Below, one piece after another: positions 1 through 64,000 of a stretch of 64,000 nt of DNA (position 1 is the stretch's first letter; each line of letters begins with the position of its first letter). The translations under genes and the position numbers were made by a program. This DNA is from Thalassobaculaceae bacterium (GTDB lineage Bacteria > Pseudomonadota > Alphaproteobacteria > Thalassobaculales > Thalassobaculaceae), in the NCBI GenBank assembly GCA_965228875.1, contig OZ245843.1:310001-374000 (forward strand), given 5' to 3'. The notes under the pieces were generated by a model that saw nothing but the letters and a program-made list of their open reading frames with translations, was not told where the DNA came from and did not search any database.

Positions 1-2
1 AA

Positions 3-827
3 CCGCTGTACCTCCAACTCCTCTACTATTTCGAGCGCCTGCTGCAGGGCGATCTCGGCAAGTCGCTGTTTACCAGCCGGCCGGTGGTTGACGACCTCTT
101 CGCCCGGCTCCCGGCCACCCTGGAACTGACGGCGGTCGCCCTGGTGATTACCGTGCTGGTCGGCATTCCGGTCGGCGTGATTTCGGCACTGCACCGCAAT
201 TCCTGGCTGGACCAGGCGATCCGCTTCCTCACCGTCTCCGGATTCGCCATCGCCAGTTTCTGGTTGGCGATCATGTTGCAGCTCTATTTCGCCATGTATC
301 TCGACCTGCTGCCGCTCGGCCAGCGCATCGGCGTCGACGCCCCGCCTACGGTGACGGGATTTCTGCTGGTCGATTCCGTCATCGCCGGCGACGGCACCGC
401 GTTCTGGAGTGCCCTGCTGCATCTGATCCTGCCGGCCATGACCCTGGCCTTTCCGGTCACCGCCACCATCGTGCGCTTCACCCGGGCGGGTTACCTGGAT
501 GCCCTGGGCAAACCGTTCGTGGAGTACGAGAAGGCCATGGGCATGCCCCGCTCGCTGATCGTCTGGAAATACATCCTGCGCAACGCGCTGACCTCCACCA
601 TCACCCAGTTCGGTCTGGTGTCCGGCGTGCTGCTGGGCGGGTCGGTCGTGATCGAGCGGATCTTCGACTGGCCCGGGATCGGCATCTACACAGTCGATTC
701 CATTATCTTCTCCGACTACAACGCGATCATCGCGGTCACCCTGTGGGTCGCCATCATCTACGTCGTGGTCAATGTGATCGTCGATGCGCTGCACCGCCTC
801 GTCGATCCGCGCGACGTGATCGGCTGA
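3..827 (+). CDS. dppB: Peptide/nickel ABC transporter permease (DppB/OppB family), 5'-truncated by window edge
   Basis: Frame open from nt 3 (PLYLQLLYYFERLLQGDLGKS...). PATLEL motif, HLILPAMTLA, EAA-like loop and IERIFDWPGIG. Confidence 0.9.
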   Translation, partial: PLYLQLLYYFERLLQGDLGKSLFTSRPVVDDLFARLPATLELTAVALVITVLVGIPVGVISALHRNSWLDQAIRFLTVSGFAIASFWLAIMLQLYFAMYLDLLPLGQRIGVDAPPTVTGFLLVDSVIAGDGTAFWSALLHLILPAMTLAFPVTATIVRFTRAGYLDALGKPFVEYEKAMGMPRSLIVWKYILRNALTSTITQFGLVSGVLLGGSVVIERIFDWPGIGIYTVDSIIFSDYNAIIAVTLWVAIIYVVVNVIVDALHRLVDPRDVIG

Positions 828-839
828 GAGGGCGCGGCG

Positions 840-1751
840 ATGAAAGGTCTTCTGTTCGTCCTCGGCAAACTGCTTGAGGACCGGCTGGCGGCGATCGGCG
901 TCATCATCCTTTTCCTGCTGGTCCTGTGCGCGATTCTGGCGCCCTGGCTGGCGCCCTATCCGGACGATGTCTTCGACATCCATTTCGGTCAGCGCCTGGA
1001 GGCGCCGGGCTGGGAGCATCCGTTCGGCACGGACGCCAACGGCGCCGACATCCTGTCGCGCGTCCTGTTCGGCGCGCGAATCACCATCATGGTGGCGGTG
1101 ATCGCGGTCGGGGCGGCGATGATCGTCGGCGTGCCGCTCGGTCTGATCGCCGGGTTCAACGACGGCTGGGTCAGCCAGATCATCATGCGGATCGCCGAGA
1201 TATTCCTCGCCGTGCCGCAGGTCGTACTGGCAATCGCCATTGCCCAGGGACTCGGCCCCAGCCTGGAGAACGTGATCCTGGCGCTCTCCGTTACTTTCTG
1301 GCCGTGGTATACGCGGCTGGTCTACGCCGAGACCCTGTCGTTGCGCCGAGAGACGTTCATCGAAGCCTGCGACGCCCTGGGCGCCTCGCCGATGCGGGTG
1401 ATCGTGCTGCACGTTCTGCCGAACGTGGCATCGCCGATCATCGTGCGCACGACCCTGGGCATGGGTTTCACCATTCTGACCGCCGCCGCCCTCGGGTTCC
1501 TCGGCCTCGGTGCCCCGCCACCGACCCCGGAATGGGGCCGCATGATCGCGGAATCGCGGGAATACCTGCCGGAGGCTTGGTGGTTCGCCATGGCGCCCGG
1601 TCTCGCGATCTTCCTGGTCGTGCTCGGCTTCAATCTGGTCGGAGACGGCCTCCGCGACGTGCTCGACCCCCGCATCCGCCACGGTGCTTCGGCCAAGCCA
1701 GCAAAGGAAACCGCCAGACCGGCCGCTGCCGAGGAAGGAGCGGCGACATGA
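840..1751 (+). CDS. dppC: Peptide ABC transporter permease (DppC/OppC family)
   Basis: HPFGTDANGADILSR, EAA loop FIEACDALGAS, LGFLGLGAPPPTPEWG, GDGLRDVLDP. Confidence 0.92.
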   Translation: MKGLLFVLGKLLEDRLAAIGVIILFLLVLCAILAPWLAPYPDDVFDIHFGQRLEAPGWEHPFGTDANGADILSRVLFGARITIMVAVIAVGAAMIVGVPLGLIAGFNDGWVSQIIMRIAEIFLAVPQVVLAIAIAQGLGPSLENVILALSVTFWPWYTRLVYAETLSLRRETFIEACDALGASPMRVIVLHVLPNVASPIIVRTTLGMGFTILTAAALGFLGLGAPPPTPEWGRMIAESREYLPEAWWFAMAPGLAIFLVVLGFNLVGDGLRDVLDPRIRHGASAKPAKETARPAAAEEGAAT

Positions 1752-2830
1752 CCGACCCATTGCTTGAGGTCCGCGATCTGCGCGCCGTCTATCACACCGA
1801 GCGGGGCGTCGCCGAGGTGCTCGACCGGGTCAACCTGACCATCGGGCGCGGCGAGGTGGTCGGGCTGGTCGGCGAGAGCGGCTGTGGCAAGTCCACGTTG
1901 GGACGCTCGATCCTCGGCATTTTGCCGGAGCCGGCGGGCGAGATCGTCGGCGGCTCGATCCGTTTCGACGGGGCCGAGCTGTTGGAGATCGATCCGGATC
2001 TGGCCGGTGCGGAGATCCGGGGGCGGCGCATCACCTTCGTGCCGCAGGATCCGTTCGGTTCGTTCAATCCGCTGTTCACCGTGGGCGACCAGCTCATGGA
2101 TTTGATGAAGTTCAAGTCGCCGCGCCGGGCTCGAGTGCAGCGCCGCAACCTCGCCAGCCGCTGGCCCGCCCTGCTCACCGCCTATGATCCGGCCCGCAAG
2201 AAAGAGGATCGCGCCGCCGTCATCGACATGCTGCGCGAGGTCCAGATTCCGAGCCCGGAGCAGGTGATGCGCAAGTACCCGCACCAGCTCTCCGGCGGTC
2301 AGCGTCAGCGAGTGATGATCGCCATGGCCCTGCTGCCCGAACCAGAACTGATCGTGGCCGACGAGCCGACCACCGCCCTGGACGTCACGATCCAGGCCCA
2401 GGTTCTGCGGTTGCTGGCCGATCTGGTCCGCCGCCGTAATGTGTCGGTCCTGTTCACCACCCACGATCTCGGCACGGCCTCCGAAATCTGTGATCGGATT
2501 CTGGTGATGTATGCCGGACAGGAAGTGGAGGAGGCGCCGACCGACCGGTTCTTTGCCCGGCCGCGCCACCCCTACACGACCAAGCTGCTCGAGGCGCTGC
2601 CGAACGAGGAAGGCAGGCTGGTCGATATTCCGGGCAACATCCCGCGCCTGGTGGATCCGCCGCAGGGTTGCCGCTTCCACACCCGCTGCGAACGAGCCGA
2701 TGAGACCTGCCGGACCCGGCGGCCCCCGGCCGTTCTCGAGGAAGATGCTCATATGATCAGATGCTATCACCCGGTCGAGCGCTGGGCCGGAGCGCCGGAG
2801 GCCGGCCTGCACGGGAGGGTGGCGACATGA
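1748..2830 (+). CDS. dppD: Peptide ABC transporter ATP-binding subunit (DppD family)
   Basis: ATGA overlap with the upstream stop. Walker [29 protein letters not shown], and C-terminal HPYT...GCRFHTRC oligopeptide domain. Confidence 0.92.
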   Translation: MTDPLLEVRDLRAVYHTERGVAEVLDRVNLTIGRGEVVGLVGESGCGKSTLGRSILGILPEPAGEIVGGSIRFDGAELLEIDPDLAGAEIRGRRITFVPQDPFGSFNPLFTVGDQLMDLMKFKSPRRARVQRRNLASRWPALLTAYDPARKKEDRAAVIDMLREVQIPSPEQVMRKYPHQLSGGQRQRVMIAMALLPEPELIVADEPTTALDVTIQAQVLRLLADLVRRRNVSVLFTTHDLGTASEICDRILVMYAGQEVEEAPTDRFFARPRHPYTTKLLEALPNEEGRLVDIPGNIPRLVDPPQGCRFHTRCERADETCRTRRPPAVLEEDAHMIRCYHPVERWAGAPEAGLHGRVAT

Positions 2831-3801
2831 GCGAGCAGATGCTGCTGGAAACTGTCGGCCTGCACACGCACTTCGACGTGGTCGACCACAAGACGGGCCG
2901 CCATACGCCTTTGCGCGCCGTGGACGGCGTCGACCTGAAGATTCGCAAGGGCGAGATCCATGCTCTTGTGGGCGAAAGCGGCTGCGGAAAATCCACCCTC
3001 GGCAAGACGCTGATGGGGATGGTGCGGTCCACCGAGGGAGCCATCCTGTTCGACGGGGAGGACGTCGCTGGACTAAACCGGCGTCAACGCCGACCGATCC
3101 GTAAGCGACTGCAATATGTCTATCAGGATCCGGCCTCCTCCCTCGATCCGCGCTGGACGATCGGCCAGTCCCTGAGCGAACCGCTGGCCATCCACGACCG
3201 GATGGGACGCGCCGAGCGCGAGACCCTGGTCCGCACCACGATCCAGGAGGTCGGGCTGCGGGAGGAGCACCTGGACCTCTACCCGCACGAACTGTCCGGC
3301 GGCCAGCAGCGCCGGGTAGGGCTGGCCCGAATCCTAACCCTACGCCCAAAACTGGTGATACTGGACGAGCCGACCTCCGGCCTCGACGTGTCGGTGCAGG
3401 CTACCATCCTTAAACTGCTGCTCGACCTGCAGCAGAACTACGACCTGACTTACCTGTTCATCTCTCACGACCTCGGCGTCGTGCGGATGATCTGCGATCG
3501 GTTGTCCGTCATGTATCTCGGCCGGATGGTCGAAACCGGGGAGACGGGGAAGGTCTTCGCTAACCCCCAGCACCCTTATACCCGCTCCCTGCTCGCCGCT
3601 GCGCCGACCGCCGGCAAACGCCATGTGCTGAAGGACGCCTGGTTAGCCGGCGAGCCGCCGGACCCCATGCATCTGCCTTCCGGCTGCCGTTTCCGCAATC
3701 GGTGTCCGCTTACCAAGGCTCGCTGCGCGGAGGCGGAACCGGAGCTCGCGGCGCTTGGTCCCGGCCAATGGGCCGCCTGCCATTTTCCACCGTCGGCTTA
3801 G
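2827..3801 (+). CDS. dppF: Peptide ABC transporter ATP-binding subunit (DppF family)
   Basis: ATGA overlap at 2827-2830. RAVDGVDL, GESGCGKS, YPHELSGGQ, HPYT, GCRFRNRCP. Confidence 0.92.
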   Translation: MSEQMLLETVGLHTHFDVVDHKTGRHTPLRAVDGVDLKIRKGEIHALVGESGCGKSTLGKTLMGMVRSTEGAILFDGEDVAGLNRRQRRPIRKRLQYVYQDPASSLDPRWTIGQSLSEPLAIHDRMGRAERETLVRTTIQEVGLREEHLDLYPHELSGGQQRRVGLARILTLRPKLVILDEPTSGLDVSVQATILKLLLDLQQNYDLTYLFISHDLGVVRMICDRLSVMYLGRMVETGETGKVFANPQHPYTRSLLAAAPTAGKRHVLKDAWLAGEPPDPMHLPSGCRFRNRCPLTKARCAEAEPELAALGPGQWAACHFPPSA

Positions 3802-3969
3802 CAGCCGTCGACTGACCGAGGGCCCAAAAAACGTAGCCACGGCTGAGGGCTGCTTCGGGAGCACTCCACTCGAATTCGGGTTTACTTCGGCGACTTCAAG
3901 AAGTTTTCCCGCAGCTCGATCCTGAATGTGTGATGGAGTTGACGCCATCCGGCCGACAAGTCGATCCAC

Positions 3970-6516
3970 TCAACCGGAGAGCAAGCGGGCCAGCTGACCG
4001 CGACCGCGGGGCAGTGCGCCGGCACCTCCAGCGAGTCCGGCCGCAAGTGAGGTGAGCACCCCGAGTGTCAGGGGAAGGGCGATTGCGGCGAGGCCTGGGG
4101 CCCATTGGATGCGCAGCGCGCCGTCGGCGATCCACCAGCTGCCGAGCAGTCCGGCCGACCCACCGACGATGGCGGCGACCGCACCGGTGGCGGCGGTCTC
4201 GCACAGGCGTGAGAGCGCGATCTCGCGGCGGGTTGCGCCGACGACCGACAGCGCTACTGCCTCGCGCCGGCGCGCGTCGACATCGGCCGAGACGGTCGCG
4301 GCCAGCGAAAGGGAGCCCGCGAGCAGCAGGATGGCGGCGATCATCAGCGTGCCCAGAATGGCGCCTTCGACAAGCTGGGTGGCGTCGCGCACCAGGCCCT
4401 GCACGTCGATGACCGTGACATTGGGCGCCGTCCGTGACAGGTCGGCGACGAAGGCGTTCAGAGCATCGGCGTCGTGTCCCTGAAGCGAGACGATCCAGCC
4501 GTGCGGCGCGTCGCGGAACGGATTCGGGGAGGCGACGACCAGAAACTCCGGTCGCATCGTGCGGTGGTACTCCTTGCGGATGTTCGCGACTTCCGACGTG
4601 AAGACCCGGCCGAGGACGCTGTAGGTGAGCTGGTCGCCGGGCTTGAGGTCGAACGCCTGCATGACGTCCTCCTCCGCCGAGATCAGGGGCGGGCCGTCGT
4701 AGTGCGCCGGCCACCACTCCCCGGCGACGAGCTCCGCGCCGGTCGGTGCCGCCGTCCAGGAGAAGCTGCGATCGCCGTCGATGACCCAGTCCTTGTCCGG
4801 GTTGACCAACGCGTCCTCGACCGGCCTGCCGTTCACCTTGAGCAGCCGTGTCCGCATGAACGGTGTCGCCTGGAGCCCGCCAAGCGTGCTCGTCTCGGCG
4901 ACGCTGTCGCGTATCCACGCGACCTGTGGCGCCTGGACGTCGAGCAGGACCAGATCCGGGGCCTTCTGCGGGATCTGGGTCTCGAAGGCGGTCTGCAGGG
5001 AATGCTGGACTGCGACGACGCCGGTGATTCCGGCAACCCCGATGCCAAGCGCCACCGTTCGCAACATGACGGTCCGCGAAGAGTGAAAACCCTGCTTCAC
5101 GGCAAGCGACAGGAACCCGGCGGACCGCACCCGCCGGACACCGCGCGCGATCAGGTTGCCGGACAGGGCGAGAAGACCGGCGGATACGGCCAGACCGGCC
5201 GCGGCGACCACGGCCATGGTCGGGTTCGGGAGGCTGACGATCACGATGCTAAGGGATAGCGCCACAAGGACGGAGGCGATCACAACGTCGCGCCTTCCCG
5301 GGCCGGCCGGCGCTTCGTCGCCACGCATCGCTCTGAGCGGCGCCAGACGCGCGATGCCCGACAGTCCGGCGACCAGTGCTCCGGCAAGACCCAGGACCAT
5401 CGTTGCGGCGGTCAGCAGGATGTCCTGCATGAGGTCTCCCGGTGCCCACATCAGATGCAGGCGCGCGGTCAGCGTCTCGAGCAGAGCGGTCGCGACGACG
5501 GCAGAGATGCCAAGGCCAACGGTAACGGCGATCGTTCCGGCAACCGCGACGATCAGCGCATGCAGCGCGACGACGGTTGCGGTGGTGGCTCCGGACAACC
5601 GGTACAGGGCGATCGTGCGGTGCCGTCGGCCGATCCACAGGGCGACGGCGGCTCCGGCGCCGGTCAGACCGACGGCGAAGGCGGCCAGACCGGAGATGCC
5701 GAGGAAGGTGGTGGTCCGATTGGTGACCTCGCGGACCCGTTCGGCGGCGTCGTTCGGGCTCTGGATCTCCCAACCGCGCTCCGGTTCGACGGCGCGTACC
5801 GCGGCCATGGCGGTCTCGGCCTGCGCGCCGTCTGCGAATCGGATGCGGGTGCGGTGCTCGACCAGCGAGCCGCGTTCGGTCAGGCCGGTCGCTTCAAGGT
5901 GCGGCACACCGATCAGCACCCGGGGGCCGACTAGGAATGTTCCCGCCGACAGCCGGTCCGGTTCGCGCAGCAGCTGGTCCCGGATCACGAATTCCCGCTC
6001 GCCGATGCGGATGGTGTCGCCGATGTCGACGCCGAGTTGGGTCAGGAGACCCGGTTCGACCACGGCACCGGGGGCTCCCCCGGCTTGCGCCAGCAGCGCC
6101 TGCAGGTCGCGGCCGCTTCCAAGATCGACGGTTCCGTAGAGCGGATAGGCACCGTCGACCGCCTTCAGCTCCACGGTCATCCGGCGCGACTGGCTGGGCG
6201 GTCCGGCGACCGCGGTCGAGCGCAGTTCGACGACACTGGATGCGCGTCCGATGCGGTCCAGGGACGCGGCGGTGGCGTCGTCCAGCGGCGCATTCACCAC
6301 CGTCACCGCCACGTCGCCGCCCAGAATGCGTCTGGCGTTGTCGCCCATTGCGCCCGCGAGCCCGGCGCTGACCAGCCAGATCAGGCCGAGCATGGCGCTG
6401 GCGATCACGACACAGGCGATGAACAGGCGAAGGCCGAGGATCCCGAACCCGATCTCCGCCTTCAACAGATCGAACAGCACGCCGGCACCGGCGGTCCGTG
6501 GCTCGCGTACCGCCAT
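3970..6516 (-). CDS. YbbP-like FtsX-family ABC transporter permease
   Basis: Start MAVREP directly after the ATPase stop. ARRILGGDV, VELKAVDGAYPLYG, EPDR...GPRVLI, two FtsX-type TM clusters. Confidence 0.85.
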   Translation of the reverse strand: MAVREPRTAGAGVLFDLLKAEIGFGILGLRLFIACVVIASAMLGLIWLVSAGLAGAMGDNARRILGGDVAVTVVNAPLDDATAASLDRIGRASSVVELRSTAVAGPPSQSRRMTVELKAVDGAYPLYGTVDLGSGRDLQALLAQAGGAPGAVVEPGLLTQLGVDIGDTIRIGEREFVIRDQLLREPDRLSAGTFLVGPRVLIGVPHLEATGLTERGSLVEHRTRIRFADGAQAETAMAAVRAVEPERGWEIQSPNDAAERVREVTNRTTTFLGISGLAAFAVGLTGAGAAVALWIGRRHRTIALYRLSGATTATVVALHALIVAVAGTIAVTVGLGISAVVATALLETLTARLHLMWAPGDLMQDILLTAATMVLGLAGALVAGLSGIARLAPLRAMRGDEAPAGPGRRDVVIASVLVALSLSIVIVSLPNPTMAVVAAAGLAVSAGLLALSGNLIARGVRRVRSAGFLSLAVKQGFHSSRTVMLRTVALGIGVAGITGVVAVQHSLQTAFETQIPQKAPDLVLLDVQAPQVAWIRDSVAETSTLGGLQATPFMRTRLLKVNGRPVEDALVNPDKDWVIDGDRSFSWTAAPTGAELVAGEWWPAHYDGPPLISAEEDVMQAFDLKPGDQLTYSVLGRVFTSEVANIRKEYHRTMRPEFLVVASPNPFRDAPHGWIVSLQGHDADALNAFVADLSRTAPNVTVIDVQGLVRDATQLVEGAILGTLMIAAILLLAGSLSLAATVSADVDARRREAVALSVVGATRREIALSRLCETAATGAVAAIVGGSAGLLGSWWIADGALRIQWAPGLAAIALPLTLGVLTSLAAGLAGGAGALPRGRGQLARLLSG

Positions 6517-6517
6517 G

Positions 6518-7198
6518 TCAGGGCACCACCCGACCGTTCTCGATGACCAGGGTTCGGTCGCAGCGGGCGGCCAGTGCCGGATCGTGTGTGACCAGCAACA
6601 AGGTCGTGCCGGAACTGCGGGCCAGGTCGAACATGGTCGCGATGACCACCTCTCCGGTCTGCTGATCCAGGTTGCCGGTCGGCTCGTCCGCCAGAACCAG
6701 GCGGGGTGAGGCGACGAAGGCGCGGGCGATCGCGACGCGCTGCTGTTCGCCGCCGGACATGGCCGACGGCCGATGGTTGAGGCGGTGGCCGAGACCGACA
6801 CGCTCCAGCATCCTCGCCGCAGCTTCCGGTGCGCCGGGCTCGTCCGCCAGGGTCAGAGGCAGCGCCGCGTTCTGAAGCGCGGTCATCGACGGCACCAGGT
6901 GGTAGGCCTGGAAGACGATGCCGATGTCGCGTCGCCGCAGCAGCGTGCGGGCACGTTCGCTCTCGCCCGACATCTCGATGCCGAGGATCCGGGCTTCTCC
7001 GGCGGAGAGCGGTTCCAGACCGCCGATCACGGCGATCAGGGAGGACTTTCCGGAGCCGGACGGACCGGTCACGGCGACGATCTCGCCGGCGGCGATATCC
7101 AGGTCGATGCCGTTCAGCACCTGGATGTCGCCCTCCGGAGAGGGATAGGAGAGGCGGGCCTTGGAAAGCCGGACGATGGGAGCAGCAGTCAGATCCAT
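6518..7198 (-). CDS. YbbA/LolD-like ABC transporter ATP-binding protein
   Basis: [45 protein letters not shown]. Confidence 0.9.
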
Positions 7199-7417
7199 GA
7201 AACTCGACAGGGCGGGTGTGAACAGGCCGGCAAGAAGGGCTCATTTAGAGGTAGGGCCGATGGTCGAAGATTAAACGTCTGCGGCGGCGGTCTTGCGCGG
7301 TGCGACCCGGCGCTGCTGGTCGTACCGATGAGCCTCGCCAACTCGCTCAATGTCTTCTTGGCGTTCCTGTGCTGCGGCGCGCCACCACTCGACCATCGAT
7401 CAGCCGGCCACGCCCGG

Positions 7418-8104
7418 TCACGGCCAAGCGGCGACAGCGTCCCATCCGAGTTCCCGCGCCTGCTCCTCGGCGCCTTCGATCCACTCGCGCACATACGCGT
7501 GCCCGAGGCACGCCTCTATGTAGGCGCTGGAGACCGGGTCGGTTGGCACGCTGTATGTCCGGAAGCGGCTCGCCATCGGCGCATACATGGCGTCGGCGAA
7601 GCAGAACCGGGCCCCGAACAGATAGGGCCCTCCGTCGCCCCATTCGGCGCGGGTGTCGCGCCAGAGCTGTTGAACGCGTTCGACCTGGCTGCGGACGCCG
7701 GGTTTGTCGAGCAGTTTCGTGTTCGAGGGGATGCCGTTCGCGATCGGCCAGCGCTTAACCAGGTTCATCTGCAGCGAATAGCGCAGTTCGAAGAAATGGC
7801 CGTGCATTTCGCCTGAGACCATGCGGGCTGCCGTCCGTGCGCGCCGATCGTGTGGCCAGATATCGCTGTCCGGCGCGATCTCCCAGAGATACTCGGCGAT
7901 TGCCCATGTATCGGTGATCCGCTGATCATCGTGGACGAGGAGCGGTATGCGCCCGGTGGGCGACACGGCGTCAAGCTTCTGCTTGCTGTCCTCGCGGGAC
8001 AGGAAGATGGTTTCTGTGTCGAACGCCAGCCCGGAGAGTTTGCAGGCGAGCCAGCCCCGCATCGTCCAACTGCTCGACCACTTGCCGCCGATATAGAGTT
8101 TCAA
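7418..8104 (-). CDS. Glutathione S-transferase family protein
   Basis: TTG start. KLYIG..SSWTMRGWL, SPTGRIPLL, DTWAIAEYL, EMHGHF..LR, GPYLFG..FADAMYAP. Confidence 0.88.
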   Translation of the reverse strand: MKLYIGGKWSSSWTMRGWLACKLSGLAFDTETIFLSREDSKQKLDAVSPTGRIPLLVHDDQRITDTWAIAEYLWEIAPDSDIWPHDRRARTAARMVSGEMHGHFFELRYSLQMNLVKRWPIANGIPSNTKLLDKPGVRSQVERVQQLWRDTRAEWGDGGPYLFGARFCFADAMYAPMASRFRTYSVPTDPVSSAYIEACLGHAYVREWIEGAEEQARELGWDAVAAWP

Positions 8105-8437
8105 ACCGAACGCCCCTTTTGTTGTGGTGCCCGAGGTGAGCCGGCAGTGTGTGCGACCGGTGCGACGGTCGGATCGCTTACTCGGCGCCCAGCGCCTGTA
8201 TTTGCAACGTGGCTATTTCCGACAGCACTGTCACAGGAAAACCGGCCGATCGGCGGGCGATATCGATGGTGGACCGGGTCCCCAGACCCTGGGACGACGC
8301 CACGCCGCCCAGTCGCTCAAACCGCCGTCCGCAATGTGTTCAACCGGCCATGACATCGCACCTGGCGTCGCCCTACACGCAAGGTCACCGATCAGCTGAC
8401 CCAACAAGGATCGGAACAACCTGTCGAGACTCCACAC

Positions 8438-9868
8438 CTAGTGGATTGGAAGGCTGAGCGGCGTCAACTGATCCGCGGTTCGGCCGAGGTAGTCACGCTC
8501 TGATGTCTTGGCCATCATCTCGACTTGAGCGGCCGACAAGGCTTCGCCCGCAGCCAGATGATCGAGTGTTTTCACGGTGCCGTTCTCGACCACCTGTTCG
8601 CCATTCACCCAGACCTCCGAGACGGCGCGGTCGGCGGCGTGAAAGATGAGAGACCGTAGCGGGTCGCGCGCCGGCATCATATCGGGGCAGCGCAGGTCCA
8701 CGCCGACGATGTCGGCTTTGCATCCTTCGGCGAGCCGTCCGATGTCATCGCGCATCAGCGCCTTTGCCCCACCGACGGTCGCGGCGTGGAACAGCATCGC
8801 CGTCGACACGTCATGGACATCTCTTCCAGAGATGCGGGCGAACGTCCCTGCCTTGCGGATCTCTTCAAGCATGTTGTGGGGGGTCGTGTCGGTGCCGAAT
8901 GCCATGTTCACGCCCGCTCGGACATAGGCGCCGAAACTCTCCAGAGTCTGTCCATATCGGGCGAAGGGTGTCGGGCAGTGGGCGACGGAACACTGGTTGT
9001 CGGCGAGGAGTGCGAGATCTTCGCGCGTCCACCAGTTGATCCACGAATGTCGATCCAGGAAGATCGCGTGCCCGAACACGCTGGTCGGCCCCATGATGCC
9101 GATATCGGCGGCGTGCTGGATCGGCGTGCGCCCATGCCGGCGGATCATCTCCTGAACTTCGAGAACGCCTTGGGCGACGTGCAGCGTGAAGGGAATGCCA
9201 CGGTCTTTGGCCGCCTCGTAGCTGTCGCGCAGCAGGTCATCGGTGCAGTTCTCAATCTGCATGGGCGACACGATGCCGGACAGCAGAGACGTCCCTTCGG
9301 AACCGAGCGAGTCGATGAAGGCCAAAGCTTCGTCCATCTTGCCGCGGCCGCCATCGGCACTCCAGTCGAAGCCGAGTGTATGATCGTTCTCGAGTTTCCA
9401 TCGGGCGGAAGCGTAGCCCGGCGCGAGGAACCCCCGGATCCCGGCCTTCTTGAAAATATCGGCCCATCCGTCGAAGACGGGCGAGATATCGCAAAGCGAC
9501 GTGACACCCGATTTGAGCAACTCGCACAGTGCTACTTCCAGGCTCGCGTGGCGCAGAGCGAGTGAACTCGTGTCGAAGGCGCCGGAGCGCTCGTAGAGGC
9601 CGGTCATGTACATGTTGGCGACGCCGTGTTCCTCGCGGATACCGCGATAGGCGGGTTCGTGCGAGGGGTGGGAGTGCACGTTGACCAGGCCGGGCATGAC
9701 GAGACGGTTTCGACCGTCGACCACGGTATCCGCTTGCCCCGTATAATTCTTGCCGACGAACGTGATCTCGCCGTCACGGAAGGCGATATCGGCGCTCTGA
9801 AGGTAGACGTGCTCGGTGCCGGTCCATGCCACCAGCCAATCGGCGTTCTTGATCACAGTTGTCGGCAA
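8438..9868 (-). CDS. Metal-dependent amidohydrolase (AtzA/SsnA/chlorohydrolase-like)
   Basis: Probable TTG start at 9868 behind a GGGGGAG RBS. MPGLVNVHSH (HxH), LHVAQ, GHAIF, GTD, ATVGGAKAL, G.KADIV. Confidence 0.85.
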   Translation of the reverse strand: MPTTVIKNADWLVAWTGTEHVYLQSADIAFRDGEITFVGKNYTGQADTVVDGRNRLVMPGLVNVHSHPSHEPAYRGIREEHGVANMYMTGLYERSGAFDTSSLALRHASLEVALCELLKSGVTSLCDISPVFDGWADIFKKAGIRGFLAPGYASARWKLENDHTLGFDWSADGGRGKMDEALAFIDSLGSEGTSLLSGIVSPMQIENCTDDLLRDSYEAAKDRGIPFTLHVAQGVLEVQEMIRRHGRTPIQHAADIGIMGPTSVFGHAIFLDRHSWINWWTREDLALLADNQCSVAHCPTPFARYGQTLESFGAYVRAGVNMAFGTDTTPHNMLEEIRKAGTFARISGRDVHDVSTAMLFHAATVGGAKALMRDDIGRLAEGCKADIVGVDLRCPDMMPARDPLRSLIFHAADRAVSEVWVNGEQVVENGTVKTLDHLAAGEALSAAQVEMMAKTSERDYLGRTADQLTPLSLPIH

Positions 9869-10370
9869 GACGATGTCTCCCCCGAATTCTACTCCTGACG
9901 CAGTCGCTCCAAGTTCACCAGGAGGCCATCTGCCTCCGAACGTCGGTAGCATCCGTTTGGCTGACCATGAGCGGTTCGCTCGATGACGGGATCACCTCAT
10001 GATCTCGACGGCAAGTGTGAATCCGCTCGCTGCTATTCTGTTAGACATCATCGAGACACAGCCGATCGGCGCGCACCTGAGGCTGTGATGTTCGGACGAA
10101 CTTGATCTCGTCCGCGCGGGTCCGCTTCGCGTCCAAAGCGGTGACTCAACGGTGCGGAAACATTGAACTGAACCTAGACCCTGATTTCGATCGTACGACC
10201 TTGACCAAATCCTGCCCCCGCAACCAAAGAAAACAATACGTTAGCCTCGCCAGCCGGCGAGGCTTTTTGAATCGTGGAAGCGCCACGGAAGCAGGCGAAG
10301 GCGTGGAGCGGACGCCAGTGCCTCTGTGTGCCTTCGTCGGAGAATTGGCGTCCCCGGCTGGAGCAGGTCT

Positions 10371-11378
10371 CTACGCTACGAACACCTCGGACCTATGGTA
10401 GGCAAGGTAGTCGCACTGCTTGGGCCGAAACCCTTGGTGCATGTATGGCGTTTGTGCGTCATCGAAGCCGAGTTGCTCTGGCGCCACGCCGCCAAGTCCG
10501 AGGCGCTCCAGGTCGCGCCGGTCGAAACGGTGTGAGACCCGGACACCGCCGTTGTCCTCGAATGTTACGAAACCCCGGTCAAATAACAGGTCGGCATCGG
10601 GTGTGAGCATCAGCCCGTTGTCGCCATCGAGCCGTTCGGACGCGCTGGCGCATAACCGCCAGGGCTTTATGTGGCTGGCGATCAACAGTGTCGGGTTGGT
10701 TATGCCCGTCAAACGGCAGGCCTTCTCCTGAGAGTGGACATTGCGGCGGAAACGGCCCTGGCCGCGTCGGGCTTCAATGACCGCGCGCCTTGTGGTGTTG
10801 TCGAGCGTCAAATCAGCGGTCACCTGTCGCTCAATCGCATCGTCCAACTCTTCCGCAACGACGCGATACGACAGTCGGTTCGCGCCTCCGCGTGCCAGGG
10901 TCGCGCTATCGTAGGTGGCTGCGCCTTTAGTCATGGTTCCAACCAGCATCTCGAACACCGCTTGCGGGATTTCGGCCAGATAGGCCCCCTGGTTGCCGTT
11001 GCCGGTGGCCGGGCTTATGGGGGCGTATTTCTCGGGCAGCAGCGGGCCTATGCGCTTGATGAGATCGCGTGGTCGCACGGGTGCCGCGAGTTCCACCCAG
11101 AAGACGGGCAGGAGCCATCCGGTTGAGCTCCAGTTGCCGCCAGTCGCGCCGAACTCCTCAGGCTTGGGGGCGGTGAAACAGAATTCTGCTACCCGACCGA
11201 CATGGCGAATCAGCCCGCTGGCGTAGGACAGCACCAGATCGCCTGGCGTGGCGGTGCGCATGTTCGCGTAGAACCGACTGAAGGAGCCGTTGCGATTGCG
11301 CTTCGGGGACCACAGATAGCCACCGTCGATCTCCTGGCGGAAGGTTTGCTTGTGATTGACCCACCAATACCGCGGCAT
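10371..11378 (-). CDS. HNH endonuclease with N-terminal PUA/EVE-like domain (putative modification-dependent restriction enzyme)
   Basis: N-terminal YWWVNHKQT...GGYLWSP...PGDLVLSY. C-terminal ARRGQGRFR...CRLTG...ASHIKPW...ERLDGDNGLML..D.LFDRG (HNH_2 type). Confidence 0.8.
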   Translation of the reverse strand: MPRYWWVNHKQTFRQEIDGGYLWSPKRNRNGSFSRFYANMRTATPGDLVLSYASGLIRHVGRVAEFCFTAPKPEEFGATGGNWSSTGWLLPVFWVELAAPVRPRDLIKRIGPLLPEKYAPISPATGNGNQGAYLAEIPQAVFEMLVGTMTKGAATYDSATLARGGANRLSYRVVAEELDDAIERQVTADLTLDNTTRRAVIEARRGQGRFRRNVHSQEKACRLTGITNPTLLIASHIKPWRLCASASERLDGDNGLMLTPDADLLFDRGFVTFEDNGGVRVSHRFDRRDLERLGLGGVAPEQLGFDDAQTPYMHQGFRPKQCDYLAYHRSEVFVA

Positions 11379-11614
11379 CTGACGAAGTTAGCGTTTGGCG
11401 GTTCGGAGATCGAGAGGGCATTGGCGGACGGCAGCACCATGACCGAAAGCTACCCTGGCCGGTGGTCGATGGTTCTGCGTCGGGCGATCCAAAGTGGACC
11501 TCTGTCCATCGGAAAGCGCCCGAACCCGTCCCCGGGCGGGACATCGGAAATCCCTACCCGCAGGTGCGTCTGATCCGTTAGGAACCCGGGGCACACGCTT
11601 CTGGCGGAGGACGG

Positions 11615-13309
11615 ATGGCTACCGGCGAACCGAGGGGTCGGGAGAGAGTCGGACGGCGGGCGAAGGAACGGATCATTGCGCCGGTCGCCGGCAAGCTGGC
11701 CCTGGCCGGGTGGCTCTCGGTGCTGTCGGGCGGGCTCTGGCCGATTCAGGCCGCGGTCCTGGCCTGGGTGATCTCGGGCTGGGCGATCATGGGTGGGGCG
11801 TCCGGCGAGGCGCCCCTGGGGCGTGCGGGTGCCGCCGCGGCGGTGTTCCTGGCCTGCGCCGCCCTGAAGGCTCTCCTGGAGCATCGCGCCGGGGCGCTTC
11901 TGTTCGACGCGGCGGACGAGACCATCGCCCGGGAGCGCGCCGTGCTGATCGGTCGCGAAGCCCGCTACGGTACCGACGGCATGGACCGGGGATCCGCCGC
12001 TGTCGCCGCCCTGATGGAGCAGAAGCTGCCGCTCCTGCAGCCGTGGATCACGCGCTACCACGTCGCGCTGACCCGCGCCTCGATACTGCCTCTGTTCCTA
12101 CTGGTCCTGGCCTTCTCGCAGTCGTGGGCCGTCGGCCTGACGTTGCTGGTCGCCGGACCCCTGATTCCCGTGTTCATGGCCCTGGTCGGCATGGCCGCCG
12201 AGGACGCCTCACGACGCCAGTTGGACGAGATCGGCACGATCAACGACATGGCGATGGACCGGCTGTCGGCGCTGCTGGACATCCGGCTGCTCGGCGCCTC
12301 AGATCGCGCGGCTGAGGACTTCAGCCGCAGGGCGGAGACCCTGAGGGAAAAAACCATGGCGGTGCTGCGGATCGCCTTTCTCTCGTCGACCGTCCTGGAA
12401 CTGTTCTCGGCGCTCGGCGTGGCCATGGTCGCGGTGTTCGTCGGCTTCTCGCTCCTGGGCGAGATCGGGTTCGGAACCTGGGCCGGGCCCCTGACCCTGG
12501 GGCAGGGCGTCTTTCTGCTGCTGATCGCGCCGGAGTTCTTTCAGCCGCTGCGCGATCTCGCGGTCGCCTGGCATGACCGCGCCGCCGGCCTTGCGGTGGT
12601 CGCCGAACTCGACGGGCTCGATGCCGCGGATCGGGTGGCGTTCGTCGGGCGGGGCGGTCCGTCGGACGCTCTCGCGGGTCCGATTGGCGTCTCGCTGTCC
12701 GGGGCCGTGGCGTCCCTGCCGGGGCGGCAGGTGGCGTTGCCGGACTTCCGCGTCGGCGACGGCGGGAGTGTCGCGCTGACGGGGCCGAGCGGGGTCGGAA
12801 AGACGACGACGCTTGCCGCGATCGCCGGGCTCGTGCCGCTGAAGGTCGGGCGGATCGATGTCTGCGGCATGCCGCTCGACGACAGGTCGGCCGATGCCTG
12901 GCGGACGCGGGTCGCGCTGATGCCGCAACGGCCGCATTTCCCCGACGAGACCCTGGGCGAATGGCTGGACACCCGGCGCGCCGGCCGCGAAGTGTGGGAC
13001 GCGCTGGCGATGGCCGATGCGGGCGATGTCGTCCGCCGCCTCCCGGAAGGCCTGGCGACGCGCCTGGGAGAGACCGGCGGCGGCGTGTCCGGCGGCGAGG
13101 CGCGCAGGCTGCTGCTCGCCCGCGCCATTCTGACCGGCGCCGACCTCATCCTGGCCGACGAACCTACGGCGGATCTCGACCCGGATACCGCCGACCGTAT
13201 CGTCGCGGCCCTGGGCCGTCTCCGCGACGATGGACGGTCGATCATCGTCGCGACCCACGATCCCCGGCTCGCCGCCGCCATGGACACCCGGGTGGAGATG
13301 CGGCCGTGA
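11615..13309 (+). CDS. cydD: Cytochrome bd assembly ABC exporter CydD
   Basis: AGPLIPVFMALVG, TMAVLRIAFLSSTVLELF, APEFFQPLRDL..AWHDRA, Walker A GPSGVGKT. Upstream of cydAB. Confidence 0.9.
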   Translation: MATGEPRGRERVGRRAKERIIAPVAGKLALAGWLSVLSGGLWPIQAAVLAWVISGWAIMGGASGEAPLGRAGAAAAVFLACAALKALLEHRAGALLFDAADETIARERAVLIGREARYGTDGMDRGSAAVAALMEQKLPLLQPWITRYHVALTRASILPLFLLVLAFSQSWAVGLTLLVAGPLIPVFMALVGMAAEDASRRQLDEIGTINDMAMDRLSALLDIRLLGASDRAAEDFSRRAETLREKTMAVLRIAFLSSTVLELFSALGVAMVAVFVGFSLLGEIGFGTWAGPLTLGQGVFLLLIAPEFFQPLRDLAVAWHDRAAGLAVVAELDGLDAADRVAFVGRGGPSDALAGPIGVSLSGAVASLPGRQVALPDFRVGDGGSVALTGPSGVGKTTTLAAIAGLVPLKVGRIDVCGMPLDDRSADAWRTRVALMPQRPHFPDETLGEWLDTRRAGREVWDALAMADAGDVVRRLPEGLATRLGETGGGVSGGEARRLLLARAILTGADLILADEPTADLDPDTADRIVAALGRLRDDGRSIIVATHDPRLAAAMDTRVEMRP

Positions 13310-14910
13310 GGGCCCTGCTTGGTGTCGCGCGCCTGCTCGCGAACGCCGACCGCGGGGCCATGGCGCGCGGCGCCGCCATGTTCGTCGCGGTCCTGCTCAT
13401 GGGGGCTGCGCTCCTCGGTTTGTCGGGCTGGTTCATCACGGCGACCGGCCTGGCCGGGCTGGCGGGTGTCGGGATCGCCTTCGACGTGTTCAGGCCATCG
13501 GCGGGCGTCCGCTTCCTGGCCCTCGGTCGCGCCGCCGCGCGCTATGGCGAGCGTCTCCTGACCCACGACGCCACGCTGCGCGCGCTCGCGACGCTGCGGG
13601 TGGTTCTGCTGCGCGGCCTCGCCCGGCGGAACGCCAGGGGGTTGGCGGCACTGCGCGGCGAGGGGGCGCTGACGCGCATCATGTCCGATGTGGACGCGCT
13701 CGACGGTGTCGTCCTGCGCCTGATCCTGCCGGTCGCCGCCGCGCTCGTGACCCATGTCCTGGTGTTTGCGGGCCTGTGGTGGCTCGTCGGTATGCCGGTG
13801 GCCCTTGTCACGGTCGCCGCGTACAGCCTGGGCGCCGCACTTATCCTGGCGTGGCATGCCCGGAGCAGCGTCGTGCCGTCGGCACAGGCGGAGGAGGCGG
13901 GCCAGCGCCTCCGCCGGGGCCAGATAGACATGATCCGAGATCGCGCCGCTCTCATCCTGGCGGCCCGCCTGCCCGAGCGGGAGCGGGACCTGCTGCGGCT
14001 CGACGAGCAGGCGCGACGGCTGGCGCGGCGGATGGATCGCGCCGAGCGGGACGCCGGTGCCCTTCTGTCGCTCCTGGTGGCGTCGGTGGCGATGGGCGCC
14101 TTCGTGACCGGCGCCTGGCTGGTCGCCGGTGGCGAGACCGGGCCCGCGATCGCCGTCATCGGGCTGTTCGTCGCCCTGGCGCTCGCGGAGACCGTGTTGC
14201 CATTGCGGCGGGGAACCGCCGAGCTTGGGCGCATGGTGGCGGCCGCCACGCGCGTGGCGCCGCAGATCGACGGGAGGGATCGCCCGGACGTTGGACCCCC
14301 GCCCGTCGGTGGGCGGCTGCTTGTCGTCGATCGGTCGGACGTGACCTTGGCGCTTTCGTCCGGCCAGGCCTTGGCGCTCACAGGGCCGTCGGGCATCGGC
14401 AAGACGACCTTGCTGATGCGGATCGCGGGATTGGACGAGGGCTCCGGCATCCTGATCAAGGGCCAGCGGCCGGAGGCCTGGCCGGAGGATGCGCTACGGG
14501 AGGTCGTCGGCGTCCTGCCGCAACGCAGCGCCCTCATTGCGGGAACGATCCGTGACAATATGTCCCTCGGCGGGACGTTCGCCGACACGGCGATGTGGAC
14601 GGCGCTCGATGCCGTGGCCCTATCGGCGGATATCGTCGCCCGCGGCGGCTTGGACGCGACGCTCGGCGAAGGCGGAGCCGGGCTCTCCGGCGGTCAGGCG
14701 CGCCGGCTGGCCCTGGCGCGCAACATACTGAAAAAACCGGAAATCCTGCTGCTCGATGAGCCCCTGGAGGGGTTGGATCCGACAACGGCAGACGCCGTTC
14801 TGCGCGGACTGCGCGAGGCCCTGCCGGAGGCCGCCATCCTTGCGGTCATGCATCGCGGGGCCGAGCATCCGATCTTCGATCGGCGCATCGAGATGACCGC
14901 TCTTCGGTGA
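13306..14910 (+). CDS. cydC: Cytochrome bd assembly ABC exporter CydC
   Basis: GTGA overlap with the cydD stop. LLGLSGWFITAT, PSAGVRFLALGRAAARYGERLLTHDATLRALA, GPSGIGKT, LSGGQARR. Confidence 0.9.
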   Translation: MRALLGVARLLANADRGAMARGAAMFVAVLLMGAALLGLSGWFITATGLAGLAGVGIAFDVFRPSAGVRFLALGRAAARYGERLLTHDATLRALATLRVVLLRGLARRNARGLAALRGEGALTRIMSDVDALDGVVLRLILPVAAALVTHVLVFAGLWWLVGMPVALVTVAAYSLGAALILAWHARSSVVPSAQAEEAGQRLRRGQIDMIRDRAALILAARLPERERDLLRLDEQARRLARRMDRAERDAGALLSLLVASVAMGAFVTGAWLVAGGETGPAIAVIGLFVALALAETVLPLRRGTAELGRMVAAATRVAPQIDGRDRPDVGPPPVGGRLLVVDRSDVTLALSSGQALALTGPSGIGKTTLLMRIAGLDEGSGILIKGQRPEAWPEDALREVVGVLPQRSALIAGTIRDNMSLGGTFADTAMWTALDAVALSADIVARGGLDATLGEGGAGLSGGQARRLALARNILKKPEILLLDEPLEGLDPTTADAVLRGLREALPEAAILAVMHRGAEHPIFDRRIEMTALR

Positions 14911-15079
14911 TGTTGTCACAGAGCCCGGATCCGCTGGCGGTGTATATTCCGACCTGACGCGCGGAGGTGACCGAAGCGTGGTGCCAGAGAGGGTACCCGC
15001 TCTGCCTTGCGGCCAGCCGCGCAACGCATACACGCCCTCAGGCCGGGAGGCGGCGGGGCGCTGGACCGGAGGATGCCGA

Positions 15080-16738
15080 ATGGAGTTGAACGTCGTCGAG
15101 CTGTCGCGCCTGCAATTCGCGATGACGGCCATGTACCATTTTCTGTTCGTGCCGCTGACCCTCGGTCTGTCGATCCTCGTCGCGATCATGGAGACCGTCT
15201 ACGTCATGACGGGCCGTCCGATCTGGCGGCAGATGACGAAGTTCTGGGGGACGCTGTTCGGGATCAACTTCGTTCTCGGCGTCGCCACGGGCATCACCAT
15301 GGAGTTCCAGTTCGGCATGAACTGGAGCTACTACAGCCACTACGTCGGCGATGTCTTCGGCGCTCCGCTCGCGATCGAGGGGCTGATGGCCTTCTTCCTG
15401 GAGGCGACGTTCGTCGGTCTGTTTTTCTTCGGATGGGACAGGTTGAGCCGGGTGCAGCACCTCGTCGTGGCCTGGCTGGTCGCGCTCGGGTCGAACTTCT
15501 CCGCGCTCTGGATTCTCATTGCCAACGGCTGGATGCAGAACCCGGTCGGCGCCGAGTTCAATCCCGACACGATGCGCATGGAGATGACGTCGTTCTTCGA
15601 GGTTCTCTTCAACGAGGTGGCGCAGGCGAAGTTCGTGCATACGGTCTCCGCGGGCTACGTAACGGCGGCCGTCTTCGTCCTCGGCGTCTCCGCCTGGTAC
15701 TTGCTGAAGAACCGGCACGTGGAACTGGCGCGACGGTCGATCACCGTGGCCGCGTCGTTCGGCCTGGCGTCGGCTCTCTCGGTCGTCGTCCTCGGCGACG
15801 AGTCGGGGTACTCGGCCAGCCACACCCAGCGGATGAAGCTCGCGGCCATCGAGGCCATGTGGGAGACCCATGACGCGCCGGCGCCGTTCACCGCCATCGG
15901 TTTTCCGGACCAGGAGGCGCGTGAGACCCACTACGCCATAGAGATCCCGTGGGTGATGGGCCTCATCGGTACGCGGTCGCTCACGAAGGAGATTGCGGGT
16001 ATCGACCAACTGGTCGCAACCGCGCACGAGCGGATCGAGAGCGGGCTGATCGCCTACGACGCGTTGCAGGAGATCCGCAGGTTGCGCGACGCCGCACCGG
16101 CGGAGGTGCGATCGACCTTCGAAGAGCATTCCGGCGATCTCGGCTTCGCCTACCTTCTCCTGCGCTACGTGGACGATCCGCGCGAGGCGACGGCCGAGCA
16201 GATCGCCCAGGCCGCCGAGGACACGGTACCGACCGTCTGGCCGCTGTTCTGGGCGTTCCGGATCATGGTCGGCCTCGGCTTCGCCTTCATCGGCTTGATG
16301 CTCTACTTTTTCTGGCGCTCATCCTTCAAGGGACAGACCTATCCCCGCTGGGCGCTGTGGGGCGCCGTGGTGGCGATCCCGACGCCGTGGATCGCCGCGG
16401 AAATGGGGTGGTTCGTCGCGGAGTTCGGCCGTCAGCCCTGGACGGTGGATGGCGTACTGCCCACCGCGCTGTCTGTCAGCCATCTCAGCGTTCAGGACCT
16501 GCTGATCACGCTTGCCGGCTTCATGCTGTTCTACTCGGTCCTGTTCGTGGTCGAGATCGGCCTGATGCTGAAATACATCAGGAAGGGTCCGTTCCAGGAC
16601 GTGGCCGAGACCGAGGCCTGGGAGGCCCGTCACGAGCATCGCCTGCGGACCCATGACGGCAAGGGGCCTTTCGCCCCCGCCGGCGCGCAGGCGGCCTCTG
16701 CCGTGGACTCCGGCCTGAACGCCACCCCCGCGGAGTAG
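15080..16738 (+). CDS. cydA: Cytochrome bd ubiquinol oxidase subunit I
   Basis: GGAGG RBS. LSRLQFAMTAMYHFLFVPLT, MEFQFGMNWS, KLAAIE, GWFVAEFGRQPW. Confidence 0.97.
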   Translation: MELNVVELSRLQFAMTAMYHFLFVPLTLGLSILVAIMETVYVMTGRPIWRQMTKFWGTLFGINFVLGVATGITMEFQFGMNWSYYSHYVGDVFGAPLAIEGLMAFFLEATFVGLFFFGWDRLSRVQHLVVAWLVALGSNFSALWILIANGWMQNPVGAEFNPDTMRMEMTSFFEVLFNEVAQAKFVHTVSAGYVTAAVFVLGVSAWYLLKNRHVELARRSITVAASFGLASALSVVVLGDESGYSASHTQRMKLAAIEAMWETHDAPAPFTAIGFPDQEARETHYAIEIPWVMGLIGTRSLTKEIAGIDQLVATAHERIESGLIAYDALQEIRRLRDAAPAEVRSTFEEHSGDLGFAYLLLRYVDDPREATAEQIAQAAEDTVPTVWPLFWAFRIMVGLGFAFIGLMLYFFWRSSFKGQTYPRWALWGAVVAIPTPWIAAEMGWFVAEFGRQPWTVDGVLPTALSVSHLSVQDLLITLAGFMLFYSVLFVVEIGLMLKYIRKGPFQDVAETEAWEARHEHRLRTHDGKGPFAPAGAQAASAVDSGLNATPAE

Positions 16739-16743
16739 AAGCG

Positions 16744-17907
16744 ATGATCCTGTATGAACTCGTAGACTACGAAATCCTGCGGGTGGTCTGGTGGGCGCTG
16801 CTGGGCGTTCTGCTGATCGGCTTCGCGCTCACGGACGGCTTCGACATGGGGGTGGGCGCGCTACTGCCATTCGTCGCCAAGACCGATGTGGAGCGCCGCG
16901 TCGTCATCAATACCGTGGGGCCGGTCTGGGAAGGCAACCAGGTCTGGTTCATTCTCGGCGGCGGGGCGATCTTCGCCGCCTGGCCGCCGCTCTACGCGGT
17001 CAGTTTCTCGGGCTTTTATCTCGCGATGTTCATCATCCTCGCGGCGCTCATCATCCGACCGGTGGCGTTCAAGTACCGGTCCAAGCGCGACGGCGTCGCG
17101 TGGCGCAGTGCCTGGGACTGGGGGCTGTTCGTGGGCGGCGCCGTTCCCGCGCTGCTGTTCGGGGTGGCGGTCGGCAACGTCCTGCTGGGGGTGCCGTTCC
17201 ATCTCAACGAAATGCTGATGCCGCGCTACGACGGCGGTTTCCTGATGAAGTTCATCGGGCTCCTGCGACCCTTCGCGCTGCTTGCCGGAGTCGTATCCTT
17301 TTCGATACTGCTGATGCATGGGGCCGCGTGGCTCGGCTTGAAGTGCGAGGGGGCGGTCGCCGATCGCGCGCGACGCATCGGGACGGTCGCTGGGCTGGTT
17401 GCCATGGGCGGCTACGCGTTTGCCGGCCTGTGGCTGGCGTTCGGTATCGACGGCTTCGCGCTGGTGGGCGAGGTCGTCACCGACGGCCCGTCGAACCCGC
17501 TCTATTCCGATGTCGCACGCGGCGGTTCGTGGCTTGCTGCCTATTCCGAGCGTCCGTGGATCGCCGTGGCGCCGGCTATGGGGTTTTTCGGCATGGCCAT
17601 GGCGCTGCGCGGTCTGATCGCCGGGCGCGAGGTCTCGACCCTGCTGTGGTCGAAACTGGGAATCACGGGCGTTATCTCGTCGGTCGGCCTGACGATGTTC
17701 CCCTTCATCCTGCCGTCGACGGTCGACCCGAAGAGTTCGCTGACGGTGTGGGACGCCTCGTCCTCCCACCAGACGCTGTTCATCATGCTCGTCTGCACGG
17801 TGATCTTCATGCCGCTGATCCTGGCGTACACGGCATGGGTCTACAAAGTGCTCTGGGGCAAGGTCACCGAGGCCGATGTCTCCGGCAATTCCGACTCCCT
17901 CTACTGA
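16744..17907 (+). CDS. cydB: Cytochrome bd ubiquinol oxidase subunit II
   Basis: DGFDMGVG, GPVWEGNQVW, SLTVWDASSS, AYTAWVYKV. Confidence 0.97.
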   Translation: MILYELVDYEILRVVWWALLGVLLIGFALTDGFDMGVGALLPFVAKTDVERRVVINTVGPVWEGNQVWFILGGGAIFAAWPPLYAVSFSGFYLAMFIILAALIIRPVAFKYRSKRDGVAWRSAWDWGLFVGGAVPALLFGVAVGNVLLGVPFHLNEMLMPRYDGGFLMKFIGLLRPFALLAGVVSFSILLMHGAAWLGLKCEGAVADRARRIGTVAGLVAMGGYAFAGLWLAFGIDGFALVGEVVTDGPSNPLYSDVARGGSWLAAYSERPWIAVAPAMGFFGMAMALRGLIAGREVSTLLWSKLGITGVISSVGLTMFPFILPSTVDPKSSLTVWDASSSHQTLFIMLVCTVIFMPLILAYTAWVYKVLWGKVTEADVSGNSDSLY

Positions 17908-17923
17908 GCAAGGAGGCCCCGTT

Positions 17924-18094
17924 ATGTGGTACTTCGCCTGGCTCCTCGGCCTTCCGCTCGCCGCGATCTTCGCCGTCATGAACGCCATGTGGCTGGAGCT
18001 TCAGCGCGACAGGAAACTGGCCGACGAAGACGAGAAGTCCTCTCCGGCCGCCGTCGGAGACTGGAGAAAGTCAGGGTCGGATGGAAGAATCTGA
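17924..18094 (+). CDS. cydX: Cytochrome bd small subunit CydX
   Basis: AAGGAGG RBS. MWYFAWLLGLPLA...NAMWLE, the typical CydX N-terminus, directly after cydB. Confidence 0.88.
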   Translation: MWYFAWLLGLPLAAIFAVMNAMWLELQRDRKLADEDEKSSPAAVGDWRKSGSDGRI

Positions 18095-18117
18095 GCCTGC
18101 GAATTGTCTCTGTCTTT

Positions 18118-18167
18118 AATGGCTTAGATGGCGCCCGGCCCGAATGGCTTAGATGGCGCCCGGCCCG
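18118..18167 (+). repeat. Perfect 25-nt tandem duplication AATGGCTTAGATGGCGCCCGGCCCG x2
   Basis: Copies at 18118-18142 and 18143-18167, in the cydX-bfr intergenic region. Confidence 0.95.
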
Positions 18168-18225
18168 CCGTCAGGTCGTGCCCGGCCGGAAAGCGCTGAA
18201 CGGAACAGAGAAGGAGACCTGCCGC

Positions 18226-18711
18226 ATGTCAAACCAGAAGATCATCGAATACCTGAACCGCGCGGTGCAGATGGAGATGACCGCCGCCCATCAGTACCAG
18301 TTGCACGCGCACACCCTCGAGGACTGGGGGCTCACGAAGTTGGCGGCCAAGATGCGCGAGGAAATGGCGGAGGAGCTCGGCCATTCCGACCGGTTCATCG
18401 AGCGGCTGATGTTCCTGAAGGCGTCGCCGGAGCTCGCGTTCGCCAAGACGCCCGCGAAGGCGGGGAGCCTGCCCGAGATGTTCAAGGCCGACCTCGCCGA
18501 CGAGGAGGAGGCCATCCAGGTCTATGCCAAGGCGGCCCAACACGCGGCTGAGGTCGGTGACATCGGCTCCCGCGTGCTGTTCGAGGAGGTCGCCCTCGAC
18601 GAGGAGGGGCACAAAGCGTGGCTGGAACTGCAGCTCGATCTCATCGATCGCATCGGAGAGAAGACATATGCGTCCAAGCTGATCTCCTTCGCCGGGCCGG
18701 AGGAAGGCTGA
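18226..18711 (+). CDS. bfr: Bacterioferritin
   Basis: AAGGAG RBS, 161 aa. EMTAAHQY.LH, EELGH, DEEEAI, DEEGH ferroxidase-type motifs. Confidence 0.88.
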   Translation: MSNQKIIEYLNRAVQMEMTAAHQYQLHAHTLEDWGLTKLAAKMREEMAEELGHSDRFIERLMFLKASPELAFAKTPAKAGSLPEMFKADLADEEEAIQVYAKAAQHAAEVGDIGSRVLFEEVALDEEGHKAWLELQLDLIDRIGEKTYASKLISFAGPEEG

Positions 18712-18859
18712 CGGCAGACAGCAGACGCGTCACGGCCACCGGGAAATCGGTCGCCGTGACGTGCTTCCTGCCGCACGGTGCCTGATCCGGTTCGACGGGA
18801 GCGGCCAGCCGCCCCCACGCTGCCGTCGGTCTCGAGCGAGGATGCAAAGGAGACGAACC

Positions 18860-19792
18860 ATGCAGTTTTTCCCGGCGTCGTCCAACTCCGGCAGCCCGAA
18901 CGTCGCGGCGTTCTATGAGAAGGCAAGCGGATCCTGGCAGTACGTGGCGTGGTGTCCGATATCCAGAAAGGCGATCATCGTCGACCCGGTGTTGGACTTC
19001 GACCCAGCGGCCGGTGCGACCTGGACCTACAGCGCCGACGAGATTCTGGCCTATGCGAATGCGGAGGGCCTCGATGTCGAATGGGTCCTCGACACGCATC
19101 CCCACGCCGACCACTTTTCGTCCGCATTCTATATCAAGGAACAGCTCGGCGGCCGGCCGGGGCAGGGGATCGGCAAGCTGGTCCTGCGTGTGCAGGAGAT
19201 CTGGTCCGACATCTACGCCGACGACAGTCTGAAGGGACAACCGCAGTATTGGGACCAGTTGTTCGAGGCGGGCGACACGCTCACCGTCGGCGACTGCACG
19301 ATCGACGTCACCCTGTCGCCGGGGCACACGCTCGCGTCCATCACGTACAGGATGGGCGATGCGGTGTTTGCCCACGACACGCTCATGATGCCCGACAGCG
19401 GCACCTCGCGGTGCGACTTCCCGGGCGGGTCCTCGGCGGAGCTGTGGGAATCGCTTCAGGCGATCCTCGGCCACCCGGCCGACACACGCATCTTCGTCGG
19501 TCATGACTACTGCAAGGACGGACGCGAGGAGGCCTGCATGGCGACGGTGGCCGAGCACAAGGCCGCCAACATCCACGTCAGGGACGGCATCGGGCGCGCG
19601 GAGTTCATCGCCACCCGCGACGCGCGCGATGCGACCTTGGGCCTGCCGGACCGGATGCTCTACGCGCTGCAGGTCAATATCCGCGGCGGCCGGATGCCGG
19701 ACGCCGACGACAAGGGCCGCGCCGTGCTGCGTGTCCCGCTCGACCGTTTCGCGTCGCGGCAGGCGCGCGTCTTCGGTAAGGACAGCGCCTAG
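18860..19792 (+). CDS. MBL-fold hydrolase, persulfide dioxygenase (ETHE1/Blh)-like
   Basis: IVDPVLDFD, LDTHPHADHFS (HxHxDH), SPGHT, GTSRCDFPGGS, GHDY, ALQVNIRGG. Confidence 0.85.
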   Translation: MQFFPASSNSGSPNVAAFYEKASGSWQYVAWCPISRKAIIVDPVLDFDPAAGATWTYSADEILAYANAEGLDVEWVLDTHPHADHFSSAFYIKEQLGGRPGQGIGKLVLRVQEIWSDIYADDSLKGQPQYWDQLFEAGDTLTVGDCTIDVTLSPGHTLASITYRMGDAVFAHDTLMMPDSGTSRCDFPGGSSAELWESLQAILGHPADTRIFVGHDYCKDGREEACMATVAEHKAANIHVRDGIGRAEFIATRDARDATLGLPDRMLYALQVNIRGGRMPDADDKGRAVLRVPLDRFASRQARVFGKDSA

Positions 19793-19912
19793 GTTCATGT
19801 TGCAAGTGCGCCCCTTCTAAATCAAAATTGGGGCTTGAACGCGCCGTCAGAATCCTGCCTCTGCGCGTTCCACCGTTCGATTCTTGAAAAAATCCAGCCC
19901 TGCGAGACAGAG

Positions 19913-22678
19913 ATGAGTATGTATTCCGATTACCTGGCGGAAATCGAAGATCGGAAATCGCAGGAGCTGCACCCAAAACCGATCGAAGATGGCGCCCTTG
20001 TCGAAGAACTGATCGCGCAGATCAAGGATAGCGGTAACGAACACCGCGAGGCGTCCCTGAACTTCCTGATCTACAACACGCTGCCCGGGACGACCAGCGC
20101 GGCGGGGGTCAAGGCCCGGTTCCTCGAGGAGATCATTCTCGGCGACGTCGTGATCGACGAGATCACGCCGACGTTCGCGTTCGAACTGCTGTCCCACATG
20201 AAGGGTGGTCCCTCCGTCGAGGTTCTGCTCAACCTCGCGCTTGGCGACGACGCCGGCATCGCAAAGGAGGCGGCCGAGGTCCTCAAGACGCAGGTGTTCC
20301 TCTACGAAGCGGACACGAACCGGCTGAAGGCCGCATACGAGGCCGGGAGCGCGATCGCCGAGGACATTCTGCGAAGCTATGCGAACGCGGAGTTCTTCAC
20401 GAGACTTCCGGACATTGAGGAAGAGATCAAGGTCGTGACCTACGTCGCGGCGGAAGGGGACATCTCCACGGACCTGATGTCGCCGGGTGCGGAGGCGCAT
20501 TCGCGTGCCGACCGCGAACTGCACGGCAAGAGCTTCATCTCGCGGCGGGCGCAGCAGGAGATTGAAGAGCTCAAGATCCAGCATCCCGGAAAACGCCTGA
20601 TGATGATTGCCGAGAAGGGCACCATGGGCGTCGGCTCGTCCCGGATGTCCGGCGTCAACAACGTCGCCCTTTGGATGGGGGAACAGGCCAGCCCGTACGT
20701 CCCGTTCGTCAACGTCGCCCCGATCGTTGCCGGCACCAACGGCATTTCGCCGATCTTCCAGACGACCGTCGGTGTCACCGGCGGCATCGGTCTCGACCTG
20801 AAGAACTGGGTCAAGAAGCTCGACGCGGACGGCAACGTCATCGTCAACAACGACGGCAACCCGATCCTTGAAGAAAAGTATTCGGTCGCCACGGGTACGA
20901 CGCTGACGATCAATACCAGGACGAGGAAGCTCACGAGCGAGGACGGTTCGGAAGAGTTCGCCGACGTGTCCTCCGCCTTCTCGCCGCAGTCGGTCGAGTT
21001 CATGAAGGCCGGCGGTTCGTACGCGATCGACTTCGGTAAGAAGCTGCAGATCTTCGCGGCGGAGACTCTCGGCGTCGACCCGGCGCAGGTCTTCGCGCCG
21101 CCCAAGGTGGTGTCCCATCCGGGCCAGGGCCTGACCGCGGTCGAGAAGATCTTCAACGCCAACGCCGTCGGCGTCCCCGAGGGCACGGTGCTCCATGCCG
21201 GGTCGGACGCGATGGTGAAGGTGAACATCGTCGGCTCCCAGGACACGACGGGTCCGATGACCGTTCAGGAACTGGAGGCCATGGCCGCCACGGTCATCTC
21301 CCCGATCCTCGACGGCGCCTATCAGTCCGGATGCCACACGGCTTCGGTCTGGGACAAGAAAGCCCAGGCAAACACGCCCAAGCTCATGGCCTTCATGAAC
21401 AAGTTCGGCCTGGTCACCGGACGTGATCCGAAGGGCAAGTATCACGCCATGACGGACGTGATCCACAAGGTGCTGAACGACATCACGGTCGACGACCGGG
21501 CGATCATCATCGGCGGCGATTCACACACCCGGATGTCCAAGGGCGTGGCGTTCGGCGCCGACTCCGGAACGGTGGCCCTTGCCCTTGCCCTGGGACAGGC
21601 GAGCATCCCTGTTCCGCAGTCTGTCAAGGTGACGTTCAAGGGCAAGATGGGCGACCACATGGACTTCCGCGATGTCGTCCATGCGACCCAGGCCCAGATG
21701 CTGGCGCAGTTCAACGGCGAGAACGTCTTCCAGGGTCGGGTCATCGAGGTTCATATCGGCACGCTGCTCGCGGATCAGGCGTTCACGTTCACGGACTGGA
21801 CCGCCGAGATGAAGGCGAAGGCCTCGATCTGCATCTCCAATGACGAAACGCTCATCGAGTCCCTCGAGATCGCCAAGTCGCGCATCCAGGTGATGATCGA
21901 CAAGGGCATGGAGATTCCGTCGGGAATGCTGCGGGGCCTTATCGAGAAGGCCGACGCGCGCATCGCCGGGATCAGGTCCGGTGAGCAGCCGGCACTGAAG
22001 CCGGACGACAACGCCAAGTACTTCGCTGAAGTGGTCGTGGATCTCGACGAGATCAATGAACCGATGATCGCCGACCCCGACGTCAACAACAGCGACGTTG
22101 CGAAACGCTACACCCACGACACCATCCGGCCGATCTCCTACTACGGCGCCGAGAAGAAGGTGGATCTCGGCTTCGTCGGATCCTGCATGGTGCACAAGGG
22201 CGACATGAACATCATCGCCCAGATGTTCCGCAATATCGAGAAGGCCGAGGGGAAGGTGGAGTTCAAGGCGCCGCTCGTGGTCGCCCCGCCGACCTACAAC
22301 ATCGTCGACGAACTGAAGGCCGAAGGCGACTGGGATATCCTCCGGAAATACGCCGGGTTCGAGTTCGACGACGCCGCGCCGAAGACGACCGCACGGACGT
22401 CTTACGAGAACATCCTCTATCTCGAGCGCCCGGGCTGCAATCTCTGCATGGGCAACCAGGAGAAGGCGGCCAAGGGCGACACGGTTATGGCGACCTCGAC
22501 CCGGCTCTTCCAGGGCCGCGTCGTGGCCGACTCCGAGGAGAAGAAGGGTGAGTCGCTGCTCGCCTCCACTCCGGTGGTGGTGCTGTCGACCGTTCTCGGC
22601 CGGACGCCGTCGATCGACGAGTACAAGTCCGCGGTAGAGGGCATCAATCTCACGAAGTTCGCGCCGCCGAGAGCATAA
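19913..22678 (+). CDS. acnB: Aconitate hydratase B / 2-methylisocitrate dehydratase
   Basis: N-terminal HEAT-like PKPI domain, GVGSSRMSG, GSQDTTGPMT, QSGCHT, GGDSHTR, FVGSCM, PGCNLCMGNQ (Fe-S cysteines). Confidence 0.93.
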   Translation: MSMYSDYLAEIEDRKSQELHPKPIEDGALVEELIAQIKDSGNEHREASLNFLIYNTLPGTTSAAGVKARFLEEIILGDVVIDEITPTFAFELLSHMKGGPSVEVLLNLALGDDAGIAKEAAEVLKTQVFLYEADTNRLKAAYEAGSAIAEDILRSYANAEFFTRLPDIEEEIKVVTYVAAEGDISTDLMSPGAEAHSRADRELHGKSFISRRAQQEIEELKIQHPGKRLMMIAEKGTMGVGSSRMSGVNNVALWMGEQASPYVPFVNVAPIVAGTNGISPIFQTTVGVTGGIGLDLKNWVKKLDADGNVIVNNDGNPILEEKYSVATGTTLTINTRTRKLTSEDGSEEFADVSSAFSPQSVEFMKAGGSYAIDFGKKLQIFAAETLGVDPAQVFAPPKVVSHPGQGLTAVEKIFNANAVGVPEGTVLHAGSDAMVKVNIVGSQDTTGPMTVQELEAMAATVISPILDGAYQSGCHTASVWDKKAQANTPKLMAFMNKFGLVTGRDPKGKYHAMTDVIHKVLNDITVDDRAIIIGGDSHTRMSKGVAFGADSGTVALALALGQASIPVPQSVKVTFKGKMGDHMDFRDVVHATQAQMLAQFNGENVFQGRVIEVHIGTLLADQAFTFTDWTAEMKAKASICISNDETLIESLEIAKSRIQVMIDKGMEIPSGMLRGLIEKADARIAGIRSGEQPALKPDDNAKYFAEVVVDLDEINEPMIADPDVNNSDVAKRYTHDTIRPISYYGAEKKVDLGFVGSCMVHKGDMNIIAQMFRNIEKAEGKVEFKAPLVVAPPTYNIVDELKAEGDWDILRKYAGFEFDDAAPKTTARTSYENILYLERPGCNLCMGNQEKAAKGDTVMATSTRLFQGRVVADSEEKKGESLLASTPVVVLSTVLGRTPSIDEYKSAVEGINLTKFAPPRA

Positions 22679-22734
22679 CCGGCGGCCGTCGTCGTGCGCC
22701 CTGTCGATCGGGTGCGCGCCGCCACCCACCGGAA

Positions 22735-22771
22735 CCGTCGACCCCTGGACTGAAATTCCAGGGGTCGACGG
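22735..22771 (+). terminator. 15-bp perfect hairpin after acnB (no clear U-tract)
   Basis: CCGTCGACCCCTGGA-ctgaaat-TCCAGGGGTCGACGG. Confidence 0.55.
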
Positions 22772-23121
22772 ACCGCGGCCGTGCCGGAGTTCAAACGCCG
22801 ATACTTGCGATCGCGATCAGGATTTCGAGCCGAATCGCCGGCTCGGGCAAGAGATCGGGTCGAAGATGTTGCGCCGAGTGATAGTGGTGCGTGTTGTAGT
22901 GCTCTGATTTCGCGTGCATGGAGACTTGCGGTTCCGTGCCGGGCGTCCCACAAGCTGTGCAAAGTGTCTGTACAGACACGGCGTGGCTTGCATTTCCGGG
23001 CTTAGCGAAAATAAGAATCTAATCGCGGATAGTTTGATCCGGGTCACAATGCTACCAGCCATGCCCGGATCCGGTGCTGTATGCAATAGACTGTAGGAGT
23101 CGCTCTGACCGGGGAGGGGGG

Positions 23122-24195
23122 ATGACTCAGATCGTTGATACGCTGATCGCCGACGGGGCCGAAGATCCGATCCCGAGCGCGGTGTTCAGTTTGGATACCG
23201 TGGCCGCGCGCGAGCGCTACGATCTGTGGCGGGACAGCATTTCCTGCATCTTCCAGGCGGATGTCGATCGGGACGTGCGGAGCGACGGCTTCTTCGCAGA
23301 GGTGGACGCGAACATGTTCGGCCCGCTCATGCTGGCCCGAACGAAGAGTCGCGAGCATCTCTGGCAGCGCACGCCGTCGATCCTGGCCCGCGATGGCATG
23401 GATCACTACATGATCCAGCTCTATGAATACGGCGAGATGGTCTGGGAGACGGACACCGGAACGCGCAGCCTGCCGAAGAACGGGCTCATGGTCATCGATC
23501 TCTCCCAGGAACTGCGCACGAAGACCTCCGACTTTCAGAACCTGTCGCTGATCGTGCCGCGTGAGATGCTCGACGGAGCGCTGAAATCGCCGAGCGACCA
23601 GCACATGAGAGTGCTTGGTGGCGAAGAACCGATGGTGACGCTGCTGCGCGATCACATGGTGTCGCTGAAGGGCCTGGCGGGGCGGATGACCCAGCAGCAG
23701 GCCATGGAGATCGCCCCGGCCACCGTGGGGCTGGCCGCGGCCTGCCTGAACGCTGCCGTCAATCAGGAGTCGCCGGCGGAGCGGGGCGGCGTGGTGTTGG
23801 CCCAGCTGACCGTGATCCGGCGGTTCATCGAGGCCAACCTTTCCGAGCCGGACCTGTCGGCGGACTGGATCGCGAAGGGCGTGGGGGTTTCCAGATCGAA
23901 GCTGTACCAGTTGTTCGATGCTTTCGGCGGGGTCGGAACCTATATCCGGGACCGGAGACTGAGGCGTGCCCTGCTCGCGCTTACGGACAACAGGTCGCGT
24001 CACCGTCCGATCTACGATATTGCGCTCGCCTCGGGGTACTCGAGCGATGCGGCGTTCAGCCGGGCGTTCCGGTCCCGCTACGGGATCGCACCGCGCGACG
24101 TCCGCAACAACGCGCATCCCCTGGATCGTATGGACAGGTATCGCGGCGACCTCGACCGTCGCTACGAACGCTGGTTGCATCACCTGTCGGTCTGA
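23122..24195 (+). CDS. AraC-family transcriptional regulator (FeaR-like N-terminal domain)
   Basis: GGAGG RBS. ERYDLWRD N-terminus, C-terminal double HTH IEANL...GVSRSKLYQLF...IRDRRL...IYDIALASGYSSDAAFSRAFRSRYG. Confidence 0.92.
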   Translation: MTQIVDTLIADGAEDPIPSAVFSLDTVAARERYDLWRDSISCIFQADVDRDVRSDGFFAEVDANMFGPLMLARTKSREHLWQRTPSILARDGMDHYMIQLYEYGEMVWETDTGTRSLPKNGLMVIDLSQELRTKTSDFQNLSLIVPREMLDGALKSPSDQHMRVLGGEEPMVTLLRDHMVSLKGLAGRMTQQQAMEIAPATVGLAAACLNAAVNQESPAERGGVVLAQLTVIRRFIEANLSEPDLSADWIAKGVGVSRSKLYQLFDAFGGVGTYIRDRRLRRALLALTDNRSRHRPIYDIALASGYSSDAAFSRAFRSRYGIAPRDVRNNAHPLDRMDRYRGDLDRRYERWLHHLSV

Positions 24196-24229
24196 GCGGC
24201 GGTCTGCCGCAGACCGAATACATCCTGAC

Positions 24230-24273
24230 CGCAAGCACGGCGGCGCCCCATGGGCGCCGCCGTTTGCGTTTCT
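24230..24273 (+). terminator. Rho-independent terminator after the AraC gene
   Basis: ACGGCGGCGCCC-cat-GGGCGCCGCCGT 12-bp stem followed by T-rich TTGCGTTTCT. Confidence 0.7.
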
Positions 24274-24517
24274 CGTGGCTGGACTGCGGCGCCGACGTCC
24301 GCCCGTCGACGTCCGCCGGTCGACGTGCTCCTGCACAGTACTCCGAACGAACGGCAAACCGGAATGAACTGGGAGGAATGAATCCGAAACGTCCGGACAA
24401 GTAGCCGGAAGACGTAACGCCATAATTCACCAGGCGCCGCGGTGCGCGAACCGAAGTCGCAAGAACCGAGTTCGCAGATTCCGGCGCTGGAAGGATTGTT
24501 GGCGGGGCGAAACCGGA

Positions 24518-25765
24518 ATGGCGATATTTCGAGAGAAGGCGCTCAAGCGGCTTTCATCGCCGGAAAACCTGGACGAGGCGCTGGTCGCGGCGTCGCCATT
24601 TCATTGGGTCGCCTTCCTCTCGGCGGGTGCGCTGGTTGCGGCCGCCGTCGCCTGGGGCGTGTTCGGCAGCGTGCCGACGCGGATCAAGGCGGACGGCATC
24701 CTGCTGCATCGCGACAGCGAGGTGTTCTCGGCCTCGGCGGAAGGGACGGGCAAGCTGATCGACGTGACGGTCGCGCTCGGCGACCGGGTCACGGCGGGAC
24801 AGGTCGTCGCCCTGTTGAACCAGGACGTCGACGAGCGCCGCCTGGAACTCCTGGTCGACAAGATGCAGAGCGCGCGGGCCAGACGCGATGCCGACGAGAG
24901 GGCGCAGCGCGAGGACAGCGTTCTCCGCGCGGACCTGATGGCGAAAGAACGTGCCTCGCTCTCCGCGAAGATCGCCAATGCGAAGGCGCGCGAGGCCAAC
25001 CTGCTTGAATTGGTCGCCGACATGCGGAGCCTGCTCAAGCGAGGGTTCATCGAGCGTTCGCGGCTCCTGGCCCGGGAAAACGAACTGATTCAGGTGCGCG
25101 AGACCATCGCGGATCTCAACAACTCCCTGGTCAAGCTCGAGGTCCAGAACCGGGAACGCGCGGAGTACTGGAGAGACCGCGTCTACGCCTCTGAGAAGGA
25201 ACTCGAGGCGCTGCACGACGAGATGGAGAACATCCGCGAGCAGCTCAAACGGGTCCAGACCGTCGACGCGCCGATCACCGGCACGGTCACGGAGATCTCT
25301 GCCAGCCTGGGCGACGTGATCGCCGCCGGAACGGCCGTGGTCCGGATCGTCTCCGAGGCGACGGAGATGGATGCCCTGCTTTTCGTCCCACCGTCGGACG
25401 GCAAGCTGATCAAGCCGAACCTGACCGCGAATATCGAGCCGACGGTGGCGAAGAAGGAGGAGTTCGGCACCATCCTCGCCAATGTCCGCAGCGTCTCGGA
25501 CCTGCCGATGTCGTCCTCGGCGATCCAGGCGATGCTGCAGAACGAGAAGCTGGTCCAGCAGTTCAGCGCCAAGGGCGCTCCGGTGGCGGTCCGTGCCGAC
25601 CTGCTCGAGGCGGGTAATGACAAGGAACGGTTCCGGTGGACCGGCGGTGCGGGGCCGAGCTTCGACATCGAGCAGGGTACCCTCGTTGCGGCGACCATCA
25701 CCGTGCGCCGTCAGCGCCCGATCACGCTGATCCTGCCGTTCCTCAAAAACCTCGTCGGCCTCTGA
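24518..25765 (+). CDS. NHLP bacteriocin system secretion protein (HlyD-type membrane fusion protein)
   Basis: IFREKALKRLSSPENLD N-terminus, single TM, lipoyl halves flanking a coiled coil, EEFGTI, QRPITLILPFLK C-terminus. Confidence 0.9.
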   Translation: MAIFREKALKRLSSPENLDEALVAASPFHWVAFLSAGALVAAAVAWGVFGSVPTRIKADGILLHRDSEVFSASAEGTGKLIDVTVALGDRVTAGQVVALLNQDVDERRLELLVDKMQSARARRDADERAQREDSVLRADLMAKERASLSAKIANAKAREANLLELVADMRSLLKRGFIERSRLLARENELIQVRETIADLNNSLVKLEVQNRERAEYWRDRVYASEKELEALHDEMENIREQLKRVQTVDAPITGTVTEISASLGDVIAAGTAVVRIVSEATEMDALLFVPPSDGKLIKPNLTANIEPTVAKKEEFGTILANVRSVSDLPMSSSAIQAMLQNEKLVQQFSAKGAPVAVRADLLEAGNDKERFRWTGGAGPSFDIEQGTLVAATITVRRQRPITLILPFLKNLVGL

Positions 25766-25767
25766 CC

Positions 25768-27927
25768 ATGGCGGCCGGTATGAAGATCGCGAACCGCCGG
25801 GTGAAGACGCCGACCGTGCTGCAGATGGAGGCGGTCGAATGCGGCGCCGCGGCGCTGGGGATCGTTCTGGCGCATCACGGCAAATGGCGGCCGCTGGAGG
25901 AGCTCCGGACCGAGTGCGGCGTGTCCCGCGACGGCTCGAAGGCCAAGAACGTCCTGTACGGCGCCCGACGCTACGGGCTGCAGGCCAAGGGGCGCAAGGC
26001 GCTGGTCGAGACCGCGCTCAACACCCCGTTTCCCTTCATCGCGTTCTGGAACTTCAATCACTTCCTGGTGGTCGAGGGGTATCGGAACGGCATCGTCTAC
26101 CTGAACGACCCGGCAACCGGCCCGCGAACGGTGACGCTGGAGGACTTCGACAACGCGTTCACGGGCGTGATCCTCGTCTTCGAGCCCGGCGAAGGGTTCA
26201 CCCGCGATCCCAAGCCGCCCGGTGTGATCGCCCGCCTGCTGCCGCGCACGGCCTCCATCCGCAGTGCGATCCTGCTGTCGGTGCTGATCAGCCTCACCCT
26301 GGTCGTGCCGGGGCTCGTGGTTCCGGGATTCTCCAAGGTCTTCGTCGACGAAGTGCTGATCAACGGCAAGGACGACTGGCTCGGCCCTCTCCTGCTGTTC
26401 ATGGTCGGAACGACGATCGTGACCGCGATACTGACGTGGCTCCAGCAGGCGGTGCTGCTTCGAACGGAGTCGAAGTTGGCACTGGCGGCGTCGGCGCGCT
26501 TCGTCTGGCACCTGATCCGCCTGCCGATCGACTTCTTCAATCAGCGCCATCCGGGCGACATCTCCAACCGCATCGACGCGAACGACAGGATCGCAGCCTC
26601 TATCGCCGGCGATCTCGGCGAGAGCCTGGTGAGTGTCGTCCGCGTGGTGTTCTACGGCGCGGTGATGCTGGCGTTCGACTGGATCCTCGCGATCGCGGCC
26701 ATGGCTCTCTCGCTGACGAACATTCTGGTCTTCCAGGTCCTGATGCGTCGCCGCGCTGACGCGAGCCTGCGCGTGCAGCAGGAGTTCGGGCAGTTTCAGT
26801 CGGCCTCTGTCACCGGCATTCAGGCGATCGAGACGTTGAAGGCCACGGGAACCGACGATGACTATTTCGAGCGCTGGGCCGGGTTCCAGGCCAAACATCT
26901 GAACAACCAGCGTCGTCTCGGGCTGTATGGGGTCATCGCCAACAGCTTTCCGCCCCTGCTGGACGGTCTGACGATCGCCGCGGTGCTGGGGCTCGGCGGC
27001 TGGCGGATCATGCAGGGCGAGATGACGATCGGCACGCTCGTCGCCTTCCAGGCGCTGATCCAGAATTTCTCCGGACCGATCAACGCCCTGGTCGCGACCG
27101 GCGGTGCGATACAGGAGCTCAACGCCGATCTGATCCGTACCGATGACGTCTTCAAGCAGGACCGCGACCGCCGGTATGCGGACCGGTCGGGTGGACAGAT
27201 CGACCGGCTGAGCGGCCGCATCGAGCTGCGCGACGTGACCTTCGGCTACAGCCGGCTCGAGCCGCCGCTGATCGAGAACTTCAACCTGACCATCGAGCCG
27301 GGCGCGCGGGTCGCCCTGGTCGGTGGTTCGGGCAGTGGGAAATCGACCATCGCCAAGTTGATGACGGGCCTCTACCGGCCCTGGTCGGGCGAGATCCTGT
27401 ATGACGGCCGGCCGTTGGACAGCATCCCCGTGTCGACCCTTACCCAGTCGATCGCCTCGGTCAGCCAGGAGATCATCCTGTTCGGCGGCACCGTCCGCGA
27501 CAACCTCAGCGCCTGGGACGAGCAGGTTCCGGCCGAGGAGATGATCGAAGCGCTCGACGATGCCCGGATTCTGGATGTCATCTCCGGCCGGGGAGGTGCG
27601 CTGGAGGCCGAGGTCGACGAGGGCGGCGGCAACTTCAGTGGCGGCCAGGCCCAGCGCATCGAGATCGCCCGCGCGCTGTCGATCGACCCGTCGATCCTCA
27701 TTCTCGACGAGGCGACCAGCGCCCTCGACGCGACGACGGAGGGCGAGATCGATGTGGCGATCCGGCGCCGTGGCTGCACCTGCGTCATCGTCGCCCACCG
27801 GCTGTCGACCATCCGTGACGCCGACGAGATCGTCGTCCTGAACTTCGGTCAGGTCGTGGAGCGTGGCAGCCACGATGAACTGGCCGAGGCCGACGGGCCC
27901 TATGCCCAGCTGATTGCGCAGGGGTGA
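25768..27927 (+). CDS. NHLP-type ABC exporter with N-terminal C39 peptidase (PCAT)
   Basis: [19 protein letters not shown] (catalytic Cys), [18 protein letters not shown] (His), [23 protein letters not shown]. Confidence 0.93.
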
Positions 27928-27931
27928 GCGG

Positions 27932-30799
27932 ATGAGCAGCGTGGAGCCGATCGACGAGACAGGCACGGTGCGCACGGTCAGCGGCCGCGACCGGATCTCG
28001 CTGTCAGCGGGACACAGTCTCCTGAGTGTCGAGCGGGGTGCGGTCAATCTGTTTATCCAGCTCACGGCTGAGGACGGCACGCCGTTGGGGGCCCGGCGCA
28101 TGATTGCCGCCCTCGAGCAGGGTGCCATGCTGCCGCTACCGGGTTGCGCTTTCGACGGCATGCGTCTGATGGTGGTCGGCGTCGGTGCCTCGGCGATCCG
28201 CCTGTTCGACGCCGATGAGCGCGACACTGTCACGGCCGATCCGGACACCTTCGTGATCGCGACGGGCATCGGGTTGGCGAGGCTGTTGCGCGACGCCGGC
28301 GGCCGGGACCGGTCCGAACATGCGGCTTTTCTGATCTCGCCCGGAGAGAGCGCCGTCCTCGCAAGTGGTACCGCGGTGTCCGCCGCCCGCCCGACGTGGA
28401 TCCTGTCCCGCGACGCCGGAACGGATCGCGACGCGTCCGACATCGCTCTGGTTGGCCCAGGCCGGTCGATCACGCTCGCCGCCGAGGGGGAACTGCGCGC
28501 GCTGGACATCGCGCAGCTGATCCGCGAGCGGGGGTGGCAGCCGGTCGATCGCTGGGTCACGGATGCCATGGTCGACGTCGCACGCGACCTGCAAGAATGG
28601 ATGGAGGAGCGCCGGCGCCGCATGGCCCGTGTGACGGAAGACGACGTTGCCCAGTTGGACAACGCCCTCGGCCGTTTGCCGGCAATCGTCAACGACGGTG
28701 CGACGCGTGCGCCGACGGTCGGGGTGCGCGGCTCCGTGCCGTCCATCGTCAGCGCACTGCGGCTGGTCTGCGAGGCCCAGCGGATCGAGTTTTCGCCGCC
28801 GGCCGAGGTGCTCGACGACCCGGATCCGGAAGTCGTGCTGCAGGATGTCCTGCGCCGGGCCAATCTGCGGTTCCGCAAGATCGTCCTGCCGGACCGCTGG
28901 TGGCGTCGCGACGGCGAGAACGCCGTCGGCTTCGATCTCGAGACCGGGGACCCGCTGGCGATCCTGCGGACCGGGTCGGGGAGGTTCGAACGGGTATCGC
29001 CGGTAGACGGCTCCCGTTCCCGCATCGGAGCCGCATCGGCCAGACGGATCGACGAGCAGGCCTTCGTGGTCTTCAAACCGCTGCCGTTCCGACCGCTCAA
29101 GGCCATGGACCTCGTCAGACATGTGCTGTCGGGGCGGGCGCGTTTCGACATGCGCTGGGCAGCCGTGCTGGCGGTGCTGACCGCGCTGCTCGGTCTGCTG
29201 CCGCCGATCCTGACCGGGCAGTTGCTGAACGAGGTCGTGCCCTTCGCCGAAGAGCAGCGGCTGATCGTTCTCGCCCTGGGGCTTGCCTTCATGGCGCTGG
29301 GAAGCGCGGCGTTCCAACTGGTCCGGTCGATCGCCCTGCTGCGGGTCGAGGCATTCGCCGACGGCGCGCTCCAGGCGGCGGTCTGGGACCGGCTGCTGCG
29401 GCTGCCGCTTACCTTCTTCCGCAGCTACGAGATCGGCGACCTGCTGATAAAGGCGATGGGACCGACACAGTTGCGCCAGGCGGTGTCCGATACCGCGCTG
29501 AGTTCGGCCCTGTCGGCGATCTTCTCGGTCGTGAACTTCGTGCTGATGATGACGTACGACTCCGCCCTCGCCGGCGCGGCCTTCGTCTTCACGCTGGTCA
29601 CCAGCCTCATTCTGCTCGGGCTCAGCCGCCTGCAGCTCCGCTTCGAACGGGTCCAGCTGAAGGCGGATGCCTCCGTCTCCAGTTTCATCATCCAGATCCT
29701 GGTCGGGATCCAGAAGATCCGCCTGATGGGGGCCGAGGACCGGGCGTTCGCGCGCTGGGTGCACCGGTTCGCGGATCAGCGTCAGCACCTGGTCCGTGCC
29801 GCCCGCATCGGAAACGCGATCCAGACCTTCAGCGTCGTTCTGCCCGTGCTTGCCAGCATCATGTTCTTCTACATGGTCGGTACCGCCGGGGAGGACCGTC
29901 TCTCCGTCGGCAGTTTCGTCGCCTTCAACGCCGCATTCGGCGGTTTCCACGGCGCGTTGCTCGGCCTGGTCTCGGCGGTGTCGGCGTCGCTGTCGGCGAT
30001 ACCGGTCTACGAGAACATGAAGCCGATCATGGACGAACAGCCGGAGCTCGATCCCGAGCGGAACCCCGCACCTGTGCTCGACGGCGGTATTCATCTCAGC
30101 AAGGTGTCCTTCCGCTACGACGAGGACGGCCCGCTGATCCTCGACGGCATCGACATGAGCATCGGAGCGGGTCAGTTCGTCGCCTTCGTCGGCCCGTCCG
30201 GTTCCGGCAAGTCGACGCTCTTCCGTTTGCTGCTCGGCTTCGAGACGCCGGAACAGGGGACCATCGGCTACGACGGGCTCGACCTCTCGCGCCTCGACCT
30301 GAAGACGGTGCGCCGTCAGATCGGCGTCGTTCTTCAGCGCGGTGCGATCCTGCCGGGGTCGATCTTCGAGAACATCGTCGGTTCCGCGCCGCTGTCCCAG
30401 GAGGAAGCCTGGGAGGCGGCCCGCATGGCGGGGCTCGACGAAGACATTCAGCACATGCCGATGGGGATGCACACCGTCCTGACCGAGGGCGGCGGCACCT
30501 TGTCGGGCGGTCAGCGCCAGCGGCTGATGATCGCCCGGGCGGTGGTGCGCAAGCCGCGCATCCTGCTGATGGACGAGGCGACCAGCGCGCTGGACAACCG
30601 GACCCAGGCGATCGTTTCGGAGTCGCTGGCCCATCTCAACGCCACGCGGATCGTCATCGCCCACCGACTGAGCACCGTGGTCAACGCCGACCGCATCTTC
30701 GTCGTCGTCGGGGGTCGTGTCGTCCAGGCGGGGACCTATGACGAGCTGATGCAGGTGGACGGCCCGTTCCGCGACCTCGCGCAGCGGCAGATTGCGTGA
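27932..30799 (+). CDS. NHLP-type ABC exporter, second (peptidase-less) permease/ATPase subunit
   Basis: Long N-terminal extension, WWRRDG motif, [27 protein letters not shown]. Third member of the NHLP export triad. Confidence 0.9.
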   Translation: MSSVEPIDETGTVRTVSGRDRISLSAGHSLLSVERGAVNLFIQLTAEDGTPLGARRMIAALEQGAMLPLPGCAFDGMRLMVVGVGASAIRLFDADERDTVTADPDTFVIATGIGLARLLRDAGGRDRSEHAAFLISPGESAVLASGTAVSAARPTWILSRDAGTDRDASDIALVGPGRSITLAAEGELRALDIAQLIRERGWQPVDRWVTDAMVDVARDLQEWMEERRRRMARVTEDDVAQLDNALGRLPAIVNDGATRAPTVGVRGSVPSIVSALRLVCEAQRIEFSPPAEVLDDPDPEVVLQDVLRRANLRFRKIVLPDRWWRRDGENAVGFDLETGDPLAILRTGSGRFERVSPVDGSRSRIGAASARRIDEQAFVVFKPLPFRPLKAMDLVRHVLSGRARFDMRWAAVLAVLTALLGLLPPILTGQLLNEVVPFAEEQRLIVLALGLAFMALGSAAFQLVRSIALLRVEAFADGALQAAVWDRLLRLPLTFFRSYEIGDLLIKAMGPTQLRQAVSDTALSSALSAIFSVVNFVLMMTYDSALAGAAFVFTLVTSLILLGLSRLQLRFERVQLKADASVSSFIIQILVGIQKIRLMGAEDRAFARWVHRFADQRQHLVRAARIGNAIQTFSVVLPVLASIMFFYMVGTAGEDRLSVGSFVAFNAAFGGFHGALLGLVSAVSASLSAIPVYENMKPIMDEQPELDPERNPAPVLDGGIHLSKVSFRYDEDGPLILDGIDMSIGAGQFVAFVGPSGSGKSTLFRLLLGFETPEQGTIGYDGLDLSRLDLKTVRRQIGVVLQRGAILPGSIFENIVGSAPLSQEEAWEAARMAGLDEDIQHMPMGMHTVLTEGGGTLSGGQRQRLMIARAVVRKPRILLMDEATSALDNRTQAIVSESLAHLNATRIVIAHRLSTVVNADRIFVVVGGRVVQAGTYDELMQVDGPFRDLAQRQIA

Positions 30800-30832
30800 G
30801 GAACAGCATGCCCGGTGAGAGGAGCATCGATC

Positions 30833-31123
30833 ATGTCGACCACGGACTCGGATCTGGATCTGGTCCTAGCGCGGCTTGCGGACGACCCGGCGTTCTTCGA
30901 GGCCTGTCAGCGGGCGACCAGGGGCCGACAGGGCGACGAGGCGATCCTGAGGTTGATGAATTTCGCTTCGGAGTCCGGCTACGAGGTCACGTTCCAGGAG
31001 GCGAAGGAGACGCGGAAGCGCGCTCTCACCCTGCAGGCCGAGCGGATGCGCGTGCTTCGCGAGGCGCTGGCCCGCGAGCGCGGCCGGGACGTTCGTCTCG
31101 AGGATTTCTTCAGGCAGTGGTGA
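30833..31123 (+). CDS. Nif11-like small protein without a double-glycine site (96 aa, ends EDFFRQW)
   Basis: GAGGAG RBS. LADDPAF...QGDEAI...ASESGYEVT resembles the downstream leaders, and it shares their C-terminal Trp motif. Confidence 0.75.
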   Translation: MSTTDSDLDLVLARLADDPAFFEACQRATRGRQGDEAILRLMNFASESGYEVTFQEAKETRKRALTLQAERMRVLREALARERGRDVRLEDFFRQW

Positions 31124-31286
31124 CGGGCCGTCACCGTCATCCGATCGATCGAGCTCGGCGGGCCGCAGGAATGCCCGTCATCCGCCGAGCCAACAGGCCG
31201 GCCGGGAAGCATTTTCCGGTTCGGACCGATGTCGACGGACGGGCGTACCAACGCTCCCGCAGGGGCGCAACCAAGAGGAGTTCAAG

Positions 31287-31733
31287 ATGACAATGCAGGC
31301 AATGGCGTCGTTTGTGGAGAAGGCGCAGCAGGATCCGGCACTGGCCGAAGAACTGGTCACCATCATCGATCAGAACGACACCGACGCGATCTATTCCAAG
31401 GTGGTGACGCTCGCCAACGACAACGGCTTCTCCGTGACCGTCGATGACGTGAAGGAGACCCGTCAGCAGTTCGAGAAGATGTCCGACGCGGGGTACGAGG
31501 GCGACATGAGCGACGACGAGCTCGACAACGTCTCCGGCGGTATCGTCGTGTCCTCGGCGGTCGCGGCCGCCATCATCACCGGTGGACTCGGCGTTGCCGC
31601 GGCGGGCGTCGGAGCGGCTGGTGCCGTCGGCGCGGCGGGTGTCGGCGCCGGTGGCGTGATCGCGGCGGCGGTGATTAAGCGCGGTATCAACAACACCGTC
31701 AACGACATCGGCAATTTCTTCAAGAAGTGGTGA
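31287..31733 (+). CDS. Nif11-like leader RiPP precursor A1 (85-aa leader, 63-aa core)
   Basis: FVEKAQQDPALAEEL...ANDNGFSVT...MSDDELDNVSGG, then an Ala/Gly/Val-rich core ending GNFFKKW. Confidence 0.9.
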   Translation: MTMQAMASFVEKAQQDPALAEELVTIIDQNDTDAIYSKVVTLANDNGFSVTVDDVKETRQQFEKMSDAGYEGDMSDDELDNVSGGIVVSSAVAAAIITGGLGVAAAGVGAAGAVGAAGVGAGGVIAAAVIKRGINNTVNDIGNFFKKW

Positions 31734-31738
31734 CCGAT

Positions 31739-31767
31739 GGCTGCGGGTGCACTCCGTACCCGCAGCC
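31739..31767 (+). promoter_or_regulatory. Intergenic stem-loop between A1 and B1
   Basis: GGCTGCGGGT...ACCCGCAGCC 10-bp stem followed by pyrimidine-rich TCCTCTTC. Conserved in the second repeat copy. Confidence 0.6.
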
Positions 31768-31797
31768 TCCTCTTCAACGCTTGCAGGGATCAGAAGC

Positions 31798-32223
31798 ATG
31801 TCCAATCAGGCAATGACACAGATGCTCGAAAAGGCTATGGCCGACGAGGGTTTCGCCCAGGGGCTTGTTGCCGCCGTCGGCGAGAAGCAGGGCGACGCGG
31901 CGATCGATGCCGTGGCCGAGTACGGCAAGGCGAACGGCTTCGCCGTCACCGCTCAGGACGCCACGGAGATGCAGCGCCATCTCATGGCGACGGCCGTTAC
32001 CCCCGAAGGCGATCTCGACGATGCGGACCTCGACAATGTGGCGGGTGGTGTCGGCGTGCTTTCGCCGTTCGTCAGCGGATTCGGCAGTGGCGGCGGCCTG
32101 AACAACGCGTTGTCGAATTGGCACATCGGCGGCGGCGTCCGTCCGCAGCCGGCCGGCCCCTCGGTCGGCCAGGCCATCGATCAGGGGCTCCGGTCGGTCG
32201 AGAACTTCATCCGGCAGTGGTAG
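31798..32223 (+). CDS. Nif11-like leader RiPP precursor B1 (84-aa leader, 57-aa core)
   Basis: ...GKANGFAVT...LDDADLDNVAGG, then a core ending ENFIRQW. Confidence 0.88.
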   Translation: MSNQAMTQMLEKAMADEGFAQGLVAAVGEKQGDAAIDAVAEYGKANGFAVTAQDATEMQRHLMATAVTPEGDLDDADLDNVAGGVGVLSPFVSGFGSGGGLNNALSNWHIGGGVRPQPAGPSVGQAIDQGLRSVENFIRQW

Positions 32224-32230
32224 TCCGCCG

Positions 32231-32276
32231 GTGTCGGCACATCGGTCCAGTCATTGTCGCAGCGATGTGCCGACAC
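32231..32276 (+). promoter_or_regulatory. 14-bp inverted repeat after B1
   Basis: GTGTCGGCACATCG-N18-CGATGTGCCGACAC. Confidence 0.55.
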
Positions 32277-32491
32277 GGGGGCTACCCGGACCGGTCCGAG
32301 AAGCCCTCTCGTGATCGTCGATGGCATGCGGACCGACTGTCGCGTCCATGCCAATCGAGCTCGGCGGGTCCAGGACATGGCCGTCATCTGATGAGTCAAC
32401 CAACCAGTCGGGGAAGCTTCTCCGGTTCGGACGATGCCGGCGGACGGGCGCACCAAGGCTTCCGCCGTGGCGCAATCAGGAGGAGTTCAAG

Positions 32492-32956
32492 ATGACAATG
32501 CAGGCAATGGCTTCGTTTGTGGAGAAGGCTCAGCAGGATCCGGAACTAGCCGACGAACTGGTCTCCATCATCGATCAGAACGACACCGACGCGATCTATT
32601 CCAAGGTCGTGGCACTCGCCAACAACAACGGCTTCGCCGTGACCGTCGATGACGTGATGGAGACCCGTCAGCAGTTCGAGAAGATGCCCGAGGGGGGATA
32701 CCAGGGCGACATGAGCGACGACGAACTCGACAACGTCTCTGGTGGCATCGCGTCGGCGGTCCAAGCCACCGGTTCACCACTCGGCAATGCTGCGGCCGCC
32801 GGTGCCGTGGGTGTCCGCACCGCTGCTATGACGTCCACGGCGATCGTTCAAGCCGCGGACTTGAGTGCAGCGGGCGCCCGCGTCGGTGGGGGCATCGCCT
32901 CGGCGGTGACCAAGCGCGGCGTCAATGACTTTGGTAGCTTCATCAAAAAGTGGTGA
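32492..32956 (+). CDS. Nif11-like leader RiPP precursor A2 (85-aa leader, 69-aa core)
   Basis: Leader 74/85 identical to A1 by manual alignment. ELDNVSGG site, core ends GSFIKKW. Confidence 0.9.
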   Translation: MTMQAMASFVEKAQQDPELADELVSIIDQNDTDAIYSKVVALANNNGFAVTVDDVMETRQQFEKMPEGGYQGDMSDDELDNVSGGIASAVQATGSPLGNAAAAGAVGVRTAAMTSTAIVQAADLSAAGARVGGGIASAVTKRGVNDFGSFIKKW

Positions 32957-32962
32957 TCGATT

Positions 32963-32989
32963 GCTGTGGGTGCGCTCCGTACCCGCAGC
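32963..32989 (+). promoter_or_regulatory. Intergenic stem-loop between A2 and B2
   Basis: GCTGTGGGT...ACCCGCAGC. The C>T change relative to copy 1 keeps pairing as U-G. Confidence 0.55.
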
Positions 32990-33020
32990 CTCCTCTCCAA
33001 CACGTCCAAGGATCAGGGTC

Positions 33021-33407
33021 ATGTCCAATCAGGCAATGATACAGATGCTCAAGAAGGCGATGGGCGACGAAGGTTTCGCCCAGCGGTTCGTTACCGCCGT
33101 CGGCGACAAGCAGGGCGATGCGGCGATCGAGGCCGTGGCCGAGTACGGCAAGGCGAACGGCTTCGCCGTCACCGCTCAGGACGCTGCGGAGATGCAGCGC
33201 CAGTTCATGGCCACGGCCGATACCGCCGAGGGCGACCTCGACGATGCTGACCTCGACAATGTGTCAGGCGGTCTCAACATGTTTTCGCAGTGGACCAACA
33301 AGTCTGGCTTAACAAACCCGCCGTCGCATTGGCAGGTCGGCCGCGAACGTCTGCAACCGGCCGGCCCGTATGCCAGCCAGGCCGGGAACTTCATCCGTCA
33401 GTGGTAG
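33021..33407 (+). CDS. Nif11-like leader RiPP precursor B2 (84-aa leader, 44-aa core)
   Basis: Leader 70/84 identical to B1 by manual alignment. DLDNVSGG site, core ends GNFIRQW. Confidence 0.88.
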   Translation: MSNQAMIQMLKKAMGDEGFAQRFVTAVGDKQGDAAIEAVAEYGKANGFAVTAQDAAEMQRQFMATADTAEGDLDDADLDNVSGGLNMFSQWTNKSGLTNPPSHWQVGRERLQPAGPYASQAGNFIRQW

Positions 33408-33529
33408 CTGGGCGGTGCGGGCATAGCGGGTCGGCCATTGCCGGAGCGATGTGCCCCACACCGGGGCGAGGCGGGCGGATCCGGCTGGCGCCCTCCTGGC
33501 CATCTATCCGATCAGGTCCCGTCGCTTTC

Positions 33530-35065
33530 ATGGACGATGAGATGAAGAGCCAAGCGCATACAGGCTCGCTGACCGACAATCGCCAGGTCCCTGACTGGTC
33601 CGGGGTTGTCGGCGGGGCATACGTGCTGACCGACCCCGCCGACCGTGCCGCCTGGGGGCGCCGGACCTTCGGGCCGGACGTCCCGGTGGCCGCAGTCGTG
33701 CGGCCGGGTTCCGCTGCCGAGGTCGCCGGAGCGCTCCGGATGGCGACGCAGCATCGGCACCCTGTCCACCCCGTCAGCCGGGGTGCGAACTGGGGCATGG
33801 GCTCGCGGGCGCCGATGCAGTCAGGGGCGGCGATCCTGGACCTGTCACGGCTTACGACGATCGAGGAGGTGGACTTCCGGCACGGCGTGGTGCGGGTCGA
33901 ACCGGGCGTAACGTTCCAGATGCTCGCCGATTACCTGACCGAGCGCGGCTCGCGTTTCTTCGTACCGGAAATCGGCGGGTCGCCGGATGCCAGCGTCCTT
34001 GCCAATGCGTTGGACCGTGGAGACGGCGCCCTGGGCGACCGGTGGGCGTCGCTGAGCGATCTGGCTGTCGTCCTGCCGGACGGCCGCGTTGTCGAGACCG
34101 GGTTCGCCGGACGGTCGGCGCATCGTCTCGCCGGTCTGCACGAGGGCGCCGCCGGTCCGGTGATCGACGGACTGTTCAGCCAGTCGAACCTTGGCGTCGT
34201 CGTGGCTGGCTGCCTTCGCCTCGAACCGATGCCGGAGAACCTCGCCATATTCAGCGTGCGTGTCGACGCGCGGGAGGCGATGCCCGACATGCTTGAGGTG
34301 CTGCGCGAGATGCAGGTCGCCGGTGCGGTGCGCGACCGGTCGGTGACGCTGTGGAACGGCGTGAAGTTCCTGGCTCGCGAGAATCCACGGGTCCGGTACG
34401 ACGAGAGCGCAATCCGGCAGGCGGCGACCGAGACATGGATGATGTCCGGCTACCTCCAGGGCGAGACCGAGGCCCTGCTCACCCAACGCGGCAACTGGGT
34501 TCTGGAGCGTTTCGCCGCCGGCGGCATGCAGGCGGACGCCAGTCTGGTTCGCATCGGCGGCCAGTGGCTCGACGGATGCGACGGTCTGCTCGGCAGCCCG
34601 AGTCCACGCAATCTGCGCACCGCCTACTGGAGCGAGGACGGTATTCCAGAGGCCGAGGCCATGGATCCGGACGCCGACGGTTGCGGGCTGCTCTGGCTTT
34701 GCATCGCGTTTCCGTTCGACGGGGAGGTCGTGGCGCAGTTCGCGCTGCGGGCGGCGACCATCCTCGGGCGCTACGGAATCGACTTCAACTTCGGTGCGGA
34801 AGCCGTAAGTTTTCGCTGTCTGCTGTCCTACGTGAGCATGTCGTATCGACGGGACGGCCCGGACGACGACGCGTGTGCAGTCGAGGCCTACAGCGCCGTA
34901 CTGGAGGAGGCGGAGGCGATGGGGCTCGCTCCGTACAGGTTGGCGAACGGTCTGGCGAGAAGCTGCCGGTCGTATCCTGATCCTCTGGACGACTACCTGG
35001 CCGCGCTCCGCCAGGTTGCGGATCCGGCGGGGATCCTCTCGAAAGGCCGTTCCGGTATCGGCTGA
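33530..35065 (+). CDS. FAD-binding oxidoreductase, VAO/p-cresol methylhydroxylase flavoprotein family
   Basis: VSRGANWGMGS, LDLSRL, VEPGVTF..L, SVLANALDRG, GPVIDGLFSQSNLGVV, C-terminal PYR and DPAGILSKGRSGI. Start could also be 33542. Confidence 0.85.
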   Translation: MDDEMKSQAHTGSLTDNRQVPDWSGVVGGAYVLTDPADRAAWGRRTFGPDVPVAAVVRPGSAAEVAGALRMATQHRHPVHPVSRGANWGMGSRAPMQSGAAILDLSRLTTIEEVDFRHGVVRVEPGVTFQMLADYLTERGSRFFVPEIGGSPDASVLANALDRGDGALGDRWASLSDLAVVLPDGRVVETGFAGRSAHRLAGLHEGAAGPVIDGLFSQSNLGVVVAGCLRLEPMPENLAIFSVRVDAREAMPDMLEVLREMQVAGAVRDRSVTLWNGVKFLARENPRVRYDESAIRQAATETWMMSGYLQGETEALLTQRGNWVLERFAAGGMQADASLVRIGGQWLDGCDGLLGSPSPRNLRTAYWSEDGIPEAEAMDPDADGCGLLWLCIAFPFDGEVVAQFALRAATILGRYGIDFNFGAEAVSFRCLLSYVSMSYRRDGPDDDACAVEAYSAVLEEAEAMGLAPYRLANGLARSCRSYPDPLDDYLAALRQVADPAGILSKGRSGIG

Positions 35066-35113
35066 GCGGCCGTCGAAGGCGCCGGTCGGGCCCCATGCGC
35101 GGTTGTCGGCGGT

Positions 35114-36550
35114 TCAGTCCTGGAAATAGCGGTCGCCCGTGGTGGCGAGGCCATACCATCGGTCGCGAACCTCGCGGTAGTGCCGGTCGTAATCGTAGTA
35201 GTCGACGGGCAGGGCGAGGTCCTGTGCGGTCAGCCGTCCCATCGCGGCGAGAAGCTGGTAGCCGGACACCAGGACGTCGTAGCGCGCGCGGACCAGGCGG
35301 ACCTGACCGTCCAGCAGGGACTGCTCCGCGTCGAGGACGTCGAGGACCGTCCGGGCCCCGACCGCCGCCTCGCTGCGAACGCCTTCCAGCGCCAGCGTTG
35401 CCGCCGATATCTGCGTCTCCAAGGCGTCGATCTGAGACAGATTGCCCTGCAGCGCCTCGAAAGCGTTGGCCGCCTCCTCTCGTGCCGACCGGAGCTGGTC
35501 GATCGCGGTGAAGCGCAGCCGGCGGAGGTTCTCGTGGGCCTCCCGGGCCTTCGAGGAGGCGATGCCGGACTGGTACAGCGGCACGGAGAGCCGCAGGGTG
35601 GCGGTCGCGGCCCAGTTCAGGTTGTCTCCACCGCCGGAATTTTCGGCGCGGCTGACATCGGCCACGAGATCGAGGGATGGCAGCAGGTCGGACTCCGCCG
35701 CGTCGAGCTGATGCGCGGCGGCAGCTTCCGCGAAACTGGCCTGGATCAGGGCGAAGTTGCCGTCTGTGGCTGCATCGACCGCCGCGGAGCGGGTCTCCGG
35801 CAGCGCCGTCGGCAGTGTCGGAACCGTAAGCTGGCCGGGAATGCTGCCGATGACGCGCTCGTAGGTGACGCGGGCCTGTGCCAGGCTGGCTTCGGCCTGC
35901 CGTACGTTGGCTCTTGCTTCCGCGACACTGGCTTGCGCCTGGGCGACGTCTGTGCGGGTCAGGTCGTCGACCTCGAAGCGTGCCGTCGTCGCCTCCAACT
36001 GCCTGTCCAACCGGTCGAGATTGTTACGCTGCAGGCTGAGTGTGGCCGACTCGCGGATCACCGTCATATAGGCCGTGACGGCCGAGATGAAGGTGTCCTG
36101 TTCGGCCCGGAACAGTGCCGCGCGCTGGGACTCGATCGTTGCGTCCGCAGCTTCGACCTTCGCTTCGACCCGGCCGAAGGTATAGAGCGGTTGGGTCGCC
36201 TGCAGCGTGAGGTTGGTCGGATAGGAACTGTTGCTGACGGTGTAGCCGTTCGACGTCTGCTCCACTGAGGTTGCGCCGACCGATCCCGACGCGTTGACCT
36301 GCGGGCGCCAGCCGCCGAGCGCCTGGGGCGACAACTCGTCGGTCTGTCGCAGTTGCGCCCTCGCGGCGATCAGCGCCGGATTGCCGACATACGCGCGGAC
36401 CAGTGCTTCGTGCAGCGTCTCCCCGGCTGCCTGTCGCCACGGGACGATCAGCGCGATCGCCGCCAGGGACACGATCGTCAGGGGACGAAGGCTGGAACGG
36501 AGCGGCAGAGTAAGGCCCGCCCTGAAGAGCATCGAATACAGGTTTATCAT
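35114..36550 (-). CDS. tolC: TolC-family type I secretion outer-membrane channel
   Basis: Signal peptide then ETLHEAL..AY..NP, TRTDVAQAQA, VPLYQSG, VGARTVLDVLDAEQ, LLAAMGRLTA. Confidence 0.92.
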   Translation of the reverse strand: MINLYSMLFRAGLTLPLRSSLRPLTIVSLAAIALIVPWRQAAGETLHEALVRAYVGNPALIAARAQLRQTDELSPQALGGWRPQVNASGSVGATSVEQTSNGYTVSNSSYPTNLTLQATQPLYTFGRVEAKVEAADATIESQRAALFRAEQDTFISAVTAYMTVIRESATLSLQRNNLDRLDRQLEATTARFEVDDLTRTDVAQAQASVAEARANVRQAEASLAQARVTYERVIGSIPGQLTVPTLPTALPETRSAAVDAATDGNFALIQASFAEAAAAHQLDAAESDLLPSLDLVADVSRAENSGGGDNLNWAATATLRLSVPLYQSGIASSKAREAHENLRRLRFTAIDQLRSAREEAANAFEALQGNLSQIDALETQISAATLALEGVRSEAAVGARTVLDVLDAEQSLLDGQVRLVRARYDVLVSGYQLLAAMGRLTAQDLALPVDYYDYDRHYREVRDRWYGLATTGDRYFQD

Positions 36551-36708
36551 GACGGCAGGAAATATTAATCAAATCTAAGCCGCAATATCCGGACATCCGC
36601 GCAAATACTGATTTGGATGTGGTGCACGGAATCAGGAACGTTGGGGCTGAGCGGCGCTTTGACGTTGTGCCCAGAGGGGAACGGACGGTCCGAGTTCCCG
36701 TGCCGACG

Positions 36709-37992
36709 TCATCGGCGCGGTGTCTGCCCGTGGTTGGCGGGAGACAGGAACGCGGCGCAGATCGCGGCGCAGATCGCCAGGGTCATGAACACCTGGAGCG
36801 ATGCCGAGTAATCGCCTGTCCAGTCGCGCAGGACGCCGGAGAGGACCGGGCCGATCGCCTGCCCCGTCACCTGGACCGATAGCGCGACGCCGCGGATGGC
36901 ACCGAAGCTCTCCCGGCCGAACCTGTCGGCCCAGGCGATGGGCGGGACGGTGAGCAGACCGCCGATGCCGCATCCGAACAGGGCCGACGCGAGGAAAGCC
37001 GTCGCCGGTCCGTCGACCGTGATCATCAGCCAGCTTCCTACCGCCAGGAACCCGCCGACGGCGACGAGCACGCCTCGGGTGCCGAGGGGTCGGACGAGCG
37101 GGCCCACCAGGAAGCCGACGAGCCCTGACATCGCGGAGAAAGTGCTGACCACGAACGCGGCGGTAGTCGGATCCAGACCCCGCTCGACGAGGTGCGGAGC
37201 CTGGTGGAGGCTCACACCGGCCTGGACGGGGTAGGCGAGAAACGTGAAGGTCAGGAGCAGCCAGAAGGCCGGCTCGCGCATCGCTTCGGCCCGGGAGTAG
37301 GAGGGTTGCGGAACCGCCGCGCCGTCCCCGTGCATCGCGGCGCCGTCCTGACCGGGCGTGCCGCCGTCGGGCTCCTGGCCCAGATCCTCGGGCCGACGTG
37401 CCAGTAGAAACACCGTCGGCAGGAAGCCGACCACGAGAACGGTCGTGCCGACGGCGACCCAGCCCCATCGCCAGTCCCCCGCCAGGTGGATGGCGCTATG
37501 GGCGATCAGCGGCATGGCGGTCAGGCCGATCATCAGCCAGAGCGTCGAGATCGACGTCGCTATCGGCCGCAGGCGTACGAACCAGTTGTTGATCGCGCCG
37601 TAGATTCCGAGGTCGAACGGCCCGGCGAAGTTCATGCGCGCGATGCAGAACAGAACGTAGAAGGCGACCAGCGACTCGATCCCGGAGAGCGCGATGCAGC
37701 AGATTCCGGTAACCGCCACGGCCCAGATCAGGATGCTTCGGGCGCCCTGCCGGTCGACCAGCGGACCGAGGCCGGGCGACACCACGGCCGCCAGGAGGCC
37801 GCCGACGGAGACCGCCGCCGAGATCGCCGTCCTGGACCAGCCGAGCTCGCCTGTCATCGGGTCGACGAAGATCGAGAGCGTGGCGACCGCCGGGCCCTGG
37901 CGTGCGAAGCTCACGCAGCAGACGACCCCCAGCACCACCCAGCCGTAGTAGAACGACAGGCGATCGGCGAGAAGTCCCGGCAACCGCGTCAT
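36709..37992 (-). CDS. MFS transporter (OFA/MCT-like)
   Basis: FYYGWVV, WSRTAIS, GPLVDRQGAR motif A, NWFVRLR, ADRFGRESFG, multiple TM segments. Confidence 0.88.
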   Translation of the reverse strand: MTRLPGLLADRLSFYYGWVVLGVVCCVSFARQGPAVATLSIFVDPMTGELGWSRTAISAAVSVGGLLAAVVSPGLGPLVDRQGARSILIWAVAVTGICCIALSGIESLVAFYVLFCIARMNFAGPFDLGIYGAINNWFVRLRPIATSISTLWLMIGLTAMPLIAHSAIHLAGDWRWGWVAVGTTVLVVGFLPTVFLLARRPEDLGQEPDGGTPGQDGAAMHGDGAAVPQPSYSRAEAMREPAFWLLLTFTFLAYPVQAGVSLHQAPHLVERGLDPTTAAFVVSTFSAMSGLVGFLVGPLVRPLGTRGVLVAVGGFLAVGSWLMITVDGPATAFLASALFGCGIGGLLTVPPIAWADRFGRESFGAIRGVALSVQVTGQAIGPVLSGVLRDWTGDYSASLQVFMTLAICAAICAAFLSPANHGQTPRR

Positions 37993-38035
37993 CGACGGCG
38001 GCCCCGGGACGGGCTCGGCGGTGGTCCGCCCGGCG

Positions 38036-38242
38036 TCATGTCGGGGTGTTCTTGGCGGCACCCGGTACCCGGCTCCGACGGCCCCGCATGTAGTTCGCCG
38101 CCGGGACCTCCTGAATGATGACGGTGATGCCGTCCAGGGGCGCGGCGATCGTTTCCGTCACCGCGTCGGTAAGGCGCTCGCTGAGGGTCTGGCGCGTCGC
38201 CTCGTCGTAGCCTTGCATCAGAGTCACCGTGATCACCGGCAT
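38036..38242 (-). CDS. 4-oxalocrotonate tautomerase-family protein (68 aa)
   Basis: GGAGG RBS. Met-Pro start (catalytic Pro1) MPVITVTLMQG...LTDAV...ITVIIQEV. Confidence 0.82.
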   Translation of the reverse strand: MPVITVTLMQGYDEATRQTLSERLTDAVTETIAAPLDGITVIIQEVPAANYMRGRRSRVPGAAKNTPT

Positions 38243-38404
38243 AGAATCCTCCATGTTGCGGGCGAAGTCTGGGTCTTGGCAGGCATACACTGTGCCCGGG
38301 GACGGAGGTGGGAGGAGATCCCCCGACAACTCCTCCAACGGACGAGCGTCAGGGGCGCCCCGCGGGCTGTGCCGCATTCCGGGCGGCGTCGGCAAATCGA
38401 TCGT

Positions 38405-40015
38405 TTACCAGACCTGGGACACCCCGGCTCCTGAGCGCGGGTCTGCGCCACCGCGCCAGCGTCCGTCCTCGTCGACGGAAATCGCATGCGCCCGCGCCAT
38501 GACCGGATTGAAGCTGATCGGCGAGTGGTCGACCTCGTGGCCGAGAGCCTCCAGGTCGCGAACGACGTTCTCCTGGATCCGCGCTTCGGCATGGATGGCG
38601 CCGCCCTCGTGGTGAATGCGCGGGACGGTCACCGCCTCGACCGGGCTCATGGCGAAATCGACGATGTTCAGGATCGTCTGCAGGACGGCGGAAATGATCA
38701 CGCTGCCCCCTAGGGCGCCGACGACCATGCGGACCCGGCCGTCCTTCAGCAGAAGAGTGGGCACCATTCCGGTGGTCCGCGCCTTTCCCGGCGCGAAGGA
38801 GTTGGCCCGGCCCGGTCGCGGGTCCGCGAGCTTCATGGAGTTGTTCCAAACGAAGCCCAGACCGGGCGTGACGACCCCGCACCCGGTGCCGAGCGTGTGG
38901 GTCACCGAGACAGCGTTTCCATCCTCGTCGTAGACCGAGAGGTGGGTGGTCGACGAGTAGGGGTCGTCGTCGCGTCTCGGCGCCCGCTCGCCGGCGCGGA
39001 TACGCTCGGCATACTCGGCGGCGCGGGCCGGGGAGAGCAGGGTGTCGACCGGGACGTCGACGAACTCCGGATCGGCGAGCCAGCGCTCCCGATTGCCATG
39101 GGCGAACCCCATGGCGCGCGCAACCAGATCGATATGCTCGGCCGACCCGTGATTGAGGGAACCGAGATCGAAATGCTCCAGGATCTGAAGCATCTGGATG
39201 AGGGTCGCGCCGCTGCCCGGCGGCGGGTTCGAAGCGACGGTGAAGCCCCGATAGGTGCCGGTGACGGGCGTGTCCCGCCGCACCGCGTATCCGGCGAGGT
39301 CGCTGGCGGTGACGAAGGCGTTGTTGGCGGCGAAATCATCGGCAATGCGCTCGGCGATGGCACCGGTATAGAAGGTCTCGGCGCCATCTCGACCGATCGC
39401 CTCCAGCGTGTTCGCGTAGTCCGGGTTCCGGATGATGTCGCCGACGTTCCAGAACCTGCCCTCGGGCGTCAGGTAGATGTCGGCGCAGGCCTGCGTCGTC
39501 TTCAGGCGGGTCATGCCGTCCGGTACACCGGCCATCGGCTTGCGGGTCCAGAAATCGCGGACGTGCTGTGGCAGGGGATACCCCTCACGCGCGAGGGCGA
39601 TTGCCGGTTCGAGCAGTTCGGCAAGCGGCCGCGAGCAGAGCTCTCGGTGGGCGTCGGCGAAGCCGGCGACGGTCCCCGGTGTCATGATCGCCGTGTACCC
39701 GAGCTCGCTGCGGTAGTCGTCGAACAGGGAGTACCCGCTGATGTCAGAGCGGCCGGTGCCCTGGCCATGCCACATGTCCGGCGCGACCCGCGATCCGGCG
39801 CGCGTGTGGAAGTCGATCATGCCATGCGCCCCGTCGCGGGCGCGGAAATACTGCAGCGTACCCATTCCGCCGATGCCGCACATGAAGGGGTCTACGACCA
39901 TCTGGGCGAAGGCGGCGGCAACCGCCGCGTCGAAGGCCGTGCCGCCATCGGCCAGCACGTCGCGGCCGACATCCGCGGCCCGGGGTTGAGGGCAGACGAC
40001 GATTCCTCTGGTCAT
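38405..40015 (-). CDS. ggt: Gamma-glutamyltransferase family protein (no signal peptide)
   Basis: GGTAFDAAVA, CGIGG, TPGTVAG, STTHLSVYD (Thr nucleophile), GALGGSVI, PRIHH, GGADPR. Confidence 0.9.
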   Translation of the reverse strand: MTRGIVVCPQPRAADVGRDVLADGGTAFDAAVAAAFAQMVVDPFMCGIGGMGTLQYFRARDGAHGMIDFHTRAGSRVAPDMWHGQGTGRSDISGYSLFDDYRSELGYTAIMTPGTVAGFADAHRELCSRPLAELLEPAIALAREGYPLPQHVRDFWTRKPMAGVPDGMTRLKTTQACADIYLTPEGRFWNVGDIIRNPDYANTLEAIGRDGAETFYTGAIAERIADDFAANNAFVTASDLAGYAVRRDTPVTGTYRGFTVASNPPPGSGATLIQMLQILEHFDLGSLNHGSAEHIDLVARAMGFAHGNRERWLADPEFVDVPVDTLLSPARAAEYAERIRAGERAPRRDDDPYSSTTHLSVYDEDGNAVSVTHTLGTGCGVVTPGLGFVWNNSMKLADPRPGRANSFAPGKARTTGMVPTLLLKDGRVRMVVGALGGSVIISAVLQTILNIVDFAMSPVEAVTVPRIHHEGGAIHAEARIQENVVRDLEALGHEVDHSPISFNPVMARAHAISVDEDGRWRGGADPRSGAGVSQVW

Positions 40016-40024
40016 TGGGGCTCC

Positions 40025-41053
40025 TCAGAATCCGACTTTGGCCCGGAAGCCCGGGGCGGACAGGATGTCCGAATTGACCACGAAGTCCGGAGCCTCGCCG
40101 GCGGCGACCGCGCGGATCGCCGCGCTGTTGATCCGCCCCATCTCCGCGAACATCTGGTCGGTCCAGCCGAGCGCGTGCGGCGCCAGGACGACGTTGTCCA
40201 GATCGGCGATCGGCTCGTCGGCGGCGGAGGGTTCCGGATCCAGAACGTCGAGCCCCGCGCCGGCGATCCGCTCCTCGCACAGCGCGTCGTAGAGCGCGGC
40301 CTGGTCCACGACAGGCCCCCGCGAGGTGTTAATCAGAAACGCCGTCGGCTTCATCATCGCCAGCCTCTCGGCGTTCACCAGGTGGCGTGTTCCGTCCGTC
40401 AGAGGACAGTGCAGGCTGACGAAATCGCCCTCCCTGAACACCGTTTCGAGATCCACCGCGGTCACGCCGAGCGCTTTCGCCTCGTCGGCGCTCAGGGCCG
40501 GGTCGCAGACGATCACCCGCATGTCGAGCGGCCGGATCAGCTTCAGCGTCTCGCGACCGATGTTCCCGAGGCCGACCATGGCGAAGGTGCGGCCGATCAG
40601 GCCGACCCCGTGATGGTCGGTGCGCGCAGCCCAGCCGTCCGGACCCCGGCGGGTGAGGCGGTCCTTCACCATTATCCTGTTGGCGAGGGCGAGAAGAAAG
40701 GCGAGCGTCGCGACCGCCATGGGGCGGGCGACCGCCGGCGGCGTGATGGTCAGCGCCACGTCATGGGCGGTGCAGGCGGCGACGTCGACGGTGTCGTAGC
40801 CGACGCCCATGCGGGCGATCAGCTTCAGCCGTCCGTCGCCGGGGAAACTCTCCGCCGCCATGCGCTCGCCCAACAGGACCAGGGCGTCGAAACCGGCGAC
40901 CGACTGCGCCGAGAGCGGGTCTCCGGCCTCGTAATAGGCCAGCTCGAAAGCCGGGTCGGCGGCGAGATCGCCGAGATCGTAGTTGGGGAATTTCAGTGTG
41001 CCCCGGCTGGGGTCCAGGGTCGGGCTCAACCCGACGCGGAACGGTGCGCTCAC
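40025..41053 (-). CDS. D-isomer-specific 2-hydroxyacid dehydrogenase
   Basis: GTG start behind AAGGAG. GVGYDTVD, GLGNIG, HCPLT, INTSRG, LDV..EP, APH. Confidence 0.88.
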   Translation of the reverse strand: MSAPFRVGLSPTLDPSRGTLKFPNYDLGDLAADPAFELAYYEAGDPLSAQSVAGFDALVLLGERMAAESFPGDGRLKLIARMGVGYDTVDVAACTAHDVALTITPPAVARPMAVATLAFLLALANRIMVKDRLTRRGPDGWAARTDHHGVGLIGRTFAMVGLGNIGRETLKLIRPLDMRVIVCDPALSADEAKALGVTAVDLETVFREGDFVSLHCPLTDGTRHLVNAERLAMMKPTAFLINTSRGPVVDQAALYDALCEERIAGAGLDVLDPEPSAADEPIADLDNVVLAPHALGWTDQMFAEMGRINSAAIRAVAAGEAPDFVVNSDILSAPGFRAKVGF

Positions 41054-41058
41054 GGCGA

Positions 41059-41844
41059 TCAGTCTCCTTGAGTGACGGGCGTGGAGGCGGCGCGGATCGC
41101 CCGCGCGCCGGCGGCGAGACCCTCGCGCAGGATGGCGCTGTCGATGCCGTAGCAGATCAGGCGGAAACCCTGTTCGATCATCCGCCGTCCGTCCCCGGGT
41201 GTCGACACCAGTTGGCAGAGCGGGATGTCGGCGTCGCGCGCGGCGGCGGCGATGCGGGCCACGGCGTCGATAAAGCGCGGGTCGTCGAAGGCGCCCGGCA
41301 GTCCCAGACTGGCCGAGAGGTCGAAGTGTCCGATCCATAGGGCATCCACGCCCGGTGTCCGGGCGATCGCCTCCACCGCGTTCAGTCCGGCTGCCGTCTC
41401 GATCAACGGAATCATGACGTTGGTGCGGTTCGCCTCGGCGAGCTTGGCGGCGGGGTCGCCCGTCGTGTAGCGGTCGTGGGCCATGCCGAGCGCGACGCCC
41501 CGGTGCCCGTCCGGTGGGTAGCGCATGGCGGCGACCAGTTCCGCGGCCTCGTCCGCCGAACCGACCATGGGAAGCAGAAGCGCCTCGGCTCCGGCGTCGA
41601 GCGCCCGCGAGATGTGGTGGCCGGCCTTGGACGGCGGGCGCAGGATGACGGGAAGGTCGGCGGCCTGGAACGGGACCAGATTTGCCTTGAGCTGTCCCAT
41701 GCCGAAGCCGCTGTGCTCCATGTCCAGGAAGGCGAAATCCAACTCGGCCGCCTTGAGGATGTGGCCGATACCCGGTGTCGCGAATTCCGCCACCAAGGTT
41801 CCCACCGGCGGATCGGCCCGGTTCAGCAACGCGCGAAACGACAC
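41059..41844 (-). CDS. HpcH/HpaI-family class II aldolase
   Basis: GTG start behind AAGGAGG. DMEHS, ALDAGA..LLPMV, RYPPDGHRG, IETAAG, IGHFDLS. Confidence 0.88.
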   Translation of the reverse strand: MSFRALLNRADPPVGTLVAEFATPGIGHILKAAELDFAFLDMEHSGFGMGQLKANLVPFQAADLPVILRPPSKAGHHISRALDAGAEALLLPMVGSADEAAELVAAMRYPPDGHRGVALGMAHDRYTTGDPAAKLAEANRTNVMIPLIETAAGLNAVEAIARTPGVDALWIGHFDLSASLGLPGAFDDPRFIDAVARIAAAARDADIPLCQLVSTPGDGRRMIEQGFRLICYGIDSAILREGLAAGARAIRAASTPVTQGD

Positions 41845-42074
41845 GGCCCACCTCCTTCGCTGACGCAGTTCTTCCGTGACGATGTTAGGCCAGGTCGCGA
41901 AGCCGATCACGGGGCAGTTTCGTCATGACGCCGGTCCCTCGCGCCGAACGGGTGGGTCGGCCCGCACGCCCGGGCGGCTTGGCAATTAAAACGGTCCAAG
42001 GATCAGGCCGATATCCGTATGATCCGTTCAGCAGACCTGAGACCAGTTTCCGATCGGTGACACGGGGAGCCGAA

Positions 42075-42542
42075 ATGCATCGCCTGGGGATCATACCTTT
42101 CGACACCCGCGGGAAGGCTGTCGCGATCCTGTTCGTCACGTCGCAGACCCGTGGCCGCTGGATCCTTCCGAAGGGGAAGCGAAAGTCGAAGGAGACTCAC
42201 GTGGAGGCCTGCCGGCGCGAAGGGTTTGAGGAGGCCGGTGTCACCGGCCAGGTGCTGGAGGACTTTCCGATGACGGTCCTGATCACCAAACAGATGCCGG
42301 AAGGTACGGAGGCTATTCCGGTCACGTATTATCCCATGCTCGTTTCCGAGCAGTTCGAGGATTGGCCGGAGCGGGCCAAGCGGCAGCGGCACTGGGCCCT
42401 GATCGAGGATGCCCCCCGCGTCGCCTACCGCGAGGATCTCCTCCCGCTGCTGCAGCAGTTCCAGGACTTGAAGGACTGGATCATAGCAGCCGCAGAACGG
42501 CATAAATCGAAGCAGCCAGCAGAGCCGACAGCGGCACAGTGA
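42075..42542 (+). CDS. NUDIX hydrolase (DIPP/Ap6A-like)
   Basis: VTSQTRGRWILPKG, Nudix box ACRREGFEEAGV, DWPE..KRQRHW. Confidence 0.85.
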   Translation: MHRLGIIPFDTRGKAVAILFVTSQTRGRWILPKGKRKSKETHVEACRREGFEEAGVTGQVLEDFPMTVLITKQMPEGTEAIPVTYYPMLVSEQFEDWPERAKRQRHWALIEDAPRVAYREDLLPLLQQFQDLKDWIIAAAERHKSKQPAEPTAAQ

Positions 42543-43974
42543 CCACCCAGGCCGCGGCGATGGACAGCATGAACCGCCGGCGGACCAGGTACCGCACCGA
42601 CCGGTAACCCATGTTGGCGAAGGCCTGGTCGGCGGTGTCGTTCAGCCGATGGCCGGGGCGCAGTTTGCGTTTGTTCGGATTCTCGAAGTACTCGCGCAGG
42701 AAGCCGACGCCGAAGACGGCGCCGACGGCGATGTGCGTCGAACTGACGGGGAGGCCGAGGCTTGTCGCAATGAGGACGGTCACAGCCGCCGACAGGGTCA
42801 CGCAGAAGGCGCGCGGGGCGTTGAGACGGGTGATCTTCTTCCCGACCACGGCGATCAGCTTGGGGCCGAACAGGGCAAGGCCGAAGGCGATACCGGCGGC
42901 CCCCACGCCCATCACCCAGAGCGGGATGGTCACCTCGCCACCGATACCGGAACGCTGATCCAGGGTCGATACGATCGCCGCGAGCGGGCCGACAGCGTTG
43001 GCGACGTCGTTGGCACCATGGGCGAAGGACAGGAGGGCGGCGCCGGCGATCAGCGGCAGGTTGAACAGCGTGTAGACGTCGGAGCGGCGGTTGGCCAATG
43101 CCGCCGTCTTTTCCCTGATGTGCGGTCGCGCCACGGCGTAGGCGAGGACGAAGGCCAGGGTCGAGAGCAGCAGGATCTCGAGAGCGCCGGGGTGCCAGAT
43201 CTTCTTGAGGCCCTTGAGCGCCAGATAGCCGGTGAACGCCGCGGCCATCGCCCCGATCAGGACCGGCACCCAGCTCCGGGCCGCCGCCAGCCGGTCCGGC
43301 ACATAGAGGATCTTCAGCTTGATGAAGAGAAGGATCGCGGCGGCCAGGATCCCGCCGATCGCGGGGGAGATCACCCAGCTAGCCGCTATCGCTGCCACCG
43401 TCGGCCAGTTCACCAGACCGAAGCCCGCCGCGGCGATTCCGGCGCCGAGGACGCCGCCGACGATCGAATGCGTCGTCGATACCGGGGCGCCGATCAGCGT
43501 TGCCAGGTTGATCCAAAGCCCCGCGGCAAGCAGGGCGGCCAGCATCAGGTCCCTGAAGACGTCGAGGCCGAGGTCCTGGCCCGGCGAGATGATGCCTTTG
43601 GACACGGTCCTGACGACGTCGCCGCCGGCAAGCATGGCACCGGCCGCCTCGCAGACCGCGGCGATCGCCACGGCGGCGCCGACCGTCAGCACACGACCGC
43701 CGACGGCCGGACCCATGTTGTTGGCGACGTCGTTGGCGCCGATGTTCAGCGCCATGTAGCCGCCGACCACCGCGGCGACGGCGATCATGACCCAGTCCGC
43801 GCTGACGCTGCTGCGATAGCCCGCGACGAGGCTGCCCACGACGGCGAGAAACAGCACCGCCAGTCCGAGTGGCAACAGGATCGGCCGCAGGTCGTAGATC
43901 CGCGACTGGCCGTATCCATAGCGACGCAGGTCGTTGACGTATCGGTTCTCGGGTTTCTTGGCCGACATGGTCAT
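42481..43974 (-). CDS. pit: PiT-family inorganic phosphate transporter
   Basis: Two GANDVAN signatures, PVSTTHS and PVSSTH. Confidence 0.93.
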   Translation of the reverse strand: MTMSAKKPENRYVNDLRRYGYGQSRIYDLRPILLPLGLAVLFLAVVGSLVAGYRSSVSADWVMIAVAAVVGGYMALNIGANDVANNMGPAVGGRVLTVGAAVAIAAVCEAAGAMLAGGDVVRTVSKGIISPGQDLGLDVFRDLMLAALLAAGLWINLATLIGAPVSTTHSIVGGVLGAGIAAAGFGLVNWPTVAAIAASWVISPAIGGILAAAILLFIKLKILYVPDRLAAARSWVPVLIGAMAAAFTGYLALKGLKKIWHPGALEILLLSTLAFVLAYAVARPHIREKTAALANRRSDVYTLFNLPLIAGAALLSFAHGANDVANAVGPLAAIVSTLDQRSGIGGEVTIPLWVMGVGAAGIAFGLALFGPKLIAVVGKKITRLNAPRAFCVTLSAAVTVLIATSLGLPVSSTHIAVGAVFGVGFLREYFENPNKRKLRPGHRLNDTADQAFANMGYRSVRYLVRRRFMLSIAAAWVVTVPLSALLAASIYAVLRLL

Positions 43975-44094
43975 CTCATGGTTCTTGGGAACACCGTCCC
44001 GATCGGGACGCGTCGCGTCGCTTGGGGCGGCCGGCGCATGGCTGGGCGGTCGCTGGCCGCCACAGGGGCGGACCGAGCGTCGCGCAGGAAGCGC

Positions 44095-44907
44095 TCAGAT
44101 GATCGCGTGGCGGATCTTGGCGGAGACCCACTCGCTGACGATGACGGTGACCAGAATCACCAGAAGGATCATCGAGACCTGGGTCCAGGCGAGGGTGTTG
44201 ATCGAGCCGTTGAGCTGCAGACCGATGCCGCCGGCCCCGACAAGCCCGAGGATCGTCGACTCCCGGATGTTGATGTCCCATCGGAAGACCCCCACCCCGG
44301 CGAACGTCGGCAGGACCTGAGGGACGATCCCGAACACGATCTGCTGCGCCCGCGACGCGCCCGTCGCCTCGATCGCCTCCACCTGCGAATGGTCGATCTC
44401 CTCGATCGCCTCGTAGAGCAGTTTCGCGCAGAAACCGATCGAGCGCAGCCCGATCGCGATCGTCCCGGCGAGGACGCCCGGGCCGAAGATGAAGACCAGC
44501 ATCAGCGCCCAGATCAGGGAATTGACCGACCGCGAGGCCACGATCACGAACAGCGCGACCGCCCGGACCGTCATGTGCGGAGTCGTGTTGCGGGCGGCGG
44601 CGAACGCGACCGGAACGGCGATCACGAGAGCGATGACCGTTCCCAGGGTGGCGATGTTGATGGTGTCCCAGACCGGTCGCCAGAGCTTCTCCATGTAGGA
44701 GAATTTCGGCGGGAACATGCGGGCCCCGATATCGGCGGCCTGGCGGCCGGCGTCCTGCACGAAGAACCAGACGGTCTTCTCGGACACGAGATGCCAAGCG
44801 TAGACGACGATGGAAAGCGCGATGAGCCAACCGAACCAGACCGCCATCTCCTGTCTGGTGGTGCGCCGGCGCCAGTCGAGCCCGTTTTCGGTTTCGATCT
44901 GCGGCAT
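44095..44907 (-). CDS. phnE: Phosphonate/phosphate ABC permease
   Basis: AKLLYEAIEEID, EAIEATGAS, RWDINIRESTILGLVGAGGIG. Confidence 0.92.
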   Translation of the reverse strand: MPQIETENGLDWRRRTTRQEMAVWFGWLIALSIVVYAWHLVSEKTVWFFVQDAGRQAADIGARMFPPKFSYMEKLWRPVWDTINIATLGTVIALVIAVPVAFAAARNTTPHMTVRAVALFVIVASRSVNSLIWALMLVFIFGPGVLAGTIAIGLRSIGFCAKLLYEAIEEIDHSQVEAIEATGASRAQQIVFGIVPQVLPTFAGVGVFRWDINIRESTILGLVGAGGIGLQLNGSINTLAWTQVSMILLVILVTVIVSEWVSAKIRHAII

Positions 44908-45722
44908 CACTGCACCCATTTGCGAAGGTAGCCGGAGACGTACTCCAGCACCAGAACGATGCCGATGATCACGAGCAGGATCGCGGCGGCGGTATCGAAC
45001 TCGTAGCGGTCGAACGCCGTGTTAAGGGTCGCGCCGATGCCGCCGCCGCCGACGATGCCGACCACGGCCGACTCCCGGAAGTTGATGTCGAGGCGATACA
45101 CCGCCAACCCGATCATCCGCGGCATGACCTGTGGCTGGATCGCGTAGTTGATCCACTGGAACCAGTTGGCGCCGGTGGACTTGACCGCCTCCGCCTGAGA
45201 CTGGCTCATGTTCTCGATGTCTTCGGCCAGCAGTTTCGCATAGAAGCCGATGGTGCCGATCGACAGGGCGACGAAGCCGGCGAACGGGCCGAAACCGAAC
45301 AGCTTGACGGCGAAGATGGCGAGGATGACCTCGGGAAAGGTCCGCGAACCGGCAATGATCGCGCGGTTGATCAGATAGACCCAGCGCGGCGCGAGGTTGC
45401 GCGCGGCACCCAGGCCGATCGGAATCGACAGCAGGATCCCGGCTACCGTCGAGATGATCGCCATCCAGATGCTTTCCTGGATGCCGTCCCACATCACGCC
45501 GCGGTTGTCGGCGAAATTCGGGGGGAAGAACGCGGTCAGGAAGCGTTCGCCTCGCGGCAGACCTTCGGCCACCCGGCTCCAGTTGACGTCCATGGTCCCG
45601 AGCGCGACCGACAGGTATCCTGCCGCGCCTGCGACGATGGCCCAGTAGAGCGCCCGATTCCGGATCAGGGGCGGTCGTTTCCAGTGATCCGGATAGACCT
45701 TGCCGGAGAGGGCGTCGCTCAC
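44907..45722 (-). CDS. phnE: Phosphonate/phosphate ABC permease (second copy)
   Basis: GTG start overlapping the phnC stop. [31 protein letters not shown]. Confidence 0.9.
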
Positions 45723-46567
45723 GGTCGACCCCCATGGGCGTCGTGTTCGCCGGTCAGCGCCTCTGCGGCGGCAACGAACTCCGGATCGACTTCGTCGTCG
45801 TCCTCGACCTTGCCGATCGTCGCCTCCCAGTTCTCCTCGCCATAGATCCGGGTGAGGACATCCGGCGTCAGTTTCTCCGGCGGTCCGTCGTAGACGATCG
45901 TGCCCAGTTCCAGGCCGACGATCCGTTTGGAGAACATCTGCGCCAGCAGAACGTCGTGAATGTTGATGATCGCCGCCAGCCCCCGCTCCTCGCACAGTTC
46001 GTTGATCAGCCGCATGATCTGGCGGGATGTCTTCGGATCGAGGCTGGCGGTGGGCTCGTCGACGAGGAGCAGGTCCGGGTTCTGAATGAGGGCGCGGCAG
46101 ATGCCGACACGCTGGCGCTGTCCGCCGGACAGCTCGTCGGCCCGCTTGTCGGCCATGTGCATCAGGCCGACACGGTCGAGCAGGCGATAGGCTTCCTGGA
46201 CGTCCTCCTGGGGGAAGCGGCGGAACCAGCTGCGCCAGAAGCCGACATAGCCGAGCCGCCCCGACAGCACGTTCTCCATGACGGTCAGCCGCTCGACGAG
46301 GGCGTATTCCTGAAAGATCATGCCCATCCGGCGCCGGGCGAGGCGCAGGCTGCGTCGCGAGAGACCGGTGAGTTCGAGATCGCCGAGATAGACCCGGCCC
46401 TCCGTCGGCTCGACCAGGCGGTTGACGCAGCGGATCAGAGTGGACTTGCCCGCGCCGGACGGGCCGATCAATGCCATAACCTGCCCGTCGGGAACCTCGA
46501 GATCAACGCCCTTCAGCGCCTGGTCGCCCGTCTTGTACTGCTTCTTGAGGCCTTCAATACGAAGCAT
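45719..46567 (-). CDS. phnC: Phosphonate/phosphate ABC ATP-binding protein
   Basis: [46 protein letters not shown]. Confidence 0.93.
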
Positions 46568-46612
46568 CGCTCGGTACCGGTGAACGCGTTGAAAGGAACG
46601 AATAACCGAACC

Positions 46613-46634
46613 GCCCCCGTCCGAGGACGGGGGC
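46613..46634 (-). terminator. Stem-loop after phnD (partial terminator or mRNA stabiliser)
   Basis: GCCCCCGTC-cgag-GACGGGGGC, followed on the minus strand by a T-rich tract. Confidence 0.6.
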
Positions 46635-46660
46635 TGGCGGCAAATGGATGTGTCGATCGG

Positions 46661-47644
46661 CTATTTGCAGTCGTAGCTGATGCCGTTGGCGGCATCGATC
46701 TTGCGCACGACATCCCAGTGGGTCTTGTGGCGGATGTTGATGAAGCGGTCCGCCCGCTTGAACTCCTTCTTGAAGTTCTCGTCCCACTCGTAGGTGAAGA
46801 ACGCTTCCTTGACCTTCGCCACCAGGACCGGGTGCAGGTTGTGGGCGTGGCCGTACCCCGTCGTGGGGAAGGTCTGCGACTTGTAGATCGTGCGCAGCTT
46901 GCTCTGGTCGATCACGCCGCGCCGGGCCATGCGGAAGAGGACCGAGTTGGCGATCGCCGCAATCTCGTAGTCGCCGTTGTAGACGCCGAGGATCGAGTTG
47001 TCGTGCTTGCCGGAGAACGCCGGGGTGAAGTCCTGCTCGGCGATCAGCCCGAACTCTCCCTTGAGGATCGCCGACGGCGCCTTGAACCCCGAGTTCGACG
47101 TCGGCGAGGTGAACGCCATGGTCCGGCCCTTGATATCCGCCGGCGATTGGATCTCGCTGTCGGCCTGGACGATGATCTCCATCTCGTAGCCGAAGCTGCC
47201 GTCGTTATAGGCCATCATCGCGAACGGCACGAAGCCGGCGCAACTCACCGCGATCGGGTTGGATCCGGTATTGAAGCCGGCGACATGCAGCCGTCCCGAC
47301 CGCATCGCCTCAAGCTGGGCGGCGTTGGACTGGACCGGGAAGAACACGACCTCTTTGCCGGTTACCTCGGCCATGTGCTTCACGAATCCGTCCCAGATGT
47401 TGGCGTAGACGGCCGGGTCCTCGACGGGGGTGTAGGTGAAGATGAGGGTGTCCGGGTCGACCCATTCCGCCGGATCCGACGGCAGGTCGGCGACCTGGTC
47501 GAGGTCCCGATCGCAATAGGCCTCGTCCAGCGTACCCCGGTCGCAGCGCTCGGCGGCGGATAGGGGGGCTGGGGCTGCCAGCATTGTCACGCCGAACAGT
47601 GCGCAGGCGGCAATGCCGCCGACCGTCTTCCATAGATCCTTCAT
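46661..47644 (-). CDS. phnD: Phosphate/phosphite/phosphonate ABC substrate-binding protein
   Basis: Signal peptide. PVEDPA, QLEAMRSG, TSNSGFKAP, GKHDNS, S.TFP. Confidence 0.88.
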   Translation of the reverse strand: MKDLWKTVGGIAACALFGVTMLAAPAPLSAAERCDRGTLDEAYCDRDLDQVADLPSDPAEWVDPDTLIFTYTPVEDPAVYANIWDGFVKHMAEVTGKEVVFFPVQSNAAQLEAMRSGRLHVAGFNTGSNPIAVSCAGFVPFAMMAYNDGSFGYEMEIIVQADSEIQSPADIKGRTMAFTSPTSNSGFKAPSAILKGEFGLIAEQDFTPAFSGKHDNSILGVYNGDYEIAAIANSVLFRMARRGVIDQSKLRTIYKSQTFPTTGYGHAHNLHPVLVAKVKEAFFTYEWDENFKKEFKRADRFINIRHKTHWDVVRKIDAANGISYDCK

Positions 47645-47684
47645 GCGTCCCTCCCTGAACCTGCTCTCGGCGCTTCCGTGCGCC

Positions 47685-47702
47685 GTTTCATATTTCTGAC
47701 AC
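47685..47702 (-). promoter_or_regulatory. Candidate Pho box upstream of phnD
   Basis: Minus strand GTGTCAG-AAAT-ATGAAAC versus the consensus CTGTCAT-AAAT-CTGTCAC, about 40 nt upstream of the ATG. The second half-site is weak. Confidence 0.4.
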
Positions 47703-47810
47703 AAAACCGTAATGTCGATCGCTGGTCAGGGCAATTTCTTTGCGGACGCCGCGGTGCTCGATCTGGGGCGAGGAACCCGGTCGGATGTTTCCATCGGACC
47801 GTGGTCTGCT

Positions 47811-49463
47811 TCAGCTTCCGGGCTCGATGTCGAGCAGTCTGCTTTCGCTCAGTTCGCCGTGGCGCTCCAGGATCGGATAGGCGACGGACGTGAGATGACT
47901 GTTGATGCGCTTGAGGTCGCGCAGGATGTCGAGGTGAAGCGCGCTTGAGCTGATGGACTCGACGCGTCCGGCTCCCACCCGCTCGAAATGCCGCTCGATC
48001 AGGTCCTGCTCCATGTTCCGCACCTCCGACTTCTCTTTGAGAAGCCTGCGTGCCAGGGCTCGGTCGGGTGTCATGAAGATGTTGAGCGCGAGGTTCAGGT
48101 TGGCGATCACGCGGTCGTGGAATTCCACGAGCTCGCGCTCCCCTTCGTTCGAGAAGGCCAGCTTGTGTTTGATCTTCTTGTTCGCCAGTTCCATCAGGTT
48201 CTTGTCGATAACGTCGCCGATGTGCTCGAGATTCGTGGTGAAGCTCAGGATCTCGATCGACCGACGGCTCTCCTTCTCGTCGAGCTCTTTCTGGGCCAGT
48301 CCCGTCAGGTAGAGCTTCACGGCCTCGTGGAGGCTGTCGATCACGTCGTCCTGCTCTTCGACCTCCCGCATGAGTGCGGCGTCGTTCGACGCGAAGACTT
48401 CCTTGGTTCGCTCGAGCATGGCGCGGACCTCGTCCCCCATGCGCAGGGTTTCCCTGGAGGCGGCGGCAAGCGCGATCGACGGGGTTTCAAGGGCGTCCTG
48501 ATCGAGATATCTGGGCTGGCCCGGATCCTCGTCGACGGCGGCGTCGGGCAGAAGCTTCGTTGTCAGGGCGGCGACCGGTCCGACCAGGGGCAGGAACGCG
48601 AGGGCGAGGGCCAGGTTGAAGAGAGTGTGGAAGTTGGCGATCAGCCGTTCCGGCTCGGAGTCGAGCAGCGACAGATACGGCTGAACATAGGGAAGGCAGT
48701 AGAGCCCGCCGGCGATGCCGGCTGCGCGGGCGATCAGGTTGCCGAGAGGGATGCGCCGGGCGGCCGGGGACGACCGGGAGGTCGCGACGAACGCGGTGAT
48801 CGCGGAGCCGAGGTTGGCGCCGAGCACCATCGCCATCCCGAGTTGGATGCTCACCGCCTGGACGGCGACGAGGGACATTACCAGCAGGACGATCGCGACG
48901 CTCGAATGTGCCGCCCAGGTCATGGCCGCCATCGCCAGCACCGCCAGGATCATCTCGTCGGTCAGGGACCGCAGGACAATCGTGAAGCTCTCGGTCTCCC
49001 GCAGCGGCGCCGAAGCCGTCGAGATCAGGGTCAGCGAGAGGAGGATCAGGCCGAGACCGATGGCCGCCCGCGCAAGCGCTCGCTTGGCGCTGTGTTCGGA
49101 ATTCATGAATAGCAGGACGCCGATCACCAGAAGCGCCGGGGACAGCCACGACACGTCGAACGAGAGCGCTTGAACGATCAGCGTGGAGCCCACATCGGCG
49201 CCGAGCATCAGGGCGATGCCCATCGACGTCGTCAGCAGGCCGCGCCCCGCGAAGGAGGCGGCCACGAGGGCCGTCGCCGTGCTGCTCTGGAGCAGTCCCG
49301 TGACGCCGAGGCCCACGCAGAACGCGGAGACCCGGTTGCCGGTCGAGGTCGACACCAGCCGGCGCAGGCTGCTGCCGAGCGCCCGGTTCAGGCCGGTCCG
49401 GACCATCCTCACGCCCCAGATGAGCAGGGCGACGCCACCGGCGATGTTGATCAACAGCTCCAT
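47811..49463 (-). CDS. Na/Pi cotransporter (NptA/YjbB family) with C-terminal PhoU-like domain
   Basis: LQSSTAT, LGADVGST, HSSVA, LGANLGS, ANFHTLFN, NLEHIGD, LHLDILRDLKRINSH. Confidence 0.92.
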   Translation of the reverse strand: MELLINIAGGVALLIWGVRMVRTGLNRALGSSLRRLVSTSTGNRVSAFCVGLGVTGLLQSSTATALVAASFAGRGLLTTSMGIALMLGADVGSTLIVQALSFDVSWLSPALLVIGVLLFMNSEHSAKRALARAAIGLGLILLSLTLISTASAPLRETESFTIVLRSLTDEMILAVLAMAAMTWAAHSSVAIVLLVMSLVAVQAVSIQLGMAMVLGANLGSAITAFVATSRSSPAARRIPLGNLIARAAGIAGGLYCLPYVQPYLSLLDSEPERLIANFHTLFNLALALAFLPLVGPVAALTTKLLPDAAVDEDPGQPRYLDQDALETPSIALAAASRETLRMGDEVRAMLERTKEVFASNDAALMREVEEQDDVIDSLHEAVKLYLTGLAQKELDEKESRRSIEILSFTTNLEHIGDVIDKNLMELANKKIKHKLAFSNEGERELVEFHDRVIANLNLALNIFMTPDRALARRLLKEKSEVRNMEQDLIERHFERVGAGRVESISSSALHLDILRDLKRINSHLTSVAYPILERHGELSESRLLDIEPGS

Positions 49464-49722
49464 GCGGTCTTTGCGGCTCTCTCTGACTATGCGGTTGTGA
49501 ACACAGCACCTTCCGACCACCTCCGCAAGGCGGATGCCATCGGGTTCGATGTCTGACGTCCAGGCTGTCCCCCCCGGCTGTCCCCTGCGCTGTCCCTCGG
49601 CCAGCCGTGACCGGATCCGCTGGTTGCCAGGGGGAGTTGACGTTACCCTCGCGGAACGCGGCCCGGGTCCGGGACAACGGTTCGGCCGCGATCCAAGACG
49701 AACGGGTCACGAGGAACCGGCA

Positions 49723-50496
49723 ATGCGCCCCAATGCCATGAAGGCCAAGCTCGCGGCCGGTCAGCCGGTACTCGGCTGCTCGGTGATGATCCCATCGCCT
49801 CAGATGGTTGAGATGGTCGGCCATCTCGGGTTCGACTGGGTTCTGATCGACCTGGAGCACGGCACGATCGACCTGCAAACCGCTGAACTCATGGTGATGG
49901 CGGCGGAGGCGAGCGGGGTTACGCCGATCGCCAGGCCGCGGTCGAACCGGGCCGCCGACATCACCGCGGTGATGGATCGCGGCGCGATGGGCGTGCAGGT
50001 ACCGCATGTGAACTCGGCGGAGGATGCCCGGCGCGCGGTCGATGCCGTGAAGTTCGGCGGTGGAGACCGGCGCGGCCTCGCCGCGGGGACGCGGCCGGAT
50101 CGCTACGGTTTCGGGGCGCCCATGGACGAGTTCGTCGCCGCGAGCAACGCCGAGACGCTGGTCTGCGTCCAGATCGAGCATGCCGACGCCGTCCGAAACC
50201 TAGACGAAATTCTCGCGGTGGATGACATCGACGTCTTCTTCATCGGGCCGTCCGACCTGTCGCAGTCGATGGGATTTCCGGGTAACCCGAAGGCCGAGCC
50301 GGTGGCGCGCGCCATCGACGACACGTTCCGGCGCATTCTGGAAGCGGGGAAGACCCCGGGATTCCCGGCGTCGACGGACAATCTGGGCGCCGTGACGGAC
50401 CGTGGCGCCCGCTACATCTACACCCACCTCACCAAGCTTGTGGCGGCGGGGGCGAAACCGTTTCTCGCCGCCGGCAGCCGGGCAGGGACGCCGTGA
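49723..50496 (+). CDS. HpcH/HpaI-family aldolase
   Basis: GFDWVLIDLEHG, MDRGAMGVQVPHV, QIEH, FIGPSDLS. Confidence 0.88.
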   Translation: MRPNAMKAKLAAGQPVLGCSVMIPSPQMVEMVGHLGFDWVLIDLEHGTIDLQTAELMVMAAEASGVTPIARPRSNRAADITAVMDRGAMGVQVPHVNSAEDARRAVDAVKFGGGDRRGLAAGTRPDRYGFGAPMDEFVAASNAETLVCVQIEHADAVRNLDEILAVDDIDVFFIGPSDLSQSMGFPGNPKAEPVARAIDDTFRRILEAGKTPGFPASTDNLGAVTDRGARYIYTHLTKLVAAGAKPFLAAGSRAGTP

Positions 50497-50575
50497 TCCG
50501 ACCGACGCGGCGTGGGTTCCGACCGCTCCGGCATTGACGCCATCGTGTCCGCTTCCGGGGGGAGGCCGATGCCGT

Positions 50576-52087
50576 TCATCGCCAGTCGAAGATACCTCGG
50601 GACGGGCCGGTGGAGAGGGCGCCGTCCGAAGCGGACACGGTCAGCCCGGCGAGGTCCGCCGGCGCCAGCGAGGCCAGCCGCTCCACCGTTGCCAGGAACC
50701 TGTCCTGCTCGTCGGTGTCGACCACGCCATCGGCCAGCATGCGGAACTTGGCAACATAATCCGGCCGTGTGAACGGCCGGGCGCCGAGCGGGTGGGCGTC
50801 GGCGACGGCGATCTCGTCCTCGACGGTGGAGCCGTCCTCCAGCGTGACCACCACGCGCCCGCCGAACGCCTTGTCGGCCGGATCCGCACTGTGGTAGCGC
50901 CGGGTCCAGTCGGGATCCTCGGCCGTCCGGATCCTGTGCCACAGCGACACCGTAGACGGCCGCCCGGGGCGTTCCGGCGCGTAGGACCGTTCGTGGTGCC
51001 AGCCCTCGTCCTCCAGGGCCACGGCGAAGATGTACATGATGGAATGGTCGAGCGTTTCCCGGCTGGCCTTCGGGTCCATCTTGTGCGGATCGTTGGCGCC
51101 GGTCCCGATGACGTAGTGAGTGTGGTGGCTTGTGTGGATCACCACCTCGCGCACCCGCGAGAGGTCGCCGATCTTCGGACCCAGGCGTCGGGCAAGGTCG
51201 ATCAGGGCCTGGCTCTGGTACTCCGCGGAGTGCTCCTTGGTATAGGTATCCAGGATCGCGCGTTTGGGCTCGCCCGGTGCCGGCAGCGGGACCTGATATT
51301 CGGCATCGGGACCGCCGAGCAGCCAGGCGATGAACCCGTCCTCGCCCTCGTAGGCCGGCGATGGCGCTCCTTCGCCGCGCATCGCCCGGTCGACCGCCTC
51401 GACCGCCATCTTGCCGGCGAAGGCCGGCGCATAGGCTTTCCAGCTCGAAATGGCGCCCTTGCGGGACTGCCTCGTGGTGGTGGTGACGTGCAACGCCTGC
51501 TGCACCGCCTGGTAAACCGTCTCGACCGGCAGGCCCAGCGCGGCGCCGATCCCCGCCGCGGCCGACGGGCCGAGATGGGCGATATGGTCGATCTTGTGGG
51601 CGTGCAGGCAGATGCCCTTCACCAGATCGACCTGGATCTCGTAGCCGGCGGCGATGCCGCGGATCAGATCCGCGCCCGACAGGCCGCAGTGCTGGGCGAC
51701 GGCCAGGACCGGCGGGATGTTGTCGCCCGGATGCGAGTAGTCGGCGGCCAGGAAGGTATCGTGGTAGTCAAGTTCGCGTACCGCCACCCCGTTGGCCCAG
51801 GCGGCCCATTCCGGCGATACACGCTGGGCGGGGCCGAGGCCGAAGACGGTGGCGCCTGGCGCCAGCGGATGGGTCAGAGATTGGCCGCGTGCGCTCGCCA
51901 CCGGCTGCCGGTTTACCGACGCCGCCGCGACGGCCGCGTTGTCGATGATGCGGTTGCCGATCATCTCGACCACCGCCGTCTCGACCGGCACCGGGTCGGT
52001 GGCGACGGCGGCGATCTTCCAGGCGAGCTGATCCTCGCGCGGCAGCGTATCGGCGGACGGGCGGGTGCGGACGGTATGCGTGATCAC
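50576..52087 (-). CDS. prpD: MmgE/PrpD family protein, probable 2-methylcitrate dehydratase
   Basis: [57 protein letters not shown]. Confidence 0.85.
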
Positions 52088-52121
52088 GTCGCGATGCTCT
52101 CCAGGCCGAGGGCGCGGTCCG

Positions 52122-53441
52122 TCATCGGATCATCAGGCTCGGCAGCCAGGTGATGATGCCCGGAAACACCATGCACAGGATCAGGGCCACGGCCTGAAGC
52201 AGCACGAACGGGATCGCCGACTTGTAGATGTCCATCATCGTGATGCCTTCCGGGACGACGGCTCGCATGTAGAACAGATTGAAGCCGAAAGGCGGCGTGA
52301 TGTAGGCCATCTCCATGTTGATCACGAACAGGATCGCGAACCAGAGCGGGTCGAAGCCGAGCGAGATCACCAGCGGGAAGAAGATCGGCGTGGTCAGCAG
52401 GACGATGCCGGTCGGGTCGAAGAACATGCCGAGCACGAAGAAGATGAGCATCATCGCGATGATCGGCCACCAGCCGCCGCCGACGCTGGAGATCAGGTCG
52501 GCGATCAGGTCCGAAGCGCCGGTCACCGCGTAGAGCGCGGTGAACACCGAGGCGGCGAAGACGATCCAGATCACCATCGCGCTGAGGCGCAGCGTCACAA
52601 ATGCCGCATCGACGAAATTGGTCCAGGTCAGCTTGCGCTTGACGGCAGCGCTGACGATGCCCCCCAGAGCGCCGATGGCGGACGCTTCGCTGGGCGTCGC
52701 CAGACCGAAGAACATCGAGCCCATGACCGCCAGAATGAGGCTGATCGGCAGGATCAGCCCTCCCAGCAGGCGAAACCGCTTGGCGCTGGACAACTGCTCC
52801 TCGGGGGGCACGGCGGGACCCATGTCCTTCTGGATCGCGCAGCGGATGAGGATGTAGGCGACGAACAGGCCGCTCAGCAGCAGGCCCGGCAGGATTCCGG
52901 CGATGAACAGTTCGCCGATCGACAGGCGGGCGAACAGGGCCAGGATGATCATCAGGACGCTCGGCGGGATCAGCACGCCGAGGGCGCCGCCCGCCGAGAT
53001 GCAGCCGATCGCGATGTCCTTCTTGTAGCCGCGCTTCAGCATGGAGGGCAGCGCGAGCAGACCCATCGACGTGGTCGCCGCGCCGCTGATGCCGACCATG
53101 GCGGCGAAGAGCGTGCAGATGAGCACCGTGCCGGCGGCAAGCCCGCCGCGCAGCTGGCCCATCCAGTGATACATGAGCTCGTAGAGATCCTCCGCGATGC
53201 CGCATCGTTGGAGTATCGCCCCCATGAAGATGAACATCGGCACGGCCACGAGCAGGAACAGGTCCATGGCCATGTACGTTCGGTTCGCCAGGATCGGCAG
53301 ACCCTGCCAGCCCCAGATCGGAATGATGAAGATCGTCGCCACGCCGCCGAGGGCGAACACGAGCGGCACCCCCAGGAGCAACAGGACGACGAGGCTGCCG
53401 AAGAGGATTATCGTCAGCAGTTCGGGGCCGAGATCGAGCAT
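52122..53441 (-). CDS. dctM: TRAP transporter large permease
   Basis: [36 protein letters not shown]. Confidence 0.93.
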
Positions 53442-53477
53442 ACGGAGACTCCTTGCCGGTCCGAGAGGCGGGGCGGA

Positions 53478-54014
53478 CTAGCGGATCTGGACGCGCGGGG
53501 GGAAAGGATTGTGACCGTGGATGACGGTCAGCACATCGCGGATGAGCTTGGCGACCGCCTGCAGCATGAACAGGAAGCAGGCCACGGGCAGCGTGGTTCG
53601 CACCGGATAGTAGGGCGGCTGCCAGTGCGTCATCGTCGTCTCGCCGATCCGCCACGAGTCGATCGTGATGTTCAGGGAAGCCCAGAACAGAACGCCGAGG
53701 AAGAGGAAGACGAAACCGCTGGTGAGCACGTCGAGGGCCGCGCGCCAGCGAAGCGAGAGCCGTCCCCAGATGATGTCGACGTTCACATGGCTGCCGGCGA
53801 GATGCGTATAGGCACCGCCGAGCACGATATAGCCGCCGAAGATGAAAAGTGACGTCTCGTAGGCCCAGATCGAGGGATCGTTGAAGAAATACCGCTTCAC
53901 GATCTCCCAGATCATGATGAAGAGCATCGGGCATATGAGCAGCGCCACCACCCAGCCGAACCGGGCGTTCAGCCAGTCCGTGGCGCGAAGATAGGATTCA
54001 ATCGCCTTCACCAC
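53478..54014 (-). CDS. dctQ: TRAP transporter small permease
   Basis: EIVKRYFFN.PSIWAYE, HVNVDI, four TM segments. Confidence 0.9.
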   Translation of the reverse strand: MVKAIESYLRATDWLNARFGWVVALLICPMLFIMIWEIVKRYFFNDPSIWAYETSLFIFGGYIVLGGAYTHLAGSHVNVDIIWGRLSLRWRAALDVLTSGFVFLFLGVLFWASLNITIDSWRIGETTMTHWQPPYYPVRTTLPVACFLFMLQAVAKLIRDVLTVIHGHNPFPPRVQIR

Positions 54015-54052
54015 TCACCTCGATTCAGGACTTCCGCATGGACGTGGACGGT

Positions 54053-54087
54053 GGAGCCGGACAGGGATCGCGATTCCGTCCGGCTCC
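54053..54087 (-). terminator. Stem-loop between dctP and dctQ
   Basis: GGAGCCGGAC-N15-GTCCGGCTCC. Confidence 0.5.
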
Positions 54088-54108
54088 TGGTGTGAGCGAT
54101 CCAGTCGA

Positions 54109-55257
54109 TCAGACCGGCAGCTTCTTCGGTCCGTAGTAGTTCTTGTAGAGTTCCCGCGCCTCGGCGTAGATATCGATCATCCGATCGATATAAGGGTCTT
54201 GGCCCTTCTTGCTGACGAAGCGGTCCCAGCACCAGTCGGCGGCCTTCTTCAGCTCGTCCTCCGGCATCAGCATGGTCTGCATTCCGCCGTCGGCGAGAGC
54301 CTTGCGGCCGGCCGCATCGGTCGGAATGGTGAGGGCGGCGATGTCGAGGTTGTGGACGCGCGAGGCCGAGAGCATCACCTCCTGGAGATCCTCCGGCATC
54401 TCATTGAACGTATCCAGGTTCATGATGATTTCGCACACGTCGTACGGTGCCACGGACGGGTTCACGAAGTAGTCGCAGACCTCGTACATCTTGAGGCCGG
54501 CCCAGGCGTCCGGCGCACCGAAGGCCGCGGCGTCCAGAATCCTCGTCTGCACCGCCGTATAGACCTCGCCACCCGGGACGACGGCGATCGAGGCGCCGTT
54601 GTGCACGAGCCAGTCGGCCCAGATGCCGAAGGCGCGGACCTTCATACCCTCGTAGTCGGAGAACTTCTCGATCGGGCGCGTCGAGACCATGCTGCCCCAC
54701 TCGTCCGACAGTTCGTAGGTGAGGTGCATTACGCCATGTTCCGCGTATGCCTCCCGCCAGAGCTCCTTCACGCCCATGAACTGGTAGATGTACTCGTAGA
54801 ACTCCAGGTTCGTGACCGGGAAGAAGGGCACCGACCACAGGAACTCGCCCGCCGGCACAATGCCGCGGTGATAGACCGAGGCCGTGACTGCGAGGTCGGC
54901 CACACCGGAGCCGACGCCGCGGAAGGTCTCGCCGATCCCGAGCAGGACCTCGGCGTCGAAGTTCCGCATCCTGATGCGGCCGTTGGACATCCGGTTGACC
55001 CGTTCGACGAACAGTTTGGCCGCGCGGTCCTGAGACTGGATGCCGATACCGGTCCAGTTGCTCTGCAGCTTCAGATCCCAGACCCTGTCGGAATCCGCCT
55101 TAACGATGGAAGGCATGCTGAGTGCAGCGCCGCCGGCGAGCCCGGCCGCGGCGGCTTTGAGGTAACCGCGCCTGTCGAGTTTCGTGACTTCGGCGTCGGT
55201 CGGTGCAGTTTTCACAGTGTTGGGTTGGGCACAGTCCTTCGATGTCGATTTAGACAT
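54109..55257 (-). CDS. dctP: TRAP substrate-binding protein (TakP/DctP type) with Tat signal
   Basis: LDRRGYLKAAA twin-arginine signal, MSNGRI, GMKVRAFG, PGGEVYTA. Confidence 0.88.
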   Translation of the reverse strand: MSKSTSKDCAQPNTVKTAPTDAEVTKLDRRGYLKAAAAGLAGGAALSMPSIVKADSDRVWDLKLQSNWTGIGIQSQDRAAKLFVERVNRMSNGRIRMRNFDAEVLLGIGETFRGVGSGVADLAVTASVYHRGIVPAGEFLWSVPFFPVTNLEFYEYIYQFMGVKELWREAYAEHGVMHLTYELSDEWGSMVSTRPIEKFSDYEGMKVRAFGIWADWLVHNGASIAVVPGGEVYTAVQTRILDAAAFGAPDAWAGLKMYEVCDYFVNPSVAPYDVCEIIMNLDTFNEMPEDLQEVMLSASRVHNLDIAALTIPTDAAGRKALADGGMQTMLMPEDELKKAADWCWDRFVSKKGQDPYIDRMIDIYAEARELYKNYYGPKKLPV

Positions 55258-55594
55258 TGGCGTTCCTCCCGAATGGTACGTTTTCCGTACATTGTCTGGG
55301 AGTTTGAACGCACTGCGTTTGCCCACAGTACGTCTCCCAGTTCAAAAATACTGGCTGACTTGGACGGTGTGGGCAATGCGTTAACTTTCGCCTTGCTGGG
55401 GGCGACGCACCGAACCGGCGCGGACACGGCCCGCCGCTGGACGGTGCGTCTCCGGGTCTGCAATGGCCCGGAGACGGGAACCCCGGTTGGCTCGGACACG
55501 CGCCATGCTCTACCGTGATCGCGTGGCGGGTCGACGGAGACCGCTTGCGGAGCGGCATGTCGAGCCGGCCGTGGCTGAGAGGGTGGACTGCCGA

Positions 55595-56743
55595 ATGGCC
55601 GATGGTTGCACGGATCAGTGGCTCGACCGGGTGAAGGAGTTCGCGAGACGCGGCGTGTGTCCCGCGGCCGCCTCCTGGTCGATGGGGCAGGCCCCCTCGC
55701 GTGACGTGTTCGACGAGGCGGGTCGCCTCGGCCTCTTCGGCGTGGAGGTGCCGCAGGCGCATGGTGGTGGCGGCTTCGGTTTTTCGGCCAAGGCTTCGGT
55801 CTGCGAGGTGTTGGCGGCGGCCGATTTCGGGTTCTCGATGTCCGTCGTCAACACCCACAACGTCGCCTATCGCCTTGCGGTCAGCGCGACCGACGCGATC
55901 CGGGATCGGTTTCTGCCCGGGCTTCTGACCGGCGGAACGAGCGCCTGTACGGCCCTCACCGAACCCGGTGCCGGTTCCGATCTGGCGGCGGTCGCCACGA
56001 TGGCGGAACGGTCCGGGGAGGACTGGGTCCTCAACGGCGAGAAGGCCTGGATCATCAACGGTCGTCACGCGGACCTCGCGATCGTGTTCGCGCAGACCGA
56101 CCGGGCGGCGGGCCTGCGCGGGCTCGCCGCGTTCCTCGTGGACCTGGAGGGCGACGGCGTCACCCGGTACGCGATCGACTCAGCCTTCGCGCAGACCAGT
56201 ATCGGCACCGGCGGCTTCGTGCTGGACTCCGTGCGCGCGCCGGCGGACCGGATGCTGCTGCCGCCGGGGACGGCGTTCCGGACCATCCTCGAGGAGATCA
56301 ACGGCGCCCGTGCCTACGTGGCGGCCATGGCCTGCGGGATGTTGGAGGCCGCTCTCGCGACCGTCGCGGCCTACGGAAACGACCGTCAGGTCTTCGGCCG
56401 CAAGCTGGCCGACCAACCGGCGTGGCGGCAGGTTCAGGCCGAGGCGGAGACGGCACTGGCCGCCAGCCGCGCGCTGACGGCACAGGCGGTCGCGCTTGTC
56501 GCCGCGGGCCAGGACGCGCGTCTGGCCGCTGCCCAGGCCAAGATCGCTGCCGTCGACTCCGGCCAACGGCACCTGCCGGCCCTGTTGCACGCCATGGGCG
56601 CCGAGGGACTGCGTCCGCAGCACTGCCTGGCACGACACCTGGCCGCCCTTCAGTCGGCAGCGCTGACCGATGGCGCCAACGCCATCCTGAAGCAGCATGT
56701 CGCGAAGCTGTCCAGACCCTCCCCTCCACAGACCGGAGCCTGA
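55595..56743 (+). CDS. Acyl-CoA dehydrogenase family protein
   Basis: GGGGFG, ALTEPGAGSD, LNGEKAWIING, RQVFGRKL, AMGAEG. Start approximate. Confidence 0.85.
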   Translation: MADGCTDQWLDRVKEFARRGVCPAAASWSMGQAPSRDVFDEAGRLGLFGVEVPQAHGGGGFGFSAKASVCEVLAAADFGFSMSVVNTHNVAYRLAVSATDAIRDRFLPGLLTGGTSACTALTEPGAGSDLAAVATMAERSGEDWVLNGEKAWIINGRHADLAIVFAQTDRAAGLRGLAAFLVDLEGDGVTRYAIDSAFAQTSIGTGGFVLDSVRAPADRMLLPPGTAFRTILEEINGARAYVAAMACGMLEAALATVAAYGNDRQVFGRKLADQPAWRQVQAEAETALAASRALTAQAVALVAAGQDARLAAAQAKIAAVDSGQRHLPALLHAMGAEGLRPQHCLARHLAALQSAALTDGANAILKQHVAKLSRPSPPQTGA

Positions 56744-56746
56744 CCG

Positions 56747-57763
56747 ATGCGCGTGTTCCAGATCGAAAGCGATTGGGGGTTCGACAACCTCAAGCTCGCG
56801 GACCGGCCGCAGCCGGAGCCTGCGGTGGGCGAGGTGCTGATCGAAATGCGGATGGCGTCGCTGAACGCGCGCGACCTCATCGTGCCGGAAAGGGGATACG
56901 GCCGGGCGACGGGCGAGTTGCCGCTCATCCCGGTGTCCGACGGTGTCGGAACGGTCGTCGCGGTCGGGGACGGCGTGACCCGCGTCGCCGTCGGCGACCG
57001 CGTGACCCCGACGTACTTCCAGCGATGGATTTCCGGCGATCCGACGCCGGACCGTTTCGCCTCGGCGCTCGGCGGGCCGCTGGACGGTGTCATGGCGGAC
57101 TACGTCTGCCTGTCGCAGGAAGGCGTGGTCCGGGTTCCCGACTATCTGAGCGATGCCGAAGCGGCGACGCTTCCCTGCGCCGCCCTGACGGCGTGGAGTG
57201 CGATCGTCACCCATGGGGCCACCCGGCCGGGCGACCGGATTCTGATCCAGGGCACCGGCGGGGTCGCGCTGTTCGCGCTGGCGTTCGCCAAGTACGCCGG
57301 CGCCCACGTGACGGTGATCTCCTCCAGCGACGAAAAGCTCGAGCGGGTCCGCGCGATGGGCGCCGATGCAACGATCAACTATCGGGAAACCGAGGACTGG
57401 GCGCGCGCGAGCCGGGACATCACCAGGGACCGTGGGGGATACGACAACATCGTCGAACTGGGCGGTGCCCGGACGCTCCCGCTCTCGCTCCGCGCCGTGC
57501 GGCCAGGCGGAACCCTATCGATGATCGGCGTTCTGTCCGGTCTCGAGATCGAGGCGTCGCTCGGCCCCATCGTCGCGCGGCAGGTGCGCCTGCAGGGCGT
57601 TACGGTCGGTCACCGCGACGGGTACGAGGCGATGCTCGCGGCGATGGCGCAGCACGAGATCCGGCCGGTCCTCGGGGCGCGGTTCGGGTTCTCCGAGTTG
57701 AAGGAGGCGCTCGATCACATTCGCGCCGCCGGTCACTTCGGCAAGACCCTCATTCAGTTCTGA
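56747..57763 (+). CDS. NAD(P)-dependent MDR-family oxidoreductase (alcohol dehydrogenase-like)
   Basis: SLNARD, PVSDGVG, AATLPCAALTAW, QGTGGVALFA, HFGK. Confidence 0.88.
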   Translation: MRVFQIESDWGFDNLKLADRPQPEPAVGEVLIEMRMASLNARDLIVPERGYGRATGELPLIPVSDGVGTVVAVGDGVTRVAVGDRVTPTYFQRWISGDPTPDRFASALGGPLDGVMADYVCLSQEGVVRVPDYLSDAEAATLPCAALTAWSAIVTHGATRPGDRILIQGTGGVALFALAFAKYAGAHVTVISSSDEKLERVRAMGADATINYRETEDWARASRDITRDRGGYDNIVELGGARTLPLSLRAVRPGGTLSMIGVLSGLEIEASLGPIVARQVRLQGVTVGHRDGYEAMLAAMAQHEIRPVLGARFGFSELKEALDHIRAAGHFGKTLIQF

Positions 57764-57784
57764 GTTTCACGTCAGGATCCGACG

Positions 57785-59338
57785 ATGGCCACTCTCTCGC
57801 ATCCGTATCAGCCGCGCACCTTCGCCGATCAGCCCGACCGACTTGCCTTTCGCATGTGCTCGAGCGGCGAATCGGTGACCTTCGCTGAGCTCGAGGCCCG
57901 CGCCAACCAGGGTGCCCAACTGCTGCGCCGGCTCGGGATCGAGACCGCCGATCATATCGCGATCCTCATGGAGAACCGGCGCGAGTTCCTGGAGATCTGC
58001 TTCGCGGCCGACCGCGCGGGCGTCTATTACACGACGATCAGCACCCACCTCACGCGCGACGAGATCGCCTACATCCTGGAGGATTGCGGCGCCAAGCTGC
58101 TGATCGTCTCGGACCGTTTTCTCGACATGCTCGACGGCCTTTCCGCCGCCACGGGTCGGGGCTGCCGCACGATGGTCGTCGGAGAGACACCGCCGGGACT
58201 CGACAGTTGGGGCGAGGCGGCGGCGCGCGAGCCGGACACTCCGATCGGGGACGAGGCCCAGGGCCTGGACATGCTCTACTCCTCGGGGACAACCGGCCGC
58301 CCGAAGGGCATCCTGTGGCCGCTGCCCGACGACAGGCCGGGCGGGCGGACCATGCTCATCGATCTGCTGACCTCCCTGTTCGGCTATGCCGCCGACACGC
58401 GCTACCTATGCCCGGCGCCGCTCTACCACGCGGCGCCGCTGCGCCACTCGATGGTCACCGTGAAGATGGGCGGGTCGGCCCACATCATGGAGCGGTTCGA
58501 TGCCCGCGAGGCGCTGAGGCTCATCGAGGCCGAGCGGATCACCCACAGCCAGTGGGTCCCGACCATGTTCATCCGCATGCTCAAGCTGCCCGAGGCGGAA
58601 CGCACCCGATACGACACGTCGTCGATGGTCATGGCGGTTCACGCGGCCGCGCCGTGTCCGGTGGAGATCAAGCACCAAATGATCGACTGGTGGGGGCCGA
58701 TCATTCACGAGTACTACGCCGGAACGGAGAACAACGGTTTCACGGCGATCACGACGCCGGAATGGCTCGACCATCCCGGCTCCGTCGGTCGGGCGAAGCT
58801 GGGGGTCATCCATATCTGCGACGAGAACGGGCGCGAACTGCCGCAGGGGGAGGAGGGCGAGGTCTATTTCGAGAACGGCCACCGCTTCGCCTACCACAAC
58901 GACCCTGAGAAGACCGCGGCCAGCGCCAACGACCACGGGTGGACGACCCTCGGCGACATCGGTCGCGTCGACGAGGAGGGATACCTGTACCTGACGGACC
59001 GCAAGTCGTTCATGATCATCTCCGGCGGCGTCAACATCTACCCGCAGGAGATCGAGGATGTCCTGCTCTGCCACCCGGCGGTGCTGGACGCCGCCGTGTT
59101 CGGCGTCCCGAACGAGGACTTCGGCGAGGAGGTCAAGGCGGTCGTCCAGCCGCTTCCGACCGTGGAGGGCGGCCAAGAACTGCGCGATGCGCTGATGGAT
59201 CTCTGCCGCCAGCGGCTCTCCTCGATCAAGTGCCCCCGCAGCATCGATTTCCGGGACACGCTTCCGCGGTCGGCGACGGGAAAGCTCTACAAGCGCCGTC
59301 TGCGCGACGAGTATCTGGAGCCCGCGACCGGCGGCTGA
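57785..59338 (+). CDS. Acyl-CoA synthetase (AMP-binding)
   Basis: YSSGTTGRPKG, EYYAGTE, TLGDIG..DEEGYLYLTDRK, SGGVNIYPQEIE, TGKLYKR. Confidence 0.93.
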   Translation: MATLSHPYQPRTFADQPDRLAFRMCSSGESVTFAELEARANQGAQLLRRLGIETADHIAILMENRREFLEICFAADRAGVYYTTISTHLTRDEIAYILEDCGAKLLIVSDRFLDMLDGLSAATGRGCRTMVVGETPPGLDSWGEAAAREPDTPIGDEAQGLDMLYSSGTTGRPKGILWPLPDDRPGGRTMLIDLLTSLFGYAADTRYLCPAPLYHAAPLRHSMVTVKMGGSAHIMERFDAREALRLIEAERITHSQWVPTMFIRMLKLPEAERTRYDTSSMVMAVHAAAPCPVEIKHQMIDWWGPIIHEYYAGTENNGFTAITTPEWLDHPGSVGRAKLGVIHICDENGRELPQGEEGEVYFENGHRFAYHNDPEKTAASANDHGWTTLGDIGRVDEEGYLYLTDRKSFMIISGGVNIYPQEIEDVLLCHPAVLDAAVFGVPNEDFGEEVKAVVQPLPTVEGGQELRDALMDLCRQRLSSIKCPRSIDFRDTLPRSATGKLYKRRLRDEYLEPATGG

Positions 59339-59502
59339 TCCGCCCGGGCGCGTCTGTCGGACGGCAACCGGCCCGTACCCAGGCGCTGCCGGATTGTCGG
59401 TGTCGACCCGGGAACAGTGAGGCGAAAAAATCGGCGTGGAGGGGTTCTAAGTTCTGATAAACGGAGGATAAAGTATCCGATCCCTGCGGCTGACTGTCGA
59501 GA

Positions 59503-61287
59503 TTGAGAACCGTGCGCCTATTCAACACACTCTTCCCGGCTTTTTCGGACACGCGCCGAGAAAAGCCGCGCGACATGCTGTTCGTCGCCCACGAAAGCGT
59601 GCCGATGAACACGGCGGCCTTTGCGGCAGCGCAACATATGCTGATCGCCATGATGTTCGCTGTTTATGCGGTGATCGCCGGCGAAGCCGCGGGCCTGTCC
59701 GCCACCGAGCTTTCCGGCTTCGTCGCCCTGAGCATCATCGTTTCGGGCGCCGTCACCCTGCTCCAGGGGCTGAAGACACCGTTCAGTTCCGGCCATGTGG
59801 TGGTGCATATTCCCTCGCCGCTGTCGATCGCGACCTTCGTGGCGGTGACCGGAACCTATGGCCTGGGCGCGGCGGCCGGCGGATACATCGTCTGCGGCGT
59901 CTGCGTGATCGTGCTGGCCCGCTTCCTTCCCCGGCTGCAGACGATCTTTCCGCCGGAGGTGACGGGAGTTCTCCTGGTTCTGCTGGGGCTCGAACTGGTC
60001 GGGGCCGGCGTTCCCCGGTTCACGGGGGTCCAGGAGGGCGCGTTCTCGATCTCCTCGCTTGTCGTCGCCGGCGGGGTGCTGTTCACGGTCATCTGGATCT
60101 CGGTCTGGGCACCGGCGAGGTTCCGCATCTTCGCCATGGCGATCGGCTTCGCGGTCGGACTGATCCTGGCGGTGGCCACCGGGGTCTTCGGCCGCGGCGA
60201 GGTCGAGCAGGTCCTGCAGCAGCCGGTTGTCGGTCTGCCGTTCGTCTACTACGCGCTACCGGAATGGGAGTTCGTGCTGGCGGCGGCGCTGCCGCTGCTG
60301 GTCATCGAGGTGGTCTCGGCCATCGACGGGATCGGCACGGGAGTCGCGATCGACCGGCTGAACAATCAGGCGTGGCGGCGTCCGGACCTGGCGATGATCA
60401 GCCGCCTGGTAAGCTGCCAGGGCGTCGGCGTGATCCTCCACGGCCTGACGGGAACGATGTCGTCGGCGACGTCCTCGGCGAATATCGGTCTCGCCCATGC
60501 AACGGGCGTGGCTGCGCGCACCGTCGGCGTTGTTACCGGCGCGATGCTCGTCGCAACGGCATTCCTGCCCTCCGTGGCGACCTTCCTGACGCTGATACCG
60601 GTTCCGATCATGGGGGCGCTGCTCGTCTATACGGCGGGCTTCATGTTCGTGGCCGGCATGCAGCTGATCCTGTCGCGCATGATCAATTCCCGCCGCAGTT
60701 TCATGGTCGGTCTCAGTGTGACGGTGGGCGCATCGATCTCGCTGATTCCCGAACTGACGACCCAGTTGGACCCGGAACTGAATCCGATCCTCGGCTCGGG
60801 GATCACGATGGGCGTGATCTGCGCGGTGGTGCTCAACGCCGTTTTCCGCATCGGTGTGTCCCAGTCGGCGACGACGGAGCTAGACCGTCACCGGGCGGGT
60901 GCCGACGCGACCAAATTCCTCGAGGAATGCGGCATGGACTGGGGCGCGCGCGGCGACGTGATCGCACGTGCCGGCGTCGCCGTCGGTGAGGCGATCGAGG
61001 CGCTGAACGCCGCTGACCTGACGAAGGGACCGGTGACGCTGGACGCGTCGTTCGACGAGTTCTCCCTGGTCCTTTCCCTGTCCTACAGTGGCACGGTAAT
61101 GGATGTCGACGGTGATGCCGGGCCGGTTGACCTCGGTGCTCTGCTCGAGGATGACTCGGCGACGGAGGAAGCCTTCGACCACGCTCTCAATCAGTTTTCC
61201 GGCACACTGATCCGCAATCTCGCGGACCAGGTCGAGAGCGGCGGGGAGGGTGGCGAGGCCTATCTGACGCTGAGGTTCAAGCACTGA
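59503..61287 (+). CDS. NCS2 (xanthine/uracil permease) family protein with C-terminal RsbW/HATPase-like extension
   Basis: QH in TM1, FPPEVTG, SSANIGLAHATG signature variant, IP.PIMG, then about 140 soluble residues ending LIRNLADQV...LTLRFKH. Start TTG 59503 or GTG 59512. Confidence 0.8.
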   Translation: MRTVRLFNTLFPAFSDTRREKPRDMLFVAHESVPMNTAAFAAAQHMLIAMMFAVYAVIAGEAAGLSATELSGFVALSIIVSGAVTLLQGLKTPFSSGHVVVHIPSPLSIATFVAVTGTYGLGAAAGGYIVCGVCVIVLARFLPRLQTIFPPEVTGVLLVLLGLELVGAGVPRFTGVQEGAFSISSLVVAGGVLFTVIWISVWAPARFRIFAMAIGFAVGLILAVATGVFGRGEVEQVLQQPVVGLPFVYYALPEWEFVLAAALPLLVIEVVSAIDGIGTGVAIDRLNNQAWRRPDLAMISRLVSCQGVGVILHGLTGTMSSATSSANIGLAHATGVAARTVGVVTGAMLVATAFLPSVATFLTLIPVPIMGALLVYTAGFMFVAGMQLILSRMINSRRSFMVGLSVTVGASISLIPELTTQLDPELNPILGSGITMGVICAVVLNAVFRIGVSQSATTELDRHRAGADATKFLEECGMDWGARGDVIARAGVAVGEAIEALNAADLTKGPVTLDASFDEFSLVLSLSYSGTVMDVDGDAGPVDLGALLEDDSATEEAFDHALNQFSGTLIRNLADQVESGGEGGEAYLTLRFKH

Positions 61288-61362
61288 CAGCGTTTGCGAA
61301 CAGCCTTGTGTTTCGCTAGAATTTCAGGGATCGCATGACCCGTTGAGGGGATGGGGGAGTGA

Positions 61363-61701
61363 ATGAGTATTGTATTCAGTCGAAATGAAGACACTTTGAT
61401 TATTATTCCGGACAACCGCCTCGATCATAAAAGCACCACCGAACATGAGGAGGAGATCCTCGATCAGGTGAGAAATACAGAGACGAAGGTAATTTTCGAT
61501 TTTTCGAAGACGAAGTATATTTCGTCGGTCGGTATTCGACTTGTTCTGAAGGCAGCAAAGATCATCAGAGGAAAAAATGGTCGATTCATCCTGTGTAACG
61601 CCAGCGAGAATGTGATGGAGGTCTTCGAGGTCGCTGGGCTTCTGCCTGTTCTGCACTTCGAGGACAGTCTTGAAAGCGCCTTCGGTTCTTTGTCGGAATG
61701 A
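61363..61701 (+). CDS. STAS-domain anti-sigma factor antagonist (RsbV/SpoIIAA-like)
   Basis: GGGGAG RBS. RLD, DFSKTKYISSVGIR (phosphoacceptor Ser region), VMEVFEVAG. Confidence 0.9.
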   Translation: MSIVFSRNEDTLIIIPDNRLDHKSTTEHEEEILDQVRNTETKVIFDFSKTKYISSVGIRLVLKAAKIIRGKNGRFILCNASENVMEVFEVAGLLPVLHFEDSLESAFGSLSE

Positions 61702-61769
61702 GGGGAACGTCGCGCGCCTGTCGCGCGCGGCCGGGACCTGACCCGATTGGACTCTGAGCCTGCCAGCCG

Positions 61770-63788
61770 TTACGGCGCGACCTGGACGACCAGACAGGTC
61801 ATGTCGTCGGCTTGGGCGGCGCCCGTGGCGAACGCCTCAACGTCGGCGATGCAGGAATCTCCGATCTCGGCCGCCGACCGACCGTGGCACCGGGCGAGGG
61901 ACTCGATCAGGCGCGCCTCCTGGTACTCCTCGTCGTTGACGTCAAACGCCTCGGTCAGGCCGTCGGTGTAGAGAAAGAGCGCGTCCCGCGGCGACAACTG
62001 TGTCGAGGCCGACGTGTACTCGATCCCCGGCATGGCGCCGAGAACCAGGTCGCCGAGCGGCGCGATGGGAACCACGGTCCCGTCGGCCTGCAGGATGAAC
62101 GGCGGGTTGTGGCCGGCATTGGCATAGGACAGGGTCAGCGTCCCCAGGTCGATCACGCCGTAGAAGACCGTGACGAACATCGCCGCGTCGTTCTCGCGCT
62201 CAAGCAGCGCATTGACCCGCGTGAGGCACTCGCCGGGATCGCCGCCGTCCAATCCCTCGGCGCGCAGCAGGGTGCGCGAGATCATCATGAACAGGCCGGC
62301 GGGAACGCCCTTGCCGGAGACGTCGGCGATCACGACGCCGACCCGGTTCTCATCGATCTGGAAATAGTCGTAGAAGTCGCCGCCGACCTCATAGGCGGCA
62401 TGCATCTGACCGACGACGACCACCCGGTCGTTGCGGAGCGGTTCCCGAGGCAGCACCGAGGCCTGCATGTCGTGGGCGATGCGGAGCTCCTGGCGAAGCC
62501 GCACCAGGTCGGAATTCTCGCGGAACACCCGCGTGACCGTGTGAAACCAGGGCCGCCACCCGGGCGGCACCCGGGGAAGCCCGGCCGGGCCGACCTCGCC
62601 CGCCGCCTTGATGTGCTCCACGAGCTGGCTGGCCGGCCAGACGAACTCGCGGCCGGTCAAGCCGCCGGCGATCAGCAGCATGAGGGTGAGCACCGCGACC
62701 AGGGCCAGCATCTCGGGGCCGCGATCGGCGATCAGGCTCGCCAGGATCGTCCAGCGGTCACCCAGGTAGATCAGCACCCACGGGGCGGCCTCCAGGGGTT
62801 CGACATAGAGCAGTGTACCGTCCACATCGACGACGCGGCGCAGGGGCACGGCGTCGGCGCGGGCAACGGCCTCCGCGGCGGCAGGCGGCAGCGCCTCGGC
62901 GATCCCGGCACCGAGCGGCGCCAGCAGCGTCTCCGTCTCCGGGTGGGCCAGAAGGGTCTTGTCCATCGTGGCGAGCAGCGTGTGCCCGACCGGGTAGTCG
63001 AAGTCGCCGTTGACCCGGTTGAGGTAGCCAAGCGAGATCTCGAACGCGACGACACCGAGATATCGGTCGCGCATATCGACCGGGACCACGAGGTGGAGGG
63101 TGGGTCTATCCTGCGGATCCGTGCCGAACAGCCAGCGGCCCTGACGCTCTGGGTTGGCGGCGGGCATGCCGCTGTCGAGCAGACCGCCACCGCGCACGCC
63201 GGACTGGAAACGATCCGCCTCCGCCTGGGTCGCCGGAAGGATCACGGAAAACCCGAGGCGCGAAACGTAGGCCGCCCGCTCGATGGTCGGCAGCAGCGAG
63301 ACCAGGTAGCGGAACTCCCCGAGCAGGTGCAGCGCCGCGGCCAGTTCGGCGCGCCCGGCCGGACCGACGTCCTCGGCGAGGCCGCCCGCCACCGCCGACG
63401 TGGACGGCACGTCGATGCCGGAGTCCATCCGCAGCGAGATCGCCCCGGACGCGTCCCTGTCGACCGGGGCACCAACCGGGCCCTCGCGCGTCGAATCCCG
63501 AGCCGACTCCAGGGCGGCGGCATAGGCCGATACGGCATCTGCGCGAACCTCCTGGGACCGCTTGGCCACGGCGGAGGCCAGCGCGTCCAGAATAAGGCCG
63601 TGCTCCTTCAGACCGCTCGCGAGAACCTCCCATTCCGCCTTTTCCCGCCGGTCGATCTGGAACATGAAGAACCCGACCGACACCGCCAGAAGGACCGCGT
63701 AGGCGAGGCCCATGACGATGCTGTAGCGCCGTGCCGGCCCGATCCGTCGGGGCGCCGGTTTCCTGGGGGTATCGGTATCGCTGGTCAT
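61770..63788 (-). CDS. SpoIIE/RsbU-type PP2C phosphatase with periplasmic Cache-like sensor
   Basis: Two TM segments around a periplasmic domain. ELRIAHDMQ, EVGGDFYD, IADVSGKG, NAGHNPP, YTDGLTEA, DDMT. Confidence 0.92.
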   Translation of the reverse strand: MTSDTDTPRKPAPRRIGPARRYSIVMGLAYAVLLAVSVGFFMFQIDRREKAEWEVLASGLKEHGLILDALASAVAKRSQEVRADAVSAYAAALESARDSTREGPVGAPVDRDASGAISLRMDSGIDVPSTSAVAGGLAEDVGPAGRAELAAALHLLGEFRYLVSLLPTIERAAYVSRLGFSVILPATQAEADRFQSGVRGGGLLDSGMPAANPERQGRWLFGTDPQDRPTLHLVVPVDMRDRYLGVVAFEISLGYLNRVNGDFDYPVGHTLLATMDKTLLAHPETETLLAPLGAGIAEALPPAAAEAVARADAVPLRRVVDVDGTLLYVEPLEAAPWVLIYLGDRWTILASLIADRGPEMLALVAVLTLMLLIAGGLTGREFVWPASQLVEHIKAAGEVGPAGLPRVPPGWRPWFHTVTRVFRENSDLVRLRQELRIAHDMQASVLPREPLRNDRVVVVGQMHAAYEVGGDFYDYFQIDENRVGVVIADVSGKGVPAGLFMMISRTLLRAEGLDGGDPGECLTRVNALLERENDAAMFVTVFYGVIDLGTLTLSYANAGHNPPFILQADGTVVPIAPLGDLVLGAMPGIEYTSASTQLSPRDALFLYTDGLTEAFDVNDEEYQEARLIESLARCHGRSAAEIGDSCIADVEAFATGAAQADDMTCLVVQVAP

Positions 63789-63807
63789 GGGAAACCGGGA
63801 GCGGGGA

Positions 63808-63999
63808 TCAGTTGACGAACTCGACCGGCTGGCCGAATGCGCGCACCTGCCTGCCGTCGTAATTGTAGATGAATGTCGCCGCCTCCATGAACCGGAAGGG
63901 AATCCGAAGTCCGATCTGACGCGCGATACGGAAGTTGATGGCCAGATCGGGCGGCGTCACGATCCCGACGGGGAGGGAGCCGGGGTCCACACCTTCGGT
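63808..63999 (-). CDS. C-terminus of an ABC-type substrate-binding protein (ABC_sub_bind-like), truncated by window edge
   Basis: Frame open to the edge. P.SLPV...LAINFRIARQIGLRIP matches the family C-terminal pattern. Confidence 0.7.
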   Translation of the reverse strand, partial: TEGVDPGSLPVGIVTPPDLAINFRIARQIGLRIPFRFMEAATFIYNYDGRQVRAFGQPVEFVN

Positions 64000-64000
64000 C

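Follow-up and report, generated by a model that had tools for sequence, protein, structure and literature searches.

A peptide export locus of a Thalassobaculaceae bacterium with tryptophan-ended precursors and a VAO/PCMH-family flavoprotein as candidate maturase

What might a locus make that encodes an export system for double-glycine-leader peptides beside a flavoprotein of the VAO/PCMH family? The question is raised by positions 23122-36550 of the window, the whole 64,000-nucleotide stretch of DNA analysed here (GCA_965228875.1 OZ245843.1:310001-374000). We see an even chance that the locus forms a self-contained system for producing, modifying and exporting such peptides, with the flavoenzyme decarboxylating their C-terminal Trp. 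The product may represent a type of modified peptide not yet described; the literature searched contained no account of a system like this.

The locus comprises genes for an AraC regulator, the NHLP export triad, five Nif11-related small proteins (N0-N4), the VAO/PCMH flavoprotein and a TolC; all features described here lie on the + strand, TolC excepted. The AraC-family transcriptional regulator (23122-24195; PF12833 HTH_18, E 5.8e-15) matches the FeeR-type regulator FeaR (NF007243) over its full length but below threshold (108 bits; cut-off 199). The terminator-like hairpin 3' of its gene (24237-24263; 12-bp stem with 11 G-C pairs) carries little weight because the region as a whole holds no excess of such sites over shuffled sequence (6 versus a mean of 6.3). 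All three curated NHLP export models were passed, by the HlyD-type periplasmic adaptor (24518-25765; TIGR03794, 251.1 bits, cut-off 156.2), by the peptidase-C39/permease/ATPase ABC exporter, or PCAT (25768-27927; TIGR03796, 1011 bits, cut-off 853.3), whose Peptidase_C39 domain occupies residues 14-141 (E 2.7e-30), and by a second ABC exporter subunit without peptidase (27932-30799; TIGR03797, 847.6 bits, cut-off 709.4). The last match spans residues 272-954; the N-terminal extension of 271 aa (residues 1-271) gave no Pfam match at E up to 1. The TolC-family outer-membrane channel (35114-36550, - strand; TIGR01844, 302.5 bits, cut-off 225.15) is convergent with the operon, and all 11 genes, the regulator and TolC genes among them, are in full synteny in three of three Nisaea loci.

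The curated Nif11-leader cut-off (TIGR03798, 32.3 bits) was passed only by N1 (31287-31733; 36.5 bits; also PF07862) and N3 (32492-32956; 34.5 bits), while N2 (31798-32223) and N4 (33021-33407) scored 20.2 and 15.2 bits, N4 being also without an hmmscan match, and N0 (30833-31123) gave no TIGR03798 match. A custom profile of the leader, derived from N1-N4 and then refined with related loci, recovered all five ORFs and nothing else from the 4.96-Mb genome (E 1e-28 to 2e-11; 1.1e-28 for N2, 9.5e-28 for N4 and 2.2e-11 for N0). The leaders of N1-N4 end in a double-glycine site, D-N-V-[SA]-G-G (A-G-G in N2), which is lacking from the 96-aa N0 protein; homologues of the latter (~93 aa, C-terminus FLKQW) stand at the same position in 3/3 Nisaea loci. 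The core of N1 is Gly/Ala-rich and 63 aa long, that of N4 measures 44 aa, and none of the four cores of N1-N4 contains Cys. The initial annotation had the gene inventory and the Cys-free cores right; of the proteins it called NHLP-type exporters or Nif11-like, the three export proteins, N1 and N3 pass the curated models, and N2, N4 and N0 do not pass TIGR03798.

Trp is the last residue of all five small proteins, within the motif F-[FI]-[KR]-[KQ]-W (DFFRQW in N0, NFFKKW in N1, SFIKKW in N3 and NFIRQW in both N2 and N4). This shared residue, and with it the link between enzyme and peptides, had been overlooked in the initial annotation. A two-gene unit of 1.2 kb duplicated in tandem (31148-33455; direct repeats 1184-1223 nt apart) accounts for N1-N2 followed by N3-N4, the leader-coding 300-nt blocks being 87-91% identical and the core-coding pieces 76-78% identical. 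The alternation of type A (N1 and N3; Gly/Ala-rich, hydrophobic) with type B (N2 and N4) in these duplicated pairs suggests a two-peptide bacteriocin-like product, which may be antimicrobial.

A scan of 12 proteins detected no domain of LanM, YcaO or radical-SAM type, as had been observed earlier, when maturation was ascribed to the flavoenzyme and/or to enzymes encoded elsewhere. The complete genome gave no LanC-like match (PF05147) at E up to 0.01, which together with the Cys-free cores speaks against a lanthipeptide; a YcaO-dependent product (TOMM, thioamide) is likewise disfavoured, no YcaO lying near the precursors and the only one in the genome (1,578,342-1,579,298) being about 1.24 Mb from the locus. 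Given the missing LanC-like gene and the distant single YcaO, enzymes encoded elsewhere are less needed, and of the two proposals it is the flavoenzyme that comparative genomics favours.

The flavoprotein (33530-35065; PF01565, FAD_binding_4, E 1.4e-21), the proposed maturase of the C-terminal Trp, is a single copy in the genome by profile search. In 80 loci fetched with its family, the leader profile gave 40 matches, confined to 16 loci, and all 39 that were small ORFs ended in Trp, against a background of 2.6% among 22,776 stop-to-stop ORFs in related loci. Thirty-five of the 39 carry G-G, one carries A-A-G and three are N0-like. The only invariant columns over 38 aligned precursors were Met1, one Leu, the G-G and the last Trp; cores of the flavoprotein-linked double-glycine peptides are highly variable, with the C-terminal Trp as their sole common residue. 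Relatives of the flavoprotein adjoin such peptides in three phyla, the hosts being Nisaea and another alphaproteobacterium, cyanobacteria and Acidobacteriaceae. Furthermore, 12 additional alphaproteobacterial loci (nine Azospirillum-type and L023, L057 and L063) combine the enzyme, a PCAT and HlyD with double-glycine proteins of 336-387 aa that have short G-G leaders and again end in Trp (KKMKKW, AFKGW, FFHGW or AFHHW). These neighbourhoods back the earlier proposal of the flavoenzyme as maturase and indicate that it probably acts on Trp-ended peptides.

The best solved relatives of the flavoprotein are nsVAO (9FGE; full-length, E 2.3e-46), VAD, PCMH, EUGO and VAO, and its predicted model (pLDDT 89.7) has TM 0.80-0.84 to VAD, PCMH, EUGO and VAO; these PDB sequence matches and model-based fold matches place it in the 4-phenol-oxidising VAO/PCMH subgroup. 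The phenolate-binding triad of VAO consists of Tyr108, Tyr503 and Arg504, Tyr95 being the PCMH counterpart of Tyr108. This triad is incomplete in the locus enzyme: Y469 and R470 keep the Tyr503 and Arg504 positions (R470 in 79 of 81 family members), and the Tyr108/Tyr95 position, assigned by alignment offsets to the solved relatives, is Met90. The same position holds Leu or Met in 29/29 enzymes adjoining G-G/Trp substrates, and Tyr both in the L084 enzyme, which adjoins an NRPS, and in 24/24 Bryobacteraceae enzymes, whose gene context is weakly GNAT/FeeM-like (such genes stand beside 7 and 6 of 24 family members). For 21 Leu-type enzymes (17 in a Polyangia clade and four others, in a tree that was a quick version, not a careful search) and likewise for L039, no Trp-ended G-G peptide was found within the fetched flanks. 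The covalent flavin link of the subgroup is formed by His in oxidases and by Tyr in dehydrogenases. The loop compared here reads D383-G-C385-G in the locus enzyme and G-G-G in nsVAO, Cys385 being invariant in 80/81 family members; the acidic residue matched by eye to VAO Asp170 is unconserved in the family.

An independent sample of 301 cyanobacterial genomes yielded 15 family matches in 14 genomes, G001 having two. The two Leu-type enzymes (G001:C46 and G037:C17) adjoin five peptides, all of them Trp-ended. Twelve further enzyme loci were fetched, leaving out the G141 match on the end of a 1.7-kb contig; their enzymes have Tyr (10) or Ile (2) at the Tyr108-equivalent position, and leader-profile matches were found beside the enzyme in 0/12. 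Peptides elsewhere in the enzyme-bearing genomes were Trp-ended in 0/5 cases. In enzyme-free cyanobacterial genomes (no family member at E up to 1e-40), the fetched loci still held 16 Trp-ended peptides among 53 Nif11-like ones, 14 of the 16 in three LanM loci, two of which also contain 2OG/JmjC oxygenases. Since Trp-ended Nif11 peptides exist without the flavoenzyme, the terminal Trp could serve another purpose.

A model for the proposed chemistry is provided by FeeG and CndG, members of the 4-phenol-oxidising subgroup that decarboxylate N-substituted tyrosine via a quinone methide (PMC11350588 section 5.2.1), the oxidative decarboxylation of N-acyl-tyrosine giving enamides (PMC11959600; PMC11350588). 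In one review, VAO/PCMH decarboxylases are listed for fatty-acyl and PKS/NRPS pathways only, with HFCD enzymes listed for RiPPs (PMC11350588). By this analogy, the chances that the flavoenzyme is a decarboxylase appear roughly balanced. In such a scheme, the AraC-type regulator would act on an operon encoding the NHLP adaptor, the C39 ABC exporter, the second ABC subunit, the five Nif11-related proteins and the flavoprotein, which would be cytoplasmic. To the flavoprotein the precursor would be an N-peptidyl-tryptophan whose carboxylate is free, equivalent to the N-acyl-tyrosine that FeeG and CndG act on, and a need for that free carboxylate would make Trp obligatorily the last residue. Hydride transfer from the Trp beta-carbon to FAD would give an alkylidene-indolenine intermediate, stabilised by the indole as the counterpart of the quinone methide, and loss of CO2 would leave an enamide, 2-(indol-3-yl)vinyl-amide, at the C-terminus; the mass is predicted to change by -46 Da (CO2 + 2 H). 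Decarboxylation would precede cleavage and export, the C39 domain then cutting after G-G and the core leaving via ABC/HlyD/TolC. The literature searched offered no example of a VAO/PCMH enzyme that acts on an indole side chain.

With FeeG, CndG and HyeB the locus enzyme shares the flavoprotein subgroup and a substrate logic, that of an aromatic amino acid that is N-acylated and keeps its carboxylate free; family member L084 beside its NRPS recalls the context of CndG, and the weak GNAT/FeeM-like neighbours that of FeeG. Those three enzymes oxidatively decarboxylate N-acyl-tyrosine to enamides, whereas the substrates here would be ribosomal, Trp-ended peptides or proteins, and unlike in that comparison case the equivalent of the phenolate-binding Tyr is Leu or Met in the Trp-linked enzymes. 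We infer membership of the FeeG/CndG/HyeB clade from subgroup and context; no match named FeeG or CndG was among the 240 matches listed in protein searches.

It is possible, though unlikely, that the flavoprotein acts on the C-terminal Trp by a chemistry other than decarboxylation: beta-hydroxylation or ketone formation, which PCMH and VAO carry out on alkylphenols, alpha,beta-dehydrogenation, or capture of the electrophilic intermediate by a nucleophile, which would form a cross-link. The association of the enzyme with Trp-ended peptides would serve this explanation equally, and both the near-universal Cys385 and the hydroxylation or dehydrogenation of benzylic carbons by solved relatives (PMC7617285) speak for it; yet side-chain chemistry needs no Trp in last position, where every enzyme-linked peptide has it, and the cores offer no second conserved residue as cross-linking partner.

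We regard it as unlikely that the locus yields unmodified bacteriocins of class II microcin-like or two-peptide type, the flavoprotein having an unrelated or accessory role and the terminal aromatic motif helping the peptides to insert into membranes, bind a receptor or resist carboxypeptidases. Class II microcins and class IIb bacteriocins combine a G-G leader, export by PCAT, adaptor and TolC, Gly-rich hydrophobic cores and paired genes, and the locus shares these features. The Gly/Ala-rich, Cys-free cores in alternating A/B pairs, a weak match of N3 to the CTB-bacteriocin model NF038167 (E 0.006, under the model cut-off) and the Trp-ended Nif11 peptides of enzyme-free genomes (16/53) fit such products, but the enzyme gene remains next to Trp-ended G-G substrates across three phyla despite changing cores and leader types, peptides elsewhere in enzyme-bearing cyanobacterial genomes do not end in Trp, and the residue change at the Tyr108-equivalent position tracks peptide association. 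Unlike in those bacteriocins, moreover, the leaders are Nif11 domains of ~85 aa, the flavoenzyme is conserved and no immunity gene was recognised in the locus. Very improbable is a scaffold role after the PEARL/ammosamide logic, in which Trp would be oxidised on the small proteins and released as a small Trp-derived molecule, the peptide not being the product: hypervariable cores with the last residue alone fixed, and an N0 that keeps the C-terminal motif without a cleavage site, would suit it, but the 12 proteins scanned included neither a releasing protease nor a tRNA-dependent ligase, the dedicated G-G-cleaving exporter and TolC favour core export, and the Azospirillum-type substrates are secreted proteins of 336-387 aa.

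The preferred reading, a flavoenzyme decarboxylating the terminal Trp of exported peptides, can be set beside further known systems. The locus resembles the NHLP/Nif11 (N11P) system of Haft, Basu and Mitchell (2010) in that the three export models and two TIGR03798 precursors pass, and the long Nif11-derived leaders, G-G site and hypervariable cores set out in the main text of that paper recur here. That text ties N11P peptides to LanM or cyclodehydratases, whereas the locus has neither and its cores are Cys-free, and the word 'tryptophan' is absent from it, while a terminal Trp is the common core feature here. The proteusin (NHLP) precursor SrpE likewise joins a long, structured leader to a variable core across a G-G boundary, and its C-terminal Trp is the site modified by SrpI, a flavin-dependent brominase; SrpI is a two-component halogenase of a different family, dependent on a flavin reductase and brominating the ring of the indole, and a domain scan found no halogenase among the cluster proteins. 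Similar in outcome would be the oxidative decarboxylases of RiPP C-termini, the HFCD flavoproteins (EpiD/LanD, CypD, TvaF) and the radical-SAM enzyme MftC, which remove the C-terminal carboxylate and leave a C=C beside the amide nitrogen (PMC11350588); their families are unrelated to the locus enzyme, and their substrates end in Cys (HFCD) or Tyr (MftC), not Trp.

Every component of the locus at window 23122-36550 named in the initial annotation was recovered in its place by combining an ORF listing with profile scans. An AraC-type regulator (23122-24195, +; PF12833, E 5.8e-15) is followed on the same strand by an HlyD adaptor (24518-25765, +; TIGR03794, 251 bits against a cut-off of 156), a C39-peptidase ABC exporter (PCAT; 25768-27927, +; TIGR03796, 1011 bits against 853), a second ABC subunit (27932-30799, +; TIGR03797, 848 bits against 709), five small ORFs designated N0-N4 (30833-33407, +; detected with the curated Nif11-leader model and a custom leader profile) and a FAD_binding_4 flavoprotein (33530-35065, +; PF01565, E 1.4e-21), and a TolC gene lies on the opposite strand (35114-36550, -; TIGR01844, 302 bits against 225). 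The TIGR03797 match of the second ABC subunit begins at residue 272, and its first 271 residues (window 27932-28744) matched no Pfam family at E up to 1. Scanning for promoters and terminators returned 0 promoter-like and 6 terminator-like sites, with no excess over shuffles. The regulator (window 23122-24195) resembles FeaR from end to end, at a score under the cut-off (108 bits; cut-off 199). FeaR regulates aromatic amine catabolism; conceivably, the window regulator binds a compound formed from the indole end group proposed below.

Of the small proteins, N1 and N3 passed the curated Nif11-leader model, N2 and N4 scored below it and N0 gave no match. When a leader profile was built from N1-N4 and improved with sequences from related loci, it matched exactly N0-N4 in the complete 4.96 Mb genome. 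N1-N4 carry the sequence NV[SA]GG and, in agreement with the earlier reading, their cores lack Cys altogether. The N1-N2 and N3-N4 pairs are copies of one 1.2-kb unit duplicated in tandem, with 87-91% identity in the leader-coding parts and 76-78% in the core-coding parts; the resulting alternation of type A (N1, N3) and type B (N2, N4) peptides suggests a two-peptide, bacteriocin-like product with a putative activity of that kind. A feature that had been missed is that each of the five small proteins has Trp as its last residue, within the motif F-[FI]-[KR]-[KQ]-W. In N0 (window 30833-31123) the Nif11-like part and the C-terminal DFFRQW are kept and the G-G is absent, so that the protein is not cleavable; an N0 gene also heads the series of small genes in each of the three Nisaea loci described below. 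N0 may be a non-exported substrate, a regulator or an immunity protein.

The flavoprotein is, by its sequence and predicted structure, a member of the 4-phenol-oxidising subgroup of the VAO/PCMH family. Its best solved relatives by sequence were nsVAO (9FGE/9FFK; E ~2e-46, full length), VAD, PCMH, eugenol oxidase and VAO, to which its AlphaFold model (pLDDT 89.7, pTM 0.89) aligned with TM-scores of 0.80-0.84. NCBIfam release 20.0 held no specific model for it (best match GlcD, 34.9 bits against a cut-off of 567.9), and among the matches listed none was named FeeG or CndG, the names being generic, such as 'FAD-binding oxidoreductase' or '4-cresol dehydrogenase'. The subgroup is described in PMC7617285, and FeeG and CndG are placed within it by a review (PMC11350588, section 5.2.1) and by the hyellamide paper (PMC11959600); according to both, the two enzymes convert an N-substituted tyrosine into a hydroxystyryl enamide by oxidative decarboxylation via a quinone methide.

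A single-protein query found no related locus, but an alignment-based scan of a species-representative genome collection yielded 583 confirmed relatives of the flavoprotein, and the best 80 of the 583 loci were retrieved with flanks of at most 10 kb per side, genes being called there as simple ORFs. Full synteny of 11 genes was confined to three of the 80 loci, all from Nisaea, and a PCAT-like match (E up to 1e-100) was present in 22. The iterated leader profile gave 40 matches in 16 of the 80 loci, which belong to Nisaea, one further alphaproteobacterium, two Acidobacteriaceae, nine cyanobacteria and an unclassified MAG (L019) with an enzyme that clusters with the cyanobacterial ones in the tree. 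Among these matches, 39 are small ORFs and every one of them ends in Trp, compared with a background of 2.6% of the 22,776 stop-to-stop ORFs in the fetched loci. The remaining match is an N-terminal Nif11-like stretch joined to a flavoprotein in an Acidobacteriaceae MAG (L054, 9767-11455): ~60 in-frame residues ahead of the flavoprotein ORF align with leader-profile positions 1-58 (E 3e-12), and either a genuine fusion or the remnant of a fused leader could account for them. Across an alignment of 38 precursors only Met1, one Leu, the G-G and the last Trp are invariant, at a mean column identity of 25%.

The association extends to a second kind of substrate. Twelve further loci (nine of Azospirillum type, L023, L057 and L063) combine the enzyme with a PCAT and an HlyD and encode a Gly/Ala/Ser-rich protein of 336-387 aa with a short G-G leader and the C-terminus KKMKKW, AFKGW, FFHGW or AFHHW; the leader type differs between these loci and those with Nif11 leaders, whereas the terminal Trp is constant. 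Since the leaders are unrelated, the sequences suggest that the flavoenzyme recognises the C-terminal motif. The long proteins (L010 5774-6868 and its homologues in L011-L017, L021, L023, L057 and L063) are rich in Gly, Ala, Ser and Thr, carry repeated amphipathic C-terminal segments and show weak apolipophorin-III-like matches (E 0.001, under the cut-off). Two Myxococcota loci encode mutually dissimilar proteins of 401 aa (L055) and 438 aa (L028) ending in IFSGW and WFSSW, respectively. Overall, a candidate Trp-ended substrate was found in 30 of the 80 loci and none in the other 50.

The residue at position 90 of the flavoprotein, which alignment offsets equate with a Tyr that we take to be Tyr95 of PCMH and Tyr108 of VAO (PDB titles include Y108F and Y503F mutants), varies with the substrate found beside the enzyme. 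It is Met in the window enzyme and Leu or Met in all 29 enzymes adjoining G-G/Trp substrates; Tyr occupies it in all 24 Bryobacteraceae enzymes, in the four enzymes of the Myxococcota clade and in L084 and L038. The 401-aa and 438-aa Myxococcota proteins adjoin Tyr-type enzymes; they occur in two of the four loci of their clade, and their Trp ends may be due to chance. The 438-aa protein (L028 6478-7791, Kofleriaceae MAG) contains an eCIS_core domain (PF13699, E 1.4e-21) and lies 1.9 kb from the flavoprotein. Leu is also found in all 17 Polyangia-clade enzymes and four others, with no substrate found beside them. Y469 and R470, the equivalents of Tyr503 and Arg504, are retained, and 80 of 81 family members share Cys385.

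The Tyr-type loci recall the FeeG/CndG precedents in their gene order: an NRPS precedes the enzyme in L084, and the 24 Bryobacteraceae-type enzymes follow a conserved GNAT/FeeM-like protein of ~280 aa. Subgroup and gene context point to a putative kinship of the family with FeeG, CndG and HyeB (WP_144872799 in PMC11959600). Seven of these 24 proteins match Acetyltransf_5 and six match FeeM, all under the Pfam cut-offs. In the Bryobacteraceae/Solibacter loci (L035 8968-9807 and 23 homologues, alignment A4) the flavoprotein nearly always comes after this protein, which has a weak GNAT/FeeM/autoinducer-synthase likeness, and proteins with PEP-CTERM-like C-termini (by eye) are encoded nearby. Judged by their genes, these loci may encode a pathway to N-acyl-tyrosine enamides, one that would be widespread among soil Acidobacteria given 3127 relatives at E up to 1e-20.

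Taken together, we tentatively propose, at somewhat less than an even chance, a widespread and undescribed class of ribosomal products in which a VAO/PCMH-type flavoenzyme, recruited from N-acyl-tyrosine lipid/NRPS pathways by replacement of the phenolate-binding Tyr with Leu or Met, decarboxylates the C-terminal Trp to an indolyl-enamide on Nif11-leader peptides and on secreted proteins of 336-387 aa. The cytoplasmic flavoprotein would convert the precursor's C-terminal Trp by oxidative decarboxylation (-46 Da), following FeeG/CndG chemistry with indole replacing phenol; the C39 domain would afterwards cleave at the G-G and the core would exit via the ABC/HlyD/TolC route. The strict last position of Trp is predicted by decarboxylation and not by plain side-chain oxidation.

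Other identities for the system were considered. A periplasmic, PCMH-like cresol enzyme was set aside, there being no adjacent cytochrome subunit gene and no signal peptide by eye, as was a halogenated SrpE-like product, with no halogenase in the locus. The initial annotation had reported no LanM or YcaO maturase at the locus; genome-wide there was no LanC-like match and a single YcaO 1.24 Mb away, too distant for a TOMM. A lanthipeptide was set aside for the lack of both a LanC-like gene and Cys.

The specificity of the association was examined in 301 cyanobacterial genomes, which contained 15 family matches in 14 genomes (E up to 1e-40; two in G001) and a precursor-profile match (E up to 1e-6) in 43. 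The 30 loci retrieved around the best of these precursor matches held 63 complete leader matches: Trp-ended leader peptides made up 5 of 5 beside the enzyme, 0 of 5 elsewhere in enzyme-bearing genomes and 16 of 53 in enzyme-free genomes, the last showing that a terminal Trp is not exclusive to this flavoenzyme. Fourteen of the 16 fall in three LanM loci, two with 2OG-Fe(II)/JmjC oxygenases and one with an aldo-keto reductase. Each of these loci has an array of 4-6 Nif11-leader peptides with a C-terminal K-[IP]-K-W (L117 11791-14768 in G200; L118 11022-13922 in G180; L119 9050-11733 in G052) next to a LanM (DUF4135 plus LanC-like), with a JmjC and two 2OG-Fe(II) oxygenases in L117 and L118 and the reductase in L119; the VAO-type enzyme is absent from all three genomes at E up to 1e-40, and the terminal Trp may be handled there by another oxidase. 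Their cores mostly lack Cys (of four observed in G052, one contains it), an unusual trait in LanM substrates. In the 12 remaining cyanobacterial enzyme loci (leaving out G141, a 1.7-kb contig end) position 90 is Tyr (10) or Ile (2), and none of the 12 had a leader match. A wider search of 1.84 billion cluster representatives gave 11,398 precursor matches (E up to 0.001), and 71 of the best 150 have a terminal Trp, mostly as [FL]-[FVL]-x-[KQG]-W, in a search that favours Trp-ended rows because the profile contains the terminal motif.

In our literature search, no VAO/PCMH enzyme turned up with a ribosomal peptide or Trp as its substrate. In PMC11350588, VAO/PCMH decarboxylases are assigned solely to fatty-acyl and PKS/NRPS products, with HFCD enzymes named for RiPPs; the C-terminal Trp modifications that the search did find are bromination by SrpI, epimerisation by MslH and prenylation by PalQ and ComQ. 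Tryptophan is unmentioned in the main text of Haft et al. 2010, and the available text of Wang et al. 2011 has zero occurrences of 'tryptophan' and 'FAD-binding'. If true, the proposal would give ribosomal peptides an end-group modification and a maturase family that are both new to them, provide the first end-group chemistry of such kind on whole exported proteins, and join N-acyl amino acid lipids and NRPS tailoring with leader-peptide natural products, fields treated separately. It also supplies a mining rule, a Leu/Met-type flavoprotein (one position) adjoining a Trp-ended gene, which already recovers loci in Alphaproteobacteria, Cyanobacteria and Acidobacteriota. An enzyme recognising little beyond a C-terminal Trp across different leaders would suit C-terminal tagging of peptides and proteins.

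The flavoprotein is single-copy in the genome. None of 10 other species in the genus has it, and a search of 24 further genomes from the family detected it in a single one (62% identity), so the locus is accessory. A quick tree placed the window enzyme with the three Nisaea enzymes (support 100) within an alphaproteobacterial clade of 17, all Trp-associated. Comparison of the flanks with the 10 genus species allowed no island border to be drawn: the left flank (21400-22700) had a full-length match in none of them, with one 26-base match only, and the right flank (36700-38000) matched in three at 81-82%. The variable stretch may reach beyond the cluster itself. The left neighbour gene (window 19835-22678) resembles an aconitase B type enzyme by eye, its 3' part being unmatched over its length in all 10 species, and the right neighbour (window 36709-38061) is an MFS transporter matched in three of the 10.

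Follow-up and report, generated by a model that had tools for sequence, protein, structure and literature searches.

A conserved C-terminal Trp tail on Nif11-type export peptides of a Thalassobaculaceae bacterium and the VAO/PCMH flavoenzyme encoded beside them

Described peptide systems and the present locus

Nif11/NHLM clusters are a known route by which many peptides are made and exported from one operon; the Nif11-leader/NHLM systems were reportedly first described by Haft and colleagues in 2010, and, to our knowledge, their known tailoring enzymes read the leader. The locus analyzed here lies in a 64,000-nt stretch of DNA from a Thalassobaculaceae bacterium (GCA_965228875.1 OZ245843.1:310001-374000; hereafter, the window), and it resembles these systems in its long Nif11 leaders ending in GG, its tandem precursors with hypervariable cores and its three export genes, which are the same. 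However, lanthipeptide synthetases, cyclodehydratases and radical SAM enzymes are missing from it, the one candidate for a tailoring gene encodes a VAO/PCMH flavoenzyme, and its peptides carry a conserved C-terminal tag, which was absent from the distant Nif11 loci among the matches listed (see below). With class II microcins and class IIb bacteriocins the locus shares the GG leader, export by PCAT, HlyD and TolC, the paired small genes and the Gly-rich hydrophobic cores; unlike them, it has a long Nif11 leader, a shared C-terminal tag and a flavoenzyme, and lacks a small membrane immunity gene. The target proposed here, the C-terminal residue of a ribosomal peptide, is also addressed by the LanD/HFCD flavoproteins, which catalyze the oxidative decarboxylation of a C-terminal Cys, and by MslH, which is said to epimerise the C-terminal Trp of the lasso peptide MS-271. 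Those enzymes belong to other families and perform other chemistry, however, and neither is known to use a pentapeptide tag across unrelated cargoes. Unlike the pearlin and other scaffold pathways, the island contains neither a peptide aminoacyl-tRNA ligase (LanB-like) nor a releasing protease.

A further parallel is offered by the srp proteusins, in which the C-terminal Trp of the SrpE core LCCCW is brominated by the flavin-dependent halogenase SrpI, which depends on the leader motif LxxxxL and acts on a 5-residue azoline core (PMC10858898). Both systems combine a long-leader precursor, a conserved C-terminal Trp and a flavoenzyme (a candidate one here) in marine bacteria. In contrast to srp as described there, the flavoprotein family is unrelated to SrpI, the tail co-occurs with the enzyme whatever the leader, and the cargoes range from 33 to 343 residues. 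In addition, the island is without a Trp halogenase or a YcaO cyclodehydratase, and the window cores are Cys-free.

Five tandem genes with a shared C-terminal tail

Table 1. Features of the export island in the window
Feature	Coordinates	Strand	Description
AraC-type HTH regulator	23074..24195	+	PF12833 HTH_18 6e-15; opens conserved island
HlyD	24518..25765	+	NHLM-type membrane-fusion protein; TIGR03794 251 bits (cut-off 156)
ABC1 (PCAT)	25636..27927	+	C39 peptidase/permease/ATPase; TIGR03796 1011 bits (cut-off 853); PF03412 Peptidase_C39 3e-30
ABC2	27914..30799	+	Permease/ATPase; TIGR03797 848 bits (cut-off 709), residues 278-960
P0	30833..31123	+	96-aa Nif11-like helical protein, no GG cleavage site, C-terminus DFFRQW
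P0 tail codons (FFRQW)	31106..31120	+	
A1	31287..31733	+	Nif11-leader GG peptide, 63-aa Gly/Ala-rich hydrophobic core, C-terminus GNFFKKW
A1 tail codons (FFKKW)	31716..31730	+	
B1	31798..32223	+	Second leader type, GG, 57-aa Gly-rich polar core, C-terminus ENFIRQW
B1 tail codons (FIRQW)	32206..32220	+	
A2	32492..32956	+	A1 paralogue, GG, 69-aa core, C-terminus GSFIKKW
A2 tail codons (FIKKW)	32939..32953	+	
B2	33021..33407	+	B1 paralogue, GG, 44-aa core, C-terminus GNFIRQW
B2 tail codons (FIRQW)	33390..33404	+	
VAO/PCMH-family FAD enzyme	33530..35065	+	511 aa; PF01565 1e-21, 77 bits (cut-off 26.4)
TolC-family outer-membrane channel	35114..36550	-	TIGR01844 302 bits (cut-off 225); last island gene

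The initial annotation had described five small proteins that end in F-[FI]-[KR]-[KQ]-W-stop. All five ORFs were found on the + strand with these C-termini (Table 1), and the core lengths given for A1, B1, A2 and B2 (63, 57, 69 and 44 aa) were recovered when counted after the GG site. A double-glycine motif, NVSGG or NVAGG, closes the leader in these four, whereas no GG site was found in the P0 sequence. A1 and A2 belong to the Nif11 family, with 32.1 and 32.0 bits to PF07862 (cut-off 23.8) and 36.5 and 34.5 bits to TIGR03798 (cut-off 32.3), respectively. The assignment of the other three to this family comes solely from a custom leader profile (B1, 1e-17; B2, 2e-19) or from an hhalign comparison with the A-type leaders (P0; probability 77%, E 2e-5, columns 10-66 versus 8-64); in the family library, B1 gave 20.2 bits to TIGR03798, under the cut-off of 32.3, and neither B2 nor P0 had a match. 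The AF2 model of P0 consists entirely of helices (mean pLDDT 74.7), a Foldseek search of this fold against the PDB gave nothing at E<=0.001 (best E 0.98), and the ESM Atlas yielded leads only, at 0.82, to Nif11-domain clusters. Three Nisaea genomes were the only ones to yield P0 orthologues, each time as the first gene of the array.

The cores of the window peptides contain no Cys. Those of the A type are extended hydrophobic segments, rich in Gly/Ala and with numerous GxxxG spacings, that lead into a basic aromatic end, and the A2 core weakly matched the CTB bacteriocin family NF038167 (16.7 bits, below the cut-off of 32). The A and B genes alternate as two A+B pairs, a layout that, by analogy, may be that of two-peptide bacteriocins. 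A terminator and promoter scan gave no excess over shuffled sequences (4 versus 2.9; 0 versus 0.5).

The NHLM export set (HlyD, C39-ABC and second ABC) lies directly upstream of the peptides, all of its members above the curated cut-offs, and, judging by these families, the five genes would encode the cargoes of a cluster that exports double-glycine peptides by an NHLM-type system. In the three Nisaea loci the AraC-type regulator (68-69% identical) and TolC (61-67%) are syntenic, and the HlyD counterparts are 75% identical. ABC1 is 89% identical to its Nisaea counterpart from residue 45 onward, and its true start is probably near 25768. The N-terminal 295 aa of ABC2 had no Pfam match at E<=1, which leaves about 277 aa without a family. 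A domain search of the island, from AraC to TolC, revealed no peptide aminoacyl-tRNA ligase (LanB-like), radical SAM enzyme, lanthipeptide synthetase, YcaO or other cyclodehydratase or flavin-dependent halogenase, no protease besides the C39 domain, no further tailoring gene and no small membrane-protein (immunity) gene; among its small genes, P0 alone lacks an assignment.

The tail is confined to these genes. In the whole genome (4.96 Mb, six-frame) it was present in 5 of 59,855 ORFs, with the strict or the loosened motif alike, although 1,521 end in W, and among the 808 stop-to-stop ORFs of the window with 40 aa or more it was present in 5 (25 end in W); both counts comprise exactly P0, A1, B1, A2 and B2. 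A chance origin of the shared tail is excluded. The initial annotation had proposed that the tail is under selection, and this was borne out by the homologues retrieved from databases: 17 of 18 keep the tail with its terminal Trp, the exception, P0011, ending 9 residues before the end of B2 on a 1.9-kb contig. Every peptide between exporter and flavoenzyme in the related loci retains it, and the loci with an enzyme of at least 47% identity (18 of 18) carry peptides with a relaxed form of it, [FLWK]-[FILVM]-x-[KQRN]-W. In a set of 39 distinct cores, chosen for ending in [KRQN]W, W was present at -1 and K/Q/R/N at -2 in 39/39, and F/L at -5 in 36/39, and the information content was 2.4-4.3 bits at positions -1 to -5 versus 1.0-2.0 bits at -6 to -25; a separate leader-based scan of peptides was run without the [KRQN]W filter. 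Four metagenome runs, which represent near-identical strains, had 0 differences in the 75 tail bases among those listed, which leave out 12 others; with only about 1 expected, this carries no weight in either direction. Two other identities of the tail were considered and dropped: an OMP beta-signal or DegS-type C-terminal motif, the consensus of which has a hydrophobic residue at -3, where K, S or R is present here, and a Lys-Trp cross-link, since the FIRQW and FFRQW tails have no Lys.

The shared end might, on the other hand, be the leftover of a recent gene duplication, with no function of its own. The A-B unit, of about 1.2 kb, is indeed repeated in tandem, with 87-91% identity across the leaders, and the DNA just past the stop codon is 78% identical between B1 and B2; on the sequence evidence, recent duplication accounts for part of the likeness of the genes. 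Outside the leaders, however, the copies have diverged: when the last five residues are excluded, the cores of A1 and A2 are 43% identical (leaders 87%) and those of B1 and B2 31% (leaders 83%). As had been claimed from the window, the tail is retained across three paralogue types, the cores of which are only 16-21% identical between types. Furthermore, the codons at tail position -3 vary among the copies (AGG/AAG/CGG/AAA/CGT), and this difference in codon usage indicates that the tail is conserved at the protein level. The tail also spans genera, families and unrelated leaders, and this cross-lineage conservation refutes the leftover explanation, to which we assign practically no probability.

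The flavoenzyme and its co-occurrence with the tail

The enzyme encoded downstream of B2 is a member of the VAO/PCMH flavoprotein superfamily, as seen from its FAD_binding_4 (PCMH-type) domain and its full-length alignment. Its best solved relatives were 9fge/9ffk (2e-46, full length, the 9fge alignment spanning residues 23-510), followed by 8s7q, p-cresol methylhydroxylase and the eugenol/vanillyl-alcohol oxidases. The start is uncertain, with homologues aligning from about residue 21, and the protein is probably cytoplasmic, a signal peptide not being evident in its sequence. It belongs to a small, separate clade (30 clusters with identities of 42% and above, the next at 38% or less), with I148, W172 and N473 invariant in 30/30 clusters and F428 in 27/30. 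In what we take to be the Tyr-Tyr-Arg phenolate set of the 4-phenol oxidases and dehydrogenases, the first Tyr is replaced: the position of M90 in the window enzyme is L in 20/30 and M in 10/30 clade clusters and never Y, and Tyr occupies it in 13/32 outgroup proteins. The Tyr-Arg pair (Y469/R470) is kept in 30/30 clade clusters. This pair binds the anionic oxygen of the substrate in VAO, eugenol oxidase, p-cresol methylhydroxylase, VAD and nsVAO, which likewise have the FAD_binding_4 fold, and FAD may be linked 8-alpha-histidyl or 8-alpha-O-tyrosyl (PMC7617285). Unlike in the 4-phenol oxidisers described there, the residues for covalent FAD are absent, the His position being L387 and the Tyr position M378, as mapped via L418/L409 of nsVAO (Table 1 of PMC7617285). 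At the flavin-N5 pair, where that source assigns acid/Leu to oxidases and small/Pro-Ile to dehydrogenases, the window enzyme has E147/I148, which agrees with neither; across the 30 clade clusters, E occupies the first position in 14, T in 10, and V and S in 2 each, so that the acid is unconserved, and I occupies the second in 30/30. The genomic partners differ as well, being exported peptides and not aromatic catabolism genes.

The expectation that such tails co-occur with VAO-family flavoproteins held for all loci whose enzyme is at least 47% identical: each of these 18, located by the enzyme search or by a P0 search in enzyme-bearing genomes, has one or more tailed peptides no further than about 5 kb away. 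Besides the window, the set comprises 3 Nisaea loci, 1 alphaproteobacterial MAG, 9 Azospirillum-type genome loci and 4 metagenome contigs; owing to kinship (10 Azospirillum-type, 3 Nisaea) it amounts to about 5 independent cases. In the genome-contig scan the enzyme as a single query gave nothing, and enzyme alignments as queries gave loci. Five gene arrangements were observed. One locus, L018, consists of a peptide and the enzyme alone, and no exporter lies less than 8 kb away. In the Azospirillum loci the GG leader is short and not of the Nif11 type, the Ser/Thr/Gly/Val-rich cargo has 343 aa and ends in KKMKKW, and ABC2 was not found in the loci of this type, the tblastn matches of ABC2 falling only on the ATPase part of PCAT. 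The tail therefore follows the enzyme, and not the leader type, the cargo or ABC2. A tailed peptide (P0019) and an enzyme of 56% identity (P0028) may share a contig, both being placed on a JGI contig of 197,789 bases, which is suggestive only.

None of 4 loci with enzyme homologues 32-44% identical has a tailed peptide. One of these homologues adjoins a ketoacyl synthase. In 43 distant Nif11 loci from other phyla, which are the matches listed in the genome-contig scan with the A-type leader alignment, the enzyme was found in 0/43 and the tail in 0 of 140 leader-bearing ORFs. A-type leader matches were present in 3 of 401 alphaproteobacterial genomes: that of the window, one Nisaea and one other with an untailed peptide. 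These results suggest that the tails, which stand beside one particular flavoenzyme in every related locus found, belong to an undescribed route of peptide marking or modification. Among the roles offered by the initial annotation, that of an enzyme-recognition or modification site is the one favored by this co-occurrence.

Proposed role of the tail and alternative readings

We give about even chances to the proposal that the tail is a cargo-independent tag that is read, and its Trp probably oxidised, by the flavoenzyme before export. The tag would have the form hydrophobic-hydrophobic-x-[K/Q/R/N]-Trp-COOH, independent of cargo and leader; the cytoplasmic enzyme would bind it and oxidise the precursor at the terminal Trp or directly next to it, after which the C39 domain would cut A1, B1, A2 and B2 behind GG. 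Relatives of the enzyme take a hydride from the benzylic position of 4-alkylphenols, and one may guess that the analogous chemistry on indole would leave the C-terminal Trp beta-hydroxylated, dehydrogenated or oxidatively decarboxylated. P0, with the tag and without GG, may stay intracellular as a further substrate, competitor or regulator of the flavoenzyme. The binding, the modification, its timing and the role of P0 are what we infer here. A complex prediction that combined the enzyme alignment with FAD and the 40 C-terminal residues of A1 scored 0.60, 0.53 and 0.60 (best of 3 controls, 0.01), values in the range that the tool deems more often wrong than right unless the guess is already likely; contacts agreed by at least 81% between runs, and the pLDDT of the partner did not fall below 55. 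In calibration, 58/80 solved complexes and 2/110 mismatched pairs had attained the mark, scores of 0.60 or less comprising only 7 of the 80 solved complexes and both passing mismatches. The prediction may be taken as weak support for binding of the tail by the enzyme. Against oxidation of the Trp it may be argued, by analogy, that the known relatives take small phenols into a closed cavity and that Trp is no phenol, and the unconserved acidic N5 neighbor would point the same way. The most specific version, which we hold to be possible but doubtful, is a new RiPP family whose VAO/PCMH enzyme would be guided by a C-terminal pentapeptide follower tag, not by the leader, with indole quinone-methide-type chemistry on the Trp (beta-hydroxylation, alpha,beta-dehydrogenation or oxidative decarboxylation), cargoes of 33-343 residues, and P0 as an intracellular decoy or regulator.

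The tail could instead be an unmodified working part of the exported peptides; it might anchor them at the membrane interface through its aromatic and basic residues, or bind a receptor, as the end of two-peptide, class-II-microcin-like bacteriocins. The flavoenzyme would then serve self-protection (for example, by oxidising an essential Trp of retained or re-entering peptide) or another purpose, and not maturation. This, the main alternative, we judge to be unlikely, if well worth weighing: the hydrophobic A-type cores with their GxxxG spacings and basic aromatic end, the pairwise alternation of A and B, the microcin-like PCAT/HlyD/TolC export and the weak CTB match of A2 all accord with it. 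The island has no small membrane immunity gene, and therefore some other self-protection would be needed; the pair in L018 resembles a toxin-immunity module, and the strict co-occurrence, orphan pair included, is equally expected of such a pair. However, the same tail is borne by P0, which is presumably cytoplasmic, and by the 343-aa cargo, which does not resemble a membrane peptide; invariance of the terminal Trp (39/39 cores, selected as above) would be unnecessary in a pure anchor; and we know of no bacteriocin immunity protein from the VAO/PCMH family. A role as a second export or quality-control signal, read by the N-terminal region of ABC2, by PCAT or by a tail-specific protease, is markedly less probable. 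Classical HlyB/HlyD/TolC (type I secretion) substrates do bear uncleaved C-terminal signals, and ABC2 offers its N-terminal residues without a family, but the Azospirillum-type loci are tailed without ABC2, and L018 without a nearby exporter. Moreover, in the three Nisaea loci an untailed Nif11 GG peptide adjoins the same exporter island, PCAT homologues in 24 of the 43 distant Nif11 loci (among the matches listed) accompany no tail, and P0 is tailed with no GG site.

Slighter still is the probability that the peptides are scaffolds from which a tailored terminal Trp is released as a small molecule, in the manner of pearlin, PQQ or mycofactocin. An invariant terminal residue on variable carriers, with a redox enzyme adjoining, would fit such a pathway. 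The initial annotation had included this option, but the island consists only of the regulator, the exporter, the peptides, one flavoenzyme and TolC, with no aminoacyl-tRNA ligase, radical SAM enzyme, releasing protease beyond the leader-cleaving C39 domain or extra tailoring gene, and the long GG-leader cargoes, served by an exporter of their own, speak for the peptides as the product.

Returning to the tail as a tag for the flavoenzyme, as far as the sequences tell, unrelated cargoes under two unrelated leader types share a short conserved C-terminal tag, always in the company of one small and distinct flavoenzyme clade. In the literature we found no description of this pairing, nor of the VAO/PCMH family being tied to ribosomal peptides. 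If the enzyme modifies the tail, this would be a new post-translational chemistry on Trp, performed by a tag-directed, leader-independent enzyme with a possible use in C-terminal protein labelling; if the tag is indeed read as a follower, it would be a portable handle for the enzymatic C-terminal modification of arbitrary proteins. If the enzyme does not modify it, the shared end must have a part in some step common to these peptides, for instance targeting, anchoring or self-protection, and the tail would still define a family of exported peptides in marine and soil alphaproteobacteria. The pairing of tail and flavoenzyme is a good lead for genome mining.

The tail of the five small proteins

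The initial annotation had described five small proteins that share a C-terminal F-[FI]-[KR]-[KQ]-W tail, with cores (the part after the double-glycine, GG, cleavage site) of four different lengths, and both the ORFs and their ends were confirmed. The genes P0, A1, B1, A2 and B2 lie in tandem in a window of ~65% GC, which covers positions 310001-374000 of a genome consisting of one contig of 4.96 Mb. In A1, B1, A2 and B2 an acidic linker with a terminal NVSGG or NVAGG precedes cores of 63, 57, 69 and 44 residues, respectively. PF07862 (Nif11) and TIGR03798 (Nif11-like leader RiPP precursor) matched A1 and A2 over their curated cut-offs, B1 scored under the cut-off for the Nif11-leader models, and B2 and P0 gave no match in the family libraries searched. 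P0 carries no GG; hhalign placed its residues 10-66 opposite 8-64 of the A-type leader (probability 77%, E 2e-5), and its AlphaFold model contained helices only (mean pLDDT 74.7), the last of which, spanning the tail, was of low confidence.

The tail is more than a product of chance. Within the window, the motif was found in 5 of the 808 stop-to-stop ORFs of at least 40 aa (terminal W in 25), and in the whole genome in 5 of 59,855 (terminal W in 1,521), where a loosened pattern picked the same five genes. Recent duplication accounts for part of the likeness: an A-B unit of ~1.2 kb is tandemly duplicated, with a leader DNA identity of 87-91%. The leaders of A1 and A2 are 87% identical and their cores, minus the last five residues, 43%; for B1 and B2 the values are 83% and 31%. 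Cores of different types are 16-21% identical, and the tail is nonetheless kept, with a different codon at position -3 in each of the five copies. In two marine metagenome runs (X10 and X15), contigs pass straight from the B1 tail into the B2 tail and omit 1,184 bases, the A2-B2 unit. Either a strain with a single A-B pair or a repeat collapsed in assembly is represented; X15 also shows a joint that "goes back 1185".

The tail is also real and conserved among homologues. With A1 and B1 as queries, 18 proteins besides those of the window were retrieved from the databases, the named sources being Nisaea denitrificans and N. nitritireducens and the others marine and other metagenomes. Seventeen of them end in FFKKW, FIKKW, FIRQW, FFSKW, FFSRW, LFKKW or FVKQW; the exception, P0011, stops nine residues before the end of B2 and sits on a 1.9-kb contig. 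When 39 distinct cores, from a set pre-selected for [KRQN]W ends, were aligned at their C-termini, position -1 was W in 39/39, position -2 was K (27), Q (8), R (3) or N (1), position -3 K (25), S (9), R (2), A (1) or D (1), position -4 F (16), I (13), L (4), V (3) or M (3), and position -5 F (30), L (6), K (2) or W (1). The information content was 2.4-4.3 bits at positions -1 to -5 versus 1.0-2.0 bits at -6 to -25. In a leader-pattern scan without a C-terminal filter, all the GG peptides encoded between exporter and enzyme were tailed. The untailed matches were all located elsewhere: three are an extra Nisaea peptide upstream of the AraC gene, and two more, in L024 and L031, have SSSS ends and are encoded on the other strand from the HlyD region.

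Features of the window and of related loci
Feature	Position	Strand	Remark
AraC-type regulator	upstream of peptides		domain search; first gene of island
HlyD	upstream of peptides		TIGR03794, over equivalog cut-off
C39-ABC (PCAT)	upstream of peptides		TIGR03796, over equivalog cut-off
Second ABC (ABC2)	upstream of peptides		TIGR03797, over equivalog cut-off
First ~277 residues of ABC2	27914-28800		before TIGR03797 match
P0	within 30833-33407	+	96 aa, end DFFRQW
A1	within 30833-33407	+	148 aa, end GNFFKKW
B1	within 30833-33407	+	141 aa, end ENFIRQW
A2	within 30833-33407	+	154 aa, end GSFIKKW
B2	within 30833-33407	+	128 aa, end GNFIRQW
X10/X15 joint	32214 -> 33399
VAO/PCMH-type FAD enzyme	33530-35065, downstream of peptides	+	PF01565
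TolC-family channel	downstream	opposite
Extra Nisaea peptide	L009:4016-4381	+
Extra Nisaea peptide	L010:3647-4066	+
Extra Nisaea peptide	L011:15289-15780	-
365-aa GG-leader protein	L019:3720-4817	-	also in L020-L022, L024, L031-L035
Azospirillum sp. INR13 enzyme	L022:8001-9469
Orphan tailed peptide, N. nitritireducens	L088 (G030:C70:43179-43454)	-	core ending RFLRKW
P-K-[I/P]-K-W peptides	L036:595-999, 1281-1664
P-K-[I/P]-K-W peptides	L044:6106-6495, 6549-6905
P-K-[I/P]-K-W peptides	L053:27-395, 649-1008
Eubacteriales MAG peptide	L075:1454-1807	+	end RFFGSW

Co-occurrence of the tail with a VAO-family enzyme

The cluster belongs to the Nif11/NHLM kind. Neither acnB (upstream) nor the MFS transporter gene (downstream) is kept with it in related loci, and therefore the island was taken to extend from the AraC gene to tolC. 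No Pfam family matched the N-terminal part of ABC2 at E<=1. Just upstream of the AraC regulator the Nisaea loci encode an extra Nif11-like GG peptide, with an untailed core of 26-31 aa that ends in SLSSS, SLSGS or EPQVM. It might serve the cluster as a signal. The window lacks a counterpart, and acnB adjoins the regulator instead.

The distribution of the enzyme is patchy. In the window's order, one other genus, Nisaea, has orthologues (60-63% identity) in 3 of 10 genomes; the genus of the window itself has none in 10 further genomes. Each of the three Nisaea loci repeats the gene order of the window and holds five tailed genes, of which the first is a P0 orthologue (93 aa) that likewise lacks GG. 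Scans using enzyme alignments yielded further loci. In an alphaproteobacterial MAG (L018) a single Nif11 peptide ending in DWMAKW lies directly 5' of the enzyme gene (53% identity), among housekeeping neighbours and with no HlyD or ABC gene within 8 kb. Other loci combine an enzyme of 64% identity with a B-type peptide ending in SFIKKW (L023), one of 47% identity with five Nif11 peptides ending in DLFSKW, EFFDRW, NFFSKW, TFLTKW and DFLSKW and with the exporter on the other side (L025), and a partial enzyme of 55% identity with two peptides ending in DLFSKW and DFFSKW (L026). In the Azospirillum-type loci (nine in genomes, one on a metagenome contig; enzyme 48-50% identical) the peptide is a 365-aa protein. 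It joins a GG leader that is short and not of the Nif11 type to a cargo of 343 aa, rich in Gly/Ser/Thr/Val/Ala, with KKMKKW as its end; the protein adjoins HlyD and PCAT, and a two-component system lies between peptide and enzyme. In its cargo, V-x-V-x-type Gly/Ser/Val repeats precede a series of T-A-Q-S-helix-like units, and ApoLp-III was matched weakly, under the cut-off (3.5e-4). In Azospirillum sp. INR13 the enzyme frame diverges from all its relatives after approximately alignment residue 468, at the conserved P-Y-R-L-A-N-G, possibly by a frameshift or a sequencing error.

Altogether, tailed peptides were found in 18 of 18 loci whose enzyme is at least 47% identical, which amount to about five independent arrangements rather than 18 independent events; four loci with distant enzyme homologues (32-44%), one of them adjoining a ketoacyl synthase, had none. 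The co-occurrence with VAO-family flavoproteins that the initial annotation proposed to check was thus borne out in these loci, and the proposed flavoenzyme link is backed by comparative genomics. As a control, 43 distant Nif11 loci of other phyla, among the matches listed, were analyzed: the tail was seen in 0 of 140 leader-bearing ORFs (terminal W in 8), an enzyme match at E<=1e-5 in 0/43, and a PCAT homologue in 24. A-type leaders matched in 3 of 401 sampled alphaproteobacterial genomes, namely that of the window, one of Nisaea and a third, whose peptide was untailed. N. nitritireducens also carries an orphan tailed Nif11 peptide on a contig other than that of its main cluster; at E<=1e-30 the enzyme was matched once in this genome.

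A different Trp tail, P-K-[I/P]-K-W, was observed in cyanobacterial Nif11 peptides (a Thermostichus MAG, a cyanobacterial MAG and Chamaesiphon), and no VAO homologue was present beside them in L036, L044 or L053. Those of L044 adjoin NHLM-type ABC1 and ABC2, and the neighbours in L053 are a zinc dehydrogenase, a JmjC protein and two each of 2OG-Fe(II) oxygenases and MBL-fold proteins. Ends of the basic-x-basic-Trp form may be more widespread among Nif11 peptides. The Nif11-leader peptide of a Eubacteriales MAG has an end near to the tail, with S at -2; on its contig, of only 2.8 kb, the genes beside it encode an AMP-binding enzyme and a macro-domain protein.

Residues and predicted partner of the flavoenzyme

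The closest solved relatives of the enzyme are 9fge and 9ffk (2e-46, full length), putatively assigned as nsVAO from a T-to-D difference between chains at the aligned T181 position, and next come 8s7q and its mutants, p-cresol methylhydroxylase, and eugenol and vanillyl-alcohol oxidases. PMC7617285 gives the flavin-linking and flavin-contacting residues of the 4-phenol-oxidising group. When mapped via alignments, the Tyr-Arg pair (Y469/R470) was retained, the third Tyr position was Met, and E147/I148 lay next to flavin N5. The two flavin-linking positions were Leu and Met, and therefore FAD is probably bound non-covalently. We then compared 30 cluster representatives of the clade (at least 42% identity) with an outgroup (n=32). 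Position 90 was Leu/Met in 30/30 versus Tyr in 13/32 of the outgroup; Y469 and R470 were invariant in the clade, as were I148, W172 and N473, with F428 in 27/30, these last four being unlike the outgroup. The acidic residue 147 was not conserved. The clade is small (30 clusters out of a collection numbering 5.8 billion, after which identity falls to 38% or less), and its members are named only "FAD-binding oxidoreductase" or "4-cresol dehydrogenase" at source. No signal peptide was evident at the N-terminus, and hence the enzyme was taken to be cytoplasmic.

The enzyme alignment, FAD and the C-terminal 40 residues of A1, the latter with 12 aligned A-type peptides, served as input for a complex prediction. 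The outcome was "weak support", with scores of 0.60, 0.53 and 0.60 against 0.01 for the best of three controls, a contact agreement of at least 81% between runs and a partner pLDDT of at least 55. In the calibration of the tool, 58 of 80 solved complexes reached this mark, as did 2 of 110 mismatched pairs; a score of at most 0.60, however, was obtained by only 7 of those 80 and by both passing mismatches. We count the prediction as a small push, short of evidence for binding.

Possible roles of the tail

Whatever the leader, the cargo or the composition of the exporter, the tail tracks the enzyme, and for this reason we rank first the reading that it is a tag read by the flavoenzyme, which we give about an even chance. 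In related enzymes, a Tyr/Arg set grips the anionic oxygen of the substrate during hydride abstraction from a benzylic carbon. Speculatively, the C-terminal Trp could be attacked at the beta-carbon of its indole side chain, or at the alpha-carbon beside the free carboxylate. The strongest rival, which we hold to be clearly less probable, is that the unmodified tail is the working end of membrane-active products resembling two-peptide bacteriocins, and that the enzyme protects the producer. The strict co-occurrence and the orphan pair of L018 fit this rival equally well; the presence of the tag on the GG-less P0 and on the long hydrophilic Azospirillum cargo, however, argues against it. An export signal is disfavoured, because tailed peptides exist without ABC2, that of L018 has no exporter nearby, and an untailed peptide adjoins the Nisaea exporter island. 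Likewise disfavoured is a role of the peptides as scaffold for a small-molecule pathway, since the required genes are absent.

The nearest functional precedent, described in PMC10858898, is the flavoenzyme SrpI, which tailors the conserved C-terminal Trp of the long-leader precursor SrpE; SrpI differs in being a leader-dependent halogenase of an unrelated family. In the full-text collection searched, which holds a minority of subscription journals, no paper linked a VAO-type enzyme to a ribosomal peptide precursor or Nisaea to Nif11, and nothing relevant was found for Nif11 with FAD-binding, TolC and bacteriocin, or for C-terminal tryptophan with flavin and double-glycine. The pairing of tail and flavoenzyme is put forward as a worthwhile experimental lead.

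Follow-up and report, generated by a model that had tools for sequence, protein, structure and literature searches.

A VAO/PCMH-fold flavoprotein paired with Trp-ended exported peptides as a candidate C-terminal tryptophan decarboxylase

The 4-phenol oxidoreductases of the VAO/PCMH fold bind the phenolate through a triad of residues, Tyr108, Tyr503 and Arg504 in VAO numbering, and the covalent flavin link is made through His422 in VAO and Tyr384 in PCMH. The nsVAO paper describes a member that binds FAD non-covalently and whose T181 stands at a position held by Asp in related oxidases. A review and the hyellamide paper describe FeeG, CndG and HyeB as VAO/PCMH-type oxidative decarboxylases that turn N-acyl-tyrosine into an enamide, with long-chain enol esters, chondrochloren and hyellamide as the respective pathway products.

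Related chemistry is described for ribosomal peptides. EpiD, MrsD and CypD (HFCD) carry out a flavin-dependent oxidative decarboxylation of the last precursor residue to give an enamide-type end, and MftC oxidatively decarboxylates the C-terminal aromatic residue of the mycofactocin precursor, a reaction that the review likens to the VAO-type N-acyl-Tyr reaction; the C-terminal Trp of NHLP/Nif11-type or other precursors is a target of the brominase SrpI and the prenyltransferase PalQ. The reaction that we propose below would resemble these in its site or outcome. However, the HFCD enzymes have an unrelated fold and cofactor site and their residue is Cys rather than Trp, MftC is a radical SAM enzyme that uses Tyr and has no sequence relation to the protein studied here, and SrpI and PalQ belong to halogenase and prenyltransferase families that substitute the ring rather than oxidise the side chain.

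Here we report on a flavoprotein gene of the VAO/PCMH fold (33530..35065, plus strand) in a window, that is, the whole 64,000-nucleotide stretch analysed, from a Thalassobaculaceae bacterium. The gene belongs to a FeeG/CndG/HyeB-related family and, within it, to a clade whose members are encoded beside leader-bearing ORFs ending in Trp.

The flavoprotein and its active site

The frame 33530–35065 is free of stops and encodes 511 residues (P0001); its start codon is ambiguous, the frame being open from a GTG at 33290 and homologues aligning from about residue 20. The product is a cytoplasmic FAD enzyme. Pfam places FAD_binding_4 (PF01565) at residues 54–191 (E 1.4e-21, 77.1 bits against a cut-off of 26.4) and an NCBIfam scan returned 0 models at cut-off, the best being GlcD with 34.9 bits against 567.9. 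The AF2 model (pLDDT 90.2) superposes in Foldseek on nsVAO, VAD, EUGO, PCMH and VAO with TM scores of 0.81–0.85 over about 515 columns at 20–27% identity, and P0001 shows both hallmarks of the VAO/PCMH superfamily, namely FAD_binding_4 with a cap domain and the two-domain fold. FAD_binding_4 is the only domain detected, and neither Pfam nor the model reveals an extra leader-binding domain. The FAD-binding motifs and C-terminal PYR described in an earlier note on this DNA are both in place, the latter as P468-Y469-R470, which aligns with the SYR and EYR of the nsVAO (9fge) and VAD (8s7q) chains, Y469-R470 matching the Tyr-Arg pair of the phenol oxidases.

In sequence P0001 stands nearer to a Hyella patelloides protein, P0165 (full-length match, 31% identity, 233 bits, E 1e-74), than to the best-scoring solved phenol oxidase, nsVAO (161.8 bits), which is followed by PCMH (128.6 bits) and VAO (about 87 bits). 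We equate P0165 with HyeB on the ground that, according to the hyellamide paper, the Hyella genome has just one homologue of FeeG. Judged by these scores, the nearest characterised relatives of P0001 are the FeeG/CndG/HyeB group and not the phenol oxidases, a comparison made in sequence with the Hyella protein and by description with FeeG and CndG. Likeness to the group extends to the motifs N-W-G, D-G-C-G-L-x-W and P-Y-R-L and to a Gly at the VAO Asp170 position. The differences lie in the partner and in the pocket: theirs are small Tyr lipids made by NRPS/PKS or N-acyl amino acid synthase enzymes, whereas the window enzyme has as its partner a peptide or protein that is made on the ribosome, carries a leader, is exported and ends in Trp, and enzymes of its type form separate clades in which the phenolate Tyr has given way to Leu or Met and a clade-specific Asn361 appears.

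With VAO, PCMH, eugenol oxidase, nsVAO and VAD the protein shares the two-domain fold and the Tyr-Arg pair, but on its aligned residues it is not a canonical 4-phenol oxidase. The position of VAO Tyr108, occupied by the Tyr of a G-x-N-x-G-Y-G motif in nsVAO, VAD and HyeB, is Met90 in P0001, leaving the phenolate-binding triad incomplete, and the VAO Asp170/nsVAO T181 position is Gly149, which is invariant in the family (81/81 sequences), so that the active-site Asp is absent. In the alignment P0001, like nsVAO, shows neither His nor Tyr at the covalent-flavin position, which falls in the stretch G-C-G-L-L-W; Cys385 is conserved in 78 of the 81 family sequences. The genomic context also differs from that of the phenol oxidoreductases, being a peptide cluster rather than aromatic catabolism, and Pfam annotation of the window neighbours shows no cytochrome subunit gene beside the flavoprotein gene. 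Both the N-acyl-tyrosine decarboxylase precedent and the altered Tyr108 and Asp170 positions had been overlooked in the earlier note.

The export cluster and its small ORFs

The surrounding cluster begins on the plus strand with an AraC-family regulator (23074..24195; Pfam HTH_18, 6.3e-15) upstream of the export genes, and a homologue of this regulator occupies the same place in three Nisaea loci (L001–L003). It is followed on the same strand by an HlyD-type adaptor of NHLP/Nif11 bacteriocin export (24518..25765; TIGR03794, 251.1 bits, cut-off 156.2), a Gly-Gly-cleaving C39-peptidase ABC exporter (25636..27927; TIGR03796, 1010.7 bits, cut-off 853.3) and a second ABC permease/ATPase subunit (27914..30799; TIGR03797, 847.6 bits, cut-off 709.4). 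The C39 exporter carries the Pfam domains Peptidase_C39, ABC_membrane and ABC_tran, and its TIGR03796 match starts at residue 57; its true start is probably later than 25636. In the second subunit the TIGR03797 match covers residues 278–960 and the N-terminal 277 residues lie outside it. With TIGR03794, TIGR03796 and TIGR03797 all above their cut-offs, TIGR03798 above cut-off in two of the five small ORFs and Gly-Gly sites in four of them, the locus is an NHLP/Nif11 export cluster of the type defined by Haft 2010.

The five small ORFs lie between the second ABC subunit and the flavoprotein gene, all on the plus strand. Small ORF 1 (30833..31123; 96 aa) has no Gly-Gly site and ends in DFFRQW; its N-terminal part looks Nif11-like by eye, Pfam and NCBIfam give no match, and homologues of 93 aa ending in FLKQW are present in L001–L003. 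Precursor 2 (31287..31733; 148 aa; Pfam Nif11 1.4e-07, TIGR03798 36.5 bits) combines a Nif11 leader and a VSGG site with a Gly/Ala-rich core of 63 aa ending in NFFKKW, and precursor 3 (31798..32223; 141 aa; TIGR03798 20.2 bits, below cut-off) has a VAGG site and a 57-aa core ending in NFIRQW. Precursor 4 (32492..32956; 154 aa, ending in SFIKKW; Pfam Nif11 1.5e-07, TIGR03798 34.5 bits) and precursor 5 (33021..33407; 128 aa, with a 44-aa core ending in NFIRQW, called from its translation and the cassette alignment) are paralogues of precursors 2 and 3, respectively, as DNA alignment of a duplicated cassette shows; leaders and last codons have been kept, and the cores have diverged with indels. 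The TIGR03798 cut-off of 32.3 bits is passed by ORFs 2 and 4 alone, the same two that match Pfam Nif11. All five ORFs end in Trp, within a tail of the form F-[FI]-[RK]-[QK]-W, and among the precursors only the core of precursor 5 contains a Tyr; the earlier note had already observed a terminal Trp throughout and a Tyr in one core. Cores 2 and 4 resemble membrane-active Gly/Ala-rich bacteriocins.

The flavoprotein gene starts 122 nt past the stop of the last small ORF (33407) on the same strand, and was rightly described before as co-directional with and immediately following it. A TolC-type outer membrane channel (35114..36550, minus strand; Pfam OEP 4.7e-53; TIGR01844 302.5 bits, cut-off 225.15), identical in place and strand in L001–L003, lies convergently 48 nt beyond the flavoprotein stop, and the flavoprotein gene is therefore inside the export cluster; the description of the gene as enclosed by TolC holds in that sense, with the correction that TolC runs the other way. 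Pfam finds no N-acyl amino acid synthase or NRPS/PKS gene between 19835 and 43974. A scan for promoters and terminators was uninformative: it marked 0 promoter-like sites and 4 terminator-like ones, against an expectation of 2.9.

Trp-ended ORFs beside related flavoproteins

Among the loci of the best 80 of 558 relatives, 26 contain Trp-ended leader-bearing ORFs, 25 a synthase-like gene and 29 neither. The Trp-ended precursor-like ORFs, called partly by eye, number 46 in the 26 loci on the author's reading. The 26 loci span Alphaproteobacteria, Cyanobacteria, Acidobacteriaceae and two Myxococcota, and include close kin (eight of Azospirillum type and three from Nisaea). NHLM transport genes are in view at 23 of the best 80 loci, every one of them Trp-linked; eight further loci, whose ABC matches are weaker (E 8e-12 to 5e-63) and which have neither an adaptor nor a Trp-ended ORF, were not included in this set. 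The Trp-linked cores are unrelated to one another and range from 13 to about 380 residues, and the leaders vary between an 85-aa Nif11 domain and short forms of 22–27 aa. The tail is what they have in common: it occurs as 40 distinct 8-mers, all ending in W and with a hydrophobic residue at −3 in 35 of the 40, and the cores have no other residue in common. At least nine lineages in three phyla, with non-homologous cores and different leaders, share the tail alone. At two acidobacterial loci (L034, L042) a LynF/TruF/PatF-type prenyltransferase gene lies between precursors and flavoprotein. Counting against a strict pairing, one flavoprotein-bearing region (L123) contains upstream of its AraC gene a plausible Nif11-like ORF (5647–6063) that ends in Ser.

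The synthase-like neighbours include a TIGR03694 match of 232 bits (L077) and a Pfam FeeM match of 5.6e-16 (L041). The upstream gene of Bryobacteraceae type, with weak FeeM and Acetyltransf_5 matches in 4 of 13 members each and an hhalign probability of 26% against the TIGR03694-type acyltransferase, may tentatively be counted as a synthase. NRPS genes stand beside the enzyme at three of the best 80 loci, and no consistent partner was found at the 29 loci of the third kind, which are mostly from Myxococcota.

As a measure of chance, a Trp end is seen in 2.6% of the 12140 ORFs read in six frames in the surroundings of the related loci. A detector of Gly-Gly leaders that is blind to the C-terminus returned 54 candidates at the flavoprotein loci, 40 of them W-ended and the other 14 discarded as false positives on visual inspection, and 27 candidates, 3 W-ended, in 35 NHLM regions lacking the enzyme. 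Counted by locus, W-ended candidates occur in 24/24 with the enzyme versus 2/16 without (Fisher p 5e-9); collapsed by the author to lineages, the figures are 9/9 versus 2/10 (Fisher p 7e-4). Such p values overstate the case, as kin do not count as independent. In a second, cyanobacterial control of 30 loci of about 3 kb each, 7 of 38 Nif11 ORFs are W-ended, all in the two loci that alone possess the flavoprotein, and elsewhere W-ended ORFs are found in 0/28.

A FastTree tree of 82 family members and five outgroup rows places the window enzyme, outside the HyeB clade, in a clade of 19 rows (SH-like support 99), of which 19/19 lie beside Trp-ended leader-bearing ORFs; the precursor-linked clade that the earlier note had proposed to look for thus exists. 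Orthologues unlinked to such ORFs, which that note would have counted against its reading, make up most of the wider family (54 of the best 80 loci) but none of this clade. A second clade of six cyanobacterial rows is likewise fully paired (6/6, SH-like support 99). The two are not sisters in the tree, and therefore either the pairing has two origins or the tree is in error at its deep nodes.

Residues of the enzyme follow the pairing in the alignment of 81 sequences. The Tyr108 position is Leu or Met in 25 of 27 Trp-linked enzymes, whereas 23 of the 25 synthase-linked enzymes have Tyr there, and Asn361 is present in 27/27 Trp-linked, 0/25 synthase-linked and 1/29 other enzymes. The two Myxococcota loci, L022 and L026, retain Tyr at position 90, and no transporter is in view there. 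Tyr469 is not fully conserved among Trp-linked enzymes, being kept in 22 of 27.

A possible reaction and its alternatives

Recurring as it does in several phyla, the pairing suggests that peptide ends undergo a chemical modification not yet described. In the light of the two fully paired clades, the likely target of the enzyme is the terminal Trp of its co-encoded peptides, as had been suggested from the window alone. We propose that it would recognise the free C-terminal hydrophobic-x-x-Trp tail in the cytoplasm before export, probably independently of the leader. The Trp C-beta would be oxidised by hydride transfer to FAD, giving a 3-alkylidene-indolenine, which corresponds on indole to the VAO-type quinone methide; the adjacent alpha-carboxylate would leave as CO2, restoring the indole and producing a C-terminal 2-(indol-3-yl)vinyl amide (−46 Da). 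The Nif11 leader would then be cut after Gly-Gly by the C39 ABC exporter and the product exported via HlyD/ABC/TolC. Of the four outcomes named in the earlier note, oxidative decarboxylation is favoured because FeeG, CndG and HyeB decarboxylate N-acyl-tyrosine, whose proposed counterpart here would likewise be an aromatic amino acid that is acylated and has its carboxylate free, and because no residue ever follows the Trp, which fits since decarboxylation requires that carboxylate. We give this full mechanism, decarboxylation included, an even chance of being correct; a search of the literature found no characterised precedent for indole oxidation by a VAO-type enzyme. A predicted complex of the enzyme, FAD and precursor 5 residues 85–128 scored 0.01 against a mark of 0.32, with controls not folded, and speaks neither for nor against the proposal.

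Oxidation of the terminal Trp with retention of its carboxylate, to alpha,beta-dehydro-Trp (−2 Da), beta-hydroxy-Trp (+16) or beta-oxo-Trp (+14), would produce identical comparative evidence, and VAO-type enzymes are described as hydroxylating or dehydrogenating alkylphenols via the same intermediate. We nevertheless hold it to be unlikely: it leaves the obligatory last-residue Trp unexplained, the catalytic Asp of hydroxylating oxidases is replaced by Gly149 throughout the family, and the nearest characterised relatives decarboxylate.

It is decidedly improbable that the substrate is a small molecule, either an N-acyl aromatic amino acid or a phenol, and that the enzyme has only regulation or location in common with the peptide cluster. 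The synthase-like and NRPS genes at 25 and three of the best 80 loci, together with the missing leader-binding domain, speak for such a role; set against them are a window cluster (23074–36550) without synthase or NRPS gene, the replaced phenolate-binding Tyr and the 19/19 and 6/6 pairing across phyla, which both controls uphold.

We rate equally low the prospect that the tail serves the peptides themselves, in membrane anchoring, receptor or immunity recognition or export, while the enzyme, for example, cross-links an internal residue or provides self-protection. One control genome (G013) has at least seven tandem Nif11 precursors, all Trp-ended with tails such as GDGGW, and no member of the flavoenzyme family at E 1e-20 or better, and another (G369) has one NHLP-type ORF ending in GGDSW; a terminal Trp therefore does not need the enzyme. 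The membrane-active, bacteriocin-like character of cores 2 and 4 would suit this reading, and a C-terminal Trp is known to be modified by other enzymes, SrpI and PalQ. Yet the Trp tails of G013 and G369 have no hydrophobic −3 residue, NHLM export proceeds without a Trp end in 14 of the 16 control loci with candidates, the cores offer no other common residue to act upon, and the enzyme's own residues track the Trp pairing. The only FAD_binding_4-like match of G369 (L148) might have been a family member in disguise, but we rejected it because N-W-G and the Tyr-Arg pair are both missing from its sequence and its neighbour is a GlcF-like gene.

An artefact of curation and of shared ancestry among a few mobile clusters is very improbable, for despite the close kin among the 26 loci, the calls made partly by eye and the short (~3 kb) cyanobacterial control loci, the tail alone is common to non-homologous cores from at least nine lineages and three phyla, and the C-terminus-blind detector agrees with two separate controls, also after collapse to lineages.

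Extended beyond the window, decarboxylation of Trp would amount to a phylum-spanning modification in which a VAO-type enzyme, either descended from the N-acyl-tyrosine decarboxylases or a sister of theirs, converts hydrophobic-x-x-Trp tails to indolyl-enamides, including those of exported Gly/Ala/Ser-rich proteins of 300–400 residues, and in which the change of Tyr to Leu/Met at position 90 and Asn361 mark a switch from phenol to indole; we put this forward tentatively, its chances falling a little short of even. We found no published description of the pairing of enzyme and Trp-ended peptide in the literature outside subscription journals. If true, RiPP chemistry would gain a flavin-dependent oxidative decarboxylation of terminal Trp, the indole counterpart of EpiD on Cys and MftC on Tyr, catalysed by an enzyme family hitherto known only from the making of lipids and polyketides. 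The combination of enzyme clade and hydrophobic-x-x-Trp end would provide a rule for genome mining, and the enzyme could probably be used, without need of a leader, to cap the C-termini of peptides and proteins; for the VAO field there would be a testable pair of specificity residues, phenol versus indole, and a first hint of an alkylidene-indolenine intermediate.

An export cluster with a flavoprotein gene

The frame of the flavoprotein P0001 (33530–35065, + strand) is open over 511 codons on translation and is preceded on the same strand by genes for an AraC-type regulator, an adaptor, a C39-peptidase ABC exporter and a second ABC subunit. The transport genes score above the curated thresholds of TIGR03794, TIGR03796 and TIGR03797, respectively, which make up the NHLP/Nif11 bacteriocin export set, and are followed by five small ORFs, a 122-nt gap, P0001 and a convergent TolC gene (TIGR01844). 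About 277 N-terminal residues of the second ABC subunit (27914–28744) fall outside the TIGR03797 match. Small ORFs 2–5 (31287–31733, 31798–32223, 32492–32956 and 33021–33407) carry a Nif11-type leader of 84–85 residues with a terminal V-[SA]-G-G and cores of 44–69 residues; all five ORFs end in F-[FI]-[RK]-[QK]-W, and a single core contains Tyr. The earlier note had placed the flavoprotein directly after the last precursor and in the same direction, with a terminal Trp on every core and Tyr in one alone, and both statements are borne out by the gap, the shared strand and the five sequences. Its description of the flavoprotein gene as enclosed by TolC holds in so far as the TolC gene adjoins P0001, but on the opposite strand; apart from this strand and an unsettled start codon, the observation on the locus is confirmed.

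ORFs 2 and 3 are duplicated as ORFs 4 and 5 (31124–32330 and 32331–33529; mean column identity 86%); the cores have diverged with indels, while the sequence upstream, the leaders and the final codons are conserved. In each cassette the first gene is followed by a conserved inverted repeat rich in G+C (about 31740–31766 and 32963–32989) and the second by another; none of these repeats was called by a simple scan for terminators. Small ORF 1 (30833–31123), directly after the second ABC gene, is kept in the window and in three Nisaea loci (L001 7483–7761, L002 7298–7576, L003 7740–8018). These products of 93–96 residues combine a Nif11-like front part with a Trp tail (DFFRQW or GFLKQW), lack a Gly-Gly cleavage site and may act as an uncleaved substrate, decoy, regulator or immunity factor.

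Family placement and partner-tracking residues

P0001 contains a single Pfam domain, FAD_binding_4 (residues 54–191, E 1.4e-21), and all NCBIfam models remain far below their cut-offs. Its top match amongst sequences of solved structures is nsVAO from Novosphingobium (9fge/9ffk; E 2.3e-46, residues 23–510); other top matches are the Marinicaulis vanillyl-alcohol dehydrogenase (VAD, 8s7x) and p-cresol methylhydroxylase (2.5e-36), and eugenol oxidase and VAO also match at about 1e-23 (names from PMC7617285 and the structure comparison). An AlphaFold2 model built on a 46-row alignment (mean pLDDT 90.2) superposes on VAO-type solved structures with TM 0.81–0.85 at 20–27% identity. The enzyme is single-copy in its genome, the next matches being generic (at most 43 bits), and is probably cytoplasmic since its N-terminus is without a hydrophobic signal-like stretch.

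When a single genome was scanned for each species, at least 558 relatives emerged, of which the best 80 loci were kept; window proteins were compared with all their ORFs, ORFs lying up to 6 kb from the enzyme were clustered and the neighbours read. Precursor-like ORFs with a Trp end occur in 26 of these 80, with NHLM transport genes visible in 23 of the 26. The Trp-linked loci come from Nisaea (in full synteny with the window), Azospirillum and other Alphaproteobacteria, Methylobacterium, Cohaesibacter, heterocystous and other Cyanobacteria, Acidobacteriaceae and two Myxococcota. In another 25 of the 80 an N-acyl amino acid synthase-like gene lies directly upstream of the enzyme, often accompanied by PEP-CTERM proteins and glycosyltransferases; the cyanobacterial type scores 232 bits against TIGR03694 (cut-off 112), the Desulfobacterales/Nannocystaceae type matches Pfam FeeM, and the Bryobacteraceae type matches FeeM and Acetyltransf_5 weakly. 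The remaining 29, mostly from Myxococcota and several on short contigs, have neither partner, and three of them adjoin NRPS genes.

The cyanobacterial Trp-linked clusters (L013, L014 and L043; L015, L029 and L031) also hold, as possible pathway members, a DUF7005 protein, a GNAT acetyltransferase, a metallo-beta-lactamase-fold protein and a ParA-like ATPase (examples of such neighbours at L014 13447–14619 and L043 3434–4336). In 21 Bryobacteraceae/Solibacter-type loci (within L025–L078; e.g. L047 2371–5787) a divergent FeeM-like gene precedes a HyeB-like enzyme that shares about 60% identity with its cyanobacterial counterparts, together with PEP-CTERM proteins and UDP-glycosyltransferases; hyellamide-like N-acyl-tyrosine enamide glycolipid clusters seem common in Acidobacteriota.

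With the enzyme beside a TIGR03694 acyltransferase (L079) as query, a Hyella patelloides LEGE 07179 protein, P0165, was retrieved at 67% identity, and we infer that it is HyeB because the hyellamide paper reports HyeB as the single FeeG homologue of that genome. There HyeB is proposed to decarboxylate N-acyl-tyrosine oxidatively to the enamide, a reaction also proposed for FeeG and shown for CndG (hyellamide paper and a review). P0001 aligns end to end with P0165 (31% identity, 233 bits), scoring above any solved phenol oxidase. The earlier note had called for a phylogeny that might reveal a precursor-linked clade, and a FastTree analysis of 82 family and five outgroup rows contains one: all 19 rows of the P0001 clade are Trp-linked (support 99). 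In the clade of synthase-linked enzymes, which includes P0165, the link holds for 24 of the 25 rows (support 99), and a second Trp-linked clade of six cyanobacterial enzymes (support 99) falls nearer the HyeB clade with weaker support.

In alignments with nsVAO and VAD, Tyr469-Arg470 of P0001 align with the Tyr-Arg pair and Met90 with the Tyr of G-x-N-x-G-Y-G, which we take to be VAO Tyr108. At what we presume to be the covalent-flavin position P0001 has neither His nor Tyr; Cys385, within D-G-C-G-L-x-W and conserved in 78 of 81 family members, presumably lies near the site of VAO's flavin-linking His, and a cysteinyl-flavin link through it is conceivable in this family. Gly149 aligns with nsVAO T181, a position occupied by Asp in related oxidases (PMC7617285).

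Across 81 aligned enzymes (27 Trp-linked, 25 synthase-linked, 29 others) Gly149 is invariant. Position 90 carries Leu or Met in 25/27 Trp-linked and Tyr in 23/25 synthase-linked enzymes, with 20 Leu, eight Tyr and one Phe amongst the others. Asn361 (about 34610–34612) is present in all 27 Trp-linked enzymes, in none of the 25 synthase-linked and in one of the others, a sister of a Trp-linked row on a 4-kb contig. Judged from sequence, loss of one phenolate ligand at exactly the point where the partner shifts from N-acyl-Tyr to a Trp-ended peptide fits a substrate switch.

The terminal Trp and its controls

By our reading, 46 Trp-ended precursor-like ORFs occur in the 26 loci, or 51 with those of the window, representing 40 distinct last-eight-residue tails; ten further Trp-ended ORFs were excluded as unrelated, three of them encoding TonB-receptor-like proteins and seven encoding others. 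Cores are 13–26 residues and Gly-rich or Arg/Trp-rich in Cyanobacteria, 33–94 residues in Thalassobaculaceae and Acidobacteriaceae, and 300–380-residue Gly/Ala/Ser-, Lys/Ala- or His-rich proteins behind leaders of 22–27 residues in Azospirillum and other Alphaproteobacteria. These unlike cores have the end alone in common: Trp is last, position -3 is hydrophobic in 35 of the 40 tails, and positions -2 and -1 hold small, polar or basic residues. The background frequency of a Trp end is 2.6% of all ORFs near related loci.

The protein-sized ORFs (330–400 residues) comprise a leader ending in Gly-Gly, a low-complexity body and the Trp tail, and adjoin NHLM exporters and the flavoprotein. Those of the Azospirillum type (L004–L010 and L012, about 5720–6880, - strand) match no Pfam or NCBIfam model; others lie at L016 12038–13063, L044 12106–13224, L059 11569–12828 and L076 11952–12935. 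They are predicted substrates of a bacteriocin-type exporter.

As a first control, 401 genomes from the class of the window were searched for TIGR03796, which 33 of them contain; 37 matches were taken with up to 20 kb of surroundings, two with the flavoprotein and 35 without. A detector blind to the C-terminus (Met, acidic stretch, x-x-G-G) returned 54 candidates at flavoprotein loci, 40 of them Trp-ended. The enzyme-less regions gave 27 candidates, spread over 16 of the 35, and three of these are Trp-ended. By eye, the motifs of the 14 non-Trp candidates at flavoprotein loci are fortuitous and lie in ORFs that are unrelated or antisense, and four control candidates look false too. Loci with Trp-ended candidates number 24/24 with the flavoprotein versus 2/16 without (Fisher p 5e-9), or 9/9 versus 2/10 after we collapsed lineages (p 7e-4), p values that are rough because kin are not independent. 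For the second control, 121 genomes of Cyanobacteria were searched for TIGR03798, which 20 of them contain; the 30 loci returned hold 38 Nif11 ORFs whose ends are readable; seven end in Trp, all within two loci, and tblastn places the flavoprotein in exactly those two of the 30, the loci spanning only about 3 kb, so that a distant flavoprotein gene would be missed.

A terminal Trp can occur without the flavoprotein, as two control genomes show. In G013 (L131 12595–19990) at least seven Nif11-type precursors stand in tandem, all Trp-ended, with GDGGW-like tails and Ala/Val/Gly-rich cores, adjoining NHLM export genes, YcaO, TfuA, an M23 peptidase and an unassigned 434-aa ORF; they represent a distinct family of Trp-ended peptides, and the genome contains zero flavoprotein family members at E 1e-20 or better. 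In G369 one NHLP-type ORF ends in GGDSW; the only related gene there lacks the family motifs and was rejected as a member. The tails of both are without the hydrophobic -3 residue. One flavoprotein-bearing region has an extra Ser-ended Nif11-like ORF upstream of the regulator, of which no counterpart was found in the window.

A proposed reaction at the peptide end

In chemical terms, a peptide with a terminal Trp-COOH is an N-acyl-tryptophan. We propose, in analogy to the reaction known for this family, that a hydride passes from Trp C-beta to FAD and yields an alkylidene-indolenine, which then loses its alpha-carboxylate to leave a 2-(indol-3-yl)vinyl amide at the peptide end. Alternatively, the enzyme may dehydrogenate or hydroxylate Trp without decarboxylation. 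The strict terminal Trp on otherwise unshared cores, the absent Asp for water addition and the absent leader-binding domain all fit decarboxylation, without amounting to proof.

Neither the enzyme fold nor the export system is new, and decarboxylation of N-acyl-Tyr is already known for the family. In a full-text literature search with most subscription journals outside its coverage, neither the pairing of such an enzyme with ribosomal, exported, Trp-ended peptides or proteins nor the clade-specific residue changes was reported. SrpI and PalQ are known to modify the C-terminal Trp of RiPP precursors but belong to other enzyme families.

At the two Acidobacteriaceae loci, L042 (8614–9633, - strand) and L034, a LynF/TruF/PatF-family peptide prenyltransferase gene sits between the Trp-ended precursors and the flavoprotein, and their peptides may therefore also be prenylated; the L042 protein scores 127.9 bits against TIGR04445, just below the cut-off of 140, and matches Pfam DUF5838 at 7.3e-30.
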